From the UHGV virus genome UHGV-1421865: a DNA stretch of 64,000 nt, one strand, 5' to 3'. Positions 1 through 64,000 of this stretch are shown here, in pieces. Origin of the DNA: a virus. How positions within the stretch are numbered: the first letter of the stretch is position 1; the number at the start of each line of letters is the position of its first letter. The translations under genes were made by a program, and so were the position numbers. Under the pieces are notes generated by a model, which saw nothing but the letters and a program-made list of their open reading frames with translations, was not told where the DNA came from and did not search any database.

Positions 1-2436
1 TATCTTCACGTCGCCCGGAAATATACTATACAAATTCAAGTTTGTATCGTTCTCGTTTTTTATAACAAGATTAAATCGTTTTTGTGCATACCCCGATGTC
101 AGTTCTTCGTGGTCGAACGAGATATAAGCCCGGTTATTACGATGTAGTTCTACTTTCTTGTCGTCGTATTCCAGGTACACCTTCAGATTAGAATGTAGCT
201 CCGATTCGATAAGAGCTTTGTACTGTTGTAGTTCAGAATTCAGATCTGTTAGTTTATCCTTTAACGACAACATTTTACTGTCCTTGTCCATAAATCCGGA
301 ATAGATGTTCTCCGGTGTATGATAGAACTTACGGTCTTTGGCTAAAATCTTATCGTCGACATGTTCTTGATAACCTTCGTTCAGTAGGTGCCGTATAAAG
401 GCGGACTCTATTAAATCGGCGTTATTTTGTGTAACAATGTTGTATATACTGGTAACGTCGGCGTATTCGTGAGGGAACTGAATGACGAATTCTTCGCTCC
501 ACGGTGTATATAAATCGATAAACGGTTGTCCGATAGAGTATTTGTATCTGAAACGAATCGTAACGTCTTCACCGACGACGATAGGAATATCCAGTTGGTT
601 CCATCGTACACCGACGTCTTGCCCTTCTTTGAAGACTGGTTTGTATGCCCCGGTGACACTGTCGAAGACAATAGAACGTTCTCTTTCTATATTATACTGT
701 TTATTCCATACCGACAACGATGTCTCGCCTCGCGTATTGATACCGGTAATAGCTGTGTTGTTAGAACTTGTATTCGAATACTTGTATTCTATATCTAAAG
801 CGATAACATTGATTTCTTCGTTGTAGGTATCTTTTAACGCCAGTTCTAATGTATCGTACGCAGTAACACCACGGACAGCGAATTTAGGACTTTCAAAACC
901 GTAAACGTCGTCTTTTATGTTATTGATATTGTCTATAATAGAAATATACTGTTTCTGGAGCGCGATTCGGTCTGTGTATTTCTTGTCGATTTCCTTCTTT
1001 AGCTCCGTCGCATTTGTAGCACCTTTCAGTATTTTGGTCTGTGTATCGTCGATACTACTTTGCAACGCCGTTAATGACGCGTTGATGTTCTGTTTTTGTT
1101 TATGTAAGTTAATAACGTCTTTAGAACTGTTGTCGTCGATAAGGTGCTTGTTTATCTGCACAACTTGTACATTATCTCGAACAAAGGTAGCACTAACAAT
1201 ACTTTTTATGGTATCAGAAGTTACTATCTCACTGATAATGAAGTTGTTAAAGTTACGAATAGACGGGTAGGCTACTTCTGTTAGTCCTAATATAATATCG
1301 CCGATGTTACGACAGTATTTTTTATAGTACTGAATGTAGTTCATACGAACATCGTTGTCGTACACATACTGGTTGTTTCTATCCTTTACAAAGACCTTTT
1401 CGAGGTCGACCAGGAACGGTTTACTGAACTCGCCGCGGACGTTATTGACAACCGAGCCGATAAAGACACAAATGTACCTGTTTTCTTCCAGTGGGATGTC
1501 GACGTATCTAAATTCCGAAAAGCTTTCGTTATATAAGACAAAATACATATCCTTGTCCTCGTTAATAGGTTGAAGGACTGTGTGGCCGATTTCCTCTTCT
1601 ACCTCTATATAGAACTTTTTATCGTCGCGATTACTGTTTTCTAATTTAGTTATCTTATATATAACATTACGGCCCGGAATAGTCAGCTTATCGCCGATGC
1701 GAAGGTACTGCTCTATGGCGTTATCTTCTGTTCCGGTGTACTTAAAGGTATTTATTCTGATACGATAGGTGTTATTTAGTCCGTCGATATGAGTGTTGTC
1801 GAGACGGGTTACGTCCAAGATCTCGAATCGACTGTCGTACTTGTTGTATTTTGTCGGCGCGGTGATGTGTGCGTCGTATTCGTCGTAATCGCGACCTGGA
1901 ACATAGTTGAACAGCGCTTGTTTGTATTCTTTGTACGACTGTAGATTGTTCCCCGACAGCAACGTAAAGAGTTCCTGACTGTATATTACAATCTTTTTAT
2001 ATACATATTCGTTTATCGTATCAGGAATGTTCTGAACATTCAGTCGAAGGTACATATACGGCGATACAAGGTCTTTGAGGAAATTGTTATCGCGGATGTG
2101 GACATGTCCAGAGTCGACATATTCGGGTTTGTTCGGTGCCGAGTTCCCTACCGACAGTTCTATTTTGTGCATATTGTCGGCATGTGTCAACCACGCGGAA
2201 CCCGTCTTGTTTAGATTTACCAGCGACTCGATAGAACTACTCAGTTCCTCTACCTTATTGTCTAAATAAAGTAACGATGGAATACGATATTCTGTATCGT
2301 CTTCTAATTTAATAGAAATTTCAGGCGATCTCGACAGTAGACTTTGGTTGATACTAGTGAGCATATTCACCGCGTCGTTGTACATCGACTGCAGTTTTAT
2401 GTAGTATTCTTTTAGAGATGAATTTTCTGTGACCAT
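1..2436 (-). CDS. Hypothetical protein, C-terminus beyond window edge; 812 codons open from ATG at 2436 down to position 1. Possibly structural.
   Basis: Manual reverse-strand translation from ATG at 2436..2434 (MVTENSSLKEYYIKLQ...) found no stop codon through position 1. The frame ends exactly at base 1 (2436 nt = 812 codons). It is absent from the ORF track, presumably because there is no in-window stop. It is translationally coupled to the upstream gene, whose stop is at 2441-2443. Such a long open frame in AT-rich DNA is unlikely by chance. Confidence 0.5.
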   Translation of the reverse strand, partial: MVTENSSLKEYYIKLQSMYNDAVNMLTSINQSLLSRSPEISIKLEDDTEYRIPSLLYLDNKVEELSSSIESLVNLNKTGSAWLTHADNMHKIELSVGNSAPNKPEYVDSGHVHIRDNNFLKDLVSPYMYLRLNVQNIPDTINEYVYKKIVIYSQELFTLLSGNNLQSYKEYKQALFNYVPGRDYDEYDAHITAPTKYNKYDSRFEILDVTRLDNTHIDGLNNTYRIRINTFKYTGTEDNAIEQYLRIGDKLTIPGRNVIYKITKLENSNRDDKKFYIEVEEEIGHTVLQPINEDKDMYFVLYNESFSEFRYVDIPLEENRYICVFIGSVVNNVRGEFSKPFLVDLEKVFVKDRNNQYVYDNDVRMNYIQYYKKYCRNIGDIILGLTEVAYPSIRNFNNFIISEIVTSDTIKSIVSATFVRDNVQVVQINKHLIDDNSSKDVINLHKQKQNINASLTALQSSIDDTQTKILKGATNATELKKEIDKKYTDRIALQKQYISIIDNINNIKDDVYGFESPKFAVRGVTAYDTLELALKDTYNEEINVIALDIEYKYSNTSSNNTAITGINTRGETSLSVWNKQYNIERERSIVFDSVTGAYKPVFKEGQDVGVRWNQLDIPIVVGEDVTIRFRYKYSIGQPFIDLYTPWSEEFVIQFPHEYADVTSIYNIVTQNNADLIESAFIRHLLNEGYQEHVDDKILAKDRKFYHTPENIYSGFMDKDSKMLSLKDKLTDLNSELQQYKALIESELHSNLKVYLEYDDKKVELHRNNRAYISFDHEELTSGYAQKRFNLVIKNENDTNLNLYSIFPGDVKI

Positions 2437-2440
2437 AATG

Positions 2441-3643
2441 TTAGTTTATCGTTGTTGATGTTGTATCGAGATTCCAGCGTAAGGTATCTAAGATAGTTCT
2501 AAATTCGTCTAATTGCTTCTGGTTGTTCTGTTGTAGTTCTTTGAAGTTGGCCATCAACGTCTTTTGGACATTGTCTAACACAGTCTGTGACGACGACTGT
2601 GCCGTTATATTGTCTATTCTTGTATTTACGTCCATCAACTGACTCGATAAGGTATCTACTTTATTAGACAGAGCTGCAATCTGCGACAGTACCTGTGCGA
2701 AGGTGGCGAACGAATTGGTGATTTCTGAATTCCGTGCCTCCGAGGGCATTTGTTTAGAATATGGGAAGGGCTTGAACTGTGAGGCTATCGAAAGCGACCA
2801 TGTCGGTGCGAAGCCAGATACCTTGTCTCTTTTAAGGACAATATCGTCACCGAACCAGATACCGTACGGCACATTGATAGTACCCGTCGCTGGTAGTTGT
2901 TCACTGTCCTTAGAAAGTTCGCTTAGCGAGATATTATTCGTGACATAATTTGTATCGACCAAGTCGAACAGTGGTATAATACAGTTGAATACAAGCTCGT
3001 CTTTGACGGTACTGTTGTCTGTTACTTTAACATATTTGTTGGCTAATGTAGAATAGTAGTTTTTACCGTCTTGTGTAGTGTCAAATTCTGTTTCCAATGT
3101 AGACCATTCTGTGTTCGACAGCTCCTGTTCTGTCCAGCCGTACAGTCTTGTTTTGTTATCGGTTACTTCGATGAAACTTGTATTGTCTTGGGTTGTATCA
3201 GTAGGTTTGACTGTCCCACCAAGTTCAGTACTAACAATACTGTCTAAATTAACAATACAAATGGTGTCGGTATAGGTACCGTTATAGTCTTGTTCTGTTA
3301 TTTCGTTTATAGCACGTACTTCAAATCCGTCTATACTATCGTTGATAATACAGTCCAATAGATAGTTTAACGGTAGTAGCACATCGTTTGCCTTCGACCT
3401 ACTCTGACCGTCGAAATGGTCACGTAAGAATGCCAGTTTAGACTCGTAGTGTTTTATTAAGCTTTCTATTATAATAGGTTTATTCGTTTCAATGTTGGGA
3501 ATATAACAACAAAGGAATCTGGAGGGGTATAGTTTGGTATATGTCGACAAGAAATGACCCGTTAGTGCTTCGGTGTAATTACTAAACGTCAAAAACTTAC
3601 TGTCCGGACCGTCTTTATAAAATAAATTAGTTCTTCTTTTCAT
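2441..3643 (-). CDS. Hypothetical protein, 400 aa (possibly virion or structural)
   Basis: Long ORF with a coiled-coil-like C-terminus. It is preceded by a palindrome-rich upstream region. No recognisable catalytic motifs. Confidence 0.5.
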   Translation of the reverse strand: MKRRTNLFYKDGPDSKFLTFSNYTEALTGHFLSTYTKLYPSRFLCCYIPNIETNKPIIIESLIKHYESKLAFLRDHFDGQSRSKANDVLLPLNYLLDCIINDSIDGFEVRAINEITEQDYNGTYTDTICIVNLDSIVSTELGGTVKPTDTTQDNTSFIEVTDNKTRLYGWTEQELSNTEWSTLETEFDTTQDGKNYYSTLANKYVKVTDNSTVKDELVFNCIIPLFDLVDTNYVTNNISLSELSKDSEQLPATGTINVPYGIWFGDDIVLKRDKVSGFAPTWSLSIASQFKPFPYSKQMPSEARNSEITNSFATFAQVLSQIAALSNKVDTLSSQLMDVNTRIDNITAQSSSQTVLDNVQKTLMANFKELQQNNQKQLDEFRTILDTLRWNLDTTSTTIN

Positions 3644-3659
3644 GTGTTCTCTTTATAGT

Positions 3660-3790
3660 GATACAATTAAAAATCTCTATCAGAGATTTTATATTTGAAC
3701 TTTGTTCAAATCAAAAATCTGCGTCGCAGATTTCATATTTCAATTTATTGAAATCAAAAATCTATATCATCTGTTTTGTACCATCTTCTT
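3660..3790 (-). promoter_or_regulatory. Array of distinct palindromic hairpins with shared AAATC...GATTT arms, immediately upstream of gene 2441..3643
   Basis: aaaatctctatcagagatttt, tgaactttgttca, aaatctgcgtcgcagattt and ttcaatttattgaa are perfect palindromes flanked by A/T runs. The same architecture and the shared ttcaatttattgaaatcaaaaatc motif recur at 56038..56135. Confidence 0.35.
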
Positions 3791-3805
3791 ATAACTTATA
3801 AAACG

Positions 3806-3950
3806 CCCAAAAATTTGCTCTCTACCACACGATTTTTGTTGAGGCTTAGTAGTACCAAGGTAAGTGTATTTGAGTGCGTCAGAGAGCCTAAAAAGTGCCT
3901 TTATGGACGTGTTATGATTCTACTGTAGCCTACCCAGAACAGAAACCGTC
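3806..3950 (+). repeat. Conserved structured intergenic element, copy A (8-copy family)
   Basis: Shares the family core: caaaaatttgctctct...cgatttttNtt...ccaaggt...atttgagtgcgtcagagagcctaaaaagtgcctttatggacgtg ... aacagaaacc. It is followed by the hairpin cagacg...cgtctg at about 3961-4003. Confidence 0.6.
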
Positions 3951-4007
3951 AAAAAATCAACAAAAAACAGACGCATTCTAGTTAAAGAACACGTCTGCTT
4001 GTTCAAA

Positions 4008-4922
4008 TTATAATATAGAATAAATCAAAGATTCTGTTCTGTTCTGCCACTGTCCGGATTTAATACTTCTTCTGATAGGTATATATTCTATTTTGTATCG
4101 TTTGTCGTTATATAGTGTCTCGAAGAATTTATCTGAGCCACTCGTATCGGAATTCGACTGTACCGTACACCCGCCGTTACTTATAATGTAATCTGATAAT
4201 TCTTTAATTTGTTTTTGACAAGAGTCGTCAAACGAGTTAGCGGTATAGCTACTGTATTCCGAATTGGTTTTGACTACATAATACGGTGGGTCGAAATATA
4301 CAAACGTCTTTTCGTCTTTGTTGTATACTTCTTTTAACAGACTATTAAAGTCTTTATTGTACAGTTCTGCTCTTTGTAGTAACGTAGAACATTCCTTAAG
4401 TGTATCAACATCAAATACAGCTGGATTCTTTTTACAACCGTGAGATACATTATATAAACCTTTTGAGTTTTCTCTGTACAGGCCATTGAATCCTGTCTTA
4501 TTAATGAACATAAAAAGTGCAGCGGACCGTACTGTGTTTTTAGGTTCTGCATTGTACTCGTCCCGACAGCGATAGTACATGTCTTCTCTGTCTGTACTAC
4601 CAAATTCATAACCTACATATTCTAATCTAAGATCAGTAAGTAAGTCAATCAAAGCATCTACATTGTCTCTAATTTGTTTATATACGTTAATAAGACCGGT
4701 ATTGACGTCATTTATCACGACACGCTTACAGTTTTTATAATGTTTTAGTATATAAAGCGACAATGCAGCGCTGCCGGCGAAAGGTTCTATAAAAGTGAAC
4801 TCCGGTGAGTTTAATATGTCTTTGTTTGTATGTGACAGTATAGTATCGATAATAGTATGTTTAGAACCGACCCATTTCAACACTTTCGGAATATCTACTT
4901 TATATTGTTTTATATCATTCAT
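4008..4922 (-). CDS. dam: DNA N6-adenine methyltransferase (Dam/D12 class)
   Basis: Motif I FIEPFAGSAALSL and motif IV FDPPYY, in the order typical of Dam-like adenine MTases. Confidence 0.85.
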   Translation of the reverse strand: MNDIKQYKVDIPKVLKWVGSKHTIIDTILSHTNKDILNSPEFTFIEPFAGSAALSLYILKHYKNCKRVVINDVNTGLINVYKQIRDNVDALIDLLTDLRLEYVGYEFGSTDREDMYYRCRDEYNAEPKNTVRSAALFMFINKTGFNGLYRENSKGLYNVSHGCKKNPAVFDVDTLKECSTLLQRAELYNKDFNSLLKEVYNKDEKTFVYFDPPYYVVKTNSEYSSYTANSFDDSCQKQIKELSDYIISNGGCTVQSNSDTSGSDKFFETLYNDKRYKIEYIPIRRSIKSGQWQNRTESLIYSIL

Positions 4923-4942
4923 GTAACTTAATTTACGAAGTT

Positions 4943-5443
4943 TTAACCACGAAGTGTTATTATTCTCTGATTGACAGAGCCTCTAAACTTTAAGTTCAAG
5001 TCTTTCTGCGACTCTTCGAAACGCCCGTCGACTAAGGTACCGATATAGTCCAAATACGGTCGACACAGTTCGTTCTGTTGTAAGTCTTCTAACAAATAAC
5101 CTGTCCATACCCATACGTCGGTAGTGTACTTGTTAATTAGTTTGAACAGTTCTAGTACGTCTTCAGAAGCCTGCACATGCCCGTTCCATGCGTGGTAGAA
5201 AGGATCACCCCCTAAGATAGATACTTTTACAGGTGTCGACGTATATGATTTTAGAAGAGACTCTATATAAGGTAATTTGTCTGTCAACAAATCCCCTTTA
5301 TTCGGGTCCCAGGTATGTGGTGACCAACACCCTTTACAGGCATTAGAACAACCACTCAACCATATCGACAGTCGAATACCCGGACCGTTCTGTACGTCGT
5401 ATTTATGAATTGCTAAGACACGTGATTGCATTGTATCTGTCAT
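4943..5443 (-). CDS. nrdG: Anaerobic ribonucleotide reductase activating protein (radical SAM)
   Basis: Cysteine motif CSNACKGC, plus [15 protein letters not shown] and RGSVNQ, which match NrdG signatures (DIWVWTGY, VLVDGKF, RGSSNQ in E. coli NrdG). The 5' end overlaps the glyA 3' end by 41 nt, so the true start may be the internal Met. Confidence 0.9.
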
Positions 5444-6731
5444 CTTGATTTGGTATTATTTGATGTAGTTCGAATTGCTCGGCAAATTCCTTAACTTCCG
5501 TCTTAATAGCCTGCAAGGCATCGTCGTCATTCCACTTGTCGATAGCACGCACGATAAAGTTAGCGACCCATACCATATCCTCTTCGTCCATACCTCTTGT
5601 TGTTAGAGCTGCAGTACCAATTCTGATGCCAGATGTTTGGAACGGACTTCGCTTGTCGTACGGTATCATGTTCTTATTAACGGTGATACCGGCTTTTTCT
5701 AATGCGATTTCTACCTGCTTTCCTGTAAGGTCGGGATGTGCGTACGTTAGGTCGACCAAGAAAGAGTGATTGTCTGTACCACCCGACACAATTCGTTCAC
5801 CCCAGTGTTGTAGACTTGTAGCCAACGCTTGTGCGTTCTTAATTACTTGCTGTGCATATAATCGAAATTCTGGTTCACAAGCCTCTTCGAAACATACGCA
5901 TTTCGCTGCGATGACATTCTCCAACGGACCGCCTTGAATACCAGGAAAGACCATACTATCGATGACTTCCGACATCATTTTTACGCTGCCGTCTTTCTTT
6001 CGTAGACCTTTAGGATTTTCAAAGTCTTTTCCCATCAAGATAATACCGCCACGAGGTCCGCGCAATGTCTTGTGTGTCGTCGATGTTACAATATGTGCGT
6101 ACTTTACAGGGTTACTCAAACATTTACCGGCGATAAGTCCCGCGGTATGTGCCATATCGACAACAAGGACCGCACCGATACTATCGGCGATCTGTCGAAG
6201 ACGTTCCCAGTCCCATTCTCTGGAATATGCCGACGCACCTGTCATAATCATTTTGGGACGATGTGAGGTAGCTAACAATTCTAATTCGCTGTAGTCTACA
6301 CGTTCTGTGTTGGGGTCTACATGATACGGAATAGGTTTGTAAAGCATACCAGACAGATTAACAGGAGAGCCGTGAGTAAGGTGGCCGCCGTGTGCCAAGT
6401 CGAGACCTAAGAATTTATCACCTGGTTCCAGTACAGCATTGAAAACAGCCTGGTTCGCTTGAGACCCAGAGTGTGGTTGAACATTGGCATACGTCGCATC
6501 GAACAATTTACAAACAGTATCAATAGCTCGTTGTTCTATTTTGTCTATTACTTCACAGCCACCGTAGTATCGTCTGCCGGGATAACCTTCAGCGTACTTA
6601 TTAGTAAGTACAGAACCCAAGGCGTACAATACGCCATTCGATACATAGTTTTCTGAGGCAATCAGTTCGAGACCGAACAGCTGCCGCTGAGTTTCGTCTA
6701 ATATAAGATCGTATACATTTTTTTCAAGCAT
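5403..6731 (-). CDS. glyA: Serine hydroxymethyltransferase
   Basis: PLP-lysine motif [12 protein letters not shown], plus [12 protein letters not shown] and GGHLTHG. Full-length, 442 aa. Confidence 0.95.
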
Positions 6732-6737
6732 ATATTA

Positions 6738-7304
6738 TTAATCTTTAAGTTTTTCTATAAGTCTTTTGAAATTTTCTAATTTTACCGACAAGTCTTTCTC
6801 GATAGAGACAAAATTTATTCTTTTAAGCTTGTCGAAAAAATTAGTTGTGAAGTTTTCAAAACGTCTACTGTAGTCACCAAGTACATCGGTAGAGAGTATA
6901 TCAAAATTGGTATTGATACGAATTGGATCGTCATACATAACATTCATATAATATGACGTACTTAGACTACCTGTATTAGTGTTATAATAACAAACAACCT
7001 TAATAGAAGTTATGTCGGTACCGATAATGAATTTATCTGTTTCAAACGAATAAATATCATACTCACTATTTAAATCTATACGTTCTGTTTTATCATTTAT
7101 ATCATCACTGTAAATCTCGTAAAAGTCACGTAGCATTGTTGTGATAAGGATACCGTCAATAATAGCCTCTTTATTTGAATCGATGAACTCCTCGATTTGT
7201 TTTATACTACTATTGATACGCTCGATATAGATCGTCGCCCTGTCGTTTACGAACTTATTATAGTCTTCTATTGTATCATTAAACAAGTTTAGAATCTTGC
7301 TCAT
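6738..7304 (-). CDS. Hypothetical protein, member 1 of a 4-gene tandem paralog array
   Basis: Shares NKEA(I/L)IDG(I/L) near residue 45 and a C-terminal FxSx.DL.K.L...E.L. block with 7660..8253, 8264..8851 and 8848..9408. Confidence 0.5.
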   Translation of the reverse strand: MSKILNLFNDTIEDYNKFVNDRATIYIERINSSIKQIEEFIDSNKEAIIDGILITTMLRDFYEIYSDDINDKTERIDLNSEYDIYSFETDKFIIGTDITSIKVVCYYNTNTGSLSTSYYMNVMYDDPIRINTNFDILSTDVLGDYSRRFENFTTNFFDKLKRINFVSIEKDLSVKLENFKRLIEKLKD

Positions 7305-7660
7305 TTTGTTTTGGATTGTTTACTGTTTGGATTGTCTGTCATAGAAAAACCTGTAATGTGTTTTCTAGTAAACTGTTGCGCGTTATCGTCGCCACCGTAC
7401 AGTCTACGATACAGGTATTTGATAATTAGCCCTATCAACATACAACCACACCAAATACTTAAGAAAATACCGTACAGAAACGGAAATATCGATAGAAAGA
7501 CAATATGGTTATCTGTCGTCTCACTATAATAGGTAAATTCCGTGTCAGGTCCGATGTTGTTATACACGACGCGCAGTTTCAGAAACAGAAGAAAACACAC
7601 TATATTAAATACGACACCGACGATGTGCAGTAAGAAATATATAATTGTGGTCTGTGTCAT
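7301..7660 (-). CDS. Small membrane protein (2-3 predicted TM helices) embedded in the paralog array
   Basis: Hydrophobic stretches IIYFLLHIVGVVFNIVCFLLFL and FLSIFPFLYGIFLSIWCGCMLIGLII. Start and stop overlap the neighbouring genes. Confidence 0.45.
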   Translation of the reverse strand: MTQTTIIYFLLHIVGVVFNIVCFLLFLKLRVVYNNIGPDTEFTYYSETTDNHIVFLSIFPFLYGIFLSIWCGCMLIGLIIKYLYRRLYGGDDNAQQFTRKHITGFSMTDNPNSKQSKTK

Positions 7661-8253
7661 TATATGCTTGATTCTATTTCTTTCAAGTTCTTATTTAACT
7701 CATCTTTTACCGACTTAAAATTATAATAAAACTTTCGTTGTTCAACGTATGTAATCAACTTATCAAACGACTCGATGATACATGTTAGCAACTGTGTGCT
7801 ACAGGACGGAGCAATTACTTCTACTGTAAGACCGTCATTTAGCGCTTGTCCGTTATTGTCGGTAATAAGAAATTTAATCACATAATCATTCTCACCGTAA
7901 TAAAACACCGGTTTAACATAGATAAAACTGTTATTGAATTTAACAGTACAATCATCCGGTTTATTTATAATACAATATGATAAACCGTCAATTTGTTCAA
8001 ATTTATAAATACCGCAATTTGAATAGATAACAGACGGGTCTAAATTAGAATCCGGGTTGGCTAGTTTGAATTGGTTTAATAACTGCCATGCAGTAAGACC
8101 GTCAATAAGCGCTTCTTTGTTCGAAGAAAAGAACTTGATGAAATAATTCATCTGTTTAGACAGTGTATTTAACAGCGTCGATCTTCTATTTTCTTCTACG
8201 TTACTATATTGTTTAATAAGGTTACTAACCTTGTCAGTAATTTCGTAGTCCAT
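7660..8253 (-). CDS. Hypothetical protein, paralog array member 2
   Basis: NKEALIDGLTAWQLLNQF and C-terminal YNFKSVKDELNKNLKEIE motifs shared with the other array members. Confidence 0.5.
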   Translation of the reverse strand: MDYEITDKVSNLIKQYSNVEENRRSTLLNTLSKQMNYFIKFFSSNKEALIDGLTAWQLLNQFKLANPDSNLDPSVIYSNCGIYKFEQIDGLSYCIINKPDDCTVKFNNSFIYVKPVFYYGENDYVIKFLITDNNGQALNDGLTVEVIAPSCSTQLLTCIIESFDKLITYVEQRKFYYNFKSVKDELNKNLKEIESSI

Positions 8254-8263
8254 TTGGTTTGTA

Positions 8264-8851
8264 TTATTGTAATTGTAGTTTAATGTCTTCGAATGTTTTA
8301 TTTAACTCGTTGTACACCGACAGAAAACCGCTGCATCTTAGGATTTCTCTGAATTTATTCACCATCTTTTCAAGACATTTATCGATAGCGTGCAACTCTT
8401 CTTTGGTATATGTCATGTTATCCAAATCACCATAGCTCAAATTTATGTACCCACTATTGCGATAAATAGTCAGGTAAGACGTAAATTCATTAGTAGGGGG
8501 ATTTACAACCGTAGTAAACGATACTCTAAACATATCGTTTGTACCGACCGGTGCAACATCGATAGAATAATAGTTTATAATAAAGCCATTTTCCTCGGGT
8601 ACGAATTTATATAAACCAGATTTGTGGTCTAGCGCTGTTCGAAAGTCTTTATTTGTAACAGTTTTGTATTCGTTCGAAAACTTACGAAGTACATCTAACG
8701 TCTTCAAACTTTCGACAATACCTTCTTTTTGTCCGTCACAGAAATCGTTAAAGTGATTAAACTTTTCTTTAATACGTTCTATAAGTGTACTTTCCTGTTG
8801 GTTTTGTTTGTACGTCTTAAACAAGGATTCCATTTCGCTTGCAATGTTCAT
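8264..8851 (-). CDS. Hypothetical protein, paralog array member 3
   Basis: GLYKF, IDKCLEKMVNKF and LSVYNELNKTFEDIK blocks are shared with 8848..9408. Confidence 0.5.
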   Translation of the reverse strand: MNIASEMESLFKTYKQNQQESTLIERIKEKFNHFNDFCDGQKEGIVESLKTLDVLRKFSNEYKTVTNKDFRTALDHKSGLYKFVPEENGFIINYYSIDVAPVGTNDMFRVSFTTVVNPPTNEFTSYLTIYRNSGYINLSYGDLDNMTYTKEELHAIDKCLEKMVNKFREILRCSGFLSVYNELNKTFEDIKLQLQ

Positions 8852-9408
8852 AGTAGTTCTTTTTTAATTTGTTCTAATGTTTTCTTTAGTTCGTCGTTCA
8901 CCGATTTGAAATTACTGCTGTATTTGATCTCGTTAAATTTCTTAATCATCTTATCAAGACACTTTTCGATAGTACACAACTCTGCGTTGTTATAGCAGTC
9001 CATTTTCTTTATATCGGCATAGTTTACTATTCTATGACAACCGTAGCGATAAATTACAAGACGCGTAATAAATTCGTTATTTTCTTCACCATTTACAGTA
9101 AAATCGACTACCACACTAAATCCCTCGCCTGTCGAAGGTACTGTTTCATAATTTTCACCGTAGCGTATAATAACACTTCTATTTTCACGCTGGAATTTGT
9201 ACAAACCATTTTTATGATCTAACTCACTGGGAAGTATTTCTGCGGAGAAGTCATTGATAACATCCAACATATTCAATCCGTCGGCGATAGCTTCTTTGTT
9301 TTCCAAAAAGAATTTACGAAAGAAATTGAACTTTTCTTGTATACGACTTATAATAACAAGCTTATTTTCTTTTTTCTTGTTTTTGTGTTCTTCCAACACC
9401 GCTATCAA
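8848..9408 (-). CDS. Hypothetical protein, paralog array member 4
   Basis: NKEAIADGLNMLDV, GLYKF, IEKCLDKMIKKF and FKSVNDELKKTLEQIK. Confidence 0.5.
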   Translation of the reverse strand: MIAVLEEHKNKKKENKLVIISRIQEKFNFFRKFFLENKEAIADGLNMLDVINDFSAEILPSELDHKNGLYKFQRENRSVIIRYGENYETVPSTGEGFSVVVDFTVNGEENNEFITRLVIYRYGCHRIVNYADIKKMDCYNNAELCTIEKCLDKMIKKFNEIKYSSNFKSVNDELKKTLEQIKKELL

Positions 9409-9454
9409 TTCACTTGTGATACTTATATTCTGAGGACTTTATTGTTATATATAT

Positions 9455-9540
9455 ATTATATAGTCTACTTTGTGAACAAAATCAGCATGTAAAACATACA
9501 AAATCAGTGTACTTGTGCACAAAAATCAATGTACCAAATT
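9455..9540 (+). promoter_or_regulatory. Divergent intergenic region carrying three copies of the TTTGTGA-N-AAAATCAGTGTA-type motif
   Basis: tttgtgaacaaaatcagcatg, aaaatcagtgtac and gtgcacaaaaatcaatgtacc lie between the divergent genes 8848..9408(-) and 9586..9867(+). The same motif family recurs at 25885, 26905, 29595, 34265, 39020, 39250, 52640 and 58010-58130. Confidence 0.35.
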
Positions 9541-9585
9541 AGAATAGAGTGATTTTCAAATAAGACGTATATAAAGAACACCGAC

Positions 9586-9867
9586 ATGTCTATCACCGAG
9601 ACTAATACACACACCAGTACGAGCGCCATACAGTGGCCCGGTTATGTCTTTATATATAAGAACGAAAACAATCGCATTGTAATATATTTCTATAAAGGTC
9701 TGGAATACAATGAGTTAGACTTGTCTGAAATAGACGTACCGTATGAAATAGAATATATAAGTGACGGTGCTGTCAAACTATCGTTTTTAACTGATATTTC
9801 TTATATAAAATGTAAGTTAGTAAAAACAGACGGGTCATACGAGTATATCCGATATAAATCAAACTAA
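9586..9867 (+). CDS. Hypothetical protein, 93 aa
   Basis: ORF directly downstream of the motif cluster. No recognisable domain. Confidence 0.45.
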   Translation: MSITETNTHTSTSAIQWPGYVFIYKNENNRIVIYFYKGLEYNELDLSEIDVPYEIEYISDGAVKLSFLTDISYIKCKLVKTDGSYEYIRYKSN

Positions 9868-9880
9868 AACGAATCAAAAT

Positions 9881-10186
9881 ATGGACATCACAGAATATCA
9901 AGAAACAATAAAGAACTTTGCAACATACAATCACGATTTGGGTGCGTTCTTAGTACCGTATAACATCGGTGCCGCTGTGGGTACATTGCAGACCAAAATA
10001 GCTAATATAATGAACACGGACAGTACGGCGATAACAGAACGCGACAAGATCAGTTTAGCTATCAGCATAGGCGATATATTACAGCAACTGTCTTATATGA
10101 CATCCGAACTGGGTCTGTCGTTAGAAGAAGTAATCGCTCTTAATATAAAGAAAAACGCATCGCAGCAACCGAAACGAGAATTCTAA
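9881..10186 (+). CDS. Possible MazG-like nucleotide pyrophosphohydrolase (T4 gp56-like C-terminal helix)
   Basis: C-terminal LGLSLEEVIALNIKKNASQQ resembles the MazG/gp56 C-terminal helix (LGMNAEEIFKLYYLKNAENFARQ). The N-terminal EExxE metal motif is not clear, so the call is tentative. Confidence 0.35.
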   Translation: MDITEYQETIKNFATYNHDLGAFLVPYNIGAAVGTLQTKIANIMNTDSTAITERDKISLAISIGDILQQLSYMTSELGLSLEEVIALNIKKNASQQPKREF

Positions 10187-10189
10187 TCT

Positions 10190-10642
10190 ATGAACAAAAG
10201 AAGATACAAAGAGTACAGTGTTGTTATAAATACGAATCCAAATAATTCCGTACTAAATTACGAGTACGATCCGGAGAAGAACATTCATATAACAAACATC
10301 GGTTCGGGTACATTCTATAAAACTTACTATAAAAAAGAACTAGTCAACACCGGTACAGCCAATACTGGTACAGTCAACACCAATACGAACAACACTACAG
10401 TCTACCCGACGTCACTAACCGACGTTTTTAATAAGTACAAAACCGAACTAGAAAATGACAAGTTAAATGCCTATCGACTGTACAACAACGTCGATGAGGA
10501 GGCTATATTAAAGGTAATAAAGAACGGTAACGGACATATTTATCTTAAAAGAATGCCCTCCGGTCACTACTACGACGACACTGTTATCGACCGTCTCGAA
10601 CTATTACTGACAAATACCGAAAATGATGTCAAAAATAAGTGA
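10190..10642 (+). CDS. Hypothetical protein, 150 aa
   Basis: ORF with an N/T-rich central low-complexity region (TGTANTGTVNTNTNNTT). Confidence 0.45.
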   Translation: MNKRRYKEYSVVINTNPNNSVLNYEYDPEKNIHITNIGSGTFYKTYYKKELVNTGTANTGTVNTNTNNTTVYPTSLTDVFNKYKTELENDKLNAYRLYNNVDEEAILKVIKNGNGHIYLKRMPSGHYYDDTVIDRLELLLTNTENDVKNK

Positions 10643-10707
10643 TTTATTTGTTGTTTCGATCTATTATATAAATAGATTTATTTGTAACTAATTCAGAACA
10701 ATATAAC

Positions 10708-12606
10708 ATGGGAAAAATTCATATCACAGACTGGTCACGCGACGTGTGTGGAGAATACCAGGCAAAAGAAAAGGAACGTCATGAACGCGAAGACGAACAG
10801 TATCATTTTGCTGCAAAGCATTACGAGGAAGAGAACCCCAACCATATTTCCGACGAGGAGTTTTTGAAAATGATTCCTTATAAGATAGTACATCTCACTA
10901 ATAACAAGTTGTACTATGCCGTTTCGTTTGCCGCTATCCTTCAAAATATGCAAGGACAGGTGAATCCGTTTGATACTTTCTTTTTGCTTATCGACAATAC
11001 ATGGGACGCAAACAAACGATTCGGTTTCTTCCCGTTCTTTAAGCGACTCGCAAAGGCCAAGGACTTCAATGAAGTATCGACGATTCTCCGAAATAAACTC
11101 GACTACATCAAAAATTATGAATTCGGTTTTTATGTAGCTCCGATGGAACGTCACCTCGAAGTTATCTATATGGATAAAGACTCGTTTAAGATGCCGAACC
11201 TCACCGGTGATACCCCCCAGTACGAAGACGGTGTTGATTATAAGAAGATTTTACCTAAAATGGTTACACCGCGCGGTGACAAATTTACGAACAAGACGAT
11301 TGAAGAACAGATTAAGTTAGGTGTAGTACCGGAACTCTCCACCGATTTCGTCGGACGAACTATTCCCGCTATTTCTGAAGAAGCAGAACGACTAATCGCA
11401 GAACGTAACGCTCGCCGTGCTACAGATGTGCCTCATACTGTTTCTGACAGTGCTGTTGATACTACTAATGATACAGCCGGTGATACACTCAATGATACAG
11501 TACATGATACTACTAAAGATGCTGATTTACAAGCCGTTAACTCAACCAATAATGTAAGCGGTGATACAGTAGATGATACAGTCATTGATACAACGACTGA
11601 TATGTCGACGACGACGGCCACTATTAAAGACACTAATATAGTTAACAATACAGGCCGTACAAGTTCAGTACCAGATACCGATGTAGGACATGTCGATAAC
11701 ACAGTTGTAGACAGTAATAGAGACGATACAAGCGCAAAACAAGTACCGAAACTAGTATTGCCGGGTATTAAAATGGAAAGTTTGTATATCGACGATCAAT
11801 TTACATTGAATCAAAAGTATAAATTGCTAAATATCACGTTAAGTAATGCTATATTAGAAGCTCGTAAAAACGGACTGGTATTTTCCAAACAAGACTTGTT
11901 GAACCTTAATAAGACGTTTAATAAAACAATACTAGATAATATCTTGGACGACCCGGAAGAAGGGCCACCCAAGACACCGAAGACGGACTTTTATCGGTCT
12001 ATAATGTCTTATTATAAGAACAACAAAACAGACTGTGTCGTACTGGGTCTACAACAACTGGAGACTTTTAAGAATGCCAAGGCACCCCCTACAGATAGAT
12101 CAAAGTTCGACAACAGTATGCCGAAACGTGCCGGGTGTGTGACAATGGTACAACCCACACCGATGCAACCAAGCCCGACAGTGCAAGTTTCGTGTACGGA
12201 GCAGTACAAAAAAGACATGGATGAGGCTTACAAGAAAATGTTAGGTGACTGTGAATTTTATTGTATGTTTATAAATCCTGTGTTGAACAGTATGCTGCAA
12301 CAACTTTTAGGGGACTATATAAAAGCTGTATCACAAAATCCAGAATTTGCAGATCCCAATTCGTCCAGTGGTATACAAAAGTGTGCATCTAATTATACGA
12401 ACAATGTAAATAGATGTCCTGACATTTGTAAGTCACAGTTTATGACGGGTGCCGTACAATATCAAGTACAGTTCAATGCAATCAGTACAGTAACTGCAAT
12501 GTCAGAACTATTAAAGCGTATTGCTAGTGGTGAAAGCCCGATGGACATGTGTAATTCATTTATGATTACCGGTACGCAGTTCGCAGACTTTTTGTTACAG
12601 CACTAA
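10708..12606 (+). CDS. Hypothetical protein, 632 aa, with internal D/T-rich short tandem repeats
   Basis: Central region DTTNDTAGDTLNDTVHDTTKD...GDTVDDTVIDTTTD (6-aa periodicity) and a Cys-rich C-terminal domain. Probably virion-associated. Confidence 0.5.
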   Translation: MGKIHITDWSRDVCGEYQAKEKERHEREDEQYHFAAKHYEEENPNHISDEEFLKMIPYKIVHLTNNKLYYAVSFAAILQNMQGQVNPFDTFFLLIDNTWDANKRFGFFPFFKRLAKAKDFNEVSTILRNKLDYIKNYEFGFYVAPMERHLEVIYMDKDSFKMPNLTGDTPQYEDGVDYKKILPKMVTPRGDKFTNKTIEEQIKLGVVPELSTDFVGRTIPAISEEAERLIAERNARRATDVPHTVSDSAVDTTNDTAGDTLNDTVHDTTKDADLQAVNSTNNVSGDTVDDTVIDTTTDMSTTTATIKDTNIVNNTGRTSSVPDTDVGHVDNTVVDSNRDDTSAKQVPKLVLPGIKMESLYIDDQFTLNQKYKLLNITLSNAILEARKNGLVFSKQDLLNLNKTFNKTILDNILDDPEEGPPKTPKTDFYRSIMSYYKNNKTDCVVLGLQQLETFKNAKAPPTDRSKFDNSMPKRAGCVTMVQPTPMQPSPTVQVSCTEQYKKDMDEAYKKMLGDCEFYCMFINPVLNSMLQQLLGDYIKAVSQNPEFADPNSSSGIQKCASNYTNNVNRCPDICKSQFMTGAVQYQVQFNAISTVTAMSELLKRIASGESPMDMCNSFMITGTQFADFLLQH

Positions 12607-12623
12607 GTGCATTGTGAATAAAT

Positions 12624-13076
12624 ATGCTAATAAAAATGCAATCATTACAGAATTGGGTAGATACTAGGCAGTCTATCACAAAACCTAAGATAACCGGTGA
12701 CAGATACTGTTTATTGTACGACGAATACAAAGATGTCACGACAGAAACCAATACCCGTCACCGTGTGTACAGAATATGTGCTATTATCGATATGCCGGAA
12801 ATCGATGTTTATAAAGGCGACGTCGGTGGTTATATCGAAGAGGAAGCTAATTTAGACAATGACGAACTAAGCGGTAACACACCGTGGATATACGACGATG
12901 CCATGGTATACGCCGGTGCTCGTGTTACAGACTATGCTACAATTCACGATAGTATAAAAATAGTAGGCAATGTCTTGGTGTCCGGTTCGAGTGTGCTGGA
13001 AGGTGATGGTGTACTACAAAACTTCAAACCCGAAAGAACAGAGTTCTGTGACATGTTTATCAATCAAAATAAATAA
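12624..13076 (+). CDS. Hypothetical protein with hexapeptide/beta-helix-like repeats; paralog of 29717..30511
   Basis: Repeats of the type VYAGARVTDYATIHDSIKIVGNVLVSGSSVLEGDGVL. Similar to the repeats in 29717..30511. Confidence 0.45.
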   Translation: MLIKMQSLQNWVDTRQSITKPKITGDRYCLLYDEYKDVTTETNTRHRVYRICAIIDMPEIDVYKGDVGGYIEEEANLDNDELSGNTPWIYDDAMVYAGARVTDYATIHDSIKIVGNVLVSGSSVLEGDGVLQNFKPERTEFCDMFINQNK

Positions 13077-13085
13077 GACCAACAA

Positions 13086-13904
13086 ATGTCCGATAGACTA
13101 CAAAACAAAGAAAATACGGACTTAAAACGAATCAAGAAGTGGGTAAAGCCGTGGAACAAAGCAAAGTTCGACGACTTGTACGATAGAGACGATAGATTCT
13201 TTGCTGTTATCACTAAGGGCATACTGTCTTATCTAAATGAACATATCGTTCTGTACGACAAATCTATCAATCATTTTATCTTCAATACAGGTTCGTCCTA
13301 TCTTTATATAGAGAAGAACGGTTATCAGTACAAGATGAACGAAGTAACCGGAGAGGACAATCTGTATATGAAGATGCCCCGCGGTATGGTAGAACTATCT
13401 AGTATTTCTGTTGATACTGCCGAACTGAGTAATCCTTTCGTAAGAGGACAGTACGAACGACTTAACGGCGACGTGATACAAGGATTCAATGCGACGATGC
13501 GACGTCTTCCGATAGAAATAAGTATGGAAATAAAGTACGTGCTTAGTAATTACAACGAGTCGATAGTATTGTTACAAGAACTGTACGACAAGTTGATATT
13601 CCAACGGTACTTTTATATAACATATTTAGGTGAAACAATTCAGTGTTCGATAGAGTTCGGTACCGACGCGAAACCTGAGTTTAACAAAGTTGATCTAACG
13701 TCGACGGATGTCAATCAACGTAATTTGACTATCGGTATCAAAGTAGCTACAAATTATCCGATTATAGACGAACGAACAGAGCTACTTAATGATATGATAA
13801 TTGATAATGGCACCAGGCAACAAATGACTATCAATCATAACAATGCCGATACTGGGCAGCATACAACAGACAAATTGCCCATAAGAAATATAGATAGAAC
13901 TTGA
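13086..13904 (+). CDS. Hypothetical protein, 272 aa
   Basis: ORF translationally coupled to the 1601-aa gene. No recognisable motifs. Confidence 0.5.
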   Translation: MSDRLQNKENTDLKRIKKWVKPWNKAKFDDLYDRDDRFFAVITKGILSYLNEHIVLYDKSINHFIFNTGSSYLYIEKNGYQYKMNEVTGEDNLYMKMPRGMVELSSISVDTAELSNPFVRGQYERLNGDVIQGFNATMRRLPIEISMEIKYVLSNYNESIVLLQELYDKLIFQRYFYITYLGETIQCSIEFGTDAKPEFNKVDLTSTDVNQRNLTIGIKVATNYPIIDERTELLNDMIIDNGTRQQMTINHNNADTGQHTTDKLPIRNIDRT

Positions 13905-16900
13905 ATGATAACTAATATAGATAAATTTAGTAATCTTAGATTCATTACGTCGTCGTTAAATCCGCTGGAGCTTATTGGAAAGGTATTAAAGGATGCACAA
14001 AACAGTATTATAATAAATACCTACGGAGGTCATATCGGTATCTTTGTTTGTGACGGTGTCGGTAACATCCAACGTGCAACGGCCGAATTTTCTAATGACT
14101 TCAATATCGACGGTAATGTCGCGTCTATATCCGGTGCGGTAAATGAGTTGAAACAACAAATCAAGGACCTTAGAGATGCTTTCAATAAACTAAGTGAAAA
14201 TGGAGGTAATGTTCATGTACCGTTGATTACCAATCCTCCGCTACCGAAACCGGTTGATGTGAACTTATCTACTTCGAATGTTGTTATATTGGGGGATGAA
14301 GTGGCAAAAGTCACGATTACAGTCAGGTACGATAAGAACATTCGTTTTGATAGCGATGTAATTACACCGTCTATACATAAGAAGCACAGTGATATTCGGA
14401 CTGGTCTAAAGCTGGAGAATAGAGGTAGCAATACATGTCAATATACACTAACCATTTCTAAAGGCGATGCTACAGTCAGTAATAATACTATAACGGTTAA
14501 TGTAGGTGATCTGCACGCTAGGTTAGATGTAACTGTAACCAGACAAAATGATGTATTAGCTAAAATAACAAGATTACGTGTCACACCGGATAAAATAGTA
14601 TTTAATAACGATAATCAGTCGGCAATTATAAAGGTACATAAAGACTTATCGGCGGGTACCCAAAATATCAATCAATTAAAGACAGAAATTATCTCTTCCT
14701 CTGGTATAACAATTTCTAAAGTTGAATACAGCGAGCAAGTCGATAAGTACTATGTATCGGCTTCCGGGGGTGGTGGTACAGTAGTCTTCGGTGTGGCCGA
14801 TAGAAATTGGAATCCGGGTGTAGATAACACAAGTATTTCTATTACCGATAACAGAACAGTCGTTACACCGTCTGTAGTTCCAACACCCCCAACACCGAAA
14901 GCATTGCGTCGTATATCGAAGGTGATAGTAGAAGGTAATACTGGTATTGCTAATTCAGTACAATTCAAGGCAGGTACAGTTAAGACATTTAAGTATACTG
15001 CAGACTATGTAGGTGAACAAGAAGACGACTATACTAATAACATCTATATTGCATCTAAGGACGGTATCACAGTTGAAGTAGACAAAAAAACTAAAACAAT
15101 TACGTTCACTACACCGCGCACTTTAAGTGCTAAATCAGATGTCATATTTGACGTAATGTCTAATAACAAAGTAGTAGGTACAATACATGTTAACGTAACG
15201 GCACTTGAAATTCAACGTATATCGTCTGTAAGGGTAAACAACGGTGAACCTATAAGTATCACAGCGGGTACCGACAAGAAAGTATCGTACGAGATTGTGT
15301 CTTATAATGGCGAACTACCTGATAACGATACTAATAACATTGAGATTGCATCTAAGGATAATATAAACGTTACAGTAAATACAAAAGAAAAGACGATTAC
15401 ATTCCATACGGAAAGGACTTTAAGTGCTAAACAAGTCGACTTTGATATAACATCTAATAACAAAGTAGTAGATACAATACATGTTAATGTTAAGGCACTG
15501 CCTCTTAGACGTATAACTAAGATAACGGTAAATACTACTAATTCAGTACAATTCAAGGCCGGTACAGACACTACTGTTAACTACACTGTAACATACAACG
15601 GTAGCCCAGAAGACACTATTAGTGACAACAATACAGACAACATCGAGATTGCGTCAACACCCGACGTCATGGTTGGTATAAATCCTGTAGGAAAACAAAT
15701 TATGTTTAGTACAGAAAGCAATCTGGGTAAAAAATCAGTCGACTTTACTGTAACGTCGAACGGGGAAATAGTAGGTACAGTGCATGTTGATGTGACAGCT
15801 CAAGAGCCTCGACGTATAAGTGAAGTCCGAGTAAACGACAATAAACCGGTAAGTATCACAGCGGGTACCGACAAGAAAGTATCGTACGACATTATAGCTT
15901 ATAAAGGTGAACTACCAGATAACAATACAGACAACATTGAGGTTGTATCACCGGACAGTAGCATCACTGTTAAAGTAGACAAAACAAATAAGTCAATTAC
16001 GTTCACTACACCTCGCACTTTAAGTAGCCAATCGCATACCTTTAATGTGACATGTAACGGTAATAAAGTAGGCACAGTAAATGTTAACATTACGGCATTG
16101 CCAATTAGACGTATAACTAATGTAAGTGTAAACGGTGGTAGACCTGTAAGTCTCGCGGCCGGTGACGGTACTACTGTGGACTATACTGTAGCATACAACG
16201 GTAGCTCAGAAAACACCAATAGTGACAACAATACAGACAACATTGAAATCGTATCAAAGGACAATATCAATGTTATATTAGACCCTCGGAGAAAAAAAAT
16301 CACGTTCAGATTATCGCTCGATGTAATAAGTGCTAAATCGGTTAGCTTTGATATAATGTCTAACGGTACGAAAGTAGGTGAGGTAAATGTTGTGTTGCGT
16401 TATAATATAGTTCTTAAAAACGGATTAGGTGAGAATCCTATGATTCTGGTTCAGAATAGACGTGTCGCATTATCTGACTTAGCAAAGATTACCGGTACCT
16501 ACGGTACGCTTAAATACAAGTCATCTGTCTTTGCTTTAGAGAATCTTGATAATGAGTTGCAGTTTACAGAAAATGAAAACAAGCAGGGTACAGTTACGCT
16601 TTATGTAAAGGAAGACCCGACAGTCGAAAAATCGTTTACCGTTAAAATGTATAAGGCTTCGAGGGCAGAGATATATGCAGACGGAAAAGATTTAACAAGC
16701 GGTGTATTACGACGTGATCTACCGTTACAGTTAGCTACTAGATTTATTGACGGTGGTGTTACATTCTTTAATGATACCAATACGTTTAGAAAAGAAGTTA
16801 CATGGTCAGTTGAAAATGTCCATGGTAATACTAAAGTTGTAGATGCAATAGATCAAAACGGTCAGTTTAGAGTAGACAATGCTAGTGAATATAATATAAC

Positions 16901-18710
16901 GGGTATACTTACATATAAGTTGGCTAATGGCCGTGAAGTTTACAGAGAAAGTCTTTTTAAGCGAATTACAGTGTCCAACGATGAACTGAAGCGTCCTCGA
17001 TTTATATCATTAGACCCCGAGAATATCGAAATCACAGCCGGTACATCTAAAGAAATAGGATATAAGATAACATCACATAAAGGTACAGATATTACCGACG
17101 GTCAACAAGATACTATAACTGTAAAGCCTAAAAACGCTGAAGATAACAGACTTGTCGACATTACTGTAATGTTGGGTGATAATAAAATACGAATAACACC
17201 GAAAGTTACAGATAAAAATAAAACTGTTACATTAGGCATTTATGACGCGGACGATCGCCTAGTAAGAAATTTTGACGTGAAAATTAAAGGTGTTCAGAGG
17301 CACGGTCTGATACTAAAAGAAGGTGTAAAAACGCCGCTTGTTTTGTTTAAGGACAATACTATAGACTATAATGATTTAGTAACTGTTACAAATCGTTACG
17401 GTAATGAGAAAGAAAACCTAGTAGTTACATCACAGGATTTCAAGTTGGGTGGAGCATCTACTAGTTACTATATAATTGGAGATGAAACAAAACGTGGTAC
17501 TATAACGGTCAGCCTTCCTGGTGACGATAGTATGTCCTTAGATATAGATGTTCAACAGTATAAACGACCTGAAGTAACAATCAATGAAGGCAATCAGACT
17601 ATATTCAGGGATGAAAAGAAGCGGTTTACAGTAACATATCATATAGATTCGGATAATATCGACGTGCGAACTCGAGATGAATTTAGGTATGAAATAGAAT
17701 GGTCTGTACGTAAAGAGTTTAATAAACCAATTATCGGTACTATAAATCAAAATACTGGTGAATTTATACCGCAGGCAGAAGGTGAATGTACAGTAGAAGC
17801 AACGGTAACACACTTTAAGCTTAACAACGTTATATATACTCAAACGATTACTAGAAAGGTAACAGTAAAGGCATCTGACAATGCGAATTATGTATTACGT
17901 GCTACACAACCAGTTAAAAAAGTGGAAATCAACCAATTTAATATAACTGATACAATTGGTGTATCTGCGGACGTTATCTTAACATCTACACGTAACGGTA
18001 ATTATGAAATACCTAGTGTTGAAGTAATAACTAATAACGGTGCTCCAAAATCAGCTATAAATTATTATTTAACACGAGTAGAAGGTACTAATAATTGTAA
18101 ATTAACAATAGCATCTGCGACACATTCTACTACAAATGGACAAAATCTAAAGGGTGCTACAGGTATTGTTAAATTAACATTAGGTAAGGGTAGTAGGAAT
18201 GAACAAAATGTAGAAATACCCTTTGTGAAGAACTACGACACACCACTTAACGGTATATATGCAGACGATAAGACCGTAGTAATACGTAATACAGATAAAG
18301 ACAAGTCTGCAACTATTAGCGGCACAATTCGTTATAGTGATAAAGTTAATAATGTTGTACAAAGAGATGCCAATGGTGTCGTAAGACCAGTGAGTAACTT
18401 ATATACTATAAATACAACACTGAATGAGTGGAACGAACGTAATCCTAATGACAACAAATGGAATGATTGGCAAATAGGTAAAATTAGTAGTGGTGATAGA
18501 TTTAGTATACCTGTATCAGTAATGTATCCGAATGAATCGACTGGTTATGAATCTAATATGAGAATCTACTCAGAGGTCGACCCGAACTGGTCTGCAGATG
18601 TACATTTAGTTTATTGGAGCGAAAACGGTGATAATTCACTTATCGAACCGACAGTATCACCTTCACCGGTACCGACGGGAGATACATCTGCGTCCACACC
18701 AAAACCATAA
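13905..18710 (+). CDS. Large structural protein (1601 aa) with about six tandem Ig-like (Big_2-like) repeats; candidate decoration, fiber or adhesin protein
   Basis: Repeats of about 95 aa: RRIS.V.VN.G.P.SITAGTDKKVSYEIVSYNGELPDNDTNNIEIASKDNINVTVN.KEKTITF.T.RTLSAKQVDFDITSNNKVVDTIHVNV.AL, at approximately aa 335-900. The C-terminal region is beta-rich. Confidence 0.65.
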   Translation: MITNIDKFSNLRFITSSLNPLELIGKVLKDAQNSIIINTYGGHIGIFVCDGVGNIQRATAEFSNDFNIDGNVASISGAVNELKQQIKDLRDAFNKLSENGGNVHVPLITNPPLPKPVDVNLSTSNVVILGDEVAKVTITVRYDKNIRFDSDVITPSIHKKHSDIRTGLKLENRGSNTCQYTLTISKGDATVSNNTITVNVGDLHARLDVTVTRQNDVLAKITRLRVTPDKIVFNNDNQSAIIKVHKDLSAGTQNINQLKTEIISSSGITISKVEYSEQVDKYYVSASGGGGTVVFGVADRNWNPGVDNTSISITDNRTVVTPSVVPTPPTPKALRRISKVIVEGNTGIANSVQFKAGTVKTFKYTADYVGEQEDDYTNNIYIASKDGITVEVDKKTKTITFTTPRTLSAKSDVIFDVMSNNKVVGTIHVNVTALEIQRISSVRVNNGEPISITAGTDKKVSYEIVSYNGELPDNDTNNIEIASKDNINVTVNTKEKTITFHTERTLSAKQVDFDITSNNKVVDTIHVNVKALPLRRITKITVNTTNSVQFKAGTDTTVNYTVTYNGSPEDTISDNNTDNIEIASTPDVMVGINPVGKQIMFSTESNLGKKSVDFTVTSNGEIVGTVHVDVTAQEPRRISEVRVNDNKPVSITAGTDKKVSYDIIAYKGELPDNNTDNIEVVSPDSSITVKVDKTNKSITFTTPRTLSSQSHTFNVTCNGNKVGTVNVNITALPIRRITNVSVNGGRPVSLAAGDGTTVDYTVAYNGSSENTNSDNNTDNIEIVSKDNINVILDPRRKKITFRLSLDVISAKSVSFDIMSNGTKVGEVNVVLRYNIVLKNGLGENPMILVQNRRVALSDLAKITGTYGTLKYKSSVFALENLDNELQFTENENKQGTVTLYVKEDPTVEKSFTVKMYKASRAEIYADGKDLTSGVLRRDLPLQLATRFIDGGVTFFNDTNTFRKEVTWSVENVHGNTKVVDAIDQNGQFRVDNASEYNITGILTYKLANGREVYRESLFKRITVSNDELKRPRFISLDPENIEITAGTSKEIGYKITSHKGTDITDGQQDTITVKPKNAEDNRLVDITVMLGDNKIRITPKVTDKNKTVTLGIYDADDRLVRNFDVKIKGVQRHGLILKEGVKTPLVLFKDNTIDYNDLVTVTNRYGNEKENLVVTSQDFKLGGASTSYYIIGDETKRGTITVSLPGDDSMSLDIDVQQYKRPEVTINEGNQTIFRDEKKRFTVTYHIDSDNIDVRTRDEFRYEIEWSVRKEFNKPIIGTINQNTGEFIPQAEGECTVEATVTHFKLNNVIYTQTITRKVTVKASDNANYVLRATQPVKKVEINQFNITDTIGVSADVILTSTRNGNYEIPSVEVITNNGAPKSAINYYLTRVEGTNNCKLTIASATHSTTNGQNLKGATGIVKLTLGKGSRNEQNVEIPFVKNYDTPLNGIYADDKTVVIRNTDKDKSATISGTIRYSDKVNNVVQRDANGVVRPVSNLYTINTTLNEWNERNPNDNKWNDWQIGKISSGDRFSIPVSVMYPNESTGYESNMRIYSEVDPNWSADVHLVYWSENGDNSLIEPTVSPSPVPTGDTSASTPKP

Positions 18711-18720
18711 TGTACAGAAC

Positions 18721-19173
18721 ATGGGATTTGATATTAAAACGTTAAAACCGAATAAAAATGGTCGATATAAACAAGGTTATTTAGATAAATCACAATGTAA
18801 GAAATTAGTATGTGAAAATAATGAGCCTGTTATATATCGTTCCGGTCTGGAATTAAAGTTTATTAAATACTGTGAGACGAATCCGCTGATCAAACGTTGG
18901 GGGTCTGAAATAATCAAAATAGATTACTACAACCCCCTTCGTGAGAAGATGTGTGAGTATTTTCCGGATTATGTGATAGAACATACCGACGGGCAGAAGT
19001 TTATTGTTGAAATTAAACCGTACGAGCAAACCAAGAAGCCACGGAAGAAAGCGTCACAATGGTTGAAAGAGCAATATGTTATCAACGTTTCTAAATGGCG
19101 TGCAGCTCAGGCATACGCTACGGCAAATAACGTTAAGTTCGTTGTTGTCACAGAACGGTTCTTCGGTCACTGA
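18721..19173 (+). CDS. Hypothetical protein, possibly a PD-(D/E)XK/TnsA-N-like nuclease fold
   Basis: FIVEIKPYEQTKKP...KWRAAQAYA..NNVKFVVVTE resembles a nuclease core (E-x-K). The track ORF 18628.. has an upstream extension overlapping the previous gene, so the ATG at 18721 (MGFDIKTL) is taken as the start. Confidence 0.4.
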   Translation: MGFDIKTLKPNKNGRYKQGYLDKSQCKKLVCENNEPVIYRSGLELKFIKYCETNPLIKRWGSEIIKIDYYNPLREKMCEYFPDYVIEHTDGQKFIVEIKPYEQTKKPRKKASQWLKEQYVINVSKWRAAQAYATANNVKFVVVTERFFGH

Positions 19174-19195
19174 TTTTTACTATTGAAAAAATAAA

Positions 19196-19230
19196 AAGAG
19201 ACTGTGCAGTTACTTGTACAGTCTCTTTTT
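19196..19230. terminator. Rho-independent-type hairpin (bidirectional: A-run / stem agagactgt...acagtctct / T-run)
   Basis: aaaaagagactgtgcagttacttgtacagtctctttttt. A near-identical hairpin recurs at 19430..19462, and together they flank element copy B. Confidence 0.6.
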
Positions 19231-19249
19231 TGTCAACTTATCAAAACAT

Positions 19250-19395
19250 ACAAAAATTTGCTCTGTATCGCATTATTTTTCTTAGCCTTGGTGTAACTAA
19301 GGTCACTACATTTGAGTGCGTCAGAGGGCCTTAAAAGTGCCTTTATGAAGACGTAGGGTATTTACATACCAGTATGCAAAACAGAAACAACACAA
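19250..19395 (+). repeat. Conserved structured intergenic element, copy B
   Basis: aaaaatttgctctgtatcgcattatttttcttagccttggtgtaactaaggtcactacatttgagtgcgtcagagggccttaaaagtgcctttatgaagacg...acagaaac. Confidence 0.6.
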
Positions 19396-19429
19396 AAACT
19401 ATAAAATTAGATTGAAATATAAAGAAAAA

Positions 19430-19462
19430 AGACTGTACAAGTAACTGTACAGTCTCTTTTTA
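19430..19462. terminator. Rho-independent-type hairpin (bidirectional), twin of 19196..19230
   Basis: aaaaaagactgtacaagtaactgtacagtctcttttt. Confidence 0.55.
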
Positions 19463-19464
19463 GT

Positions 19465-19938
19465 TTAGTAAAATACCAGACCCAGTGATCTGTCGATGAT
19501 ATAATTACTGTCGTTGATAGTTTGTTCGTTCGGTGCTCTGGTATCTGAAAGTAGCTTCTTGAAATTGTCCGATTCGTTATTGACACTGATATTTACATCG
19601 TCGTCTTTATCTGGTGTAACAAATTCAGATGCTTTCCGTGTCTTTTTGATAAATTCCATAACAGTCTCTACACTTGGTATATAAAGAATATCGTCTTCAT
19701 TTATCTCGAACGGATTACTAATACCGTTTACCTTACAAATTATATCGGCATAATCGTCTTCACCGTACATTGCCAAGGATATAAGATCAGGACGGGCGAC
19801 ATAATGTGCATTCACTACTATCGGTTGTCCCGACATTATATCTAACGGTATAACGTTATCTGTTAGTAGGTCGATAAATTCTTCACCGTCGACATTAACA
19901 GTTGCTTTGGTGTCCAAAATCTTATATTCTAACGCCAT
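19465..19938 (-). CDS. Hypothetical protein, 157 aa
   Basis: ORF with a clean start and stop. No recognisable domain. Confidence 0.45.
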   Translation of the reverse strand: MALEYKILDTKATVNVDGEEFIDLLTDNVIPLDIMSGQPIVVNAHYVARPDLISLAMYGEDDYADIICKVNGISNPFEINEDDILYIPSVETVMEFIKKTRKASEFVTPDKDDDVNISVNNESDNFKKLLSDTRAPNEQTINDSNYIIDRSLGLVFY

Positions 19939-19950
19939 TGTTTTATATTA

Positions 19951-20424
19951 TCATTTCACTACTAACGTAGACGGCTCACCTACTACACTTTCAGACACTG
20001 TTTCTGTGGCTTTATGATCTTCAGGTTCAGGCACAACGGGAGACGACAAGACACTGTCATGTACGTCAGCTTTATGATCCTCAGGTTCAGGTGCTGTGAG
20101 AGAAGTTACTACAGTGTCATGTACATTGGCTTTATGTTCTTCTGATGCTACTGCCGCCACGGTTACTGTCTCTCCAGCAACGTCGCCTAAAACGGGCACT
20201 GTAGGTGTCACTAAACTGTCACCATCAGTATCTGTTAATGTAGTGTCAATAGCTTTTCTAAATGCAGCAGCTTCTGCATTGGCATCTGTTTTACCGACAG
20301 ACCATTTGATAAAGTCGTGTAGTGCCTTTTGTTCGTCTGTTTTAGGATCCAGTGCTGTGTTAAAATCGGCTTCACTGATGTGTACAAGACCGGTTAGATC
20401 AAGAAATTTTTGGTATAGTGTCAT
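19951..20424 (-). CDS. Hypothetical protein with three tandem ~18-aa repeats (PEPEDHKA[D/N]VHD[S/T]V)
   Basis: Repeat units are visible at both protein and DNA level (ttcaggttcaggcaca...tgtcatgtac repeated). Confidence 0.45.
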   Translation of the reverse strand: MTLYQKFLDLTGLVHISEADFNTALDPKTDEQKALHDFIKWSVGKTDANAEAAAFRKAIDTTLTDTDGDSLVTPTVPVLGDVAGETVTVAAVASEEHKANVHDTVVTSLTAPEPEDHKADVHDSVLSSPVVPEPEDHKATETVSESVVGEPSTLVVK

Positions 20425-20510
20425 TATCTTAAAGTATATATACGTTACTATATAAATAATCCGAATACGCCTGATTTTTGATATATAAGATAAATTATAG
20501 TATAAACAAG

Positions 20511-22901
20511 ATGTTATCGTTCCCCAATGGTCTAAATGTAGGCGGTGTCAATATGCACCCAGAAGGCAAGTCGCAAGCGACGAAAGTAAAAACACAGAAC
20601 GTAAAGGTTCCTATGCAGTCGGCGTTGGAGCGTCTTCGCGCTGTGAATATCAATATGAATCCTTATATTAAAACCAGTCTTTATGACAGTCAATACGTCG
20701 ATATTACATCAAATACAGAATATACACCACAATCAATACTTCAAAGCGGTAGTAATAGACCCGGTGACCCATTTATAGAGAACCCGTTTACAGAGCCTCA
20801 ACGCTTCATTGCCGGAATGAACAGATACCGTTTTGTATATAATGCTAAATTGAAACAACTCGTCGACGCTGGTTTATTAAAAGATTCCAAAACGCCACAG
20901 GCGCGGTATGTAGAAAGCGGGCCGAATACGATAGTAACATCTATATTTAATCCTCTTTATTGTGTACAGGTTCGCGGTATCGCACCGAATGTGCCCCTAC
21001 TCGACACACATAAGTCCGACGGTGTATCGGTCGCCGATAATATATCAAATTGTACTATCCGAGAACTTGTCGGTCTATCGCAGAAGAGATCGTCGGTACT
21101 GGGACAGGCACGTTATAAGTTCGCGGATTTCATGTACTGTTACGATTTAGGTAAATTTGCCAATAACCATCTTATAACACTGAGGAAGTTCGCTCACCCT
21201 GTCGGCGATAATATCTTTAAGTACACATCGGGTAAGCACAGAAAAAATACCAGAATGGATAACGGACAAGATGTCGCTCGTCTTGTTACCTGGTTCGGAA
21301 CAGAAGATAACAAACTAGAAAATATCTTAAGATACAGTTATAAAGCAACATGGAAACCCTTGAATTCAGAAATCCAAGAGATCGATACCGACTCAGAGAG
21401 CCAGGACAGAGGCATTGTCGGTTATATCGGTAACTCTATCAATGCGGCACACAATACCTACCAAGGCGGTGATTACGTGTCTGGTAAGAGCGTCTGGACT
21501 GATTTAGGTAGCTGGGTGATGAAAGCTACACCGTTGAGTAAGTTACTTAATACAGAGCCACACGGTACAGCAAACGACGCAGTACTTAGAAATTACGACA
21601 GTAATAAAGTATACACACCGAAAGATACGGTACAGAGTACGCATATCTACGAAGGTAAATTAGAAATGTCACAAGACATCACGTTGGTTTTTCGTTATAA
21701 GCTACGGTCGTACGACAATATCAATCCGAAATCGGCATTTTTGGACCTTATCGGTAATATATTAGAATTAACCTACCGACGAGGACATTTCTGGGGTGGT
21801 TCTAGAAAAATGATAGGTCCGCCTCAAAATATGGCGGTATACAAGAAGGTGAACGCTTTTATCGATAACAGCTTTGATAAATTAGGTGGTTTCGCCGCCG
21901 CTTTGGGTAACGGTACATTAGACTTGGGAAGTGTTGTCGCGTCAATCAGCTCCGCCATAACATCGGGTGCCGGTAAGGTTGTTGATGCCGCATCGAAGGC
22001 TGCGTCGGGTATCGCGTCCGGAAAAGTGAATATCGTACAGTCTATCTTCAGTGGTCTAAATAATATAAATAACAAATTCGGTGTATCGCATGCCTTAAAG
22101 GGACAGTTAAAGGCTGCATTGGGACGCCCTGCACTGTACGCGATGAATTCCTTACTGAGCGGTGATAACGTCGGTCTATGGCACCTTACTATCGGTAATC
22201 CTAAGAATCCTATCGCCGCTATCGGTAACCTTATATTAGAAGACTCTACCATAGAACATACCGGGCCGTTGGGTATCGATGATTTCCCTACTGAGATTAA
22301 AGTAACGGTGAAATTAAAGAACGCAAAACCTCGCGACCTTACAGAAATCAGTCGCATGTACACCCACGGTGTTAATTCTATTTATATGTCGAACGCTCGT
22401 AATAAACTCGGTGACTTTTATAGTTATAGTGGTTTCGACGAAGATAAATTAGACCAAGCACAAGCCAATGCACATGCCGCGGCGGTGCGGGCAGAAAGAA
22501 GTCGTGCTAAAGATGCAGCGTCCGTCGCAAAGAGTGCAACCGATGCACAAAAGAATGCCGACAGTGTAAATGCGGCATCGGGAACACCTCAAAAAACAAA
22601 GGATGTAAAACGACAGAATCAGCAACAATCACCGGTACAAACCCCCGACGACGGTCAACAAACACCGGTACAGGACAGTAAAGAAACAAAATCAGCCGAT
22701 AGTGCAGCAGAAACCGCCGATGTCGCCGTAGCAAAAGAATTAGATGCAGCATACGAAAAGGCCGATGATTTAGCTGTGAACGACGTAGATACATTTGATG
22801 ACATTGACCCTGAAATAACTAGTAAGAATAATGAGTTACACCATCAAGGGGGTTACGAACGTGCGATAGAACTTCGACAAAATATCGATGAGATCGCTTG
22901 A
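20511..22901 (+). CDS. Large hypothetical protein (~797 aa), likely a virion protein; Lys/Ala/Gln-rich C-terminus
   Basis: The track ORF starts at TTG 20478, so the ATG at 20511 (MLSFPNGLNVGG) is used instead. Gly/Ser/Ala-rich internal segment and a low-complexity charged C-terminal tail. Confidence 0.5.
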   Translation: MLSFPNGLNVGGVNMHPEGKSQATKVKTQNVKVPMQSALERLRAVNINMNPYIKTSLYDSQYVDITSNTEYTPQSILQSGSNRPGDPFIENPFTEPQRFIAGMNRYRFVYNAKLKQLVDAGLLKDSKTPQARYVESGPNTIVTSIFNPLYCVQVRGIAPNVPLLDTHKSDGVSVADNISNCTIRELVGLSQKRSSVLGQARYKFADFMYCYDLGKFANNHLITLRKFAHPVGDNIFKYTSGKHRKNTRMDNGQDVARLVTWFGTEDNKLENILRYSYKATWKPLNSEIQEIDTDSESQDRGIVGYIGNSINAAHNTYQGGDYVSGKSVWTDLGSWVMKATPLSKLLNTEPHGTANDAVLRNYDSNKVYTPKDTVQSTHIYEGKLEMSQDITLVFRYKLRSYDNINPKSAFLDLIGNILELTYRRGHFWGGSRKMIGPPQNMAVYKKVNAFIDNSFDKLGGFAAALGNGTLDLGSVVASISSAITSGAGKVVDAASKAASGIASGKVNIVQSIFSGLNNINNKFGVSHALKGQLKAALGRPALYAMNSLLSGDNVGLWHLTIGNPKNPIAAIGNLILEDSTIEHTGPLGIDDFPTEIKVTVKLKNAKPRDLTEISRMYTHGVNSIYMSNARNKLGDFYSYSGFDEDKLDQAQANAHAAAVRAERSRAKDAASVAKSATDAQKNADSVNAASGTPQKTKDVKRQNQQQSPVQTPDDGQQTPVQDSKETKSADSAAETADVAVAKELDAAYEKADDLAVNDVDTFDDIDPEITSKNNELHHQGGYERAIELRQNIDEIA

Positions 22902-22915
22902 TTTAGAAGAAGTCA

Positions 22916-23055
22916 GAAAATCTGCCCTCTAACGCACGATTTTTCTTTGACCTTGGTACTACTAAGGTCGCTACATTTGAGTGCGCCAGAGAGCCTAAAA
23001 AGTGCCTTTACGTGGACGTCAGATATTTACACATCAGTATGCAAAACAGAAACGT
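22916..23055 (+). repeat. Conserved structured intergenic element, copy C
   Basis: aaaatctgccctctaacgcacgatttttctttgaccttggtactactaaggtcgctacatttgagtgcgccagagagcctaaaaagtgcctttacgtggacg...acagaaac. Followed by a terminator. Confidence 0.6.
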
Positions 23056-23082
23056 CAAAATAACCAACCCAACATAACAAAA

Positions 23083-23130
23083 ATGCCTGTCGAAGGAACT
23101 TGTTGATTCCTTTAGACAGGCATTTTTATA
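23083..23130. terminator. Rho-independent-type hairpin
   Basis: aaaaatgcctgtcgaaggaacttgttgattcctttagacaggcatttttatatttt. Confidence 0.55.
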
Positions 23131-23160
23131 TTTTGTTGTTTGTCACAGATATAAAGCTAT

Positions 23161-23300
23161 AAAAACTTGCCCTCTAACGCACGATTTTTCTTTGACCTTG
23201 GTGTTGGTAAGGTCAACTAATTTGAGTGCGTCAGAGGGGCTAAAAAGTGCCTTTACGGACGTGTGATGATTCTGTACGTCGGTGTACAAAACAGAAACCA
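23161..23300 (+). repeat. Conserved structured intergenic element, copy D (tandem with copy C)
   Basis: aaaaacttgccctctaacgcacgatttttctttgaccttggtgttggtaaggtcaactaatttgagtgcgtcagaggggctaaaaagtgcctttacggacgtg...acagaaacc. Followed by a hairpin at about 23323-23372. Confidence 0.6.
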
Positions 23301-23522
23301 CCCAATCAGCCCCAATATATAACAAAAATGTCTGCCGAGGAACGAACAAGAAACCCTCGACAGACAAATAATAGCAATTCTTAAGTCAGGATAAGTAATA
23401 ACTTTCCTAACACCCATGATGTTGTTATTAGTCATCTAGATATACGTTGATCTATATCAGTTTTACGTGATAATGGTACGATTCTATTGCCTCTGCAGCG
23501 ACAATAGACATTCTCATTTTAG

Positions 23523-23595
23523 TACGGCCACTGGGATTCAAACCCAGGTAGTCCCTTTAGAAGAGGGATATTCTATTCAATTGAATTATAGCCGC
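23523..23595 (-). tRNA. tRNA-Arg (anticodon UCU), reduced D-arm
   Basis: Manual fold of the reverse complement: acceptor GCGGCTA/TGGCCGT (two G-U pairs), anticodon arm TCCCT-CTTCTAA-AGGGA, T-arm CTGGG-TTTGAAT-CCCAG. Confidence 0.45.
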
Positions 23596-23600
23596 ATGTA

Positions 23601-23703
23601 AGTGTGGTATCTACAAGAATTGAACTTGTGACACACGGATTTTCAGTCCCACGCTCTGGTCAACTGCGTTGACTTACTTTGTCACCAACTGAGCTACATC
23701 ACC
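23601..23703 (-). tRNA. Atypical or degenerate tRNA-like element (5' half GGTGATGTAGCTCAGTTGGT; Phe-like CTGAAAA loop), with a 26-nt hairpin inserted in the D-loop
   Basis: The 5' acceptor/D-arm and the T-arm (ACAAG-TTCAATT-CTTGT) are canonical. The acceptor 3' strand does not pair and the anticodon stem has only 3 bp, so this is a possible pseudo-tRNA. Confidence 0.25.
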
Positions 23704-23705
23704 GA

Positions 23706-23779
23706 TGGTTGCCTTGCAAGGATTCGAACCTCGACTATTTGAACCAAAATCAAATGTGCTAAACCATTACACCACAAGG
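23706..23779 (-). tRNA. tRNA-Gln (anticodon UUG), CCA encoded
   Basis: Acceptor TGCCTTG/CAAGGCA perfect; D GTGT..GCAC; anticodon TTTGA-TTTTGGT-TCAAA; T-arm CGAGG-TTCGAAT-CCTTG; 3' ACCA. Confidence 0.7.
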
Positions 23780-23811
23780 CAAGACAATTATTGTGTACTA
23801 TACACAATCAG

Positions 23812-23885
23812 TCACGCCGGTGGGACTCGAACTCACAACTCCTTGCTCCCAAAGCAAGTACCTTAACCGATTAGGCTACAGCGTG
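23812..23885 (-). tRNA. tRNA-Pro (anticodon UGG)
   Basis: Acceptor CACGCTG/CGGCGTG; anticodon CTTGC-TTTGGGA-GCAAG; T-loop TTCGAGT. Confidence 0.65.
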
Positions 23886-24022
23886 GGATCTTATAGTGTT
23901 CATGACCACATATAAGATCTGTACGATGAAAGGCTACACATCGCCATGTAAGATTTGTATTTTATACAAATCACCGACCGTTAGGCTATATTTTTATAAA
24001 AAATAGCTGTCGGGCACTGTCG

Positions 24023-24109
24023 CGGAAGGTGCAAGATTCGAACTTGCGGTACAGTTACCTGTACATCTCCTTAGCAGGGAGACGGTTTAAGCCACTCACC
24101 CAACCTTCC
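24023..24109 (-). tRNA. tRNA-Ser (anticodon GCU), type II with a long variable arm
   Basis: Acceptor GGAAGGT/ACCTTCC; anticodon TCTCC-CTGCTAA-GGAGA; variable-arm hairpin TGTACAGGTAACTGTACC; T-arm GCAAG-TTCGAAT-CTTGC. Confidence 0.65.
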
Positions 24110-24118
24110 TAAAAATAG

Positions 24119-24195
24119 TCCCAGGCCAGGATTCGAACCTGAATTTCGTCTCCAATGAGACGTGTATTAGCCTTTATACTAACTGAGTAATATAG
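24119..24195 (-). tRNA. tRNA-like element (T-arm CAGG-TTCGAAT-CCTG present; anticodon arm not resolvable)
   Basis: Canonical T-arm and tRNA-cluster context, but an internal hairpin CGTCTC-ATTG-GAGACG (4-nt loop) sits where the anticodon arm should be. Not fully foldable by hand. Confidence 0.3.
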
Positions 24196-24197
24196 TT

Positions 24198-24272
24198 GCG
24201 GGAGGGGGACTCGAACCCAACCGATCTTCAGCTTATGAGGCTGACGAGATGCCATCTTCTCTATCCCGCGAT
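24198..24272 (-). tRNA. tRNA-Met/Ile2 (anticodon CAU)
   Basis: Anticodon arm TCAGC-CTCATAA-GCTGA; T-arm TTGGG-TTCGAGT-CCCCC; acceptor GCGGGAT/CTCCCGC. Confidence 0.6.
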
Positions 24273-24280
24273 ATTTTGAT

Positions 24281-24580
24281 TTAGTTTTCCATTTTTGGTT
24301 TATAAGATACTGTCTTAATTTCTTCACCTTCAAAAGCATAGCAATTAACATCACAATCAGAAGCCAGCATGTATTCACTGTATACATTAGATAAACCTTC
24401 AATACCCAAAATACCGTCTTCTAATTGAAAGTAAGAAGTGCTGGTTTCGTACCATCTATGACGGTTTATATCAATGTTACTTGCTAATTGTGTTTCGTAG
24501 TCAATTACACTTTCTGCATCGTCTATATAATAGAGTTCTTCAGAATTATTTATTCGTTCTATTGCTTCTTTTAGTTTCAT
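24281..24580 (-). CDS. Small hypothetical protein (99 aa); paralog of 39260..39618
   Basis: Shares an EDGILGIEGL / KDGILGLRG block and an AFEG motif with the ORF at 39260..39618. Confidence 0.4.
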   Translation of the reverse strand: MKLKEAIERINNSEELYYIDDAESVIDYETQLASNIDINRHRWYETSTSYFQLEDGILGIEGLSNVYSEYMLASDCDVNCYAFEGEEIKTVSYKPKMEN

Positions 24581-24593
24581 AATTAAATTGAAT

Positions 24594-24770
24594 TAAAAAC
24601 AAATGTCGTCATGCCAATTGCTTAACATATCACTACGGAATTCTTTCGCATCATCTAAATACTCAGACAAAAACGAAGACACTTCCTTAAAGTTGCTTAT
24701 GTCACCATTAAAGGGTACGTTAAGTACATCTTGACAAAATCTAACGGCAGCTTTTTGTCTTTCTGTTGTC
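24594..24770 (-). CDS. Small hypothetical protein (58 aa), below the track cutoff
   Basis: Manual translation gives MTTERQKAAVRFCQDVLNVPFNGDISNFKEVSSFLSEYLDDAKEFRSDMLSNWHDDICF, then a stop. It lies immediately upstream of 24281..24580 on the same strand. Confidence 0.3.
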
Positions 24771-24773
24771 ATA

Positions 24774-24848
24774 AGTTCGCTCGCTGGAACTCGAATCCAG
24801 GACTCCTTGATTAAAAGTCAAGTGCTCTACCAACTGAGCTACGAGCGA
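24774..24848 (-). tRNA. tRNA-Lys (anticodon UUU)
   Basis: TCGCTCG-TA-GCTCAGTTGGTAGAGC-A-CTTGA-CTTTTAA-TCAAG-GAGTC-CTGGA-TTCGAGT-TCCAG-CGAGCGA-A; acceptor perfectly paired. Confidence 0.75.
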
Positions 24849-24869
24849 TTCTATAAACTATACAAGTTG

Positions 24870-24943
24870 CGGACAATGCAGGATTCGAACCTGCGACCTA
24901 CTGATTAACAGTCAGCCGCTCTAACCATCTGAGCTAAATGTCC
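24870..24943 (-). tRNA. tRNA-Asn (anticodon GUU)
   Basis: GGACATT-TA-GCTCAGATGGTTAGAGC-G-GCTGA-CTGTTAA-TCAGT-AGGTC-GCAGG-TTCGAAT-CCTGC-ATTGTCC-G. Confidence 0.7.
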
Positions 24944-24957
24944 ATACTCTATTATAG

Positions 24958-25029
24958 AGCTTCCTGTCAGAGTCGAACTGACAACCTCTTCATTACAAGT
25001 GAAGCGCACTGCCATTGTGCTAAGGAAGC
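24958..25029 (-). tRNA. tRNA-Thr (anticodon UGU); no encoded CCA
   Basis: Acceptor GCTTCCT/AGGAAGC perfect; anticodon CTTCA-CTTGTAA-TGAAG; T-arm TGTCA-GTTCGAC-TCTGACA. The 5' end abuts the tandem 40-bp repeats. Confidence 0.7.
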
Positions 25030-25150
25030 GAATGCTTCCAGTATATCACGTTAGTGACATTAAGGAAGCGAATGCTTCCAGTATATCACGTTAGTGACAT
25101 TAAGGAAGCGAATGCTTCCAGTATATCACGTTAGTGACATTAAGGAAGCA
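25021..25150 (-). repeat. Three perfect tandem 40-bp repeats (plus a partial fourth) directly upstream of tRNA-Thr; each unit holds a GGAAGC-ATTC-GCTTCC hairpin and a TATACT -10-like hexamer
   Basis: taaggaagcgaatgcttccagtatatcacgttagtgacat x3, then taaggaagca. The first 10 nt of each unit equal the tRNA-Thr 5' end. The minus-strand reading of a unit is GCTTCCTTAATGTCACTAACGTGATATACTGGAAGCATTC. Confidence 0.8.
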
Positions 25151-25215
25151 GGTGTAGTCTAAATTAGACTTTGATTGTGGTGTAAAATCACGCTAATTAA
25201 ACTACATTCATTGAG

Positions 25216-25290
25216 GGTGTCCTATGGGATTCGAACCCATGACCTTCAGAACCACAATCTGACGTTCTAACCGTCTGAACTAAGGACAAC
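25216..25290 (-). tRNA. tRNA-His (anticodon GUG) with an extra 5' G(-1)
   Basis: G-TTGTCCT-TA-GTTC-AGACGGTTA-GAAC-G-TCAGA-TTGTGGT-TCTGA-AGGTC-ATGGG-TTCGAAT-CCCAT-AGGACAC-C. Confidence 0.7.
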
Positions 25291-25388
25291 ATGATGGTGG
25301 AAAAACGACTGCGCCCCACCTACGCAAGGTCTTCAAAGACCACCGACCGTGTTTTATAGTTAACTATAAAAGTAATCAGGTACTGTCG

Positions 25389-25487
25389 TGGACCAGGTAG
25401 GACTTGAACCTACGACTCTGGAAAACAAACTAGAGAAAGGAGGTTAAACTAGTGTGAATTCGGCTCTGGCCATCTGAGCTACTGGTC
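25389..25487 (-). tRNA. tRNA with a ~26-nt insertion between the D-arm and T-arm (intron-like or disrupted); identity unassigned
   Basis: Perfect acceptor GGACCAG/CTGGTCC, D-arm GCTC-AGATGGCCA-GAGC and T-arm GTAGG-TTCAAGT-CCTAC. However, 49 nt (expected ~23) lie between them, containing the hairpin ACTAG-(TTTAACCTCCTTTCT)-CTAGT. The 3' half resembles tRNA-Met 28636..28709. Confidence 0.4.
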
Positions 25488-25564
25488 CGGTTGACGGTCA
25501 AACGCTCCACACCGTCGGGTGGATGTCTGTACTAAACAGACAACAAACAGTATGCTTGAATCAG

Positions 25565-25640
25565 AGGCCGTTGTGCTTATTGACAGTGTTATAGGATTCG
25601 AAACTACATCTCTTGATTCAAAACATCAAGGCTCTACCAA
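25565..25640 (-). tRNA. tRNA-like gene (anticodon loop GTTTTGA, possibly UUU; acceptor pairing imperfect)
   Basis: D-arm GCTC-AAAGATTGGTA-GAGC; anticodon arm TTGAT-GTTTTGA-ATCAA; T-loop TTTCGAAT. The acceptor could not be paired cleanly by hand. Confidence 0.35.
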
Positions 25641-25923
25641 TCTTTGAGCTAGACACCGCGCATGTAGTTTTTCTATGCCCACATAAACTACAAAAATGTT
25701 CTGTTTGCTATGTATTCTTTGAACACGTAGTGTTCATACGTTGAACAGCTGTCTGTTTGAGGTTAATTCTGTGCACAGAAACATAGCCTTAACATGGGTC
25801 TTTACAATATGATTTGCAACGCAATACGATTCGTACTAAGCACGACACCAGTATTGTTCTATTTATAATAATAGCGAACTTTGTGAGGTAAATCAGCGTA
25901 ATTTACAAGAAAAATCAGTAAAG

Positions 25924-26271
25924 TCAATCATTAAATTCATAATTTAGTACCTTACGGACTTTTTTATAAGTGCTAATTACTATCTGGTCGTTATAGACCC
26001 AATAGGTTTCCTCTTCATTGTGAGGGGGGATTCCACTGTTTATTTTCTTTAGATAAAAGAGAATGAATATCAGCAGCGTAACGAAACAAAGGTAGTGTAC
26101 GTTACCGATAAGCAACAACAGTATATGCCACAGTTTAACTCGGAAATTCCTATTAGGGTACCTGTGTACATTAAAACCTCGGTGGTCTACATCGAAATCG
26201 TAGTACTGTGTATTGAACAACACACGTAGTTCTATTAGAAACAGAACAATACCTGGTACATACCACATCAT
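25924..26271 (-). CDS. Small membrane protein (115 aa)
   Basis: Hydrophobic helices IVLFLIELRVLF and LWHILLLLIGNVHYLCFVTLLIFILFYL. Confidence 0.45.
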   Translation of the reverse strand: MMWYVPGIVLFLIELRVLFNTQYYDFDVDHRGFNVHRYPNRNFRVKLWHILLLLIGNVHYLCFVTLLIFILFYLKKINSGIPPHNEEETYWVYNDQIVISTYKKVRKVLNYEFND

Positions 26272-26302
26272 ATTTTAAGAACTTAATTAAACTTCAACGT
26301 AT

Positions 26303-26500
26303 TTAGTCATAGCCTTTATAGACTCTTTTGAACTTGTGAACGTCACAGTCTTCAAAGACGACTCTGTTTCTGTGTCTGATGTACCGATTCAATTGATTCT
26401 TCAACCATTTTCTTTCACCGGCCTTGATGTACTTTCTTTTCTTGTGGTCTTTATTGTAAGGCAATAAAGTTGAACACAGTTGTAGTCTACGTAATGCCAT
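26303..26500 (-). CDS. Small highly basic protein (65 aa)
   Basis: K/R-rich (KDHKKRKYIKAGERKWLKNQLNRYIRHRNR). Possible nucleic-acid binder. Confidence 0.35.
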   Translation of the reverse strand: MALRRLQLCSTLLPYNKDHKKRKYIKAGERKWLKNQLNRYIRHRNRVVFEDCDVHKFKRVYKGYD

Positions 26501-26505
26501 ATCTA

Positions 26506-26862
26506 CTAATATAATCCAGCATGTCGCTTAATAGGTTCATAATACAACTCGTCTACTCGTTCGTTGCTGTACTTATCGTTTATTGCGACAACCAGCTTAC
26601 CATCTTTTTCTGAAACAACATACTCAGCAATGGTCCGACCGAACACATAAAGTACGATGTGTAGGTTTTTATAGTTCGAATGATCGAACATCACTTCAAT
26701 TTCATCGAGCAGGGCACATTCATTATGATACAGATACGGCAATGTTTCTACGAAATCGATGATGCTATCGGTATTGGTGAATTTTGAATATGCGCAAAAC
26801 ATAACAAACTCGTCTCTGTCACTATCGACAGGATAACCTGACTTCATTTCTGTGTACAACAT
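26506..26862 (-). CDS. Hypothetical protein, 118 aa
   Basis: ORF with no HuH/Y1 transposase motifs. Checked because of the adjacent TnpB. Confidence 0.45.
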   Translation of the reverse strand: MLYTEMKSGYPVDSDRDEFVMFCAYSKFTNTDSIIDFVETLPYLYHNECALLDEIEVMFDHSNYKNLHIVLYVFGRTIAEYVVSEKDGKLVVAINDKYSNERVDELYYEPIKRHAGLY

Positions 26863-26994
26863 ACTGTGTAATTTTTACTGGTCTTGTTTCTAACTTGATT
26901 TGTTATATATTATATAGTCTACTTTATGAATAAAATCAACTTATGTAGTACCAGAAGCGGGACTCATCGTACATGAAAATCTAAATCATTACAT

Positions 26995-27095
26995 TTAGTT
27001 TTCACTTCTTGCTTCAATCTATCACTACTAATTGTAATCAATATCACAATCCCATAGGAGGATAGTCCACAAGCGTAAATTCGGTACTACGAATA
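26995..27095 (-). repeat. IS200/IS605-family right-end-like sequence downstream of TnpB; second copy at 38395..38470
   Basis: tagttttcacttcttgcttcaatctatcactactaat...agtccacaagcgtaaattcggtactacgaatacct, with the sub-terminal hairpin TTCG-GTACTA-CGAA. The 38395 copy lacks a 31-nt internal segment. Confidence 0.4.
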
Positions 27096-27111
27096 CCTAC
27101 TAGTTTTGTTC

Positions 27112-28251
27112 TTATACTGCACTTATCCTACGACCCTCGTAGAGGATATTTAGTGCTGCATTGTAATCTCTATCATGGTTTGTGCCACATTTAGGACAAC
27201 ACCAATAACGGTCTTGTAACTTCAAGTCATTGTGTACATAACCACATTGTGAACAAGTCTTTGAGCTGGGATAAAATCGATCAATAAGTACAACCTTCTT
27301 GTCGTTTTGTAAAGCCTTAGTTGATAGCACAGTCTTGAACTTAAAAAATCCAACTTCTTGGATTGCCTTGGCAAGTTTATGATTTTTCATCATCCCTTAT
27401 ACATTCAAGTCTTCCATGTAGACAGTATCATACTGTGACAATAACTCATTTACTACAGAATGTATATAGTTTTCCTTCTTATTCGTAATAGTCTCAAACA
27501 CTTTCGCTATCCTCTTACACTGTTTATAGAAGTTGTTTGAACCTTTACGTTTCCTCGACAACTGTCGTTGTAGCTTTACAAGTCGCTTTTCTTCTTTATT
27601 ATAGAAATGTTTGTTGTCAAATGTAGTGTCATCTGATGTTATAACAAAATCCTTAACACCTAGATCGATACCGACATCACGACCTGTTTTATTGAACTTA
27701 GTAAGTTCGTTATCATTCATATCAATAAGAATAGATAAGAAGAAATTCCCACTCTTGGTTTTCGATAAGGTTGCACTTCTTATATTGTTCTTATATCTAC
27801 GCAATCTTGCCAAGTACAAATCAGAACATCTAAATGATATGTCTTTTAATTTGGTTGTAAGTGTTATCTTACGTGTCACAAATGTATTTTTCTTGGATAT
27901 TGTACCTTTCGGGAACAACGCAGATTGGTTATTCTTCTTCGACTTGAACTTTGGAAACCCATTATGTTGTTTGAAGAATTTTTGGTAGCCACTATCCATT
28001 TGTCTAATAGCTTGATTCATTATCTTTGTATTCTGTTCCTTCAACCAAGCATATTGTTCATCTTTCAATAACTCATGATGAAAATGTTTGGATAGTTGAG
28101 TTGTTCCAAGATTTGTTTTATCTGTGTTATACGCTTCTTGTTTACGAGCAAGCATGTAGTTATAAACAAAACGATAACACCCAAGCACACTATTTAGTAC
28201 CTGTTCTTGTGTTTTATTTGGATATAACCTTATTTTGATTGCTCGTAACAT
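27112..28251 (-). pseudogene. tnpB: IS200/IS605-family TnpB (OrfB) interrupted by a single in-frame TAA at 27397-27399; no tnpA present
   Basis: N-terminal RLYPNKTQEQ...RFVYN; RuvC-I DVGIDLGVKDFVITSDD; zinc finger CSQCG...CPKCG; RuvC-III DRDYNAALNI. The minus-strand reading ...GAC TTG AAT GTA TAA GGG ATG ATG AAA... shows the two track ORFs 27397..28251 and 27112..27393 are the same frame separated by one stop codon. Confidence 0.85.
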
Positions 28252-28293
28252 TGATTTCCTTATTTAACTACTTGATTGTTTACTGTTACTATT

Positions 28294-28382
28294 TGGTGCC
28301 CGAAGTGGGGGTCGAACCCACACGAACATTACTGTTCAAGAGATCCTAAATCTCTCATGTATACCAATTTCATCATTCGGGC
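28294..28382 (-). tRNA. tRNA-Leu (anticodon UAG), type II, CCA encoded
   Basis: GCCCGAA...anticodon arm AGAGA-TTTAGGA-TCTCT, variable arm GAACAGTAATGTTC, T-arm GTGGG-TTCGACC-CCCAC, TTCGGGC-ACCA. Its 3' trailer is duplicated at 29197..29240. Confidence 0.7.
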
Positions 28383-28635
28383 AACTAAGTATGGTTATAA
28401 CGTTACCAACGCAGCTCACTAAGACTAATTCGCGACTTAGCAAATAATGATTACTCCGAGATTTGGAATGTATAATTACTCTATCTTCTACGGCTGTATG
28501 ATAGAAACCTAATTAGTTTAGGATACTCTGGGTCCCAATGTGCCCAAATTTTGCATACTCTTATCGTACGTTATATATGTTAATAGTATGCGAAAAACAT
28601 ATACACGCCAGTTTCTAGTGACTTGGGTACTGTTG

Positions 28636-28709
28636 TGGACCAGGTAGGGATTGAACCTACGACCTTCGCCTTATGAGGGCGCCGCTCTGTACCACTGAGC
28701 TACAAGTCC
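28636..28709 (-). tRNA. tRNA-Met (anticodon CAU)
   Basis: GGACTTG-TA-GCTC-AGTGGTACA-GAGC-G-GCGCC-CTCATAA-GGCGA-AGGTC-GTAGG-TTCAATC-CCTAC-CTGGTCC-A (two acceptor mismatches). Confidence 0.6.
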
Positions 28710-28714
28710 TTATT

Positions 28715-28790
28715 CAAGACAGTATAGGATTCGAACCTATGACGTTGGTATAATCACCTTAAGCATTCGTCCACTCTGCCAAGCTGTCTT
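28715..28790 (-). tRNA. tRNA-like gene, identity unassigned
   Basis: Acceptor AAGACAG/CTGTCTT and T-arm ATAGG-TTCGAAT-CCTAT are clear. The D and anticodon arms were not resolvable by hand. Confidence 0.35.
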
Positions 28791-28809
28791 GTTATAAATG
28801 TGTATTAGT

Positions 28810-29193
28810 TTAGTAAGTAAAAGTAATACTATAGATATAATCGTCGTTATAGTTTTCAAGAATCTCTTGAAATACAGTTAAGACTTTCTTCACATCCTTA
28901 AAATAATTATTATTGTATTTTGACGGTACAAATAAGAAATGATCTGTTGTCGGTAACAATTCAGTACACATGCTGTGATCTTCTAATACAAGTGTACAAT
29001 CCTCAACTAAATACTCAATTTCTTCTTTTGTAATTGGTGTATTATGAATACAATTTTCTCCGTACGGATGTCCAGCGAAATACCTATAAAGAAAGTTAAT
29101 ATCAGTAAGAAGACTAATATCTTCATATTCAGAACCCATACCCGTACGGTGTTCTTCTTTAAGTCCTCTACCAATCTCAATTTTCAAACTCAT
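28810..29193 (-). CDS. Hypothetical protein (127 aa) embedded in the tRNA cluster
   Basis: ORF immediately downstream (minus strand) of the duplicated tRNA-Leu trailer. No recognisable motifs. Confidence 0.45.
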   Translation of the reverse strand: MSLKIEIGRGLKEEHRTGMGSEYEDISLLTDINFLYRYFAGHPYGENCIHNTPITKEEIEYLVEDCTLVLEDHSMCTELLPTTDHFLFVPSKYNNNYFKDVKKVLTVFQEILENYNDDYIYSITFTY

Positions 29194-29239
29194 AACCTAC
29201 TTGATTGTTTACTGTTACTATTTGGTACCCGAAGTGGGG

Positions 29240-29326
29240 GTCGAACCCACATGGTCTACTGACCAAAAGATTTTAAATCTTTCATGTATACCGATTTCAT
29301 CATTCGGGCATTGTATATACTATAAT
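29240..29326 (-). tRNA. tRNA-Leu (anticodon UAA), type II, CCA encoded
   Basis: GCCCGAA...AAAGA-TTTAAAA-TCTTT...GTGGG-TTCGACC-CCCAC-TTCGGGT-ACCA. Paralog of 28294..28382. Confidence 0.7.
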
Positions 29327-29468
29327 CCGTCCCCAACCGCTATTATAGTATATGATTCATTACAAATTTATGGCTTCTGACTGGACGGTTTTGTAATTAC
29401 GCAGGAAATGTTCTTCATCTTAGGAAGACAAATCCCGAAACTGAATGTATTTATACATCAGCGAGTAG

Positions 29469-29540
29469 TATTCAGGCTGGGACTTGAACCCAGATTGGAT
29501 GTGTATAAGACATCTAGCCTAACCTTTAACTGACCTGAAC
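29469..29540 (-). tRNA. tRNA-Ile (anticodon UAU, reads AUA)
   Basis: Acceptor GTTCAGG/CCTGAAT; anticodon arm GATGT-CTTATAC-ACATC; T-arm CTGGG-TTCAAGT-CCCAG. Confidence 0.55.
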
Positions 29541-29716
29541 GTGCAACCTACTTTAGAGTAGGTCTTGATTGCGTTACATACTTGATGTGTTACATATCTA
29601 AAATAGTACACTTTATGAGAAAAATCAATGTAGGCTCTAAAAATTTATTGCCATATTGTTTTGTTGTAACTCACATTCATAATAATAGTCTATATTAGTA
29701 GCAAAATCAATACAGT

Positions 29717-30511
29717 CTACACATTTTGTTGTTTTGTATCGAAATAAATTGCCTTCACAACACCAACGTATTGCTGTGCAAGCCGGTACGCATGCTCACT
29801 AACGGTCTTTTCGTGCTTCAAAAATTCCTCCGTAGTCAAACTACCCAACCAGTCGAGTGACCACATCATATTTGATGCACTATACGTTACAACATGCTTA
29901 CGTTCATCATCTTCATTTACAACAAAGGTTATAAACGACTTATTACTGTCGATAACGGCATCGCCGCAGATAATATCGTCAGAACCTAAAACAACGTCCC
30001 CGTAGATTACAACATCATCTTCGACGTAAGTAAATCCAGTAAGCATAGCGTGTCCGTAAATGTTGACATTGTCACCGACATATACATCACCGCTAAGACT
30101 AGCATTACCGTGGATATGTGCGCGGTTACTGACAGTAACTCTATCTGATATATTAGCATTTTCATATACCTGTACAAAATACTGTAGGATTACATCACCG
30201 AATACCCTTGCATTGTCTTTAATAATAACATTCTCACTACATTTTACACTGCCGCCGATATACGCATTGCCGAAAACACAAACATTATCTCTTAACGTCG
30301 CATTTTTCTCTACCTTAGCATCGTCGTACACCTTGGCGTCATTGTATAGCCAACATAAGCCGTCCTGGGATAGATTTTCCTCTGTTTGAATCCACCCACC
30401 CTTATCACCCGACTTGACATCGTTGAAGTCTTTTACAGCCTGAACGCGGTACAGCGTACGACCTTCATGCCGAATAGTCTCGTCTACCAGCATTACATAT
30501 TTTCCTCCCAT
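29717..30511 (-). CDS. Left-handed beta-helix / hexapeptide-repeat-like protein (264 aa); paralog of 12624..13076
   Basis: Repeated [VI]xGxAx[IV] units: NVCVFGNAYIGGSVKCSENVIIKDNARVFGDVIL...GNASLSGDVYVGDNVNIYGHAMLTGFTYVEDDVVIYGDVVLG. Confidence 0.5.
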   Translation of the reverse strand: MGGKYVMLVDETIRHEGRTLYRVQAVKDFNDVKSGDKGGWIQTEENLSQDGLCWLYNDAKVYDDAKVEKNATLRDNVCVFGNAYIGGSVKCSENVIIKDNARVFGDVILQYFVQVYENANISDRVTVSNRAHIHGNASLSGDVYVGDNVNIYGHAMLTGFTYVEDDVVIYGDVVLGSDDIICGDAVIDSNKSFITFVVNEDDERKHVVTYSASNMMWSLDWLGSLTTEEFLKHEKTVSEHAYRLAQQYVGVVKAIYFDTKQQNV

Positions 30512-30684
30512 ATCTTATTATTTAATTTCAAAATCGTTCAATTGAACGAGTAAATCACTCATAATGCTATCTAATTCACTAAACGCGTCCGGTGAAATTA
30601 GTCCCCTATTATCTTGTAAACAGACATTTAGTTGTTGTGCACTTTCTTTTATTGAGTTGAATAGCCCTTGTTTGTACATATTAA

Positions 30685-31041
30685 TCACTTGAATTTTGGT
30701 TTATATGCATCATCTATATGACAATTATCGAACATAAAACGATGGTATTTTACATTGCTGACGTCCCACTTAGACAAGTCACAGCTGAATTCTTTACAAC
30801 CAGAAAACATTTTGTCCATGTTCGTAACGTTAGAGACGTCCCATTCGTCGATTTTGATGTTTCTAATACCAACCCAAACAAATAAAAACGACATGTCTGT
30901 AATCAACGACGTATCAATGAAATTGAGATCAGCATCTGGACCTTGTCGCTTAATTTCTTCCATTATAATAGAAGTAAGTTCATCTTTTGATGTAGGCGTC
31001 AATGTTGCCGATTTTGTATTTGATGTGATATGTATTGCCAT
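30685..31041 (-). CDS. DUF285-type repeat protein family member (118 aa)
   Basis: Family N-terminal module MAIHITSNTKS...ELTSIIMEEIKRQGPDADLNFIDTSLITDMSFLF, then IDEWDVSNVTNMDKMF and CDLSKWDVSNV repeats. Confidence 0.7.
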   Translation of the reverse strand: MAIHITSNTKSATLTPTSKDELTSIIMEEIKRQGPDADLNFIDTSLITDMSFLFVWVGIRNIKIDEWDVSNVTNMDKMFSGCKEFSCDLSKWDVSNVKYHRFMFDNCHIDDAYKPKFK

Positions 31042-31059
31042 TACTATTTAATCTAAATA

Positions 31060-31560
31060 TCATCTATATCCAAATAACTGTCTCATAATCCTATTTAATT
31101 CATCAACACGGTCAGACGACATTGCGTCATTGTTAAATTTTGGTTTATATGACTCCATTATAGGACAGTTATAGAACATACCAGACATATCTGTCACATT
31201 AGAAACGTCCCACTTAGACAAGTCACGGTTGAATTTGATACAACAATCAAACATGTTTTCCATGTTAGTCACATTAGAGACGTCCCACTTAGACAAGTCA
31301 CAGTTGAATTTTAGACAACCACAAAACAGGTGGCGCATATTTGTCACATTAGAGACTTCCCACTGGTCTACTTTAATGTTACCAATGGTAATCATACCAA
31401 ACAACATAGACATGTCTGTTATAAGCGACGTATCGATATGATTCAAATCGGCATCCGGACCTTGCCGCTTAATTTCTTCCCAGATAATGTCTCTGAGTTC
31501 GTATTTTGTTGTTGGTTTTATTGTTAATGATCTCGCATTTGATGTAATGTGAATCGGCAT
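31060..31560 (-). CDS. DUF285-type repeat protein family member (166 aa)
   Basis: MPIHITSNARS...KRQGPDADLNHIDTSLITDMSMLF, then three WDVSNVTNM..MF repeats. Confidence 0.7.
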   Translation of the reverse strand: MPIHITSNARSLTIKPTTKYELRDIIWEEIKRQGPDADLNHIDTSLITDMSMLFGMITIGNIKVDQWEVSNVTNMRHLFCGCLKFNCDLSKWDVSNVTNMENMFDCCIKFNRDLSKWDVSNVTDMSGMFYNCPIMESYKPKFNNDAMSSDRVDELNRIMRQLFGYR

Positions 31561-31576
31561 AGTAAAACTGTGTTAA

Positions 31577-31933
31577 TCAATAAAATTTTGGTTGCAGTTC
31601 CGGTGTCATATTAGGACAATCCTCAAAAATACCATCATATCGTTCTACATTGCTAACATCCCAACCAGACAAGTCACACTTGAAATTTTGATTTGTAAAC
31701 ATGGCGATCATATTCGTGACATTGGATACGTTCCATTCGTCTATCTTAATGTTTCCAATCTCAATCCACCAAAACAACATAGACATATCTGTAATAAGCG
31801 ATGTATCGATAAAGTTCAAATCAGCATCGGGACCTTGACGTTCCAATTCTTGTTCTATAATAGACCTCAGTTGTTTTTTCGATGTTGGTTTCAGTCTTAA
31901 TAATTTGCTGTTAGATGTGATGTGAATTGGCAT
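31577..31933 (-). CDS. DUF285-type repeat protein family member (118 aa)
   Basis: MPIHITSNSKL...ERQGPDADLNFIDTSLITDMSMLF...WNVSNVTNMIAMF...WDVSNV. Confidence 0.7.
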   Translation of the reverse strand: MPIHITSNSKLLRLKPTSKKQLRSIIEQELERQGPDADLNFIDTSLITDMSMLFWWIEIGNIKIDEWNVSNVTNMIAMFTNQNFKCDLSGWDVSNVERYDGIFEDCPNMTPELQPKFY

Positions 31934-31935
31934 GG

Positions 31936-32392
31936 CTACATAAATTTAGGTTTTAGATCATCTGTCATCTTGTCACAAAACGTGAACATACCTGCTGCAT
32001 AAATCAAACTATTATTAGACCAACGAGACAGGTCACAATTGAGATTAGAACAACCATAGAACATCTCTGACATAGTGAACCTCGTGAACTTCGGTAAATT
32101 GTACATTGGATGTATTCCAAAGAGACAAATCACAGTTAAAATACTTACAATCGTAGAACATGCCGTGCATATCAGTGACATTACTGACATCCCATCCATC
32201 GATTTCAATGTACCTTATATTTTTCCTATAAAATAAGCATTCCATATTATCTATTTCAGATACATCAATGAAATTCAAATCAGCATCCGGACCTTGACGT
32301 TCCAGTTCTTGTTCTATGATAGTCTTGAGTTCATCTTTTGTCGATGGTTTAACTATACATGATTTTGTTGTAGATGTGATGTGAATTGCCAT
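31936..32392 (-). pseudogene. Frameshifted DUF285 family member (the track splits it into 32045..32392 and 31936..32208)
   Basis: The N-terminal part MAIHITSTTKS...WNTSNV and the C-terminal part MSEMFYGCSNLNCDLSRW... are in different frames. The junction carries a ~22-nt insertion with the 9-bp tandem duplication GAAGTTCAC-GAGGTTCAC. Confidence 0.6.
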
Positions 32393-32413
32393 TTGTTCAC
32401 TGTTTATACTACA

Positions 32414-32722
32414 TCATTTCTCAAAAACACATTCAATACCGTATGCATCTGCAGCCTGGTGTTCAATCACACAACCACGTGCTTTCTCCCAACCTTTACA
32501 AAAGTAAACAAGGTCGGCCTGTGCCATCAATTTCAACGACTCTCCCAAGTACAACAATCCTTTGTTCGGTACGTTAGAATTTTCAAAGTCATTACCAAAG
32601 TAGGATTCCAGTACAGTCCAACCTATAGACTCATACCGTTCTTTGACACGATTGCGCACCGCACTGATTTCGATATTAGAAAGACCGTTCATCGGTTGAC
32701 TGATAAATACTTTCTTTTTCAT
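32414..32722 (-). CDS. Small protein, possibly DUF4406 / nucleoside 2-deoxyribosyltransferase-like (102 aa)
   Basis: MKKKVFISQPMNG...GESLKLMAQADLVYFCKGWEKARGCVIEHQAA resembles DUF4406-type phage proteins. Tentative call. Confidence 0.4.
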   Translation of the reverse strand: MKKKVFISQPMNGLSNIEISAVRNRVKERYESIGWTVLESYFGNDFENSNVPNKGLLYLGESLKLMAQADLVYFCKGWEKARGCVIEHQAADAYGIECVFEK

Positions 32723-34239
32723 TTGTTATTTTTTAATTTAATTAGACTATCGATATACGTAAGTAGTTCAGAATCAATACGTTGACCTGTATACTTAAAC
32801 TCGTCGCGTTGCTTTTTCATACGACGCTGCATTTTCTTGAACGTATATTCTTTGTCATTTTTGTACACATTCCCGTTCACCGTAACGAAATAATTCGGAT
32901 CTTTTCTGAACTTTTCTAGTTCCTCTTCGTCGAACTTTTCGCCATTTTCGTCGATTACAATGTTGTCGAACGACAGATTACAAGTTTGGATCTGTGACGG
33001 GTAAAGTGACGCGAAGTCATAACACACGTTCCATGTGTAGTGTCCGGAGATGCACTCACAGAAAGCACCTTTGTACGGTTTCTTTTCTCGAACGGTATGA
33101 TCCCAGTTGTATACAATTACTTTATTGTTATCGTAAAACTCATAGAACATGTTCGCATTGGTAATGGCTACCTGTCCGAAAGCATCTTTCAACGTAATCA
33201 TTGTACTGGTCGACATAGAACATGGTACTTCCAGTGACTTCAGTTTTCTATGAATCAGCTGTACCAACAAACTGTCGACAGCATTATAGAAATAATACCA
33301 TTCTACATCACGCTCGTAGAGTTGTTGCAACGAACCGTCGTACTTGATCTTATGTGCGTCGACTGCCCTGGACGATACATAATCCAACGAAAACGACTCG
33401 TACGGTACCAAAATTCTGTCGTACTGTTTACAGATTTCCATATAATCCAACACAACACTATGTTGAGGCGCCGGCAGGCTGTACGACGTACCGTCGAGTT
33501 CTTTCCATGCAATCTTAGTGACTTCCCTTGTCGGTGACGCATTATAGATCATGTTCTTGGCTGTAGTAGCACCGAACAGTCGCTTAATGCGTGTCGTAAG
33601 ATACATCCAGTCGAAACGATATGAATTCCACCCTGCAAGTACCGGTGTATTCGGAACTACCTTATTAAAGAATTCCTCTAACAATTCCTCTTCTGAAGAA
33701 AATGCTTTATAATATACTTTAATATAATCTTCTACTTTCTGTCCCGACTGTTCTACAATCGACATTGCAAATTTGTTGTCGCGGATCCATGAAATATATC
33801 GTTCTTTCAGTAAGTTGATAGACTCCTGCGATAGTCGATGTAGACCGTATACGATACAACTCAAATTATGTCCTACTACAGAGATAGCGGTCACTCGTTG
33901 GTCTGCGACTTCGGGGTCAGGGAACTCGTCCGATACCTCTGTTTCAATATCGAATGTATATAGATTAGGATAATTGTTCTCAAACAACGGAGCGAACTCC
34001 TCCTTGTTATTATAAATGTATTCTAATATATCAAACGTATTAGGGTTGTACTCAGATGTCTTCTTATTTACACGTTTTGCCCTTTGTCCGTCCCAGGTAT
34101 CGTACTCCCCGTCCGGGTCATATTCGTACGACGGCATATAACTAAGGTACTTAGTGATAAAGTCGCGTTTACCTTCTTTTGTAATATATGAAATACTGAG
34201 TTTTTTGTCTCGCTTATTCCAGGTTCTATCTAAGATCAT
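32719..34239 (-). CDS. Family B DNA polymerase, N-terminal half only (T4 gp43-like: N-terminal and 3'-5' exonuclease domains through polymerase motif A), 506 aa; polymerase motifs B and C absent
   Basis: Exo I YTFDIETEVSDEFPDPEVADQRVTAIS (compare T4 gp43 FDIEV..FPEP...IDAIT), Exo II WNSYRFDWMY, Exo III YNAVD and polymerase motif A CYDFASLYPSQI. The ORF stops ~85 aa after motif A. No KxxxNSxYG or YGDTDS is found downstream on this strand. Confidence 0.8.
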   Translation of the reverse strand: MILDRTWNKRDKKLSISYITKEGKRDFITKYLSYMPSYEYDPDGEYDTWDGQRAKRVNKKTSEYNPNTFDILEYIYNNKEEFAPLFENNYPNLYTFDIETEVSDEFPDPEVADQRVTAISVVGHNLSCIVYGLHRLSQESINLLKERYISWIRDNKFAMSIVEQSGQKVEDYIKVYYKAFSSEEELLEEFFNKVVPNTPVLAGWNSYRFDWMYLTTRIKRLFGATTAKNMIYNASPTREVTKIAWKELDGTSYSLPAPQHSVVLDYMEICKQYDRILVPYESFSLDYVSSRAVDAHKIKYDGSLQQLYERDVEWYYFYNAVDSLLVQLIHRKLKSLEVPCSMSTSTMITLKDAFGQVAITNANMFYEFYDNNKVIVYNWDHTVREKKPYKGAFCECISGHYTWNVCYDFASLYPSQIQTCNLSFDNIVIDENGEKFDEEELEKFRKDPNYFVTVNGNVYKNDKEYTFKKMQRRMKKQRDEFKYTGQRIDSELLTYIDSLIKLKNNK

Positions 34240-34316
34240 TGTTTATACTTAATGTTATATATAAGATATAGTACACATCGCGTGATAAATCAGTATTCCG
34301 AAACTAGTCTAATAGT

Positions 34317-34883
34317 TTAATGCCTAGTACGAATCTCAAATTGAGGATAGTATTCCTCTGGCATCTTATAACAAGCTGCAAACATTAGAAGCGCTTCAAC
34401 CTTATTGGATATATACCAACCAGACAAATCACAATTAAAGTTTTCACACATATAGAACATATTAGACGTGTCTGTCACATTCGATACATCCCAACTGGAC
34501 AAATCGCAATTAAACTTCCAACAATTACTGAACATGCCGCTCATGTTTCTAACATTAGAGACGTCCCATTCGTCTATTTTGATATTTCGGATGTCAAGTG
34601 AATTAAATAAATTAGACATGTCCGTGATCTTCGATGTGTCGATGAAATTGAGATCTGCATCTAGACCTTGATGATACAGTTCTTGTTCTATCAACGAACG
34701 TAACTCATCTTTCGTCGCAGGTCTCACTACAAGCGATTTCGTCTGAGATGTGATGTGTATTGACATGCTGATCAAATTTAGGATAATATTCAGGTAGCAT
34801 CTTAGTATACTTGTCAAACATGAATTTGTTGTGCTGAACGTTCGATGTGTTCCAACCAGACAAGTCTGATTTGAATTTTTCAC
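34317..34883 (-). CDS. DUF285-type repeat protein family member (likely start at ATG 34766, MSIHITSQTKS)
   Basis: The family N-terminal module begins at residue 40 of the track ORF. Repeats IDEWDVSNVRNMSGMF, CDLSSWDVSNVTDTSNMF and CDLSGW. It overlaps the 3' end of 34705..35409 by 62 nt. Confidence 0.65.
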   Translation of the reverse strand: MKNSNQTCLVGTHRTFSTTNSCLTSILRCYLNIILNLISMSIHITSQTKSLVVRPATKDELRSLIEQELYHQGLDADLNFIDTSKITDMSNLFNSLDIRNIKIDEWDVSNVRNMSGMFSNCWKFNCDLSSWDVSNVTDTSNMFYMCENFNCDLSGWYISNKVEALLMFAACYKMPEEYYPQFEIRTRH

Positions 34884-35409
34884 AACAGTAGAACATCGCA
34901 GACATATCCCTCACATTGGACACATTCCAATAGGACAGGTTACCGTTGAATTTTCTACAATTAAAGAACATGCACCACATACTACGTACATTAGAAACGT
35001 CCCAATAGATCAGGTCGGAATTGAAGATGCCACAATTGTAAAACATGTGTGACATGTTGGTGACATTGGACACATTCCAACTAGACAAGTCGCTGTTGAA
35101 AAATAAACACCAATCAAACATGTGTGACATATCCGTCACTTTCGATACATCCCATTTAGACAGATTACAATCTAAACAGGTACAATGACAGAACATCCAA
35201 GACATGTTTGTCACGTTGCTGACATCCCACTCGTCGATTTTGATGCTTCTGGGATTGAGTAACCAAAATAAATTAGACATGTCTGTAATCAGCGATGTGT
35301 CGATATGGTTCAAGTCAGCATCCCAACCTTGACGTTCCAGTTCTTGTTTTATGACAGAACGTAACTCGGCTTTTGTAGTTGGTCTCACTGTTTTAGTACT
35401 ACCATTCAT
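34705..35409 (-). CDS. DUF285-type repeat protein family member (234 aa, 6-7 repeats)
   Basis: MNGSTKTVRPTTKAELRSVIKQELERQGWDADLNHIDTSLITDMSNLF, then WDVSNVTNMSWMF, WDVSKVTDMSHMF, WNVSNVTNMSHMF, WDVSNVRSMWCMF, WNVSNVRDMSAMF and WNTSNV. Confidence 0.7.
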   Translation of the reverse strand: MNGSTKTVRPTTKAELRSVIKQELERQGWDADLNHIDTSLITDMSNLFWLLNPRSIKIDEWDVSNVTNMSWMFCHCTCLDCNLSKWDVSKVTDMSHMFDWCLFFNSDLSSWNVSNVTNMSHMFYNCGIFNSDLIYWDVSNVRSMWCMFFNCRKFNGNLSYWNVSNVRDMSAMFYCCEKFKSDLSGWNTSNVQHNKFMFDKYTKMLPEYYPKFDQHVNTHHISDEIACSETCDER

Positions 35410-35417
35410 ATATGAAA

Positions 35418-35696
35418 TTAAATAAAAGATGAAAGCTGTGGGTTAAGCTTAGTAAACAATTTTTGATATTCTTGTATATTCTTTTTCCATAATCCTACAG
35501 GTGTATTGTCAAGCCCACGTTCTATTATACCTTTTAATGTTTTCCACTCCTCAACAGTTAATGTTACAGTTTGCTCCGAACTTCTGTTTTCACTTCGTGG
35601 TCCACTACTTGGAGAGGAGAGGTCTTGTAGATCACATCCTGACGTCCTTTGTTCGTTAGAAGTAGGTCTTAAAATCTGCTTATTTGATACGGGCAT
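35418..35696 (-). CDS. Hypothetical protein, 92 aa
   Basis: Ser/Pro-rich N-terminus. No motif. Confidence 0.4.
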   Translation of the reverse strand: MPVSNKQILRPTSNEQRTSGCDLQDLSSPSSGPRSENRSSEQTVTLTVEEWKTLKGIIERGLDNTPVGLWKKNIQEYQKLFTKLNPQLSSFI

Positions 35697-36171
35697 AGTT
35701 TACAAATGTATAAGGTTGTTCGTTGTGCTCGTCGGCTGGATGTGACTCTCTGAATGTACACTCCCAATCATTGTAGTCGACTTTCGGGAAAAAAGTATCG
35801 GCTTCCAGTGCTACCCCTTCAATGTGTGTCAAACATAGTCTGTCTGCCAGGGGCAATGCCGCTTTGTAGATAGACGCGCCACCGATAATGAATACTCGGT
35901 CGTCATCGTACGCTCCTACTAATGCAGTCTCTAAAGAATGAAACAGATGAGTACCGGGCGGTGCTTCACGGAGCGAACGACTAACCACAAAATTACGACG
36001 ATTAGGAAGAGCACCGTTCGGTAGCGACTCGAAAGTCTTCCGTCCCATAATTACAGTGTGTCCCGAAGTGAGTGTTTTGAAACGTTGTAGATCGCCTCGC
36101 AAATGAAAAAGCATGTGACCTTCGAAGCCGATAGCTCTGTTCTCATCGAGAGCGCAAATTATTGTGATCAT
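35680..36171 (-). CDS. frd: Dihydrofolate reductase
   Basis: MITIICALDENRAIGFEGHMLFHLRGDLQRFKTLTSGHTVIMGRKTFESLP...FIIGGASIY matches the DHFR signature. The track ORF has a 13-codon upstream extension, so the start is taken at the ATG at 36171. Confidence 0.9.
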   Translation of the reverse strand: MITIICALDENRAIGFEGHMLFHLRGDLQRFKTLTSGHTVIMGRKTFESLPNGALPNRRNFVVSRSLREAPPGTHLFHSLETALVGAYDDDRVFIIGGASIYKAALPLADRLCLTHIEGVALEADTFFPKVDYNDWECTFRESHPADEHNEQPYTFVNYARIK

Positions 36172-36209
36172 ATTATATAAATTGAATCCACGATGTCGAT
36201 TTATTGACA

Positions 36210-36719
36210 TTATTTTTCAAAAACAATATACGCTATTATAGGAATGACTATGGCGCCTATAAATAATAAAACTAAAGTAGCCAGAACCCAATAAAACTCA
36301 TCTTTACTATCATTGCCTGAATTATGATCTAAGTCAACAAAGTCGGTATACCAACGAGGTAGTTTAACAATGGCATTACAATCACGGAACATGTTTGTCA
36401 TTATCGCAACATTGTTAGTGTCCCAATTGTCTAAACCGGCACCCGTAAACCTATCACAACCGTTGAACATGGATTCCATCGTCTGCACATTGCTAACATT
36501 CCAACTGTCGATTTTGATGTCACGTACATCAAGGCAACAGAACAACCAAGACATGTCGGTGATCTCTGATACGTCAATATGATTCAAATCAGCATCCGGA
36601 CCTTGACGTCGTAGTTCCTGACGTATTAGTTCCTTCAATTCATCTCGTGAAGTAGGCCGCCCGTATGCTGGTTCTGGAACATATAAAGGTCTAGTTTTTG
36701 ACGTGATGTGTAGCGCCAT
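36210..36719 (-). CDS. DUF285-type family member with a C-terminal transmembrane anchor (169 aa)
   Basis: MALHITSKTRPL...RRQGPDADLNHIDVSEITDMSWLF...WNVSNVQTMESMF, then a C-terminal hydrophobic helix WVLATLVLLFIGAIVIPIIAYIVF. Confidence 0.65.
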   Translation of the reverse strand: MALHITSKTRPLYVPEPAYGRPTSRDELKELIRQELRRQGPDADLNHIDVSEITDMSWLFCCLDVRDIKIDSWNVSNVQTMESMFNGCDRFTGAGLDNWDTNNVAIMTNMFRDCNAIVKLPRWYTDFVDLDHNSGNDSKDEFYWVLATLVLLFIGAIVIPIIAYIVFEK

Positions 36720-36734
36720 TGTAAACTACCGAAT

Positions 36735-37064
36735 TTATTGTGCTTTTACCAGATTATCTTTATTTTCTGGCTTAACCGGATTGTTGTGTCTGTCCGTTGC
36801 ATGTACACATGTACCGTCTTCTGACCATCTGTAATCACACAGCTTACCGAACTGACTGACACTACCGACAATCTCGTTGGGTACTTTTTCCATATCGACT
36901 TCTGTGATGATCACTTGTCGACCATCAGCGGTCATCATCGGTCGTTCGTCGTTAACCCATTGCATATCAACAGGTTCACCTCTTCGTTCGCTTACAACAT
37001 GTGCATCGCACCACTGTTCTAAAATGTCTCGCAATCTTCCCATATTTTTACTTAAAAATTTCAA
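36735..37064 (-). CDS. Hypothetical protein, 109 aa
   Basis: ORF overlapping the start of 37048..37476 by 17 nt. Confidence 0.4.
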   Translation of the reverse strand: MKFLSKNMGRLRDILEQWCDAHVVSERRGEPVDMQWVNDERPMMTADGRQVIITEVDMEKVPNEIVGSVSQFGKLCDYRWSEDGTCVHATDRHNNPVKPENKDNLVKAQ

Positions 37065-37476
37065 ACATCGATGCCTTATGACTCTTTACCTTTGCATACT
37101 GCTTAGGGTCGCCGTCGTCGAGCAACAACGTCATATTACGCTTATTATTGTATTCTTCTGTACACGGTACAGTAAATAGTCGGCTCAATTCAGAACACCA
37201 TACTGCGATAAAGTCACATTCACCGACGTAGTTTCTTGTCTTTTCTGTACTACCGGCCCACGATGCGGTGTTGAACTTTATATAGTCTTGTCCGTGGATT
37301 GTTCTTACACGACCGTGTTTTACTTGTACCTTATATAGCTTACCATATTCCGATTCTACGATAAAGTCATAACGTGCGTCACAGCCGTAAGGTACGTTGA
37401 CTGTATATCCTGCCTCTACAAAGCGTGCAAGAACGGCGAGTTCGGCTGCATTGCCGATTTGTTGTTGTTTTGTCAT
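37048..37476 (-). CDS. Probable PD-(D/E)XK nuclease (YraN/UPF0102-like)
   Basis: IGNAAELAVLARFVEAGYTVNVPYGCDARYDFIVE...LYKVQVKHG matches the YraN-like pattern G..aE..a..fl...Gy.v...........D.i......l..VEVK. Confidence 0.45.
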   Translation of the reverse strand: MTKQQQIGNAAELAVLARFVEAGYTVNVPYGCDARYDFIVESEYGKLYKVQVKHGRVRTIHGQDYIKFNTASWAGSTEKTRNYVGECDFIAVWCSELSRLFTVPCTEEYNNKRNMTLLLDDGDPKQYAKVKSHKASMFEIFK

Positions 37477-37479
37477 ATT

Positions 37480-37610
37480 TTTATAGTTTACAAAAATCTT
37501 ACAAAGTACTATTAAAGTCTTAAATTGATATTAAAGACCACAAGACTTACAAAGTACTACTAAATACTGTTGTAGACTACCGACGTAGACTACTGCTGTC
37601 TATATAAGAC
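37480..37610. repeat. Iteron-like direct repeats in the intergenic region (cttacaaagtacta x2; tagactac x2)
   Basis: aaatcttacaaagtactattaaag...agacttacaaagtactactaaatac and tagactaccgacgtagactactgctg. Confidence 0.3.
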
Positions 37611-37612
37611 TA

Positions 37613-38371
37613 CTAGAGGCCACAGAGGGATCTCAATACGGTTTTGAATTCACCCGACATATTACATTTGTCACTGAGACACCAGTCGATGTAGCTCGGA
37701 TCGATTTTATGAATTTTTTGTACGTCACAACTCCGATATTTACCGAAATTGAACACCACTGCACCGTCGCGGAATGTCTTCAACGAATTGTCGGTAACGA
37801 TAATCGGTACCATTAAGTTATCGGTTTGCTCTTTTTGTTTATTAAATACTTCAAACGTAGCTTTCACGTCCGAAAGTGCGTCGTGGGCGTTTAGTCCGGA
37901 CTCTTCCATTGAATGGCCTGTGTATTTTTCATAAATACCTTCCAGGTCGGTCGGATTGATTCTGTTGTTAATCAAGAAAGAGTCGAAAATAACACGGTCA
38001 GTGAAATTAATAGACTTACCGTATCGTTTGAGTTCCTCGTTCAAGAATGGAATATCAAAGCTATTGCCATTGAATGTCAATACAGCATTCTCTTTCGGAT
38101 TACCGAAGAATTCAACAATTTGGTCTGCGACTTCTTCAAAATGGGGGTATTGTTCCAATTGTTTCGGTGTGATACCGTGTTTGAAATATGCACCCATACT
38201 AATCTTATAAGGTTGTACAGGTTGGATTTTAAGGTCGAGTTCATCAACTACCTCATTTGTTTTCGCATCGTATTTAATAGCCGAGAACTGGATAATCTGA
38301 TCCGTCTCACGATACAGTCCGGTACATTCAATGTCAAATGCGACGATATACTTGTAATTTTGACTTTTCAT
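37613..38371 (-). CDS. DEDDh 3'-5' exonuclease (DnaQ/RNase T-like; T4 DexA-like)
   Basis: Exo I IVAFDIECTGL; Exo III-like H-x4-D block GLNAHDALSDV. Confidence 0.75.
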   Translation of the reverse strand: MKSQNYKYIVAFDIECTGLYRETDQIIQFSAIKYDAKTNEVVDELDLKIQPVQPYKISMGAYFKHGITPKQLEQYPHFEEVADQIVEFFGNPKENAVLTFNGNSFDIPFLNEELKRYGKSINFTDRVIFDSFLINNRINPTDLEGIYEKYTGHSMEESGLNAHDALSDVKATFEVFNKQKEQTDNLMVPIIVTDNSLKTFRDGAVVFNFGKYRSCDVQKIHKIDPSYIDWCLSDKCNMSGEFKTVLRSLCGL

Positions 38372-38394
38372 CGTATATGAAAACCTAAATTGTT

Positions 38395-38470
38395 TAGCTA
38401 AAATAGTTTCACTTCTTGTTTCAACCTATCACTACTAATAGTCCACAAGCGTAAATTCGGTACTACGAAT
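38395..38470 (-). repeat. Second copy of the IS right-end-like sequence (solo; no adjacent tnpB)
   Basis: tagtttcacttcttgtttcaacctatcactactaatagtccacaagcgtaaattcggtactacgaatacct is near-identical to 26995..27095, minus a 31-nt segment. Confidence 0.4.
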
Positions 38471-38559
38471 ACCTATTTAATTTCTTTATTTATTATGCAA
38501 CATTTATCATACAACCTTCATAGAATAAATGTTGTGTTCTTATCTATATCCTCAATTGA

Positions 38560-38814
38560 CTATTGTAGTTCAATCACTGTTTCATCATGGTCCAATTTAA
38601 GCGCTTTACGATCGCCTGCCATAATAGTACCACATTTAGTACAGGTGAAAACTGACATAGGATAGTTAATATCTTCACCGGCTTTACCTACTACGACGCC
38701 CGGAATCTTCTTTACGACCATCGCAGGCATAAATACATCGTGTCCGCATTTGTCACACTTTACATTAGGATAGTCTCTGGGGTCTACCGACCTATTCAAA
38801 TTTGGTTGTTCCAT
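38560..38814 (-). CDS. Zinc-ribbon protein (84 aa)
   Basis: Two CxxC pairs: CDKCGH ... CTKCGT. Confidence 0.45.
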   Translation of the reverse strand: MEQPNLNRSVDPRDYPNVKCDKCGHDVFMPAMVVKKIPGVVVGKAGEDINYPMSVFTCTKCGTIMAGDRKALKLDHDETVIELQ

Positions 38815-38828
38815 TTAATATAAGAAAT

Positions 38829-38978
38829 TTAATTGTCATTGTTAAAAACATACGTCGATACAGCTACACATGTCAGTACAAATACACCCATTGCGTTTAC
38901 AACAAAAGAGTCTGCACAGCATAAAAGTACACCGATAGTGATAAAAAGACTCATAAAAAATGATTTGAACTTTTCCAT
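38829..38978 (-). CDS. Small membrane peptide (49 aa), below the track cutoff
   Basis: Manual translation gives MEKFKSFFMSLFITIGVLLCCADSFVVNAMGVFVLTCVAVSTYVFNNDN. Confidence 0.3.
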   Translation of the reverse strand: MEKFKSFFMSLFITIGVLLCCADSFVVNAMGVFVLTCVAVSTYVFNNDN

Positions 38979-39095
38979 ATCTTTAATGTATGTTTAATTG
39001 GTTTACTTGTTCGTATATTTGTATTATAGCGAACTTTGTGAGCAAAATCAGTGCAGTTACAATCAACTTGTAATATACATACAAAAACTCAAGAA

Positions 39096-39235
39096 AATCT
39101 CGTCTGTATCGCGTCGAAATCTTCTAGCCTTCACATACCCAGGTAAGTACGTTTGGACGCGACAGAGAGGCTAAAAAGTGCCTCTATGGACGTGTAATAG
39201 TTCAGCATACCGGTACACGCAACATAAACTCGAGA
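39096..39235 (+). repeat. Conserved structured intergenic element, copy E (divergent; compensatory stem changes)
   Basis: The stem ctgtatcgcgtc...gacgcgacagag pairs, whereas other copies use ctctaacgcac...gtgcgttagag. The conserved 3' block ggctaaaaagtgcctctatggacgtg is present. Confidence 0.55.
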
Positions 39236-39259
39236 AATCAACGTAGTTTGTGCACAAAA

Positions 39260-39618
39260 TCAGCCTCTCGCCTCGGCATAAACTATATCCTGTTTTGGTA
39301 CATAACGATTTCCTGAAAGCCTTTTACCTTCAAACGCTACACATTTTTGTTTTCTTACTTCGTCCCATACAGGATCCCAAATATCGGTTGCGTGCACATA
39401 ACATACACCTCGCAGTCCTAAAATACCGTCTTTCAAGTTGTAATACTCAGTACAAACATCGTATCCTTTATATTTTGTTGTATCAATATCACGGGCTAGT
39501 GTATCGTTAAGATTTATTCGTAGCACACCAATTGCCTCTTGTATGGTACTATAACAGTATTCTGAGTCATTTATTGCTTTTATTGCCGTAGTTATACTTA
39601 TGTCAGTAAATGGTTTCA
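39260..39618 (-). CDS. Small hypothetical protein (~119 aa from MMKPFTD); paralog of 24281..24580
   Basis: Shared KDGILGLRG and AFEG blocks. The track ORF extends upstream into element copy F, so the start is placed at the internal ATG. Confidence 0.4.
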
Positions 39619-39673
39619 TCATAATTATTTTTCTATAGTATAGTACATTTGTACAGGACAAATCAAAACCTCT

Positions 39674-39812
39674 AAAAATTTGCTCTCTGACGCACGATTT
39701 TTGTTGGACCTTACACATACTAAGGTCACTACATTTGAGTGTGTTAGAGAGCCTTAAAAGTGCCTTTACGAGGACGTTAGGTATTTACATACCAGTGCGC
39801 AAAACAGAAACT
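39674..39812 (+). repeat. Conserved structured intergenic element, copy F
   Basis: ctaaaaatttgctctctgacgcacgatttttgttggaccttacacatactaaggtcactacatttgagtgtgttagagagccttaaaagtgcctttacgaggacg...acagaaac. Confidence 0.6.
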
Positions 39813-39884
39813 GTCTAAATCAGTGCATTTTACAGAATCTACACGTACAGATTTTTACATATACAACAAATATAAACCGACACA

Positions 39885-42800
39885 ATGGCACGATCGTTAA
39901 TGGATACAATACGACAACGAGGAATTAGAACACCGTCTGGAGAAGAACCCGGATCCGAGGAACGCCCGTCGCTTGTAGACTCTATTATTTCCGGTGCGTT
40001 GGTGTCTTTGTTGTACGGCGTCGACGTATCACCCCGTGATGGAGACGACTTGTCTCGTCAAAGTCAGGCTCTTGGATCGAACAGAAACTCGTTATATAGT
40101 CTTATCGCAGATATTAAACGTACTCTGGAAAGTAGAAATGACGGTACACAACCTACTCTCGTTGAATTCAGTCCTACAACACAGTCTAAAATGGACAACA
40201 TCGTTAGATCGTTAGATAGACTAATTGATATTAAAGGTGTATTAGATACAACGGCTGTAGAATTAGAGTTTATACGTCGACTTTTAGAAAATTCTAATGT
40301 ATTATCTACATTGCCAGATAACAGAAACAGTATACAGCAATTAGATATTGTATTAAGATCCGACGGTAACGGTATAGATAAGTTGGTCGAGCTACTTGAT
40401 AAACTTAAAAATTTTAATATAGACGATGAAACAGCACAAAGACAGATTGTCGGTTTAACAGAAGTAGCTCGTGTTGTAAATACACTGAGTGATGTCAATA
40501 TAAATAGAGACGTACAAAATAATGTAAGTGTACTAAACGACATTATAAAAAACTTATCTAGTATACAAATACCGTCATCCGACACTAAACAAAAACAAAA
40601 CGCTACAGATTTCGGCGAAAGAATAACCAACATCATAAAAGCAATAAATAAGATATTTGAAGATGATACTTTTAAGAACTTAGCTAACAATATAAAGTCT
40701 ATAGAAGAAATTAAACATAAAAACGACCGCGACACTTTCGGTATCGGTATGATCGTCGGCTTCTTGGCATCTTTATCGGCCTTTATCGACAATGCAAATG
40801 TTATATCTAAAAAGAAAGTAAATAAAGGATTTAACAAGGTTTTAGTAAGCATGTCCTCTGAAATAGTAGATTCCCTATCAAAAGTAGCGCATAATATGGG
40901 ATCTGCAAAAAATGACATACTTGTCGTATCAGAAATGTTTTCCGGGTATGCTTCTTTTGTAGATACTGCATTGAAAATATCAGATAGATCGTTAGTATCG
41001 TTGTTATTGTTACATGTTAAATTAAAACTATCGTCGTCTGTATTTAATAAGGCATTTCTGGAACTTGTAACGTCTATAAAAGACATATCTATACAAATGG
41101 GTACTATCAGTGCCGTTACTAGAAGTGACTATAGACAACAAATCAATAACATTAAAGAAACATATTCGCAATTTAACGATACTATAGAAGCAATCGGTGA
41201 CGTTATTAGTATACGGTCGATGATAAAGACGATGCTGAAGTTGAAAGCGGCTAAGGGTACTGTCGACAGTGTTAATAAACTACTTACAGAAATGTTCACT
41301 GTTAGTATACCCCCGCGGGATGCTATGCAAGATCGTTTAGACTATTATATAGAACTCGCAACCGGTCTAAAACTAGTATTCGACGAATTACGACTAGTCA
41401 ACGACGCGGGTATCGGTAGACTCGACAAGTCCATAAAGAACCTCGTCGGTGCCGTTAAAGGACTAGATGCACTTGATAAAGTCGTCGGTAAGAAGACGGG
41501 TAAGAATGTAGGTCGTTTCATCCGAGGTTTCATGCACACCTTGTCTACTATCGACGAAAATGCCATCAATAATGCAGAGGAAACAAGTAAGACCTTCGCG
41601 TTGGTCGTCGGTGTCGCAGTCGGTGCATTACTCGTCGTTAGTGCAGCGTCCCTACTAATATCTTGGAAAGCTGTAGTAATGTTCGCTGCGGCGTTACCGT
41701 TGTTTATCTTAGGTGTATCGAAAGCGGCAGCGAAGATGAGCGGTCTTGATATTGACGACAGATCTATGAGTGCTTTTACTGATTTTGTTCTATCGTCTAC
41801 AATAGCGATGGCAGTCGGTAGTTTCTTGATGCGTTTTGTCCAACTTACCGACCTTACAATGTTCGTAGGAGGACTTATTGCTATGACAATCGGTGTCGGT
41901 ACGGCATATCGTATTATCTCCGCTATAGCAAATGCAGATACTATAAAGAATGTTGAAGCATTCAACCAGATGGTCTTGATGTCTGGTACAGTATTAGTTA
42001 TAGGTTCTTATATAACACAATATACCAATAAAGACGGTATATATAAGTTCCTCGGTATGCTCGGTGGCTTTACAGCCGGCGTCTCGTTAATCTATTTAGG
42101 ACTAGCAAAGATACTTAAAGACGACGTACTCAATGTATCAGAGCAATTTGTTGTGTTAGTCGCTGTATCAGGTGCTATTATGTTCGCCGGTGCATTGGTA
42201 TCTAAACTAATCGACCCCGTCGGTCTTATAACATTCACTGCATCGTTAGGTGCATTCTTGTTCGCCGTCAGCGGTATCTACATATTGCTGTCGAAGAAGA
42301 TTGGTAAGGAAGCCGTACAGATCGGTCGTGATTTCATGGTCTTGTTAGTCGTCTCGGGTGCTATCTTATTAGGCGCCGGTATGTTAATGCCTCTTGTTAA
42401 TAAAGAAGGTCTTATAACATTTACTGTGACACTCGGACTGTTCCTCTTAGGGGTCGGACTTGTATATAAGATAATGGGGTCTGTAGTCGACGACGCATTA
42501 AAGCACGCTCGTGACTTTACTATCCTCATCGCAGTGTCCGGTGCTGTACTCTTAGCCGGTGGTGCTATATTAGAAGCAATGGGTCCGAAAGGTATCGCAC
42601 ATGTTATACTGTTCGGTGTACTGTTATTCGGTTTTGTATACGGACTAACATGGATATACAAGAAGAATGCTAAAGATATAACCACTGCATTCGGTGTAGC
42701 GACAGGTCTTGCATTGTTAGTTGCTGTGTCCGGTGCTGTACTGTTAGCCGGTGGTGCTATACTTGAATTGATGGGCAAAGAAGGTGCCTGGTATACCGTC

Positions 42801-45800
42801 TTGTTCGGTGTCATGCTACTGGGCTTTGTCGCTGCACTAACATGGATATATAAGAAGAACGCTACAGATATTGCGATGTCGATACCGACGGCACTAGCAC
42901 TAGGTATACTCGTTGCTATTTCGGGTGCTGTACTACTGGCAGGGGGCAAAGTCATTGCCGATAACAAAGACATGTGGTGGGCAGTTCCTGAATTTGCGGC
43001 GATAACGGTGTTGTTCGTCGGCGGCATGTCGACTGTAATGTACTTATTAAGTCAAATAAAGGGTAATCTAGTCCAAGGTGGTTTAGCGATGTTGGCTATC
43101 GCAGGCATCACATGGTTGATGGGTAAAGCCCTCCAAGAGGTTGCCCTGGTTGCTCGTATCGCATCCGTCGATGAGGTAAAGCAAGTAATGTTGATAGGGG
43201 GTGTCCTAATTACGGGTGTGACGGCTATCGCCGCTGCATTGGGCGCTATCATAACAAGCGGTGTCGGAGCACTACTGTTGGGGGCCGGTGCCGCCGCACT
43301 TGCTGGTGTAATCGGCTTTGTATTCGCTATCAGTGAAATGGTGCGAAATGTCGTAGTGACAGCTACAATACTAAACAATGCACCTGAAATAGACTTTGAT
43401 AAGGTAAATGGTCTCGTCACCGGTATGTTCGGCATCGCTAAAAATATGGTAGAGGCGGCACCGTGGACGCTGATGGTGAAAGCAAAACTTGTGAGTAGTA
43501 CCATAATGGATCTTATCGGATCACTGGGTACTGTTGCTCAAGTAGTAAAAGACTTGGCAGACTTGAAGATTCCTATATATAACGGTACTAAATTATCCGG
43601 TTATATTACAATAGGCGACGAAACATTCGCTACTGTTGCCTCTAATATAGAAAAAATAATAACGGCGGTAACACGACCGCTTGTCGATACGATAAAAAAG
43701 AACCCAGATCTGTTCGGCACAGGTGATTTCTTCTCGAACCCATTTGTCGATACACCGGCTGTAGCCGCTGCGAAGATGGTAGGACATGTCGGTAATTCGT
43801 TAAGTAAGGTGGCACAGGGTGTTAAAGACTTAGCCGAACTTAAGATTCCTGTATATAACGGTACTACATTAACTAAGTATGTTACATTAGGCAACGAGAC
43901 GTTCAGTAAGGTCTCTACAAACGTAAAGAGTCTTATACTGGCAGTAGCTCGTCCGATTGTGTCGACTATTAAAGACAATCCAGATCTATTCAAAGAAGGT
44001 GCATTCAACGACAGTCCGGCTGTGAATGCGGCGAAAGCCGTCGGTGAAATAGGAAAAACGTTGACGCCGTTGGCACAGGGTGTTCAGTTCTGGTCGATGT
44101 TGAAGGTACCCGTTTACGAAGGTGAAAAGATAAAAGAATACATCACATTAGGAGACGATCAATTTGCACAGGTTGCTATAAATATAAAACGTGTAATCGA
44201 AGCTGTTGGCGGCGCACTTGTCACCACAGTAAAAAACAGTACGTTTATATTCGGTAGCTGGAACGGTGGTCTGATTAGTTCAGATGCACCAGCGTTGAAT
44301 GCGTCCAAGTCTATCTTACTGATTTCCAATTCGTTATCTCCAATAGCACAATGTCTGGCATATTATGCGTCTGGTAAATTCCCTATTATAACAGGATATG
44401 ATGCTCATGGCAAACCGATAATCGACTTGTCGACTACGATAACACAGGACACGATGAAGGTTGCACAACAGAACATCAAAGACGTTCTCACAGCTATATT
44501 AGATGTATTAAAAGACGTACAAGGCGATTTCGGAGGCGACTGGTTCGGTAGCGGTTCGGATGTAGAAAGAGCAAGTAAGGCTGTTACAGAAGTAGCGAAT
44601 TCGTTAAAGACAATGGTCGACGTCGTCGGTAATATGAGTAAAACGGACTTTGCAACTGTTAATGCTCAAGTAAATACGACACAGAAAAACATCAAGAGTC
44701 TATTAGAAGGTGTTGTTAGTATATTCACATTATTTAATAGTACAGCTAAAGATGCCGAGGGTAAAGACATGACAAACGGTTGGTTGAGTCGTATTTGGAA
44801 TGGTAAGAATAAGACAATAGAACAATTCTTAAACGACACTGCCGGTGATATTAAGTCGGCTATTGGTGGTATAGTAGATGCTTCTAAGGAAATAAGTAAG
44901 TTATTTACTGAAATAAGTGATCTTCAAAAGACAATTACCGATAACCAGAATTCAGTTACTAGCTTTATTAAACAAACACCTGTTGAGAAGGGTAGTAAAG
45001 AGATGCAATATGTTATTGTCAAGAACATAGGTAATATACTGTCTACGTTCACTGCGATAGTTAGTAGTATAGACAAAGAAGAACTCTCAAGCAACGCTTC
45101 GGATATTAAAACGATTGCTAAAGACGTTGATACATTCACCGACGGGTTCGGAGATATTCTAAAGTCACTTACCAAGGCGATGCAGTCGACCAATAGTTTT
45201 GTGAGTGCCGATCGCAGTGCGTTGGGTAACTTACAAGCGGTATTAAATGAATACAAGAACAGTATGTTGAAAATGGTAACTGTATTTAAGGGTATCGGAT
45301 CTGTTTCGATGCGAGATATTGCAGACACCACAATGTACCAGGACAGAGCGTTTAATCTACTTATAAGAACAGCACAGAACGCTTCGAACGCCGGAGGTAA
45401 CGGTTATTCTATCCTCGCGAAGGGTATTCTCGAGATTGCTGAAGCCGAAGCACAGCTTGGTCAGAACCAGACATTCGCTCAGCACGCCGCTGTCATGGAA
45501 CGGTATGTACAGACTATCAATGCGGTGAAGGTCGGCAACTTAGACAGGCTGAACAGTTTCGCTATCAGCTTAAACAACCTGGCAGAAAAGTTAGGAAATG
45601 TCGATAAACTCACTCATGCGTTAGCTGTGCATTTGACCGGTGTTCTTAATAGACTGGTTAAGGAAATAGAACGTGCCGAAAAGACCATCAATAACGCCGA
45701 TAAGATGCAGGTTCGTCGCTTCGATATGATCAAGAAATCTGTTAAGGACGTACAAAAGATTATGGACAAGAAGCTCGTTGTAGAAGTGAACCAAGGCATG

Positions 45801-46022
45801 GCTGGCGATGCCACATTAGAAGGCGGGGGTGTAGACTACGGTGGTACATCTAATTCAAGCACGACGATGAACGTTTCGGCGCCGTCCGGTTCTAGCACCG
45901 ACACTACTCCTACCACTAATAAAGCAAATAAAAAGAACGGTAGTATAGGTCTTACAGAACTCAACGAAGCACTCAGTGCAAACAACGACGTACTTGTTCG
46001 TAAATTAAAAGGTCGAAAATAG
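39885..46022 (+). CDS. Giant protein (2045 aa): putative tail tape-measure-like protein with N-terminal coiled coils, about seven tandem ~60-aa transmembrane-hairpin repeats and four C-terminal ~80-aa repeats
   Basis: TM-hairpin repeats (FMVLLVVSGAILLGAGMLMPLVNKEGLITFTVTLGLFLLGVGLVYKIMG x~7, aa ~720-1010). C-terminal repeats (LAQGVKDLAELKIPVYNGTTLTKYVTLGNETFSKVSTNVKSLILAVARPIVSTIKDNPDLF x4). Large size, alpha-helical and coiled-coil regions. No enzymatic motif recognised. Confidence 0.5.
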   Translation: MARSLMDTIRQRGIRTPSGEEPGSEERPSLVDSIISGALVSLLYGVDVSPRDGDDLSRQSQALGSNRNSLYSLIADIKRTLESRNDGTQPTLVEFSPTTQSKMDNIVRSLDRLIDIKGVLDTTAVELEFIRRLLENSNVLSTLPDNRNSIQQLDIVLRSDGNGIDKLVELLDKLKNFNIDDETAQRQIVGLTEVARVVNTLSDVNINRDVQNNVSVLNDIIKNLSSIQIPSSDTKQKQNATDFGERITNIIKAINKIFEDDTFKNLANNIKSIEEIKHKNDRDTFGIGMIVGFLASLSAFIDNANVISKKKVNKGFNKVLVSMSSEIVDSLSKVAHNMGSAKNDILVVSEMFSGYASFVDTALKISDRSLVSLLLLHVKLKLSSSVFNKAFLELVTSIKDISIQMGTISAVTRSDYRQQINNIKETYSQFNDTIEAIGDVISIRSMIKTMLKLKAAKGTVDSVNKLLTEMFTVSIPPRDAMQDRLDYYIELATGLKLVFDELRLVNDAGIGRLDKSIKNLVGAVKGLDALDKVVGKKTGKNVGRFIRGFMHTLSTIDENAINNAEETSKTFALVVGVAVGALLVVSAASLLISWKAVVMFAAALPLFILGVSKAAAKMSGLDIDDRSMSAFTDFVLSSTIAMAVGSFLMRFVQLTDLTMFVGGLIAMTIGVGTAYRIISAIANADTIKNVEAFNQMVLMSGTVLVIGSYITQYTNKDGIYKFLGMLGGFTAGVSLIYLGLAKILKDDVLNVSEQFVVLVAVSGAIMFAGALVSKLIDPVGLITFTASLGAFLFAVSGIYILLSKKIGKEAVQIGRDFMVLLVVSGAILLGAGMLMPLVNKEGLITFTVTLGLFLLGVGLVYKIMGSVVDDALKHARDFTILIAVSGAVLLAGGAILEAMGPKGIAHVILFGVLLFGFVYGLTWIYKKNAKDITTAFGVATGLALLVAVSGAVLLAGGAILELMGKEGAWYTVLFGVMLLGFVAALTWIYKKNATDIAMSIPTALALGILVAISGAVLLAGGKVIADNKDMWWAVPEFAAITVLFVGGMSTVMYLLSQIKGNLVQGGLAMLAIAGITWLMGKALQEVALVARIASVDEVKQVMLIGGVLITGVTAIAAALGAIITSGVGALLLGAGAAALAGVIGFVFAISEMVRNVVVTATILNNAPEIDFDKVNGLVTGMFGIAKNMVEAAPWTLMVKAKLVSSTIMDLIGSLGTVAQVVKDLADLKIPIYNGTKLSGYITIGDETFATVASNIEKIITAVTRPLVDTIKKNPDLFGTGDFFSNPFVDTPAVAAAKMVGHVGNSLSKVAQGVKDLAELKIPVYNGTTLTKYVTLGNETFSKVSTNVKSLILAVARPIVSTIKDNPDLFKEGAFNDSPAVNAAKAVGEIGKTLTPLAQGVQFWSMLKVPVYEGEKIKEYITLGDDQFAQVAINIKRVIEAVGGALVTTVKNSTFIFGSWNGGLISSDAPALNASKSILLISNSLSPIAQCLAYYASGKFPIITGYDAHGKPIIDLSTTITQDTMKVAQQNIKDVLTAILDVLKDVQGDFGGDWFGSGSDVERASKAVTEVANSLKTMVDVVGNMSKTDFATVNAQVNTTQKNIKSLLEGVVSIFTLFNSTAKDAEGKDMTNGWLSRIWNGKNKTIEQFLNDTAGDIKSAIGGIVDASKEISKLFTEISDLQKTITDNQNSVTSFIKQTPVEKGSKEMQYVIVKNIGNILSTFTAIVSSIDKEELSSNASDIKTIAKDVDTFTDGFGDILKSLTKAMQSTNSFVSADRSALGNLQAVLNEYKNSMLKMVTVFKGIGSVSMRDIADTTMYQDRAFNLLIRTAQNASNAGGNGYSILAKGILEIAEAEAQLGQNQTFAQHAAVMERYVQTINAVKVGNLDRLNSFAISLNNLAEKLGNVDKLTHALAVHLTGVLNRLVKEIERAEKTINNADKMQVRRFDMIKKSVKDVQKIMDKKLVVEVNQGMAGDATLEGGGVDYGGTSNSSTTMNVSAPSGSSTDTTPTTNKANKKNGSIGLTELNEALSANNDVLVRKLKGRK

Positions 46023-46107
46023 TACTTATCAATAACAAAATAAGACGGTCTCTGGAATGAACGAGATCGTCTTATTTCAGTTATATATCGACTAAACTCT
46101 AAACGTC

Positions 46108-46250
46108 CAAAAATCTCCTCTCTAACGCACGATTTTTCTTTGACCTTCACTAGGCTAAGCCTAGTATATTTGAGTGCGTTAGAGAGCCTTAAAAGTGCCT
46201 TTACGGGCTTGTAATGTATTTGTACGTCCCTGCCCAAAACAGAAAACGTA
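46108..46250 (+). repeat. Conserved structured intergenic element, copy G
   Basis: aaaaatctcctctctaacgcacgatttttctttgaccttcactaggctaagcctagtatatttgagtgcgttagagagccttaaaagtgcctttacgggc...aaaacagaaaac. Confidence 0.6.
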
Positions 46251-46322
46251 CAAATCAGGACAAAAAGTATGATTTATCATATAAAAACAGCTATTGTAAA
46301 TATACAAATATAGTAAATAAAT

Positions 46323-46883
46323 GTGATAACAATCGGAATCGACCCGAGTATAAACTCTACCGGCATCTGCGTTAACGAACGAGATGTGAACGGAAAACAA
46401 AAAATAAAGTTCTATATTATAAGACCTAATAACCTTACAAAGAAAGAACAAAATATCAAGTTGAGTAACTTTAAGTTCTTATTGTACGATAAGGTATCGA
46501 GTACAGACAAGCATGAAAACGAGGTGTGTAAAACAAGAAATTTATTATATATAACAGATCATATTAAAACAGTACTAAAATCGGCTGTTCGAAAGGTAGG
46601 TACAGAGAACGTAAAAGTATACATGGAAGGTATCTCATACGGTTCGTTACAGACACTTTCGGTGTTTGACTTGGCCGGTCTAAATTATCTTATTCGCGGT
46701 ACTTGTGAATCGCTTAATATATCATATACCATAGTACCGCCGTCGGAAGCAAAGAAGCACGCCACCGGTAAAGGTAACGCATCGAAGGAACTAATATCGA
46801 AAACTTTCTTGACGTTGTATCCTAAAATGGGTGTACTAAAGAAGGTAGACGACATCGCAGATGCCTATTTCATGTCTATCTAG
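46323..46883 (+). CDS. RuvC-like Holliday junction resolvase (phage type)
   Basis: N-terminal (V/M)ITIGIDPSINSTGICV (RuvC GIDPG-like) and C-terminal DDIADAYFMSI (compare DAADALAIAI). GTG start per the track. Confidence 0.75.
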   Translation: MITIGIDPSINSTGICVNERDVNGKQKIKFYIIRPNNLTKKEQNIKLSNFKFLLYDKVSSTDKHENEVCKTRNLLYITDHIKTVLKSAVRKVGTENVKVYMEGISYGSLQTLSVFDLAGLNYLIRGTCESLNISYTIVPPSEAKKHATGKGNASKELISKTFLTLYPKMGVLKKVDDIADAYFMSI

Positions 46884-46904
46884 ATTTTATAGATAAGTTT
46901 TATA

Positions 46905-47270
46905 ATGAAAGAAAAGAAAATTTTATATCTTTCACTCAAGAAAGAATGGTACAACTTAATCGATGACGGTGTAAAGACTGAGGAATATCGTGAGATTAAA
47001 TCGTATTGGGTTAAGAGATTGTTGTATATGACAAATGGTAAAATGGATGCAACCAATGTTGAGGATATTACAAATAGTATTAAAGAATTTGGTGATATTC
47101 CAACCGATATGTGTTTCGTGCCATATACTGATGTTTGTTTCTCTTATGGCTATATGAAAAAACGTATGACGTTTAAGATTGATGGCATTAGTATTTCCAA
47201 TGGGAAGACAGAATGGGGTGCACCTGAGCAGGACAAAGTATTTGTAATTAAATTAGGAGAACGAATTTAA
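46905..47270 (+). CDS. Hypothetical protein (121 aa), possibly an ASCH-like fold
   Basis: Small K/E-rich ORF. Assignment is weak. Confidence 0.35.
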   Translation: MKEKKILYLSLKKEWYNLIDDGVKTEEYREIKSYWVKRLLYMTNGKMDATNVEDITNSIKEFGDIPTDMCFVPYTDVCFSYGYMKKRMTFKIDGISISNGKTEWGAPEQDKVFVIKLGERI

Positions 47271-47494
47271 TGAAAAAAGATACAAAAGTATTTGGAAAAA
47301 TACTCCAAGTAAAGTATAATAGATTTGTAAGTTAAATGTTAAATTAAAAATTAAGGTAATGAGAGTTATGACAGTTAATGAACGTATTACCCAAGATGTA
47401 GTATTTTGGTAATGTCCCCAATTACGATACGTTCCTGGGAGAGGCGGTACATGATGATGTGCAATACCTTATTGATTCTTTGAAAGAACATAAG

Positions 47495-47540
47495 AAAGAA
47501 AACACGTAATGGAGGATTAATAGTCCTCCAACTTACATTT
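47495..47540. terminator. Hairpin ggagga-ttaatag-tcctcc followed by a T-rich tract, within the 350-bp noncoding region
   Basis: taatggaggattaatagtcctccaacttacatttgttttaatg. Confidence 0.35.
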
Positions 47541-47627
47541 GTTTTAATGTTTACATTACATAATTTTATAAGTTTTGTTGGTTTTAACCAATCATTATAG
47601 TAAAATAAATAAAAAGACTTAAGATAT

Positions 47628-48893
47628 ATGGATATTATTGAAATGTTTGCGGGTGTTGGTGGTTTTAGAGTTGGCTTTGAACGTGTGAATGAAAATCATA
47701 AAGAAGAGCCGAAGTTCTTTAACACAATATGGAGTAATCAATTTGAACCTTCAACAAAAATACAACACGCTTCACGTACATACCAACGAGTTTTTGGCCA
47801 AGACGGTCATTTTAATCAAGATATTGCAACAGTGAAAAGTGATGATATTCCTATTCACGATATGTTGGTCGGTGGTTTTCCTTGTCAGGATTATAGTGTT
47901 GCACGTGTGCTTAGTCAAGCATCGGGTATTGAAGGAAAGAGTGGTGTATTATGGTGGCAAATTGTTAGAATTATTAAAGATAAAGGAGACAAAGGTCCAA
48001 AGATTTTGTTTTTGGAGAATGTAGACAGACTACTAAGTTCTCCTGCCAAACAACGAGGCCGTGATTTTGCCATTATTTTAGAATCATTGAATGATTTAGG
48101 TTATATTGTCGAATGGAGAATAATTAATGCAGCTGAATATGGTATGCCTCAACGAAGAAAACGTACCTACATTCTTGCATACAAGAAAGGAACAACAATT
48201 GCAAAAAAAATAAAAGAACCAACAGAATGGCTGTTTAATGATGGAGTATTTGCAAAAGCCTTTCCTGTTAGTGATTACTGTGAAGAAACACCAATTGTTG
48301 GTATTCCTTTGAAAAGTAACCCTAATTGGGACTTGGTCGATTTATCACAAGAATTCAATAATGGTGGAAAGAAAACGCCATTTCTAAATGCAGGGTTGAT
48401 GATTGATGGTGTCTTTTACACATACAAGACAAACCCATCATATAATGGAAAATTCACATTCTTAGGGGACATTCTTGTAAGTGGTAAAGATAGAGAATTA
48501 ATTACAGAGGATTTTTATATTTCAGAAAATGAGTTACCCAAGTGGAAATACTTAAAAGGTTCAAAACGTGAAATTCGTAAAACGAAAGATGGTAATGAAT
48601 TTACTTACACAGAGGGAGCAATGGTTTTTCCTGACCCACTTGATAAGGCATCAAGAACTATTATAACATCTGAAGGTGGTAAGACACCATCTCGTTTCAA
48701 ACACGTCATTAAAGACCCAATAAACGGAAGATATAGAAGACTTGTTCCATTAGAACTTGAACGATTAGATATGTTTCCTGACAATCACACAGAAGGAGAA
48801 AACGACGTAAAACGAGCATTCTTTATGGGCAATGCGCTTGTTTGTGGTGTAATCACAAAAGTTGGTGAAGAAATACGGAAAAGATTGATATGA
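47628..48893 (+). CDS. dcm: DNA cytosine-5 methyltransferase
   Basis: Motif I EMFAGVGGFRVGF, motif IV GGFPCQDYS, motif VI FLENV, motif VIII QRRKRTYIL. Confidence 0.95.
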   Translation: MDIIEMFAGVGGFRVGFERVNENHKEEPKFFNTIWSNQFEPSTKIQHASRTYQRVFGQDGHFNQDIATVKSDDIPIHDMLVGGFPCQDYSVARVLSQASGIEGKSGVLWWQIVRIIKDKGDKGPKILFLENVDRLLSSPAKQRGRDFAIILESLNDLGYIVEWRIINAAEYGMPQRRKRTYILAYKKGTTIAKKIKEPTEWLFNDGVFAKAFPVSDYCEETPIVGIPLKSNPNWDLVDLSQEFNNGGKKTPFLNAGLMIDGVFYTYKTNPSYNGKFTFLGDILVSGKDRELITEDFYISENELPKWKYLKGSKREIRKTKDGNEFTYTEGAMVFPDPLDKASRTIITSEGGKTPSRFKHVIKDPINGRYRRLVPLELERLDMFPDNHTEGENDVKRAFFMGNALVCGVITKVGEEIRKRLI

Positions 48894-49082
48894 TTTGGAT
48901 TATTAACCAACACCGTGGTATAATGATTTAAACTATAATGGTTGATTTATGTTACTCTTCCTTAATAGAACTACCAAAAGGTTCAAAGGTAAAAGGTATA
49001 TGTCAAAACGACACAGGTACAGTAGAGTTCAAATTTACACACAGAGCATCGTTGAGATTATTATTTATAACTAGTATAATAT

Positions 49083-49781
49083 ATGTCAAATTTAGGAACA
49101 GCACATATCCTTGTCGGTGAACTGGCAAAGGATTATAGTAAACTTTCTACAGAAGAAAAAAATAAACTAGCACGTACCTTGTTCGGCATTTCCGATAAGG
49201 CGTCGTCTGAGTCTACACCAAAACCTACACTACCTACTAGTGATCTATCGTCTATCACAGAAATAACATCCGGCGATGCCGTTGCAACTGTTAAACCTGT
49301 AGCAGTTACTGAACCTACAGTTGTAGTAGGAGAAACAAAAGAGATTACCATATCGGCTGTGAAAGTATCTACTTTTTATAGCGATAAAGCGATGAAACTC
49401 CCCGAAGGGATTGTCGCAAACGCCGTAGAGGTCAATAAAGAGAACGGTACAGTCAAACTTAAAGACATCGGTCGTGTAGTACCTGCAAATACCGGTGTTA
49501 TCCTCACAGGAGAGTCCGGAACCTATACACTAACGTCGACTACAGAAGCTGCAAAGGAATTCGGTAAAAACGACCTTAAAGGTTCATTGACAGACATTCC
49601 TGCAAGTGAAGTATCCACATCGTCTGATGTTTATTATGCGCTGGCTGTTAATAAAGGAACTCCTTGTTTCGGTATTGTAGAAACCGATATTCCGGCAGGC
49701 AAAGCTTACTTCACTGTTCCTAAGTCTGATTCGACGGATAGTCGATTCCCCAATGGTTTTACTATTTCAAATCAAGACTAA
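49083..49781 (+). CDS. Hypothetical protein, 232 aa (T/S/V-rich)
   Basis: ORF followed by a strong bidirectional terminator. Confidence 0.45.
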   Translation: MSNLGTAHILVGELAKDYSKLSTEEKNKLARTLFGISDKASSESTPKPTLPTSDLSSITEITSGDAVATVKPVAVTEPTVVVGETKEITISAVKVSTFYSDKAMKLPEGIVANAVEVNKENGTVKLKDIGRVVPANTGVILTGESGTYTLTSTTEAAKEFGKNDLKGSLTDIPASEVSTSSDVYYALAVNKGTPCFGIVETDIPAGKAYFTVPKSDSTDSRFPNGFTISNQD

Positions 49782-49802
49782 CTTTGTACACAGAAAAAAA
49801 AT

Positions 49803-49842
49803 AACAGTCGAGCAACTCATTATGAATTGTTCGACTGTTATT
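49803..49842. terminator. Bidirectional rho-independent-type hairpin
   Basis: aaaaaaaataacagtcgagcaactcattatgaattgttcgactgttattatg. Confidence 0.6.
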
Positions 49843-49845
49843 ATG

Positions 49846-50958
49846 TTAATACAGTTCTATACGTAGACCTAACTTATTGGCTTTTAACATCTTAGATGAT
49901 GTAGAGTTTATATCACCCGTGAAGAGTACTTTCGCGTCTGACCAACTGTTTGTTTGAACGTACTGTGGATTCTTCTCCAGAAATTCTTTCTTAGACGCAT
50001 ATTTAGACGGACTACCCGTCAACATCACAGGCACTTGTGTAGTCTTGCTTGTACCGACGTGTAAGTTTGTAAGTTGACACATACCAATGCCGTAGTCAGT
50101 AAGTGCGTTAACCAACGCATTGAATTGCAACCATTTAGGTGATTGGTGATTATAGACCCAACTGTACCCTTCCGATGCGACACCACTGAAATCGGCTTGT
50201 CCAGTACCGATGAACTGCGCACATTTCTTAGCGCATGTGGAACCACATTTGTTGAAATTCAACGACTTGATGATGTCTACTAATGTGATTTGTCGTCGGT
50301 AATTCTTAAACGATTCGGCGGCTTTCTGCCCTCGTTTACCTTTCAACGCTTGTTCTATCTGTTCCGGTCTTACTTGGAGTATATTTGTTAAACTCTCGAA
50401 GTTATGTTGTAAAGTGTCGTACAACGCAGCCGCTACAGACGGACCGATGTTAGGTATCTTCAGAGTTTGTGCAGACGCGATGAACTGCCCACGGTTACTC
50501 ACAAGACCCACCAGATGACAACCTTCTACAACAGCATCATTTGGTAAACTACCGAGGTCCTTTGATGGATTGTCAAGTACAGAATAAAGAAACGGAATAA
50601 TGTCACCGGCTAAGGAAACTTCAATCTCCGTACCTATACCTACTTGATTATCAATAAGATAGCCGTAGTTATGTCCAGAACATTTAGTGACTATTTTATC
50701 AAGTAGTACAACAGGTTCAAAGACAATCACCGGTGTATACTCTCCGGTCTTACCTTGGTTCCATACAATATCTACTACCTTCGTCTTTTGAATTTCCGGA
50801 ACAAATTTCACAGCAACGCAGTCCGACGGTCGAACTTTATCGGTATTCTGTTCTCTGACAGGGAGTATAGGCTTGATAACAAACCCGTCCAGAGCATATT
50901 CACACTCTTCGGTACGGTATTTGTTAAAGTCGTTATATAGTTCTTGTAAGGTACTCAT
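49846..50958 (-). CDS. ligA: NAD-dependent DNA ligase, C-terminal fragment (from 20 aa before nucleotidyltransferase motif IV, through the OB-fold and HhH region)
   Basis: ALDGFVIKP (motif IV DGVVIK), VAVKFVPE (motif V), OB-fold WNQGKTGEYTPVIVFEPVVL, HhH-like GIGPSVAAALY. Its start ATG overlaps the thyA-family stop in a TAATG arrangement. Confidence 0.85.
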   Translation of the reverse strand: MSTLQELYNDFNKYRTEECEYALDGFVIKPILPVREQNTDKVRPSDCVAVKFVPEIQKTKVVDIVWNQGKTGEYTPVIVFEPVVLLDKIVTKCSGHNYGYLIDNQVGIGTEIEVSLAGDIIPFLYSVLDNPSKDLGSLPNDAVVEGCHLVGLVSNRGQFIASAQTLKIPNIGPSVAAALYDTLQHNFESLTNILQVRPEQIEQALKGKRGQKAAESFKNYRRQITLVDIIKSLNFNKCGSTCAKKCAQFIGTGQADFSGVASEGYSWVYNHQSPKWLQFNALVNALTDYGIGMCQLTNLHVGTSKTTQVPVMLTGSPSKYASKKEFLEKNPQYVQTNSWSDAKVLFTGDINSTSSKMLKANKLGLRIELY

Positions 50959-51926
50959 TATACTGCGATAGGTGCTTTAATAACAGGGGGTGTATAAGAA
51001 CCGTCGAAATGTTTCTTTACCTTTATCTGTCGGCTTTCGTACATCTCCAAAATATAACACAAATAAGCGTCTAAGGACATCGGTACATTCACAGTAGACA
51101 TGGTCATATCCAAGGTGCATTCTACGGTATGATAACATTGCGTCACATAGTCATCGGTATTAGTAAAGAACGAATCGATATATTCCTGTACAGCATCTTT
51201 ATGATTGTCGTAGATATGGAAATTATCGGCGGTATAGTATATATTTCCGCATTTTACTTTATCGATACCATATTTCTTTTTGAACCATTCATGGTTGACC
51301 TTAAAATAGCCGTTTATAAACCAGTTGAACCAAGAACAGAATATGAAATTATACGGCGCACCCAAGAACGCGTCGTTACTGCGAATATGAGCATGTAGGT
51401 TGTGTGTAAGTACTGTATTCCCAGCGTCGTCTGTGTCCAACTGAAATGTAACGTTATATTCGAACATACAAGGTGCCAGTGCCATTTCCGGTAGGTCGTT
51501 CACATTCCAAAGTGAGATAATATGTCGGCGCGAGAATAAATTGTTATTGAAACCTTCAAATAGTTGTTTCAACTGATCAATACCGTTAAAGTTTCGAAAC
51601 TGATAACCGTACGCCTTACCGATAGTACCATCTTCCTGTACCCATTCATCCCAATAGGTAACACCGTGGTCGCGAAGCCACTGTACGTCGGTCCGTCCTT
51701 GCAGCATCCAGAGTAGTTCGGTGAGTGCCATTCGAGGATAAACACGTTTTCCGTTCACCACCATCAGTCGAACTTCGTCGGACGGTGAAGGAGACTGTTC
51801 AAATACAAAGTTGATACCGTAAGAGTTCAACGTACTGATGTCGGTTCTATTCGACATTTTCTGTGTGACAGTCGACAATATGTTAGTAAGCTGTCTTACA
51901 TAGTCTGTTTCAAATAGTTGTGTCAT
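50958..51926 (-). CDS. thyA: ThyA-family enzyme (thymidylate synthase or dUMP hydroxymethylase), 322 aa, nested between the two ligase fragments
   Basis: ELLWMLQGRTDVQWLRDHGVTYWDEWV; RRHIISLWNVNDLPEMALAPCMFEYNVTF (E. coli [29 protein letters not shown]); IRSNDAFLGAPYN (RSxD...N, the dUMP-type Asn); TADNFHIYDNH; C-terminal KAPIAV. The His next to the catalytic Cys is Met here. Confidence 0.85.
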   Translation of the reverse strand: MTQLFETDYVRQLTNILSTVTQKMSNRTDISTLNSYGINFVFEQSPSPSDEVRLMVVNGKRVYPRMALTELLWMLQGRTDVQWLRDHGVTYWDEWVQEDGTIGKAYGYQFRNFNGIDQLKQLFEGFNNNLFSRRHIISLWNVNDLPEMALAPCMFEYNVTFQLDTDDAGNTVLTHNLHAHIRSNDAFLGAPYNFIFCSWFNWFINGYFKVNHEWFKKKYGIDKVKCGNIYYTADNFHIYDNHKDAVQEYIDSFFTNTDDYVTQCYHTVECTLDMTMSTVNVPMSLDAYLCYILEMYESRQIKVKKHFDGSYTPPVIKAPIAV

Positions 51927-52602
51927 TGTTTAATGGATATTCTAGTTTATAAAATTTAGGTGTCTTGGGAAGTCCGTACCATTCTCGTTCTGTCCACTTA
52001 CCGTTTTCTAATACTCTATAATCGTATATGATAATGTCTAAATCATCGTCGTATTCGTGAGATGTACTATTCAAGACACCCGATACCATCGAACGAGGAC
52101 TCGAGAACTTATCTTTGTATTTCTCTTCAAATGTCTTCAGTTTTACCAGCACCTCACCACGTATAACTGCCTGTGCACCATATACATAGTAGTCTGGATA
52201 AACCGATCGAATTTGCTTAATAAGGTGGCTACGCAAGTCTTTACCGTAATTCCCGTCGCCCCGAGACGATATGCTGCCAACAGTACCGTTCGCATTGATA
52301 ACACATTCGAAAGAACAACCGTCGAATTTCGGGGTCACTTCTATGGCATTATCACCGACATATTTTTTAATATCTTCTGTATAATTAGAAAAATCATCTA
52401 AGCTATGAACTTGGACCTTGTAGAGGGATCCCATTATAAACGGATGCCGTACAGTATATGTTGTACTGGATTTAGTACCGATATAAGACTTGTTCTCGAG
52501 ACCTAGCTCTTTCTCTAACGCGTCAAATTCTGTGTCAGACATTATCTCCTGCCCATTGTAGTATGCTTCTTTTGCTTTATGGTATAATTCTTCTTTTGTC
52601 AT
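51910..52602 (-). CDS. ligA: NAD-dependent DNA ligase, N-terminal fragment (Ia domain plus adenylation motifs I-III), 230 aa
   Basis: KxDG adenylation motif TPKFDGCSFE; motif III VIRGEVLV. It ends in a TGA, 17 nt after the thyA-family start in another frame. Confidence 0.85.
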   Translation of the reverse strand: MTKEELYHKAKEAYYNGQEIMSDTEFDALEKELGLENKSYIGTKSSTTYTVRHPFIMGSLYKVQVHSLDDFSNYTEDIKKYVGDNAIEVTPKFDGCSFECVINANGTVGSISSRGDGNYGKDLRSHLIKQIRSVYPDYYVYGAQAVIRGEVLVKLKTFEEKYKDKFSSPRSMVSGVLNSTSHEYDDDLDIIIYDYRVLENGKWTEREWYGLPKTPKFYKLEYPLNNDTTI

Positions 52603-52682
52603 CTTATCATCATATAGTTTATACTTTATATAGTATAGTTTACAAGAAAAATCAGCTACTTAAAACATTGTTTTGGGTCTAC

Positions 52683-52835
52683 TTTGACAGTTTCTATTTC
52701 GTGTACCGACGTGTACAAATCTAGAATCGTCATAAAGGCACTTTAGAGCTCCTGTATCGCGTCGAAATTATCTAGCCTTACTACAACCAAGGTCAACTAA
52801 TTTGTACGCGATACAGGAGAGATTTTTATTGAGTT
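52683..52835 (-). repeat. Conserved structured intergenic element, copy H (reverse orientation)
   Basis: The reverse complement matches the family: ...aaaaatctctcctgtatcgcgtacaaattagttgaccttggttgtagtaaggctagataatttcgacgcgatacaggagctctaaagtgcctttatgacgattctagatttgtacacgtcggtacacgaaatagaaactg. Confidence 0.55.
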
Positions 52836-53001
52836 TCAAATGGGTACACTGACGCCGTGTGGGACACGTTGTGTGTACCGTCTTGATGCTTTGCATCAAA
52901 TTGTTCACAAAGTGAACATAATTAAGACCTCAGTAGACTTATAACAATCTACTGAGGTCTCTAACTATGACTACTAAATCAATTTATAAATCAATCAAAT
53001 T

Positions 53002-53151
53002 TCGGCAGTTTATAAGTCAGTAGGGACCTTGGTTTTTAATCTCTTGCTCTATTAGTACACGCAACTCGTTGTAAGTAGCAGGTTTTAATTTAGCCGATTT
53101 CGTATTCGATGTGATCTTTAGACGTTCGTTAATGAAATTTTGTAGACTCAT
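53002..53151 (-). pseudogene. DUF285 family 5' gene remnant (49 codons, ends after KNQGP)
   Basis: Manual translation gives MSLQNFINERLKITSNTKSAKLKPATYNELRVLIEQEIKNQGPY, then a stop. The family N-terminal module is truncated before DADLN. Confidence 0.5.
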
Positions 53152-53171
53152 TTATTCGCTAGTATTGTTTA

Positions 53172-53810
53172 TCAGTCTTTGAATTTTGGTTGAAGTTGTG
53201 GATTAGTTCCCATATTAGGACATTTATCAAATGTCATATAATACTTGATTACTTTCGACACATCCCACTCAGACAAGTCACAATTGAAACGTTCGCAAAA
53301 ATAGAACATATAACTCATATTTTTAACATTGGTGACATTCCAAGAACTTAAATCTACATTTAGCTTTTTACACCAAGAGAACATATCTTCCATGTTTTCT
53401 ACTTTACTAACGTTCCAATTTTCTATACCTTTGCCTTCAAATTTTTTACATTCATAAAACATGAAAGACATGTTCGTTACATTAGAGGTGTTCCAATTTT
53501 CTACTCCATCGCCTCTGAAGTTATCTTGACCTACAAACATGTTTTGCATAGTAGTTACATTTGATGTATTCCACTGGTCAATTTTGATATTTCCGATGTT
53601 TAATTTATAAAACAAACTAACCATATCTGTAATCTCCGATGTATCTATAAAGTTCAAATCGGCGTTCGGACCTTGTTCTTTTAGTTCTTGTTCTATAATA
53701 GATCTGAGTTCGTCTTTTGTTTTAGGTCTCAATCTTAATGGTTGGGTATCGGGCGTAATCTTTAATCGTTCTGTGATTAAACTATCGTGAATGTATCGTG
53801 AAAGTGACAT
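53172..53810 (-). CDS. DUF285-type repeat protein family member (212 aa); 3' ~215 bp identical (inverted) to the 3' end of 58151..58696
   Basis: MSLSRYIHDSLITERLKITPD...EQGPNADLNFIDTSEITDM, then repeats. The C-terminal 70 aa are identical to the paralog 58151..58696. Confidence 0.7.
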   Translation of the reverse strand: MSLSRYIHDSLITERLKITPDTQPLRLRPKTKDELRSIIEQELKEQGPNADLNFIDTSEITDMVSLFYKLNIGNIKIDQWNTSNVTTMQNMFVGQDNFRGDGVENWNTSNVTNMSFMFYECKKFEGKGIENWNVSKVENMEDMFSWCKKLNVDLSSWNVTNVKNMSYMFYFCERFNCDLSEWDVSKVIKYYMTFDKCPNMGTNPQLQPKFKD

Positions 53811-53827
53811 TGAAGTAAATATGTATG

Positions 53828-55525
53828 TTAAACACCAGTACCGTCTAAAATCTTTCTAGCAACGTCATTTATTATTAAATGTTGGTTATTAGGAAACATT
53901 TGAAGTACTTCGCTTAAGTTGTCGACATAGTAGTCGTACACTTTGATATTTGTTATATTGCCAGGAAATGAATACAATACTATCTCCGATTTCTGTAATA
54001 TAGGAATATCCATGGTATATTGTTCGTGAAGCGTACTATTATCGCCGGCGGCATTGTCCATATCGAAGAAATAATGAACCGGTGCTAACTTATATATCGG
54101 TAATCGTTTATCGAAAGTGTATTTATAAGATGAAAACTCTACTGTTTTCAAATCGGGACAACATCTAAACACGACAAACCAGGTATCGCCTGTTTCCAAT
54201 TTAAGACCGCCGCTCTTCATTTTGTTTACCTTTAACGTACCGTTTTTGATATTGAATTTGAAGTCTCCAATAGAAAATAAAGGACCGTCATAGAGGTCGT
54301 CTGTCATACTGACAATAAATGATATAGTAAAAGCCTGCCCACAGAACTTTCGTTGGTATATCGTCGACGGTCGACCGAAGATCTTACTCATGTCGACATT
54401 CGGATCTTGTATATAATTAGACGAACGAACAAAATTGTACTGTGAGTCTGCGATTAAGGTTCCTTTATAATAGAGATTTTCACCCGTATTGATGTGTGTC
54501 GTTACGGTATCAACATATTTTCGTATCGCATCGCTTTCGTATACCGGTGTTAGGGTATTCGGTGCAGGTAACGGTGCTGATAATGTCTGGGTACCGGCGT
54601 CAACAGTGTCGTCGTATTCTGTAAACAAGTCCTCGTATTTCTTAGTAACAAAACTGTCTACCATCACCGAAAACTCGTCTTTCATATTAACACTGTCTTT
54701 CTCTTGGTATTTTACCAGTGCTAATTTGAACGTTGTGCCTATCCACATCAGCCCTTCCGATTTCTCTTCGTACGCACCGTTTACCATCCACATTCTCTTT
54801 GTTAACGGTATATAAATAAGATCACCTTCCATAGGTTGCACAGTATCACCAAAAGCCGTTGCAAAAGCCTCTTTTGTGACTTCTGTTTCCCAGTCGAGTT
54901 GAAAGTCCATTCCGAAGTCGGCAAATTCTGGTTTCGACGACGGCATCCTACCTTCCGGAACGACGAGTTTAATCATCTTAACACTTTCGACGTCCATCAA
55001 GGCGTATTCTTTGAATGTAAGATCCTTCGAACCGACATTGGGACTGAGTTTGAAATAGTAAACGGGAATACCGAAAAGGTCCCCTACCATATTCACCAGT
55101 TTGTTCTGTAATGCGACAGCGCCGTCGAGATTAGAATAAGGATTGAAATTGGCAGGTGTTGATTTACCGTACAAGAACTCAAAACATGACTCTTGACTAG
55201 TATTGTAGTCAATAACGTCTTCGCTGTTTATCTTTATTCCGCTAACAAGGCCTTTTATTTTAATACGAACATACAGGTCTTGACCTACTGCATTGATACC
55301 TGACAAGAACTCTTCCCACGACATATAGCACGACCAGGTAACAGTATCTAACGAATAAGCATATTCTAAACATGTCTCGTCGTACTGTGCTCCTTTATCG
55401 TCATACAAGTATATAGACGACAATTTTGACGGTGACAGCGGGAGATTGATGTTGATCACCTGGGGTACCGTCAAACATCCGGTGGCTGCATTTGTCGTTA
55501 CATCTTCCGGAATCGTAGAAATCAT
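53828..55525 (-). CDS. Hypothetical protein (565 aa), probably structural; translationally coupled to the CHAP peptidase
   Basis: Long ORF overlapping the CHAP gene start by 4 nt. No recognisable catalytic motif. Confidence 0.5.
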   Translation of the reverse strand: MISTIPEDVTTNAATGCLTVPQVININLPLSPSKLSSIYLYDDKGAQYDETCLEYAYSLDTVTWSCYMSWEEFLSGINAVGQDLYVRIKIKGLVSGIKINSEDVIDYNTSQESCFEFLYGKSTPANFNPYSNLDGAVALQNKLVNMVGDLFGIPVYYFKLSPNVGSKDLTFKEYALMDVESVKMIKLVVPEGRMPSSKPEFADFGMDFQLDWETEVTKEAFATAFGDTVQPMEGDLIYIPLTKRMWMVNGAYEEKSEGLMWIGTTFKLALVKYQEKDSVNMKDEFSVMVDSFVTKKYEDLFTEYDDTVDAGTQTLSAPLPAPNTLTPVYESDAIRKYVDTVTTHINTGENLYYKGTLIADSQYNFVRSSNYIQDPNVDMSKIFGRPSTIYQRKFCGQAFTISFIVSMTDDLYDGPLFSIGDFKFNIKNGTLKVNKMKSGGLKLETGDTWFVVFRCCPDLKTVEFSSYKYTFDKRLPIYKLAPVHYFFDMDNAAGDNSTLHEQYTMDIPILQKSEIVLYSFPGNITNIKVYDYYVDNLSEVLQMFPNNQHLIINDVARKILDGTGV

Positions 55526-56037
55526 GCGAAACGAAATATATTACAAACACCGTCACCGGAATACGGCCACATTTTGTTCTGAATAAAATCGCTAATCCAT
55601 CGCTTTCCTGTCCACATACAGATATGACCGTGTTGACCGTGGTTCATTACGGCAATATCACCGGGCACGGCGCTGGTATTCGTCCATTCCGCCTGTTTTG
55701 TGACACCGGACAGCATAGCAACGTGTTTGAAACCGATCTTGGGTAAGAATTCGGTGTATTTATACGCCGACGTAGGACGACCTGCGGTAGAAAGACCTCC
55801 GGCTTCTATTGCCTGACGAACATACATCGCACACCGCCCTACAGAAGACACATTCGCCGCAGATGTTAGGTGTGTTAGCGCTTTACGAATATCCCATCCT
55901 GTTTTCGACGGAATATAATTTCCTATAAGACTATTTCCTGACATAGATACATTTTGTCCTAAATTTATAGACGAGAGTATTCCGGATAGGATACCCTCTT
56001 TTGTATAACCTTCCATATACTTAAAAATCAGATACAA
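55522..56037 (-). CDS. CHAP-domain peptidoglycan hydrolase (endolysin or virion-associated lysin)
   Basis: The Cys...His arrangement CAMYVRQAIEAGG ... GDIAVMNHGQHGHICMW is typical of CHAP/NlpC-P60 amidases or peptidases. Confidence 0.7.
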   Translation of the reverse strand: MYLIFKYMEGYTKEGILSGILSSINLGQNVSMSGNSLIGNYIPSKTGWDIRKALTHLTSAANVSSVGRCAMYVRQAIEAGGLSTAGRPTSAYKYTEFLPKIGFKHVAMLSGVTKQAEWTNTSAVPGDIAVMNHGQHGHICMWTGKRWISDFIQNKMWPYSGDGVCNIFRFA

Positions 56038-56135
56038 TCTGATTCAACATTTCAATTTATTGAAATCAAAAATCCATCGCATGTGGATTTCACAATTAGG
56101 CTCTACAGAAATCTACTTCGTAGTTATTTAGTATA
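56038..56135 (-). promoter_or_regulatory. Palindromic hairpin array (AAATC...GATTT arms plus ttcaatttattgaa) upstream of the CHAP gene; same architecture as 3660..3790
   Basis: aatcagattgtatctgatt, ttcaatttattgaaatcaaaaatc and aaatccatcgcatgtggattt. Confidence 0.35.
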
Positions 56136-57998
56136 TCACACAGAAGCAGATCGTCTGTCGGAGATATTGTCTTTATCGAACCATAATGTAATAGCGGCAT
56201 CCGCAGCGTCGTCTTTTGTGAAATAGAGATAGTTCTTACTTCGCATCATCTCTTTGTACTGTGCCGTATTCTGTCCACCGAGACCTTTGATGTGTTTGAT
56301 GTCGCAGCCTTTCAATTTTGACGGATACTTCTTTTGGAAATCCCTAAATTCGTCTAATGTATAGAAATTATAACTATCTTTCTTCGACGATGCGATGATA
56401 ATAGGACTGATAACACGGCAGATTAGTTTCTGTTCGAACAGTTCGGGGAAATGATTAAAGAACACTAACAACAGCGACGCAATCTTATCCCCGTCATAGT
56501 CCATATCGGTAGAGATAACGATACGAGAGAACTTTAGATCTTTTTTATTATTGTATTTGCCCCATTGTAGACCTATCACTTTTACGATGTCGTTAAAGAC
56601 TTGGTTCGTCATCACCTTGGTTGGTTTAAGCCCATAGGTATTGAGGGGAACACCGCGCATTAGATAACCGGCTTGATTATCCGGATTTCTACCGGCTCTG
56701 AATCCCGATGCCGCGGAATCGCCTTCGAAAATCCATAGTTCGTTGTCCTGAGTCTTTTTAGAGTTACAGTTGATGAACTTGTCGTTACGAAGTAGCTTAC
56801 CGGCGTCTTTATTTAGTTTTCGTAGCTTCTTTGCGTCTTCGGCTTGCTCTTTCTTGGTATACCAGTCTAAGATGTTGTCGATAATCTCAGACTTCAGAAC
56901 TTTGTTTATAACATCTTGCGATAGTTCGTAATTGGGGTCCTTCGACAGGTTGTTGGTAAGACATTCTTTCGTCTGTGAGTCGTAAGTCGGATTATATACG
57001 GTGAATTTACAAAACAAGCTATACTGTGCGTCTATGGACTGCAATGTCGTTTGTATTTTCTTCTTTTTAAGTAAGAACTCTTGAATAGCCTTATTAAGTA
57101 CGCTCTTAATAGACTGAATGTGTGTGCCTCTGGAACATTCTACACCGTTTACAAAGCCTACTGTTACTTGTTTATCGTCCGACGGCAGTATGGTGTATTC
57201 TTTAATTGTATCCTTATATGATACTACTTTATTAGATACATCAAGACCGTACAGTTTAATATAGTCGTCAAAGTTGCCGAATTTGAATTTGTGGTGCTCG
57301 GTATTGTCGTTATAAGTCACTTCGAGACCTGGATTCGCAGCGGCGGCGTCGGCACATCGTTTGATAATAAGCGGTACAATGTCTTTAATAGAGAAAGCTT
57401 CGAATCTACTGTCGTCGATAACAAATATCGTCCGCATATAATGTTTCTTAGACGGCTTTACTTTTAGATCGTCGCAGAGCTCCCGCATATTGTTCTTCCA
57501 TGTACGATGGTATGCTTTCTTGCCGTCGGCACATTCGATAACAAATTCTTTAGAGAAGATATTGGCCAGCGACGCACCGACACCGTTTGTTCCGACAACA
57601 TTGCGGGACTCATCGTCGTTATAATTAGAAGATGTACGAAGTCGACCGAAAATGAACTCGGGAAGATAACAACCGGCGGTGCTGTGCTTTTGAACGGCGA
57701 TACCCCCGTTGTCTTCTACCGTTACCTTGTTTGTCTTCAAGTCGATTGTAACATTGATTTTATTAAGCCCCATATTAGAATCGCGACGGTATTCGTCGCA
57801 CGAGTTTGAGATAACTTCGTCGATAATCTTCAACACACCCGGTACGTAACTAATTTCCGACTGAACTATTACGTCACCCGACCAATGATAGGTATTAGAC
57901 TGCGTTAGTTTAGTCGATCCGATGTACATACCCGGACGGAGGAGGATATGATCTAGTTCGTCTAATTCTTTATATATATCTTCAATTTTCTTTTTCAT
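56136..57998 (-). CDS. Type II DNA topoisomerase ATPase/Toprim subunit (T4 gp39-like / GyrB-like), 620 aa
   Basis: N-terminal LDHILLRPGMYIGS (GHKL ATPase) and Toprim ELWIFEGDSAASG. There is no breakage-reunion domain, so the partner subunit must be encoded elsewhere. Confidence 0.9.
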   Translation of the reverse strand: MKKKIEDIYKELDELDHILLRPGMYIGSTKLTQSNTYHWSGDVIVQSEISYVPGVLKIIDEVISNSCDEYRRDSNMGLNKINVTIDLKTNKVTVEDNGGIAVQKHSTAGCYLPEFIFGRLRTSSNYNDDESRNVVGTNGVGASLANIFSKEFVIECADGKKAYHRTWKNNMRELCDDLKVKPSKKHYMRTIFVIDDSRFEAFSIKDIVPLIIKRCADAAAANPGLEVTYNDNTEHHKFKFGNFDDYIKLYGLDVSNKVVSYKDTIKEYTILPSDDKQVTVGFVNGVECSRGTHIQSIKSVLNKAIQEFLLKKKKIQTTLQSIDAQYSLFCKFTVYNPTYDSQTKECLTNNLSKDPNYELSQDVINKVLKSEIIDNILDWYTKKEQAEDAKKLRKLNKDAGKLLRNDKFINCNSKKTQDNELWIFEGDSAASGFRAGRNPDNQAGYLMRGVPLNTYGLKPTKVMTNQVFNDIVKVIGLQWGKYNNKKDLKFSRIVISTDMDYDGDKIASLLLVFFNHFPELFEQKLICRVISPIIIASSKKDSYNFYTLDEFRDFQKKYPSKLKGCDIKHIKGLGGQNTAQYKEMMRSKNYLYFTKDDAADAAITLWFDKDNISDRRSASV

Positions 57999-58009
57999 AC
58001 ATTTATTTA

Positions 58010-58140
58010 TAGCGATTTTTGTGAACTGAATCAGTGCATATCATGTAGTGAATCAACATGTTTACATACAAAAAATCAATGTAGCCAATATAATTAAAAT
58101 GTGAAATCCGTTATACACTGATTTTTACATATAAGAACAA
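58010..58140 (+). promoter_or_regulatory. Cluster of TTTGTGA-N-AAAATCAGTGTA-type motifs upstream of the DUF285 gene block
   Basis: tttttgtgaactgaatcagtgcat and aaaaatcaatgtagcc, plus an inverted copy tacactgatttttac, all within 130 bp upstream of 58151. Confidence 0.35.
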
Positions 58141-58150
58141 AAGAATTCTA

Positions 58151-58696
58151 ATGTCACTTTCAACATTCATCACAGAACGATTAAAGATTACATCTAACTC
58201 TAAATCAGCTATACACAAACCATCGTCGAGAGACGAACTCAAATCTATTATAGAACAAGAACTGGAACGTCAAGGTCCGGATGCCGATTTGAACCATATT
58301 GACGTATCTTACATTACAGATATGTCTTATTTATTTTACAAATTAAACATCGAAAACATTAAAATCGACCAGTGGGACGTTTCCAATGTCACTAATATGG
58401 AAGGGATGTTTTATGAATGTAGTAATTTTGAAGGCAACGGCCTAGAAAACTGGGACGTATCGAACGTCACTACTATGGAAGATATGTTCTCTTGGTGTAA
58501 AAAGCTAAATGTAGATTTAAGTTCTTGGAATGTCACCAATGTTAAAAATATGAGTTATATGTTCTATTTTTGCGAACGTTTCAATTGTGACTTGTCTGAG
58601 TGGGATGTGTCGAAAGTAATCAAGTATTATATGACATTTGATAAATGTCCTAATATGGGAACTAATCCACAACTTCAACCAAAATTCAAACAGTAA
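58151..58696 (+). CDS. DUF285-type repeat protein family member (181 aa)
   Basis: MSLSTFITERLKITSNSKSA...ERQGPDADLNHIDVSYITDMSYLF, then repeats. The 3' 215 bp are identical to 53172..53810 in inverted orientation. Confidence 0.7.
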   Translation: MSLSTFITERLKITSNSKSAIHKPSSRDELKSIIEQELERQGPDADLNHIDVSYITDMSYLFYKLNIENIKIDQWDVSNVTNMEGMFYECSNFEGNGLENWDVSNVTTMEDMFSWCKKLNVDLSSWNVTNVKNMSYMFYFCERFNCDLSEWDVSKVIKYYMTFDKCPNMGTNPQLQPKFKQ

Positions 58697-58702
58697 TCAA
58701 CA

Positions 58703-59299
58703 ATGGCAATACACATCACATCAAATACAAAATCTCTCAGAGTAAAACCTACGGACGAAACAGAATTACGTGACATTGTCGAACAAGAGTTAGACAGTCA
58801 AGGTCCAGATGCCGACCTGAACTTCATTGATACGTCTCTTATAACAGATATGAGGGGGCTATTTTATAGTTTTAGAGGTATTAGAAATATCAAGATAGAC
58901 AAGTGGGACACTTCAAATGTTTTGGACATGCGTTCTATGTTCGGCAAATGTTACGAATTAAACACTGATCTATCTAAGTGGGACGTTTCAAATGTTAAAA
59001 ATATGTCACACATGTTCATCGAATGTTATAAATTCAATTCGGACCTATCCGGTTGGGACACATCAAGTGCGGTTAACATGGAATCTATGTTCGACAGCTG
59101 TACAATTTTTGAATCCGACTTATCCGAATGGAATACCAGTAAAGTTACCCACATGTCTAGTATGTTTCAAAAATGCTCTAAATTCGAGTCTGACCTATCC
59201 GCTTGGGATGTATCGAATGTCAAAAAGAACGGTGGGATGTTTTATATGTGTACTAAAATGATGGGTAAAAAACATCTACAACCTAAATTTAATATATAA
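58703..59299 (+). CDS. DUF285-type repeat protein family member (198 aa)
   Basis: MAIHITSNTKSLRVKPTDETELRDIVEQELDSQGPDADLNFIDTSLITDM, then five repeats. Confidence 0.7.
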   Translation: MAIHITSNTKSLRVKPTDETELRDIVEQELDSQGPDADLNFIDTSLITDMRGLFYSFRGIRNIKIDKWDTSNVLDMRSMFGKCYELNTDLSKWDVSNVKNMSHMFIECYKFNSDLSGWDTSSAVNMESMFDSCTIFESDLSEWNTSKVTHMSSMFQKCSKFESDLSAWDVSNVKKNGGMFYMCTKMMGKKHLQPKFNI

Positions 59300-59304
59300 A
59301 TAAT

Positions 59305-60081
59305 ATGTCACTTTCAAAATACATCACAGAACGGTTAAAGATTACGTCGAATACAAAATCGGCCAATAACCAACATACATTGTTTCCTAAAGATTTAAAG
59401 GAGCTCCTACCGATATTAGAAGATGAAATTAAAAAACAAGGTCCAGATGCTGACTTGAATCACATTGACGTATCGCAAATTACAGAAATGCACGATTTAT
59501 TTTATAGAATTTACATTAGAAACATCAAAGTCGACAAATGGGACGTGTCGAATGTAGTGAATATGCGTAAAGCGTTTACTGGTCATAAAGACTTTAACGC
59601 TGACCTATCATCCTGGGATGTATCAAATGTAGAGAATATGCGTAGTATGTTTGAAGGATGCCCGAACTTCAATGCTGACCTGTCAGAATGGGATGTATCT
59701 AAGTGTAGAGATTTCTGTAACGTATTTAATGGATGTGAAAAATTCAACCATGATCTGTCTAATTGGGATGTTTCTAAGGCTTGGATTACAGCAGGTATGT
59801 TTCAGGATTGTAATAGTTTTGAATCAGATTTATCTTCTTGGAATGTATCTAATGTAAAGGACATGAATAGGATGTTCCAAAACTGTTGGAAATTCAATTC
59901 CGATCTGTCTGGTTGGAATGTATCAAAAGTTGAAACAGTATCACAAATGTTCGAGAATTGTACAAGATTTAGAAGTAATTTATCTAAATGGGATGTAAAT
60001 CGTGTAAAAACTTGGTATAAGTTCAGTGCTGAGTGTCCAAATTTTAATGATAAGAGTAATTTGCCTGAAAAACTTAGATAG
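59305..60081 (+). CDS. DUF285-type repeat protein family member (258 aa)
   Basis: MSLSKYITERLKITSNTKSA...KKQGPDADLNHIDVSQITEM, then seven repeats (WDVSNVVNMRKAF ... WNVSKVETVSQMF). Confidence 0.7.
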   Translation: MSLSKYITERLKITSNTKSANNQHTLFPKDLKELLPILEDEIKKQGPDADLNHIDVSQITEMHDLFYRIYIRNIKVDKWDVSNVVNMRKAFTGHKDFNADLSSWDVSNVENMRSMFEGCPNFNADLSEWDVSKCRDFCNVFNGCEKFNHDLSNWDVSKAWITAGMFQDCNSFESDLSSWNVSNVKDMNRMFQNCWKFNSDLSGWNVSKVETVSQMFENCTRFRSNLSKWDVNRVKTWYKFSAECPNFNDKSNLPEKLR

Positions 60082-60113
60082 ATTTAAACAATACTAACTA
60101 TATTTAATACACT

Positions 60114-60965
60114 ATGTCACTTTCAAAATACATCACAGAACGATTAAAAATTACGTCAAATAGCAAATCGGCTACTAGACTAAAACCTAAAACAAGATAT
60201 GAGCTTAGTTCGTTGATAGGGGAAGAATTAGAACGTCAAGGTCCCGATGCCGATTTGAACTTTATCGACACATCGGATATTACAGACATGTCTGAGTTGT
60301 TTTCTGGGTTTAACATAGAAAACATCAAAATAGACCAGTGGGACGTTTCTAATGTCGATAATATGTATCGTATGTTTAATTTATGTACTAGCTATAATGG
60401 TGACTTGAGCAATTGGGACGTTTCTAATGTTGAGAACATGTATGGTATGTTTAACGGTTGTATGTCATTTACCGGAGAAGGTATAGGAAATTGGAATGTC
60501 TTAAATGTTACTAATATGTCGACAATGTTTATGGGTTGTAAAGTATTGAATCCTGACCTATCTGGATGGGACGTTTCTAATGTCAATGACATGCGCGCTA
60601 TGTTCGATATGGCAAATTCTTTTGAAGGGAAAGGTTTAGATAAATGGCGTACCACCAAGCTTACTGATACAAAACAGATGTTTTATGGTTGTGATAATTT
60701 CAATTGTGACTTGTCTGACTGGGATGTGTCTAACGTAACAACCATGTTATCTATGTTTGAGTCTTGTTATAAATTTGATTCTAATTTGGGTAAGTGGGAC
60801 GTTAGCAATGTGACGGATATGAAATTTATGTTCAGAAACTGTTATAATTTCAAAGGCATCGGTTTGGAAATGTGGAATACTTCAAATGTAATTACAATGA
60901 ATTCAATGTTCGACGGTTGTAAGAAATTAAATGTCGATTTAAGTTCTTGGAATGTTTGTTTCTAA
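60114..60965 (+). CDS. DUF285-type repeat protein family member (283 aa), 3'-truncated relative to its paralogs
   Basis: MSLSKYITERLKITSNSKSATRLKP..., then eight repeats. It ends abruptly at ...KKLNVDLSSWNVCF-stop, where paralogs continue TNVKNMSYMF... Confidence 0.65.
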   Translation: MSLSKYITERLKITSNSKSATRLKPKTRYELSSLIGEELERQGPDADLNFIDTSDITDMSELFSGFNIENIKIDQWDVSNVDNMYRMFNLCTSYNGDLSNWDVSNVENMYGMFNGCMSFTGEGIGNWNVLNVTNMSTMFMGCKVLNPDLSGWDVSNVNDMRAMFDMANSFEGKGLDKWRTTKLTDTKQMFYGCDNFNCDLSDWDVSNVTTMLSMFESCYKFDSNLGKWDVSNVTDMKFMFRNCYNFKGIGLEMWNTSNVITMNSMFDGCKKLNVDLSSWNVCF

Positions 60966-61044
60966 AGTAGGACCTTATAATACATTTAAGCTAAAATCTG
61001 GCACCCACCCAAATTCAATATCTAAAAATAACACAGTTTCACTA

Positions 61045-61506
61045 ATGTCACTTTCACAATACATCACAGAACGACTAAAGATTACATCTAATAGTAAATC
61101 TGCAACAGTGACACCAAAGTCAAGAGACGAACTCAGATCTCTTATAGAAAAAGAATTAGAACACCAAGGCCCAGATGCTGATCTAAATTTCATTGATACA
61201 TCTGAGATTACCGATATGTCATACCTGTTCGAAGACTGTAATATCAGAAACATCAAAATAGACGAATGGGATGTCAGCAATGTAACTGATATGCGCGGCA
61301 TGTTTGTTTGGCGTAAAGATTTCAATTGTGACTTGTCTCGTTGGGACGTATCTAACGTCACAAACATGACTGATATGTTCAACACCTGTAAAGAATTTAA
61401 CTGTGACTTATCCGGTTGGGATGTATCTAATGTTGTTAAGCATTTTAGTGTATTTTTTAACTGTGATAAGATACAAGATAACATGACTCCTAAATTCAAT
61501 AAATAA
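61045..61506 (+). CDS. DUF285-type repeat protein family member (153 aa; the track ORF 60952.. has a spurious 5' extension)
   Basis: MSLSQYITERLKITSNSKSATVTPKSRDELRSLIEKELEHQGPDADLNFIDTSEITDM, then three repeats. Confidence 0.7.
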   Translation: MSLSQYITERLKITSNSKSATVTPKSRDELRSLIEKELEHQGPDADLNFIDTSEITDMSYLFEDCNIRNIKIDEWDVSNVTDMRGMFVWRKDFNCDLSRWDVSNVTNMTDMFNTCKEFNCDLSGWDVSNVVKHFSVFFNCDKIQDNMTPKFNK

Positions 61507-61523
61507 ATAAATAAATCAAAAAT

Positions 61524-62051
61524 ATGAGTTTACAAAAATACATCAAAGAAGCACTGTCGCCCGGTAGCTTTAATAACAAACCTACTACGACACAAGAACT
61601 CAGAGATCTTATAAAAGAGGTGTTTGATAAACAAGGACACAATGCCGACCTGAACTTCATCGATACGTCGTTGATTACTGATATGTCCGAACTATTCAGA
61701 GACCTTTATCCCCAAAACATCAAAATCGACAAATGGGATGTCTCTAATGTGACGAAGATGAACCACATGTTTGTCGATTGTATGTATCTTAAAACAGATA
61801 TTTCTGATTGGGACACCAGCAATGTTACAGATATGCAATATATGTTCTGTAATTGTAGTTACTTCAACGGTGACTTGTCCGGTTGGGACGTATCTAACGT
61901 TACTAACATGGATTTGATGTTCAAAGGTTGTGCGCGACTGGAATGCGACTTATCCTATTGGGATGTCGACAATGTAGAAACTCACTTCGACGCTTTTGAA
62001 GGTTGTGAAAAGATGACCGATGAAATGCTACCGAAATTTGAATTTTCATAA
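61524..62051 (+). CDS. DUF285-type repeat protein family member (175 aa; variant N-terminus)
   Basis: MSLQKYIKEALSPGSFNNKPTTTQELRDLIKEVFDKQGHNADLNFIDTSLITDM, then four repeats. Confidence 0.7.
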   Translation: MSLQKYIKEALSPGSFNNKPTTTQELRDLIKEVFDKQGHNADLNFIDTSLITDMSELFRDLYPQNIKIDKWDVSNVTKMNHMFVDCMYLKTDISDWDTSNVTDMQYMFCNCSYFNGDLSGWDVSNVTNMDLMFKGCARLECDLSYWDVDNVETHFDAFEGCEKMTDEMLPKFEFS

Positions 62052-62840
62052 ATGAAACTACAAAAATTCATCACAGAACGGTTAAAGATTACGTCTAAGT
62101 CAAGACCACTCAAACTAACAGAACGTACATTGTTTCCGACTAACTCCGGGCAACTTAAAGCTGTAATAAAACATGAATTGAAACATCAAGGTCCGGATGC
62201 CGATTTGAACCATATCGATACTTTTAAGATCACCGATATGTCTAAATTATTTGAATCTCTACAAATCGGAAACATCAAAATCAACGAATGGGACGTCAGT
62301 AATGTCACTAATATGAGGTTCATGTTTAGCGGGCGTACTAAATTCAATTGCGACTTGTCCGGTTGGGACGTCAGTAATGTAACAGATATGGGGTTCATGT
62401 TTAGTAGTTGTACGTTATTTGAGGGTGGTGGTTTAGATCATTGGGATACGTCCAACGTGGCAGATATGGAACAGATGTTTTACGGTTGTGAGAATTTCAA
62501 TTGTGACCTATCTAGTTGGTCTTCGCGTGTCTCTAATGTGACAAATATGAACGGTATGTTTTCTGGAGCTGATAAATTTGAAGGTAATGGTTTAGATCAT
62601 TGGGATACGTCCAACGTGACACGCATGCGTGCTATGTTTAAGGGTTGTAAGGTTTTTGAAAGCGACATATCCGGTTGGGATACGTCAAATGTTGAGGACA
62701 TGTCGTATATGTTTATGGACTGCGGTAAGTTCAAATCAAATCTATCAGGCTGGAACGTATCTAAATTAGGCGGTCCTCAGATTAATATATTCAAAAATTG
62801 TCCTAAGATGATACCTCCGTTGAGACCTCGATTTGAATAG
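62052..62840 (+). CDS. DUF285-type repeat protein family member (262 aa)
   Basis: MKLQKFITERLKITSKSRPLKL...KHQGPDADLNHIDTFKITDM, then seven repeats. Confidence 0.7.
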   Translation: MKLQKFITERLKITSKSRPLKLTERTLFPTNSGQLKAVIKHELKHQGPDADLNHIDTFKITDMSKLFESLQIGNIKINEWDVSNVTNMRFMFSGRTKFNCDLSGWDVSNVTDMGFMFSSCTLFEGGGLDHWDTSNVADMEQMFYGCENFNCDLSSWSSRVSNVTNMNGMFSGADKFEGNGLDHWDTSNVTRMRAMFKGCKVFESDISGWDTSNVEDMSYMFMDCGKFKSNLSGWNVSKLGGPQINIFKNCPKMIPPLRPRFE

Positions 62841-62868
62841 TGAAATCTAACTTAGCTGATTTTCATAT

Positions 62869-63381
62869 ATGAAACAGGAATTCATATATAACCGAAACAC
62901 AATGCCCGCGTCGTTTAAGGATATTATTTCTGAACGACGCGGTCGTCTTTATACACAGTATCTCGATATTTGTCTGTATCGGTACTTTTTAGACTCGAAA
63001 CAACTACGGGCTATTATAACCAGTACAAATCCGGACATCAAGACCGACAAAGACTATATTAAGGAGATATATAACAAGTTTACTATAATAAACCGTTCTA
63101 AAGCGAACTATGTCGAATGCCCAAGAATTCTACTGATGCCGAAAGACGTTCGTATATCGTCACCTATCGACGTCGACTTGACAGATTATTGGAACGACGT
63201 GATTGAGATAGAACCCAGCAAGCTGACTGCACAGGAGATAGGTCATAAAGAATTAGTGTATCTTGATTATGTTAACGGGCAAGCGCGACTGCGAGACAAG
63301 ATAGAACAGGACATTACTAATTACGATTTTGACGTGATACCCGACGAGCTGCACATTGCAGACGAATATAAACTTAATTAA
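62869..63381 (+). CDS. Hypothetical protein, 170 aa
   Basis: ORF with no recognised motif. Confidence 0.45.
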   Translation: MKQEFIYNRNTMPASFKDIISERRGRLYTQYLDICLYRYFLDSKQLRAIITSTNPDIKTDKDYIKEIYNKFTIINRSKANYVECPRILLMPKDVRISSPIDVDLTDYWNDVIEIEPSKLTAQEIGHKELVYLDYVNGQARLRDKIEQDITNYDFDVIPDELHIADEYKLN

Positions 63382-63387
63382 AACAAT

Positions 63388-64000
63388 ATGAGCTTATTTA
63401 GTAGTTTAGGCGGTGCGTTGCGGAACGGACTGCGTCTCGGTGTCGCACAAGGTATCAAAGACGGGCTCAAATTAGCGACTAACGAATCGGCCGGTGGTAA
63501 TGGGTACGAATACTATAAACATGCCGATTCTATACCAGTTAACTTGTATTCGCTACGCAGTGCAGGTATTTCGGCTAATGATAAGTCTACAGTAGAAAAC
63601 GACGACAGCACCAATCCTGGTATGAAACCCGTCAATGCACAAAACATAAAAGAAAACGGTGATGTACTTGTTACAAAGTATATTAAAAACGATGCGTACA
63701 GAGATTCCGATAAAATGGACATCGCCGTTCCTTCTTGGGGGTACGATGACTTTATAAATACCCGGGCTATATTCCAAAAAGGGATTCACTCGCCGTTTTC
63801 TTTGCCTGGCTTCTTTTATTTTAAGGTATTCTTTAAGTTCGATACACAGCACGGTCTTTTCGGCGGCATCTTAAATAATGGCAACTCAAAAAGCGATCAC
63901 AATTATACAACACAAAACGTAGAGCAAGACAAAGACGGTAATAAAAAAATAGTAGATAAAAAGCACACGGAAAGTGTAGATGGTATTTATGTCGGCACAA
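63388..64000 (+). CDS. Hypothetical protein, N-terminal 204 codons (runs off the window edge; not in the track)
   Basis: Manual in-frame reading from ATG 63388 gives MSLFSSLGGALRNGLRLGVAQGIKDGLKLATNESAGGNGYEYYKHADS..., with no stop through position 63999. Confidence 0.5.
   Translation, partial: MSLFSSLGGALRNGLRLGVAQGIKDGLKLATNESAGGNGYEYYKHADSIPVNLYSLRSAGISANDKSTVENDDSTNPGMKPVNAQNIKENGDVLVTKYIKNDAYRDSDKMDIAVPSWGYDDFINTRAIFQKGIHSPFSLPGFFYFKVFFKFDTQHGLFGGILNNGNSKSDHNYTTQNVEQDKDGNKKIVDKKHTESVDGIYVGT

Follow-up and report, generated by a model that had tools for sequence, protein, structure and literature searches.

A thyA-family gene nested between the two halves of an NAD-dependent DNA ligase gene in gut phages: probable origin by insertion and a likely two-piece ligase

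The DNA considered here is a 64,000-nt stretch of the virus genome UHGV-1421865, referred to below as the window, in which an NAD-dependent DNA ligase is encoded in two pieces. As established by an ORF and coordinate check, the order on the minus strand is the N-terminal ligase fragment (LigN), a ThyA-family gene, and the C-terminal ligase fragment (LigC), and the features of the locus are collected in Table 1. The re-derived ORFs match those of the initial annotation, as do the two overlaps that it had described, namely a LigN stop codon lying 17 nt inside the thyA ORF and a TAATG in which the thyA stop and the LigC start overlap. In sister phages, LigN is joined to thyA by TAATG or ATGA rather than by the 17-nt overlap, and the window differs from the related loci L003 and L009 at this junction by a 1-nt deletion and a T>C change. 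The thyA/LigC junction of relatives reads TAA-T-ATG or TGA-T-ATG, or contains 33 nt extra. Both junctions are tight enough for translational coupling, and the three products are probably co-translated. Within the locus, a terminator is found only 3′ of LigC, and none of 200 shuffles of its hairpin folds equally well.

Table 1. Features of the split ligase locus and its flanks, with positions numbered along the window.
Feature	Coordinates	Strand	Details
LigN, N-terminal ligase fragment	51910..52602	-	230 aa; PF01653 E 5e-13; phrog_3869 positions 14-225
ThyA-family gene, predicted thymidylate synthase (dUMP -> dTMP)	50958..51926	-	322 aa; PF00303 E 1e-46
LigC, C-terminal ligase fragment	49846..50958	-	370 aa; PF03120 E 5e-15; phrog_3869 positions 254-643/656
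LigN 3′ end / thyA 5′ end overlap, 17 nt	51910..51926	-	LigN stop TGA = 51912-51910
TAATG, thyA stop overlapping LigC start	50956..50960	-	sequence
Sigma-70-like promoter match TTGACC-18-GATAAT, upstream of LigN	52767..52796	-	consensus match, weak; promoters in Bacteroidales, the likely host group, are of other types
Terminator-like hairpin of preceding unit	52961-52924		upstream of LigN
Intrinsic terminator after LigC, long hairpin and eight-U run	49793..49841	-	-23 kcal/mol, z = -6.7

The motifs of an NAD-dependent ligase are divided between the two outer ORFs. On LigN lie the Ia region, which binds NMN, and motifs I (KFDG), III (IRGEV), and IIIa, while LigC has a helix and, after it, motifs IV (DGFVIK) and V (AVKF) together with the OB fold, HhH region, and BRCT-like end. 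The Ia region comprises LigN residues 5-32 (EELYHKAKEAYYNGQEIMSDTEFDAL) and aligns to the start of phrog_3869, TIGR00575, T5 LigA, and PDB 9HU3; its individual residues are those that we take to correspond to the Ia residues of E. coli LigA. The four-Cys zinc finger is apparently absent, as the respective region of LigC has one Cys. LigN matches positions 5-219 of TIGR00575 and LigC positions 253-379, with scores of 67.5 and 72.5 that both lie far below the NCBIfam equivalog cut-off of 444. The break thus falls between motifs IIIa and IV (TIGR00575 positions 219 / 253), inside the nucleotidyltransferase domain, and the motifs on both ORFs bear out the reading of the initial annotation that a complete gene with its own frame interrupts this domain between motif III/IIIa and motif IV. 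A detail needs adjusting, as the start of LigC and the DG of motif IV are 23 aa apart, where 20 aa had been given. E. coli LigA residue 281 aligns with LigC residue 20.

On the LigN side, the conserved part ends at ...PKFYKL (residue 219), and the last 11 residues form a tail specific to the window. The tail past FYKL differs by lineage (EYPLNNDTTI vs IKSLK). An alignment with 29 full-length relatives places the break in a loop that is variable in both length and sequence. When the two halves were fused for AlphaFold, prediction from the single sequence was unusable (pLDDT 32), and an alignment-based model with a pLDDT of 78.8 was used instead. The tail has a pLDDT <50 in the fused model, and low confidence near the break is confined to residues 224-230, between a strand (219-221) and a helix (234-247). 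The fused model matches E. coli LigA (2OWO) with an E of 4e-27 over ~600 columns.

The product of the middle gene scores 159.7 against PF00303 (cut-off 24.3) but falls below the cut-offs of all NCBIfam equivalog models, the closest being TIGR03284 (100.3 vs 108.35). The best 60 of its 119 PDB matches are thymidylate synthases, bar one designed protein on that scaffold. Alignment with E. coli ThyA, whose reference sequence was verified against PDB 1AOB, equates the catalytic Cys153 with Cys146, Met154 with His147, and Asn193 (codon AAT) with Asn177, the residue that confers specificity for uracil. In E. coli numbering, the conserved positions are R21, E58, W80, W83, Y94, R126, R127, L143, C146, R166, S167, D169, N177, H207, Y209, N211, H212, and the C-terminal IKAPIAV, and they include all of the dUMP phosphate and ribose binders (R21, R126, R127, R166, S167, D169, H207, and Y209). 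The Met in place of the His that normally follows the catalytic Cys had already been pointed out and is real, and a residue other than His is the rule in the long phage ThyA clade, in which position 147 is M, V, Q, F, or E in 51/51 members. A C-terminal extension of ~55 aa, also proposed earlier, does not exist; IKAPIAV, the canonical end, closes the protein, and three internal insertions common to the whole clade account for its extra length.

The GC content and codon usage of thyA resemble those of neighboring genes. Co-occurrence with genes for SHMT (5403-6731; PF00464, E 2e-156) and DHFR (35680-36210; PF00186, E 2e-54), as originally remarked, is upheld by these Pfam matches. A search with the DHFR yields first a small number of phage relatives (81-94% identity) and then bacterial thyA-folA operons (~72%). 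Judged from its residues, the ThyA-family protein is probably a thymidylate synthase of ordinary mechanism from a divergent phage clade, with dTMP as the likely product, and together with the phage DHFR and SHMT it would form a thymidylate cycle. The exact product is a prediction, since the scores lie below the NCBIfam equivalog cut-offs and position 147 is Met.

Gene order in related phages, a comparison suggested by the initial annotation, is LigN-ThyA-LigC in every related metagenome locus examined, and these loci come from several samples. The set consists of the window and an identical copy (L024), L003/4/5, L009, L010, L012, L014/15, and L021, with products of 225-230 aa (LigN), 321-322 aa (ThyA), and 370-414 aa (LigC). 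The clade of split-type LigC proteins comprises 19 clusters at 72-100% identity, on contigs of up to 228 kb, and the carriers are gut phages of about 200-230 kb. Pairwise dN/dS is 0.06-0.18 for LigN, 0.06-0.09 for ThyA, and 0.09-0.17 for LigC, while dS reaches and exceeds 1-2, with saturated synonymous sites in the deepest pairs. Purifying selection has kept all three genes intact.

Outside this clade, the nearest ligases (38-49% identity), including those of Lak megaphages, are single ORFs of 600-711 aa. The Lak phage ligases among them measure 702-711 aa, and the next relatives of split-type LigC, at 44% identity, are full-length metagenomic proteins of 603-644 aa. A megablast search of the locus against 50,697 phage records gave no match, and scanning IMG/VR for single-protein patterns of ThyA and of LigC gave no confirmed relative. 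A ligase-like protein (P0146, 425 aa) was considered as a second split type and set aside, as it lies on a 3.5-kb contig with 1.3x coverage and an uninformative upstream region.

The favored interpretation, to which we assign a probability of roughly 0.72, is that an old insertion of thyA gave rise to a two-piece ligase co-expressed from one operon, with thyA serving as a thymidylate synthase gene. A complete thyA-family gene (966 nt + 3 nt) would have entered the NAD-dependent ligase gene in an ancestor of the clade, at a variable surface loop between the strand that ends in ...PKFYKL and a helix before motif IV, LQELYNDF.... That the nearest ligases outside the clade (Lak and metagenomic) are single ORFs agrees with the suggestion of a split by gene insertion. 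The three ORFs would form one transcription unit with abutting or overlapping stops and starts and a strong terminator after LigC, and LigN and LigC would associate without a covalent link, giving an active ligase whose active site is a composite of the two. Such assembly is suggested by the purifying selection and by analogy with other split enzymes; the sequences make a ligase that functions as two separate polypeptides the most likely case.

It is unlikely that the fragments have ceased to be a ligase, whether by taking on separate jobs (NAD-binding/adenylyl-transfer for LigN, DNA-binding for LigC) or as decaying remnants. A break inside the catalytic domain is admittedly harsher than the T5-type cut between domains. 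Nevertheless, the low dN/dS of both fragments (0.06-0.18) has been maintained over saturated synonymous divergence, all catalytic motifs on both sides of the break are kept in all lineages, and LigN and LigC are always retained jointly and in order.

Quite improbable, too, is a single obligatory complex of LigN, ThyA, and LigC, in which the ThyA dimer serves as a platform for the two ligase halves or the nesting couples dTMP supply to nick sealing at a fixed stoichiometry. The arrangement and its tight stop-start junctions are conserved across the clade, as such a complex would lead one to expect, and LigN is without a conserved interaction tail, so that some other aid to assembly is conceivable. 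However, conservation of gene order is equally expected from a simple ratchet, because only precise excision restores an intact ligase. Moreover, the insertions and other distinctive features of ThyA are common to clade members in unrelated contexts, such as L006, where the gene lies beside an AAA_28 gene and a helicase gene, and L008, where the context is likewise unrelated; nothing in ThyA therefore looks adapted to the ligase. More broadly, it is unlikely that thyA is anything but a passive passenger, be it by way of a complex held together by the ThyA dimer or of some full-length ligase made through recoding or splicing. If the former were true, thymidylate supply would be physically tied to nick sealing.

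The initial annotation had also raised the possibility that the ThyA-family enzyme is a dUMP hydroxymethylase, which would give phage DNA containing 5-hydroxymethyluracil or a derivative. Trp80/Trp83 and the C-terminal ...IKAPVAI tail, which closes the active site, have roles established in the thymidylate synthase literature. Met at position 147 and the scores below the NCBIfam thymidylate synthase equivalog cut-offs are in keeping with a hydroxymethylase, as is the finding that, in viromes, no residues of the family are more closely associated with modification than 147 and 177, the former being known to track pyrimidine modification (PMC8670742). On the other hand, the window protein reads MALAPC, YWDEW, and ...IKAPIAV, and thus has the features of reductive methyl transfer (Leu143, Trp80/Trp83, and the C-terminal tail). 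Residue 143 distinguishes thymidylate synthases (Leu) from hydroxymethylases (PMC13326640), and Asp143 is found in SPO1 gp29 and T4 gp42, which align as ...KDRPC and ...SDFMC at this point; the window protein and each of the 51 clade members retain Leu143. Likewise, Trp80/Trp83, Asn211-His212, and an IKAPxAx end are kept in the window protein and missing from both reference hydroxymethylases (the T4 gp42 sequence used is a 100% match to M37159). While DHFR and SHMT were considered relevant to possible hydroxymethylase activity, dihydrofolate is made by the reductive reaction alone (PMC4528723), so that the presence of DHFR favors a true thymidylate synthase. In addition, the 23 window ORFs scanned include no gene for a 5-hmU kinase or other hypermodification enzyme. 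The hydroxymethylase idea is consequently very unlikely.

Variation at position 177 is a separate observation. At the same locus, Asp (GAT) stands in place of Asn177 (AAT in the window) in the sister phages L009, L010, and L012. In the laboratory, changing Asn177 to Asp turns thymidylate synthase into a dCMP methylase. The state of position 177 also tracks cytosine modification in viromes. Separated at this codon by a single A/G change, these uncultured phages of the gut may therefore not share the same DNA base chemistry.

A further possibility is that full-length ligase is still made, with thyA residing in a self-splicing intron or being bypassed at the level of RNA or translation. In its favor, LigN and LigC share one frame in all loci despite junction indels (-3 nt in L012, +33 nt in L003, -1 and -2 nt in the window), an agreement with a probability by chance of about 0.04, and the most frequent configuration has an insert of exactly 969 nt. 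This common frame is not required by the model of three independent ORFs, and production of some full-length ligase via recoding or splicing, if it occurred, would account for it. However, Rfam at the gathering threshold finds only tRNAs in the whole window, and positions 49700-52800 have no match at E<=1, including to group I/II introns. The thyA ORF occupies the entire insert, leaving no non-coding space for a ribozyme core, and the junction sequences vary between lineages. In Pfam and PHROGs searches, the insert matches thymidylate synthase alone, with no homing endonuclease. A split intein was rejected, as the junctions have no room for intein halves: 6-11 residues follow FYKL and none precede the conserved LigC helix. 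Recoding of stop codons, considered in view of the reassignment of TAG in Lak phages, was also rejected. The three stops are TGA, TAA, and TAA, and readthrough of the TGA meets a TAA after nine sense codons. No suppressor tRNA was found in the window. We know of no translational bypass of 950 nt. Overall, a full-length product is highly improbable.

Finally, a sequencing or assembly artefact, either a frameshifted single ORF or a chimeric contig, can be practically dismissed, since an independent assembly (L024) is base-for-base the same over the locus (2757/2757 nt), the exact LigC of the window is found on 7 contigs, diverged relatives from several samples share the gene order, and thyA forms a complete gene read in a third frame rather than a frameshifted ligase segment; the three ORFs are not one frame, and the split is real.

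The usual explanation for a split essential gene in a phage is an intron, an intein, or a homing endonuclease. No report of a thyA gene splitting a ligase emerged from a literature search. In the proposed insertion, the splitter is an ordinary metabolic gene that cuts inside the ligase catalytic fold, not between domains, and the split has persisted over long divergence, with purifying selection acting on the genes. By implication, a normally covalent nucleotidyltransferase domain may function as two chains, and the locus may offer a natural break point for engineered split NAD-dependent ligases. Phages would also have reached a two-piece NAD ligase by two independent routes, the other being the T5/PR1 type.

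Several known systems bear comparison with the locus. In T5 (ligA/ligB) and PR1, a phage NAD-dependent ligase likewise consists of two polypeptides from neighboring genes, and the titles of PDB entries 9HU3/9I5I describe the PR1 ligase as a heterodimer on nicked DNA. The T5 cut lies after the OB fold, between domains, whereas the window cut lies inside the nucleotidyltransferase domain. In the T5/PR1 type, subunit A thus comprises the adenylation domain and OB fold, and subunit B the HhH and BRCT modules. Indeed, T5 LigA (323 aa) aligns to LigN residues 4-178 and LigC residues 35-122, spanning the window break, as does 9HU3 chain A (PR1), which aligns to both LigN and LigC; phrog_3359 also matches both. 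T5 LigB aligns weakly, to LigC 166-367. Furthermore, ligA and ligB are separated by ~200 nt with promoters and no inserted gene. The T5 and window splits are independent events, and the parallel with two-subunit ligases of T5-like phages, drawn in the initial annotation, holds for the two-piece organization but not for the cut site or the intervening gene, which makes it a loose analogy. The single-chain ligases of Lak megaphages and metagenomes have the same domain order and are also without the four-Cys zinc finger region; they differ in being one ORF, in which the window break site is a short variable loop.

Gene fragmentation involving thyA is itself known in large phages, although in those cases thyA is the interrupted gene, whereas in the window it is the insert. 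For example, the thymidylate synthase gene of T4, td, has an intron. In Bacillus phage Bobb, TS1 is split by a GIY-YIG gene (PMC4528723). Dassa et al. (2009, PMC2677866) describe fractured genes in which split inteins flank an endonuclease gene that stands alone; there, too, another gene lies between the halves of a replication gene. The window differs in having no intein halves, with 6-11 extra residues in LigN and none at the LigC start.

Aeromonas phage Aeh1 offers a further comparison. Its nrdA gene is said to have been described by Friedrich et al. in 2007 as split by the homing endonuclease gene mobE. As with the ligase, an essential DNA-metabolism gene is cut within its catalytic domain by a whole inserted gene, and both halves are retained as ORFs (Crona et al. 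2011, PMC3045599). Non-covalent reassembly without RNA or protein splicing is demonstrated in Aeh1 and probable for the window ligase. The insert is a homing endonuclease gene in Aeh1, whereas no mobility function is visible in the thyA of the window. The junction tails are essential interaction elements in Aeh1, whereas those of the window clade are not conserved; since the LigN tail differs between lineages, a dedicated interaction tail like that of Aeh1 NrdA is not evident. The ligase split by thyA is a variant of the known “genes in pieces” theme.

The gene for NAD-dependent DNA ligase in the window is carried as two minus-strand open reading frames (ORFs), encoding an N-terminal and a C-terminal fragment (LigN and LigC), with an ORF of the thymidylate synthase family (ThyA) between them. 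These three ORFs, called in the initial annotation, were confirmed at their coordinates by ORF reading and by domain and profile matches, the latter to phrog_3869, a phage ligase profile of 656 positions. The start of LigC lies 23 residues before the DG of motif IV, rather than the 20 first given.

Coordinates of the split ligase locus and of other features in the window
Feature	Coordinates	Strand	Description
LigN	52602-51910	minus	230 aa; PF01653 (E 5e-13); phrog_3869 positions 14-225 of 656
ThyA ORF	51926-50958	minus	322 aa; PF00303 (E 1e-46)
LigC	50958-49846	minus	370 aa; PF03120, OB fold (E 5e-15); phrog_3869 positions 254-643
Dam-type N6-adenine methyltransferase	4008-4922		
Small radical-SAM/4Fe-4S protein	4943-5443		PF13353 (E 2.5e-33); overlaps 3' end of SHMT by 41 nt
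SHMT	5403-6731		
tRNA array	23500-29550	minus	16 Rfam hits; 14 ARAGORN calls
Truncated IS605-family TnpB/OrfB ORF	27397-28251		interrupts tRNA array
DUF285 (BspA-like repeat) paralogues	30685-32392, 34705-35409, 36210-36719, 53172-53810, 59305-62840		often tandem
Family B DNA polymerase ORF	32719-34239	minus	506 aa; N-terminal half only
DHFR	35680-36210		
Cytosine-5 DNA methyltransferase	47628-48893		GC3 0.23

The break falls inside the nucleotidyltransferase domain. LigN matches positions 5-219 of the LigA model TIGR00575, and LigC positions 253-379; residue 203 of LigN corresponds to about residue 235 of E. coli LigA and residue 20 of LigC to residue 281, which puts the break near E. coli residues 250-262, past motif IIIa and ahead of motif IV. 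When the halves were aligned with 29 full-length relatives, this point coincided with a short loop, variable in both length and sequence, that separates the conserved strand PKFYKL from the helix LQELYNDFNKYR. The same alignment was used for an AlphaFold model of LigN fused directly to LigC, which had a mean pLDDT of 78.8 and matched E. coli LigA on nicked DNA (2OWO, E 4e-27). Its sole low-confidence stretch near the junction was the window-specific tail of LigN (residues 224-230), modeled between a strand (219-221) and a helix (234-247). With the adenylated lysine (KFDG) and motif III carried by LigN and motifs IV and V by LigC, the active site would be composite across the two proteins. Farther along LigC, residues ~130-165 contain a single Cys where bacterial LigA has a four-cysteine zinc finger, and the same region in sister phages holds a variable insertion of 14-44 residues, which suggests a ligase lineage without the zinc finger.

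The split is real, old, selected, and unlike the T5 type. An independent assembly (L024) reproduces the 2757-nt locus without a single difference, and the exact LigC protein is carried on seven contigs; the identical locus and the same order in relatives exclude the sequencing error considered initially. When LigC was queried against 5.8 billion proteins, 19 clusters were recovered at 72-100% identity (280-414 aa, OB-fold domain alone, contigs up to 228 kb), and the next matches, at 44%, were full-length ligases of 603-644 aa. The order LigN (225 aa)-ThyA (321-322 aa)-LigC is found in every readable related locus from metagenome assemblies (L003/L004/L005, L009, L010, L012, L014/L015, and L021), the most diverged member (72% LigC identity) being among them. 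Among isolated or named phages, the Prevotella Lak megaphages have the nearest ligases, which share 38% identity and are encoded by a single ORF of 702-711 aa. A comparison of gene order in related phages had been proposed as a means of dating the insertion. The shared order in all readable split loci, set beside single-ORF ligases in the nearest others, argues that thyA entered the ligase gene once, after separation from intact-ligase phages and before the present clade diversified. Remoter members of the ThyA clade (41-43% identity) occupy unrelated contexts. The GC content and codon usage of thyA resemble those of its neighbors, in accord with an old insertion.

Among five lineages, pairwise dN/dS was 0.06-0.18 for LigN, 0.06-0.09 for ThyA, and 0.09-0.17 for LigC, with synonymous divergence of 1-2 or saturated in the deepest pairs. 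In no lineage is any catalytic motif of either half disrupted. As judged from these sequences, the ligase halves are not decaying remnants.

The junctions themselves have several states. In relatives, the commonest first junction (LigN/thyA) is ...TTA AAA TAATG... and the commonest second junction (thyA/LigC) is ...TAA T ATG..., such that the insert is comprised of thyA plus 3 nt, or 969 nt. In the window, 1 nt has been lost at the first junction, yielding a 17-nt overlap that places the LigN stop inside the ThyA ORF and a new LigN tail (EYPLNNDTTI) that replaces IKSLK; 2 nt have been lost at the second, where the ThyA stop and LigC start overlap as TAATG. The first junction of L012 is ATGA, 3 nt shorter, and the thyA stop of L010 is TGA. 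At the second junction of L003, 33 extra nt look like a duplicate of the junction itself. This insertion (L003 5970-6003), between the thyA stop and LigC start, is junction-like (ATCACTGTAA repeated) and creates an alternative upstream ATG for LigC. Stop-to-start spacing is 0-34 nt in all junction states.

LigN and LigC occupy one reading frame at every split locus (the window, L003, L009, L010, L012, L014, and L021), and the frame is kept despite independent junction indels (-3 nt; +33 nt; -1 and -2 nt), for which the chance is roughly 0.04. Furthermore, the first 18 nt of thyA and LigC are alike at 13 positions in L003 and L021 (MNQLFE vs. MNKLQE). The shared frame may be due to chance and the likeness of the two starts may be a trace left by the insertion; both are probably coincidence, with a small probability left for a recoding or splicing event. 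Across 49700-52800, no group I or II intron or other Rfam family was detected at E<=1, and Pfam and PHROGs matches of the three ORFs included no endonuclease domain. No suppressor tRNA was present among the 14 tRNAs called by ARAGORN in the window's tRNA region. Two further candidates were rejected: a split intein, as there is no room for intein halves at the junctions, and a stop-codon reassignment fusing the ORFs, as readthrough of the LigN TGA meets a TAA nine sense codons on.

The sole strong terminator is a hairpin and U-run following LigC (-23 kcal/mol, z -6.7), and the arrangement of LigN, thyA, and LigC would fit a single operon with coupled or re-initiating translation. Promoter matches at the locus were no more frequent than in shuffled sequence when scored against the sigma-70 consensus. 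The likely hosts are Bacteroidales, which are not known to use sigma-70 consensus promoters. These hosts are suggested by the relationship to Lak phages and by a dihydrofolate reductase (DHFR) sharing 72% identity with that of a bacterial thyA-folA operon.

The initial annotation suggested that the ThyA ORF might encode a dUMP hydroxymethylase, and described a ~55-aa C-terminal extension and a Met where His normally follows the catalytic Cys. The Met is indeed present (position 147 in E. coli numbering, used throughout; His in E. coli), but the extension is not. The protein ends canonically in ...IKAPIAV (cf. E. coli ...IKAPVAI), and the 58 additional residues are accounted for by three internal insertions common to a clade of ~50 phage proteins of 293-360 aa. 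It was compared with E. coli ThyA (checked against PDB 1AOB), T4 dCMP hydroxymethylase (100% vs. M37159), and SPO1 gp29, a dUMP hydroxymethylase. Residues R21, E58, W80, W83, Y94, R126, R127, L143, C146, R166, S167, D169, N177, H207, Y209, N211, and H212 are kept. Both hydroxymethylases differ from the window protein in having Asp at 143 and in lacking Trp83 and the C-terminal tail. A bulky hydrophobic residue at 143 keeps out water, hydroxymethylases carry Asp or Glu there, and Asn at 169 marks 5-hydroxy-dCMP synthases (PMC13326640). In addition, the DHFR and SHMT genes of the window complete a thymidylate cycle with ThyA, and it is the reductive reaction, rather than hydroxymethylation, that requires DHFR (PMC4528723). 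Of the 119 PDB matches, the best 60 are all thymidylate synthases except for one designed protein on that scaffold. Because of the kept residues, the canonical end, Leu143 and Asp169, and the accompanying DHFR and SHMT, the most fitting reading of ThyA is a true thymidylate synthase from a divergent clade; Leu143, Trp83, the tail, and the same two genes argue against a dUMP hydroxymethylase. Two features temper this reading: the protein scores just under the NCBIfam equivalog thresholds, and it carries Met147.

Positions 147 and 177 together distinguish virome contigs with modified cytosine from those without (PMC8670742). No member of the long phage ThyA clade has His at position 147, and position 177 is Asp in 36 of the 51 members. 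Split-ligase phages are of both kinds: Asn177 (AAT; window codon 51348-51350, ThyA Asn193) occurs in the window, L003, L014, and L021, and Asp177 (GAT) in L009, L010, and L012, with 78% overall identity at the same locus. The Asn type includes contigs of 200-223 kb, and L012, of the Asp type, comes from a 222,830-bp scaffold. In studies cited in PMC8670742, Asn177Asp is described as making a dCMP methylase out of the thymidylate synthase of E. coli or L. casei. Since Asp177 is accompanied by Leu143 and the C-terminal tail, 5-methyl-dCMP is the predicted product of the Asp-type enzymes. The Met147/Asn177 pair is rare, occurring in three of 122 sequences, the window counted, and is probably derived. 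A natural dUMP/dCMP substrate switch, yielding dTMP or 5-methyl-dCMP, is predicted among these closely related phages. All phage-type relatives of DHFR that were recovered lie at 81-94% identity, so that DHFR may be limited to the Asn-type subclade. The window DHFR is ~72% identical to those of bacterial thyA-folA operons (locus L022, beside queA and acyl-CoA dehydrogenase genes), and its matches at about 60% identity include one NCBI record named Bacteroidaceae; a fairly recent capture from a Bacteroidales host is suggested.

Elsewhere in the window, the family B DNA polymerase ORF consists of the exonuclease domain and of PF00136 up to about position 135 of 453. Residues 19-443 alone of a 916-aa relative were covered by tblastn, and no C-terminal half was detected within the 64-kb window, on which grounds the polymerase looks split too, its halves far apart. 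A 507-aa polymerase product is also called in the related locus L020, where the gene runs past the end of the retrieved sequence. The tRNA array includes two tRNA-Met, two tRNA-Lys, and one call with an odd anticodon loop. In L003/L004, a TnpB gene is located directly upstream of LigN. The many DUF285 genes, which occupy the stretch following the polymerase fragment and lie on both sides of DHFR, share the N-terminal peptide M.IHITSN.K...KP..K.EL..II..E...QGPDADLNFIDTS. The GC3 of the cytosine-5 methyltransferase gene, much below that of the replication genes, and its more deviant codon usage suggest a recent acquisition. The radical-SAM protein may be an activase of anaerobic ribonucleotide reductase or resemble QueE.

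Two-subunit ligases of T5-like phages, mentioned in the initial annotation, do exist. T5 encodes ligA (323 aa) and ligB (259 aa), separated by ~200 nt that contain promoters, and PDB entries 9HU3 and 9I5I represent a "PR1 phage heterodimeric DNA ligase" on nicked DNA. The cut, however, lies elsewhere. T5 LigA aligns to both LigN (residues 4-178) and LigC (residues 35-122), as does chain A of 9HU3, and T5 LigB aligns weakly and only to the HhH/BRCT part of LigC. Because T5 LigA and 9HU3 chain A each span both window halves, the T5 cut is placed after the OB fold, between domains, whereas that of the window is inside the nucleotidyltransferase domain and is an independent event at a harsher place. 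The closest mechanistic likeness is to nrdA/mobE of phage Aeh1 (PMC3045599), a known case of a gene in pieces, from which the window differs in having no evident conserved interaction tails and in that its insert is a metabolic gene.

Follow-up and report, generated by a model that had tools for sequence, protein, structure and literature searches.

A probable gene-conversion footprint between inverted DUF285 paralogs in an oral jumbo phage, with a perfect extent probably overstated by one assembly

How have two oppositely oriented genes of a diverged family come to share identical 3' ends, and does the inverted repeat that they form make the DNA between them invertible? The question is raised by the virus genome UHGV-1421865, of which a stretch of 64,000 nt (the window) was analysed. 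Its source is a T4-like jumbo phage of ~220 kb from human oral metagenomes. The two genes, here called A and B, and the two arms of the repeat are as follows.

53172..53810, minus strand: gene A, DUF285/PARCEL protein of 212 aa (PF03382, E=2.6e-49)
58151..58696, plus strand: gene B, DUF285/PARCEL protein of 181 aa (PF03382, E=5e-45)
53178..53393, minus strand: left arm of the exact inverted repeat in the window's assembly; 3' end of gene A minus its last codon and stop (216/216 matches)
58475..58690, plus strand: right arm of this repeat, formed by gene B's 3' end minus its last codon and stop

The PF03382 scores are 166 bits for A and 153 bits for B, with 175-260 bits for the other array genes tested and a cut-off of 25; E values of the Pfam matches in this phage run from 1e-45 to 1e-78. 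In an alignment, gene A differs from gene B by a longer N-terminus and one extra repeat unit.

An ungapped comparison of 53178-53393 with the reverse complement of 58475-58690 gave 216 consecutive matches. The arms are 5,081 nt apart (53394-58474), and a repeat search of the window returned the same pair, extended at lower identity to 332 nt (89%). The block encodes 72 identical residues in A and B (MEDMFSW...QPKFK); the last sense codons are unlike (D in gene A, Q in gene B), as are the stop codons (TGA vs TAA). It starts with ATGGAAGATATGTTC, 9 nt farther upstream in the genes than the 'gatatgttc' at which the first-pass annotation had ended the identity. Bases specific to the left flank begin at 53177 and continue below it (TGATAAACAATAC). 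In the 324 nt aligned upstream of the block, 236 positions match between A and B (72.8%), and identity at third codon positions is 61%. At this background identity the probability of 216 straight matches is ~2e-30, and chance cannot explain the repeat. All other DUF285 paralog pairs in a self-comparison of the whole window are at most ~86% identical. The change in identity is abrupt: at 53393/53394 it steps from 72.8% to 100% in the window, or to 94.9% in the other assemblies described below. Homology between A and B extends past both ends of the block. The 324 nt aligned upstream keep in step with the 75-nt repeat units, and on the downstream side a weaker similarity runs beyond the stop codon (10/14 nt match).

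The window was compared with four further public assemblies of this phage: ERZ28662559 scaffold_17 (L010/L015/L033), the MEGAHIT k127 assembly ERZ988856 (L016/L034), and the k119 assemblies ERZ27263143 (L017) and ERZ27263334 (L035). The right-arm sequence is the same in the window and in contigs L010, L018 and L019. The left arm, and it alone, carries the same 11 substitutions in all four assemblies (4/4), clustered in 36 nt at 53224-53259. Gene A reads ...SNVTNYYEIFKR... there and ...SKVIKYYMTFDK... in the window. This patch is the sole difference from the window over the 3-21 kb compared (L010/L015, L016, L017). The perfect ~215-nt identity described in the first-pass annotation stands for the window, with 216/216 matches, but is not supported beyond it: in the four other assemblies the arms match at 205/216 positions (94.9%), as 134 nt exact, a 36-nt patch with 11 mismatches and 46 nt exact.

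53260..53393 (mirror 58475-58608), minus strand: inner 134-nt block, arms identical in every assembly, the place where the MEGAHIT contigs end
53224..53259 (mirror 58609-58644), minus strand: 36-nt patch, B-type in the window and 'patch A' (aa NVTNYYEIFKR) in the four other assemblies
53178..53223 (mirror 58645-58690), minus strand: outer 46-nt block, arms identical in all assemblies

The four assemblies thus have type A on the left and type B on the right, and the window has type B on both sides. MEGAHIT contigs stop exactly 127 or 119 nt (= k) into the 134-nt block from both sides, with the flank contigs L016 and L018 starting at 53386 and 58482, so that the exact repeat they run into measures 134 nt rather than 216 nt. 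A Logan k=31 contig (L020) begins 30 nt inside the outer 46-nt block. Only the window's own assembly, as a contig of 223,118 nt, shows the unbroken 216 nt. Patch A keeps the reading frame and is similar to other members of the family; no donor for it turned up in the ~66 kb searched, out of at least 220 kb of genome.

The DNA enclosed by the arms contains three complete genes in addition to parts of A and B.

53394..58474: unique 5,081-nt segment running from the 5' part of A to that of B, with p565, the CHAP-like hydrolase, the gene for the topo II large subunit and a divergent intergenic region (57999-58150) in between
53828..55525, minus strand: p565, head-closure / neck-type structural protein (phrog_679 'head closure Hc2', E=1.4e-8; weak PF11649)
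55522..56037, minus strand: probable CHAP-type peptidoglycan hydrolase of 171 aa (PHROG endolysin, E=7.9e-13; Pfam CHAP, E=0.006, below the curated cut-off)
56136..57998, minus strand: DNA topoisomerase II large subunit, T4 gp39-like (phrog_543, E=8.5e-150; Pfam GyrB/Toprim)

One member of the p565 cluster carries the name 'head closure knob' (DAO66455.1). The head-closure protein cluster counts 45 members at 90% identity, and the contigs that carry them come from several independent metagenome assemblies. The 171-aa protein is probably a CHAP-type peptidoglycan hydrolase, its matches being weak, and the topo II large subunit has 49% aa identity to Lak phages. The SPAdes contig L013 is exactly 53394..58474, and the MEGAHIT contigs L011 and L012 extend this interval by 127 or 119 nt on both sides. 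SPAdes coverage is even across the segment and both flanks (5.5, 5.2 and 5.3), which marks all of them as single-copy parts of one genome.

Related strains with ~91% nt identity in topo II and p565 have no such repeat, and their best paralog pairs are at most ~83% identical (L026, L028-L032). By synteny, gene B is the positional counterpart of a 178-aa gene of these relatives that diverges from topo II. Their homolog of the arm is present at the B locus only, at 83-87% identity (83-86% for the block against s178/Bort), and no clear positional ortholog of gene A was found downstream of p565. Since the repeat is missing from strains that are ~91% identical, the tract is recent and, as the comparison shows, lineage-specific. 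A and B are each mosaic relative to the single s178 gene of the relatives. In the N-terminal part, identity to the B-locus gene of the relatives is 82.7% for A and no more than 76.9% for B itself, an observation that weighs on the polarity of any exchange.

The repeat lies in a variable gene family, whose other members in the window include an array and several damaged copies.

58703..62840, plus strand: six more DUF285 genes in tandem array, downstream of B (Pfam; 75-nt unit spacing)
60114-60965, plus strand: 3'-truncated DUF285 member in the array downstream of B
53017..53151, minus strand: 5' remnant of a DUF285 gene, 44 aa (translation)
31936..32392, minus strand: frameshifted DUF285 member, with a switch from frame 1 to frame 2 within family-type sequence

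The units are spaced by 75 nt or multiples of it, and TRF gave a period of 75. Two strains with 99.4% identity are set apart by 4.1 kb of DNA holding six DUF285 genes, and the gene number of the array ranges from 2 to ~9 between nearly identical strains. The first-pass annotation had described the family as actively recombining and had pointed to the truncated member, the remnant and the frameshifted member. Translations confirmed that all three are real, and the six-gene difference and the mosaic structure of A and B relative to s178 bear out the broader claim. The 5' remnant probably marks a rearrangement breakpoint, because a ligase/TS module replaces the relatives' array and head genes there (compared with L026 and L028-L031). 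DUF285/PARCEL families have been described in Mollicutes, other microbes, the giant virus AaV (Kratosvirus quantuckense) and the jumbo phage pir03, with a 25-residue (75-nt) unit, tandem arrays, variable copy number, and intragenomic shuffling and duplication (PMC2996958; PMC10720644; PMC7765460). The unit, the arrays and the variable copy number are found here too. The proteins of this phage differ in being short (115-283 aa), in having a conserved ~50-aa N-terminal domain and in showing no signal- or lipoprotein-like sequence by eye; the genes differ in their setting, beside head/neck and replication genes of a T4-like oral jumbo phage.

We consider it probable that the repeat arose by recent gene conversion between inverted paralogs and that the perfect 216 nt of the window is most likely the work of an assembler that merged alleles. 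Conversion had been proposed in the first-pass annotation, and it agrees with the jump from 73% to 100% identity within continuous homology and with the relatives, which have no such pair. A and B would be old inverted paralogs of the DUF285/PARCEL multigene family. In this lineage only, homologous recombination may have overwritten the 3' module of one gene with that of the other, with no exchange in return; the direction was probably B to A. What resulted is most likely a mosaic, in which perfect identity over 134 nt and 46 nt surrounds an unconverted 36-nt patch. Conversion between paralogs is well known from contingency and antigenic-variation families such as Neisseria pilE/pilS, Borrelia vlsE and the Mycoplasma MgPa repeats. 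There, as here, short non-reciprocal tracts between diverged paralogs give mosaic genes with abrupt identity steps. Unlike those systems, the present case consists of a single tract in one lineage, with no sign of an expression site, silent cassettes or a programmed high frequency. It is probably an ordinary gene-conversion footprint, whose 216-base perfect extent the window's assembly probably overstates.

De Bruijn assembly can collapse near-identical repeats by bubble merging, and the contigs point to this as the most likely source of the unbroken 216 nt, a real fully converted variant being less likely. The patch alleles would look like a simple variant bubble at k <= 46, because the sequence on both sides of them is identical. 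The case resembles such a collapse in that the 36-nt alleles are flanked by identical sequence, that assemblies of the same data disagree and that their other disagreements also lie in repeats. The reading presumes a suitable assembler and k value for the window's contig. It is possible, if unlikely, that the 216-nt identity is real: in part of the population, or in a second sample from the same person, conversion would have extended across the patch, so that both gene A alleles coexist. The gene A protein of the window is recorded on a separate 223,118-nt contig (JGI/IMG, ENA), and the phage is present in at least two runs, ERR589488 among them. The window's allele at SNP 30722 is backed by ERR589709 reads via a Logan contig, which indicates that its assembly is not simply error-prone. 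However, four of the five assemblies carry patch A, and the right-flank MEGAHIT contig L018 passes unbranched through patch B into the right flank. Moreover, all differences between the window and the other assemblies are in repeated DNA (the patch, SNP 30722 and a 40-nt tandem repeat copy), as assembly effects would give. SNP 30722 sits in another DUF285 gene, and the tandem repeat differs by one 40-nt copy. Low metagenome coverage (~5x) and a repeat-rich family could also be taken to mean that the entire inverted repeat is an artefact, absent from the phage. This is extremely improbable, as independent contigs enter the block from four sides (both flanks and both segment ends) with equal coverage, which requires the block to be present twice in one genome. 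Recent segmental duplication in inverted orientation, with a fragment copied into a new location, would fit the relatives, with their arm homolog at the B locus only and no clear positional ortholog of gene A downstream of p565. We regard it as very unlikely compared with the conversion of existing homologs, since the homology of A and B does not stop at either end of the block (72.8% in the 324 nt upstream, 10/14 nt downstream) and since the diverged internal patch suits patchy conversion better than a copied fragment.

A recent conversion would leave the inverted repeat as a passive by-product, which could allow occasional homologous inversion of the 5,081-nt segment but would not be a dedicated switch. 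In a T4-like phage, homologous recombination can act on a perfect inverted repeat of 134-216 nt. Isomers that flip-flop across inverted repeats are known from the plastid IR and the herpesvirus L/S segments, which likewise have a unique segment that general recombination can invert and the same ambiguity in assembly graphs. The present repeat is one to two orders of magnitude shorter than theirs, and isomers were not observed. A flip-flop between two isomers, which would add to the conversion origin rather than replace it, seems rather unlikely to us. An exact inverted repeat of at least 134 nt does flank unique DNA, de Bruijn contigs break at it so that the graphs permit either orientation, and the gene map suggests that genes would stay co-directional with their neighbours in both. 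On the other hand, both long scaffolds share one orientation. Short-read contigs break exactly at the repeat, and the orientation of the segment thus rests on scaffolding; synteny supports the orientation displayed, which keeps the relatives' order of topo, B-like gene and then 198-aa gene. The predicted products A_pB_Q and B_pA_D are missing from a collection of 15 billion proteins, a weak argument given the few assemblies of the strain. Inverting the window version in silico altered A and B at the last residue only; with the other assemblies' version eight residues changed, the last one and 7 substitutions in the 11-residue patch stretch. Such products bear also on a programmed invertible switch with site-specific exchange of gene ends. 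Mu G with Gin, P1 C with Cin and the R64 shufflon are site-specific invertible segments with sites of ~26-34 bp. The likeness is one of geometry: an inverted repeat surrounds a segment and lies inside the 3' parts of oppositely oriented genes, here encoding surface-type repeat proteins. No serine or tyrosine recombinase family appeared in Pfam scans or among the precomputed Pfam hits of genes called in the region and the window. The repeat is 134-216 nt of coding sequence rather than a ~30-bp crossover site, inversion would swap near-identical C-termini and leave the N-terminal parts untouched, yielding no different protein, and related strains are without the repeat. With no invertase among these Pfam hits, a barely changed protein and sister strains that have no repeat, a switch of this type is effectively refuted and deserves almost no credence. 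The Pfam recombinase survey turned up an IS605-type TnpB and a TnsA-like ORF, both more than 25 kb away, and no others.

The chief value of the locus is cautionary, as the perfect 216-nt identity is the one part that other assemblies fail to reproduce. Short-read graphs cannot give the orientation of the 5-kb segment, and care is needed with the annotation of gene A and with recombination deduced from perfect repeats. The locus also adds a documented case of DUF285/PARCEL arrays as recombination hot spots, here in a jumbo phage. It is decidedly unlikely that partly (134 + 46 nt) and fully (216 nt) converted gene A alleles coexist in the oral phages of one person and that the 5-kb segment flips as well. 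If true, the coexisting alleles would be paralog gene conversion caught in progress, and DUF285/PARCEL arrays would be the chief source of structural variation in a widespread jumbo phage of the human mouth. The variation in array gene number could matter if DUF285 proteins mediate host interaction. Dyad symmetry of the coding DNA has been described for the PARCEL family (PMC2996958). In this phage, long antisense ORFs lie opposite DUF285 genes, and a minus-strand self-BLAST of the array gave only 35 short hits vs 8 in a control region.

The inverted repeat lies at the 3' ends of two genes, A and B, both of which match DUF285 (PF03382) strongly in Pfam searches.

53172-53810, minus strand: gene A, 212 aa, with the left arm at its 3' end
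58151-58696, plus strand: gene B, 181 aa, with the right arm at its 3' end

Aligned without gaps, the ends of the two genes show 216 consecutive matches between 53178-53393 and the reverse complement of 58475-58690, and the coordinates of the identical block in the first-pass annotation proved correct within a few bases. The arms are 5,081 nt apart. The same arm pair (I1) was recovered in a repeat search, with a lower-identity extension to 332 nt (89%). The block encodes 72 residues that are identical in A and B, while the last sense codon (D in A, Q in B) and the stop codons differ. Identity between the genes is only 72.8% upstream of the block (61% at third codon positions); at this upstream rate the probability of 216 straight matches is ~2e-30. 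Among the other paralog pairs of the 64-kb window, identity does not rise above ~86%. The repeat in the window sequence is real and far beyond chance.

Other assemblies of the same phage differ from the window within the left arm. A scaffold of ERZ28662559 (scaffold_17, L010) has 11 mismatches to the window in 20,173 nt, all of them at 53224-53259. The identical 11 substitutions are present in left-flank contigs of three more assemblies: a MEGAHIT k127 contig of ERZ988856 (L016/L034), a k119 contig of ERZ27263143 (L017) and a k119 contig of ERZ27263334 (L035). In those four assemblies gene A reads ...SNVTNYYEIFKR... (patch A), whereas in the window it reads ...SKVIKYYMTFDK..., which is the gene B sequence (patch B). 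Records of gene A as it stands in the window come solely from one 223,118-nt contig. Contig L016 begins at window position 53386 and the right-flank contig L018 begins at 58482, each exactly 127 nt into a shared block of 134 nt, not one of 216 nt. The structure that is reproducible across assemblies is therefore an interrupted one.

53260-53393 and 58475-58608: exact block of 134 nt
53224-53259 in the left arm, between the two exact blocks: patch of 36 nt with 11 differences
53178-53223 and 58645-58690: exact block of 46 nt

A 36-nt variant flanked by 46 and 134 identical bases would look like a simple bubble in a de Bruijn graph built at k <=46. Merging of the bubble would leave patch B on both sides, exactly the state of the window. 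Alternatively, the 216-nt identity could be a real variant in which conversion went to completion; we consider this distinctly less likely, and bubble merging the probable explanation. The 216 perfect bases, the most striking property of the repeat, are thus probably inflated by assembly. The identity of ~215 nt originally described holds in the window (216/216), but the four other assemblies place 11 substitutions inside it. The remaining differences found between the window and other assemblies, a SNP at 30722 and a one-copy difference in the 40-nt tandem repeat at 25021-25149, are both in repeats. The SNP is nonsynonymous and falls in another DUF285 gene (30685-31041, minus strand), with Cys in the window and in a Logan contig of ERR589709 and Phe in SPAdes NODE_12; the DUF285 family members examined here have Cys at this position. 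The 40-nt repeat is perfect, lies amid tRNA genes and has 3.2 copies in the window versus 2.2 in the SPAdes assembly.

The inverted repeat itself must be genuine. The segment 53394-58474 was assembled by SPAdes as a separate contig with exactly these ends (L013), and by MEGAHIT with an additional 127 nt (L011) or 119 nt (L012) at each end. The shared block is entered by contigs from all four sides with equal coverage (5.5, 5.2 and 5.3), which requires two inverted copies of the block in one genome. The orientation of the segment is a scaffolding call that the assembly graph cannot supply. It is the same in two long scaffolds, and the orientation shown keeps the gene order of related strains, with a B-like gene divergent from topo II and then a 198-aa gene.

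The inter-arm segment carries genes for a topo II large subunit, a CHAP-like hydrolase and p565, a 565-aa head-closure or neck-type protein. The topo II large subunit shares 49% identity with its counterpart in the Prevotella Lak megaphages. In IMG/VR, the relatives of p565 (42-49% identity) sit on contigs as long as 435 kb, three contigs measuring 376-435 kb, and its 90%-identity cluster comprises 45 sequences, with members on 205-223 kb contigs and one named 'head closure knob'. Relatives encode gp23, gp13, prohead protease and tail sheath. Assemblies of run ERR589709 (sample SAMEA2738095, project PRJEB6997), a human oral metagenome, contain the exact proteins of the window, and its exact DNA polymerase B is found on a contig of run ERR589488 as well. 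The window thus belongs to a T4-like jumbo phage of ~220 kb from the human mouth. Megablast found no match to 52900-58900 among GenBank phages, and no topo II relatives were found in IMG/VR. An exact 57-mer from the arm had 0 matches each in IMG/VR, JGI metagenomes and GTDB genomes, which therefore provide no extra copies of the strain. The p565 relatives in IMG/VR share only the CHAP-p565 pair and are thus uninformative on the repeat; their DUF285 arrays contain no long tracts of >95% identity.

Comparison with related strains (L026 and L028-L032), which are ~91% identical to the window in topo II and p565, provided insights into the origin of the repeat. None of them has a paralog pair above ~83% identity, and the homolog of the arm is present in single copy, at the B locus, with 83-87% identity. 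The identity between A and B thus arose recently, in this lineage alone. Recent gene conversion between inverted paralogs, as proposed in the first-pass annotation, is favored, the tract being absent from relatives. Insertion of a duplicated fragment could be an alternative, but the homology between A and B runs on in register past either edge of the block and the block contains an internal unconverted patch, which together favor conversion of pre-existing paralogs. Gene B is the likelier donor of the converted tract. However, the upstream part of A is closer than B itself to the relatives' B-locus gene (82.7% versus 76.9%). Both A and B are mosaic genes. Among all retrieved loci and the window, a search allowing <=8 mismatches in 41 nt found no third paralog as a possible donor of patch A. 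An assignment of patch A as 'A-type' through a 214-aa gene of L026 was dropped because the nucleotide match was not discriminating (33/41 versus 31/41). We read the repeat as an ordinary trace of gene conversion, left in a multigene family that is prone to recombination in an oral jumbo phage.

Could the repeat serve as a switch? The arms are long stretches of coding homology rather than short crossover sites. Both genes diverge from within the segment and carry the arms at their 3' ends, so that inversion would merely re-pair the N-terminal parts with near-identical C-termini, and the genes would likely still be co-directional with their new neighbors. We looked up 8 combinations of N-terminal part, patch version and last residue. 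Only A+patchA+D, A+patchB+D and B+patchB+Q are on record, and none of the 8 lookups returned an inversion or reciprocal protein product. No recombinase families were found in Pfam scans or in precomputed Pfam matches for the called window genes. With no recombinase found, inversion near-neutral for the proteins and the repeat missing in relatives, a programmed invertase switch is effectively excluded. Invertibility is plausible in principle only, and homologous recombination might occasionally invert the segment.

The first-pass view of an actively recombining family is borne out, and strain comparisons provide the stronger evidence for it; its descriptions of the 5' remnant (44 aa), the member truncated at its 3' end and the member with a frameshift were also confirmed. 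Strains L028 and L029 have an identical p565 protein and 99.4% DNA identity, yet they differ by a 4.1-kb insertion or deletion of six tandem DUF285 genes (L028 12665-16761), and their left flanks differ, by replacement, beyond position 5594. In relatives, the array downstream of p565 contains 2 to ~9 genes, and the gene order is p565, DUF285 array, prohead protease, gp23 and sheath (L026, L028-L031). In the window strain the array is reduced to gene A and the 44-aa remnant. Within 52603-53151 the remnant is followed by 414 nt of non-coding DNA, and next comes a module of NAD-dependent DNA ligase and thymidylate synthase (TS).

49846-52602, minus strand: NAD-dependent DNA ligase, split into two ORFs, one with the adenylation domain (51910-52602) and one with the OB/C-terminal part (49846-50958)
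50958-51926, minus strand: complete thymidylate synthase ORF, between the ligase ORFs and overlapping both

The window lacks the head genes. The reduced array, the adjacent ligase/TS module and the absence of head genes suggest that a large rearrangement likely had its breakpoint inside a DUF285 gene. Such array behavior matches the intragenomic shuffling and duplication reported for PARCEL/DUF285 families (PMC2996958; PMC10720644). The antisense strand of DUF285 genes is open for up to 174 codons, for example at 60975-61499 (minus strand), reminiscent of the dyad symmetry described in PARCEL coding repeats (PMC2996958); a dyad-symmetry test of the DUF285 coding DNA gave a weak signal. The topo II small subunit (A-type, PF00521) is encoded beyond the right end of the window, ~9 kb past the 3' end of gene B and downstream of the DUF285 array (L018 8789-10147), with further DUF285 genes close to it (L018 8375-8611 and 10422-10818). 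The two topoisomerase subunit genes are therefore set apart by several kb of DUF285 array.

Additional features were observed elsewhere in the window.

13905-18710, plus strand: 1,601-aa ORF
18628-19173, plus strand: TnsA-like N-domain ORF, after the 1,601-aa ORF
23523-29540, minus strand: array of 16 tRNA genes
39885-46022, plus strand: 2,045-aa ORF without a Pfam match
~3793-3966, 19226-19388, 22917-23099, 23136-23343, 39657-39823 and 46090-46266: intergenic repeats of ~150 nt

An IS605-type TnpB interrupts the tRNA array; this TnpB is split into two ORFs, one of 284 aa (27397-28251) and one of 93 aa with a TNB domain. The ~150-nt intergenic repeats, scattered across the window with 80-85% mutual identity, may represent promoters, regulatory sequences or miniature mobile elements.
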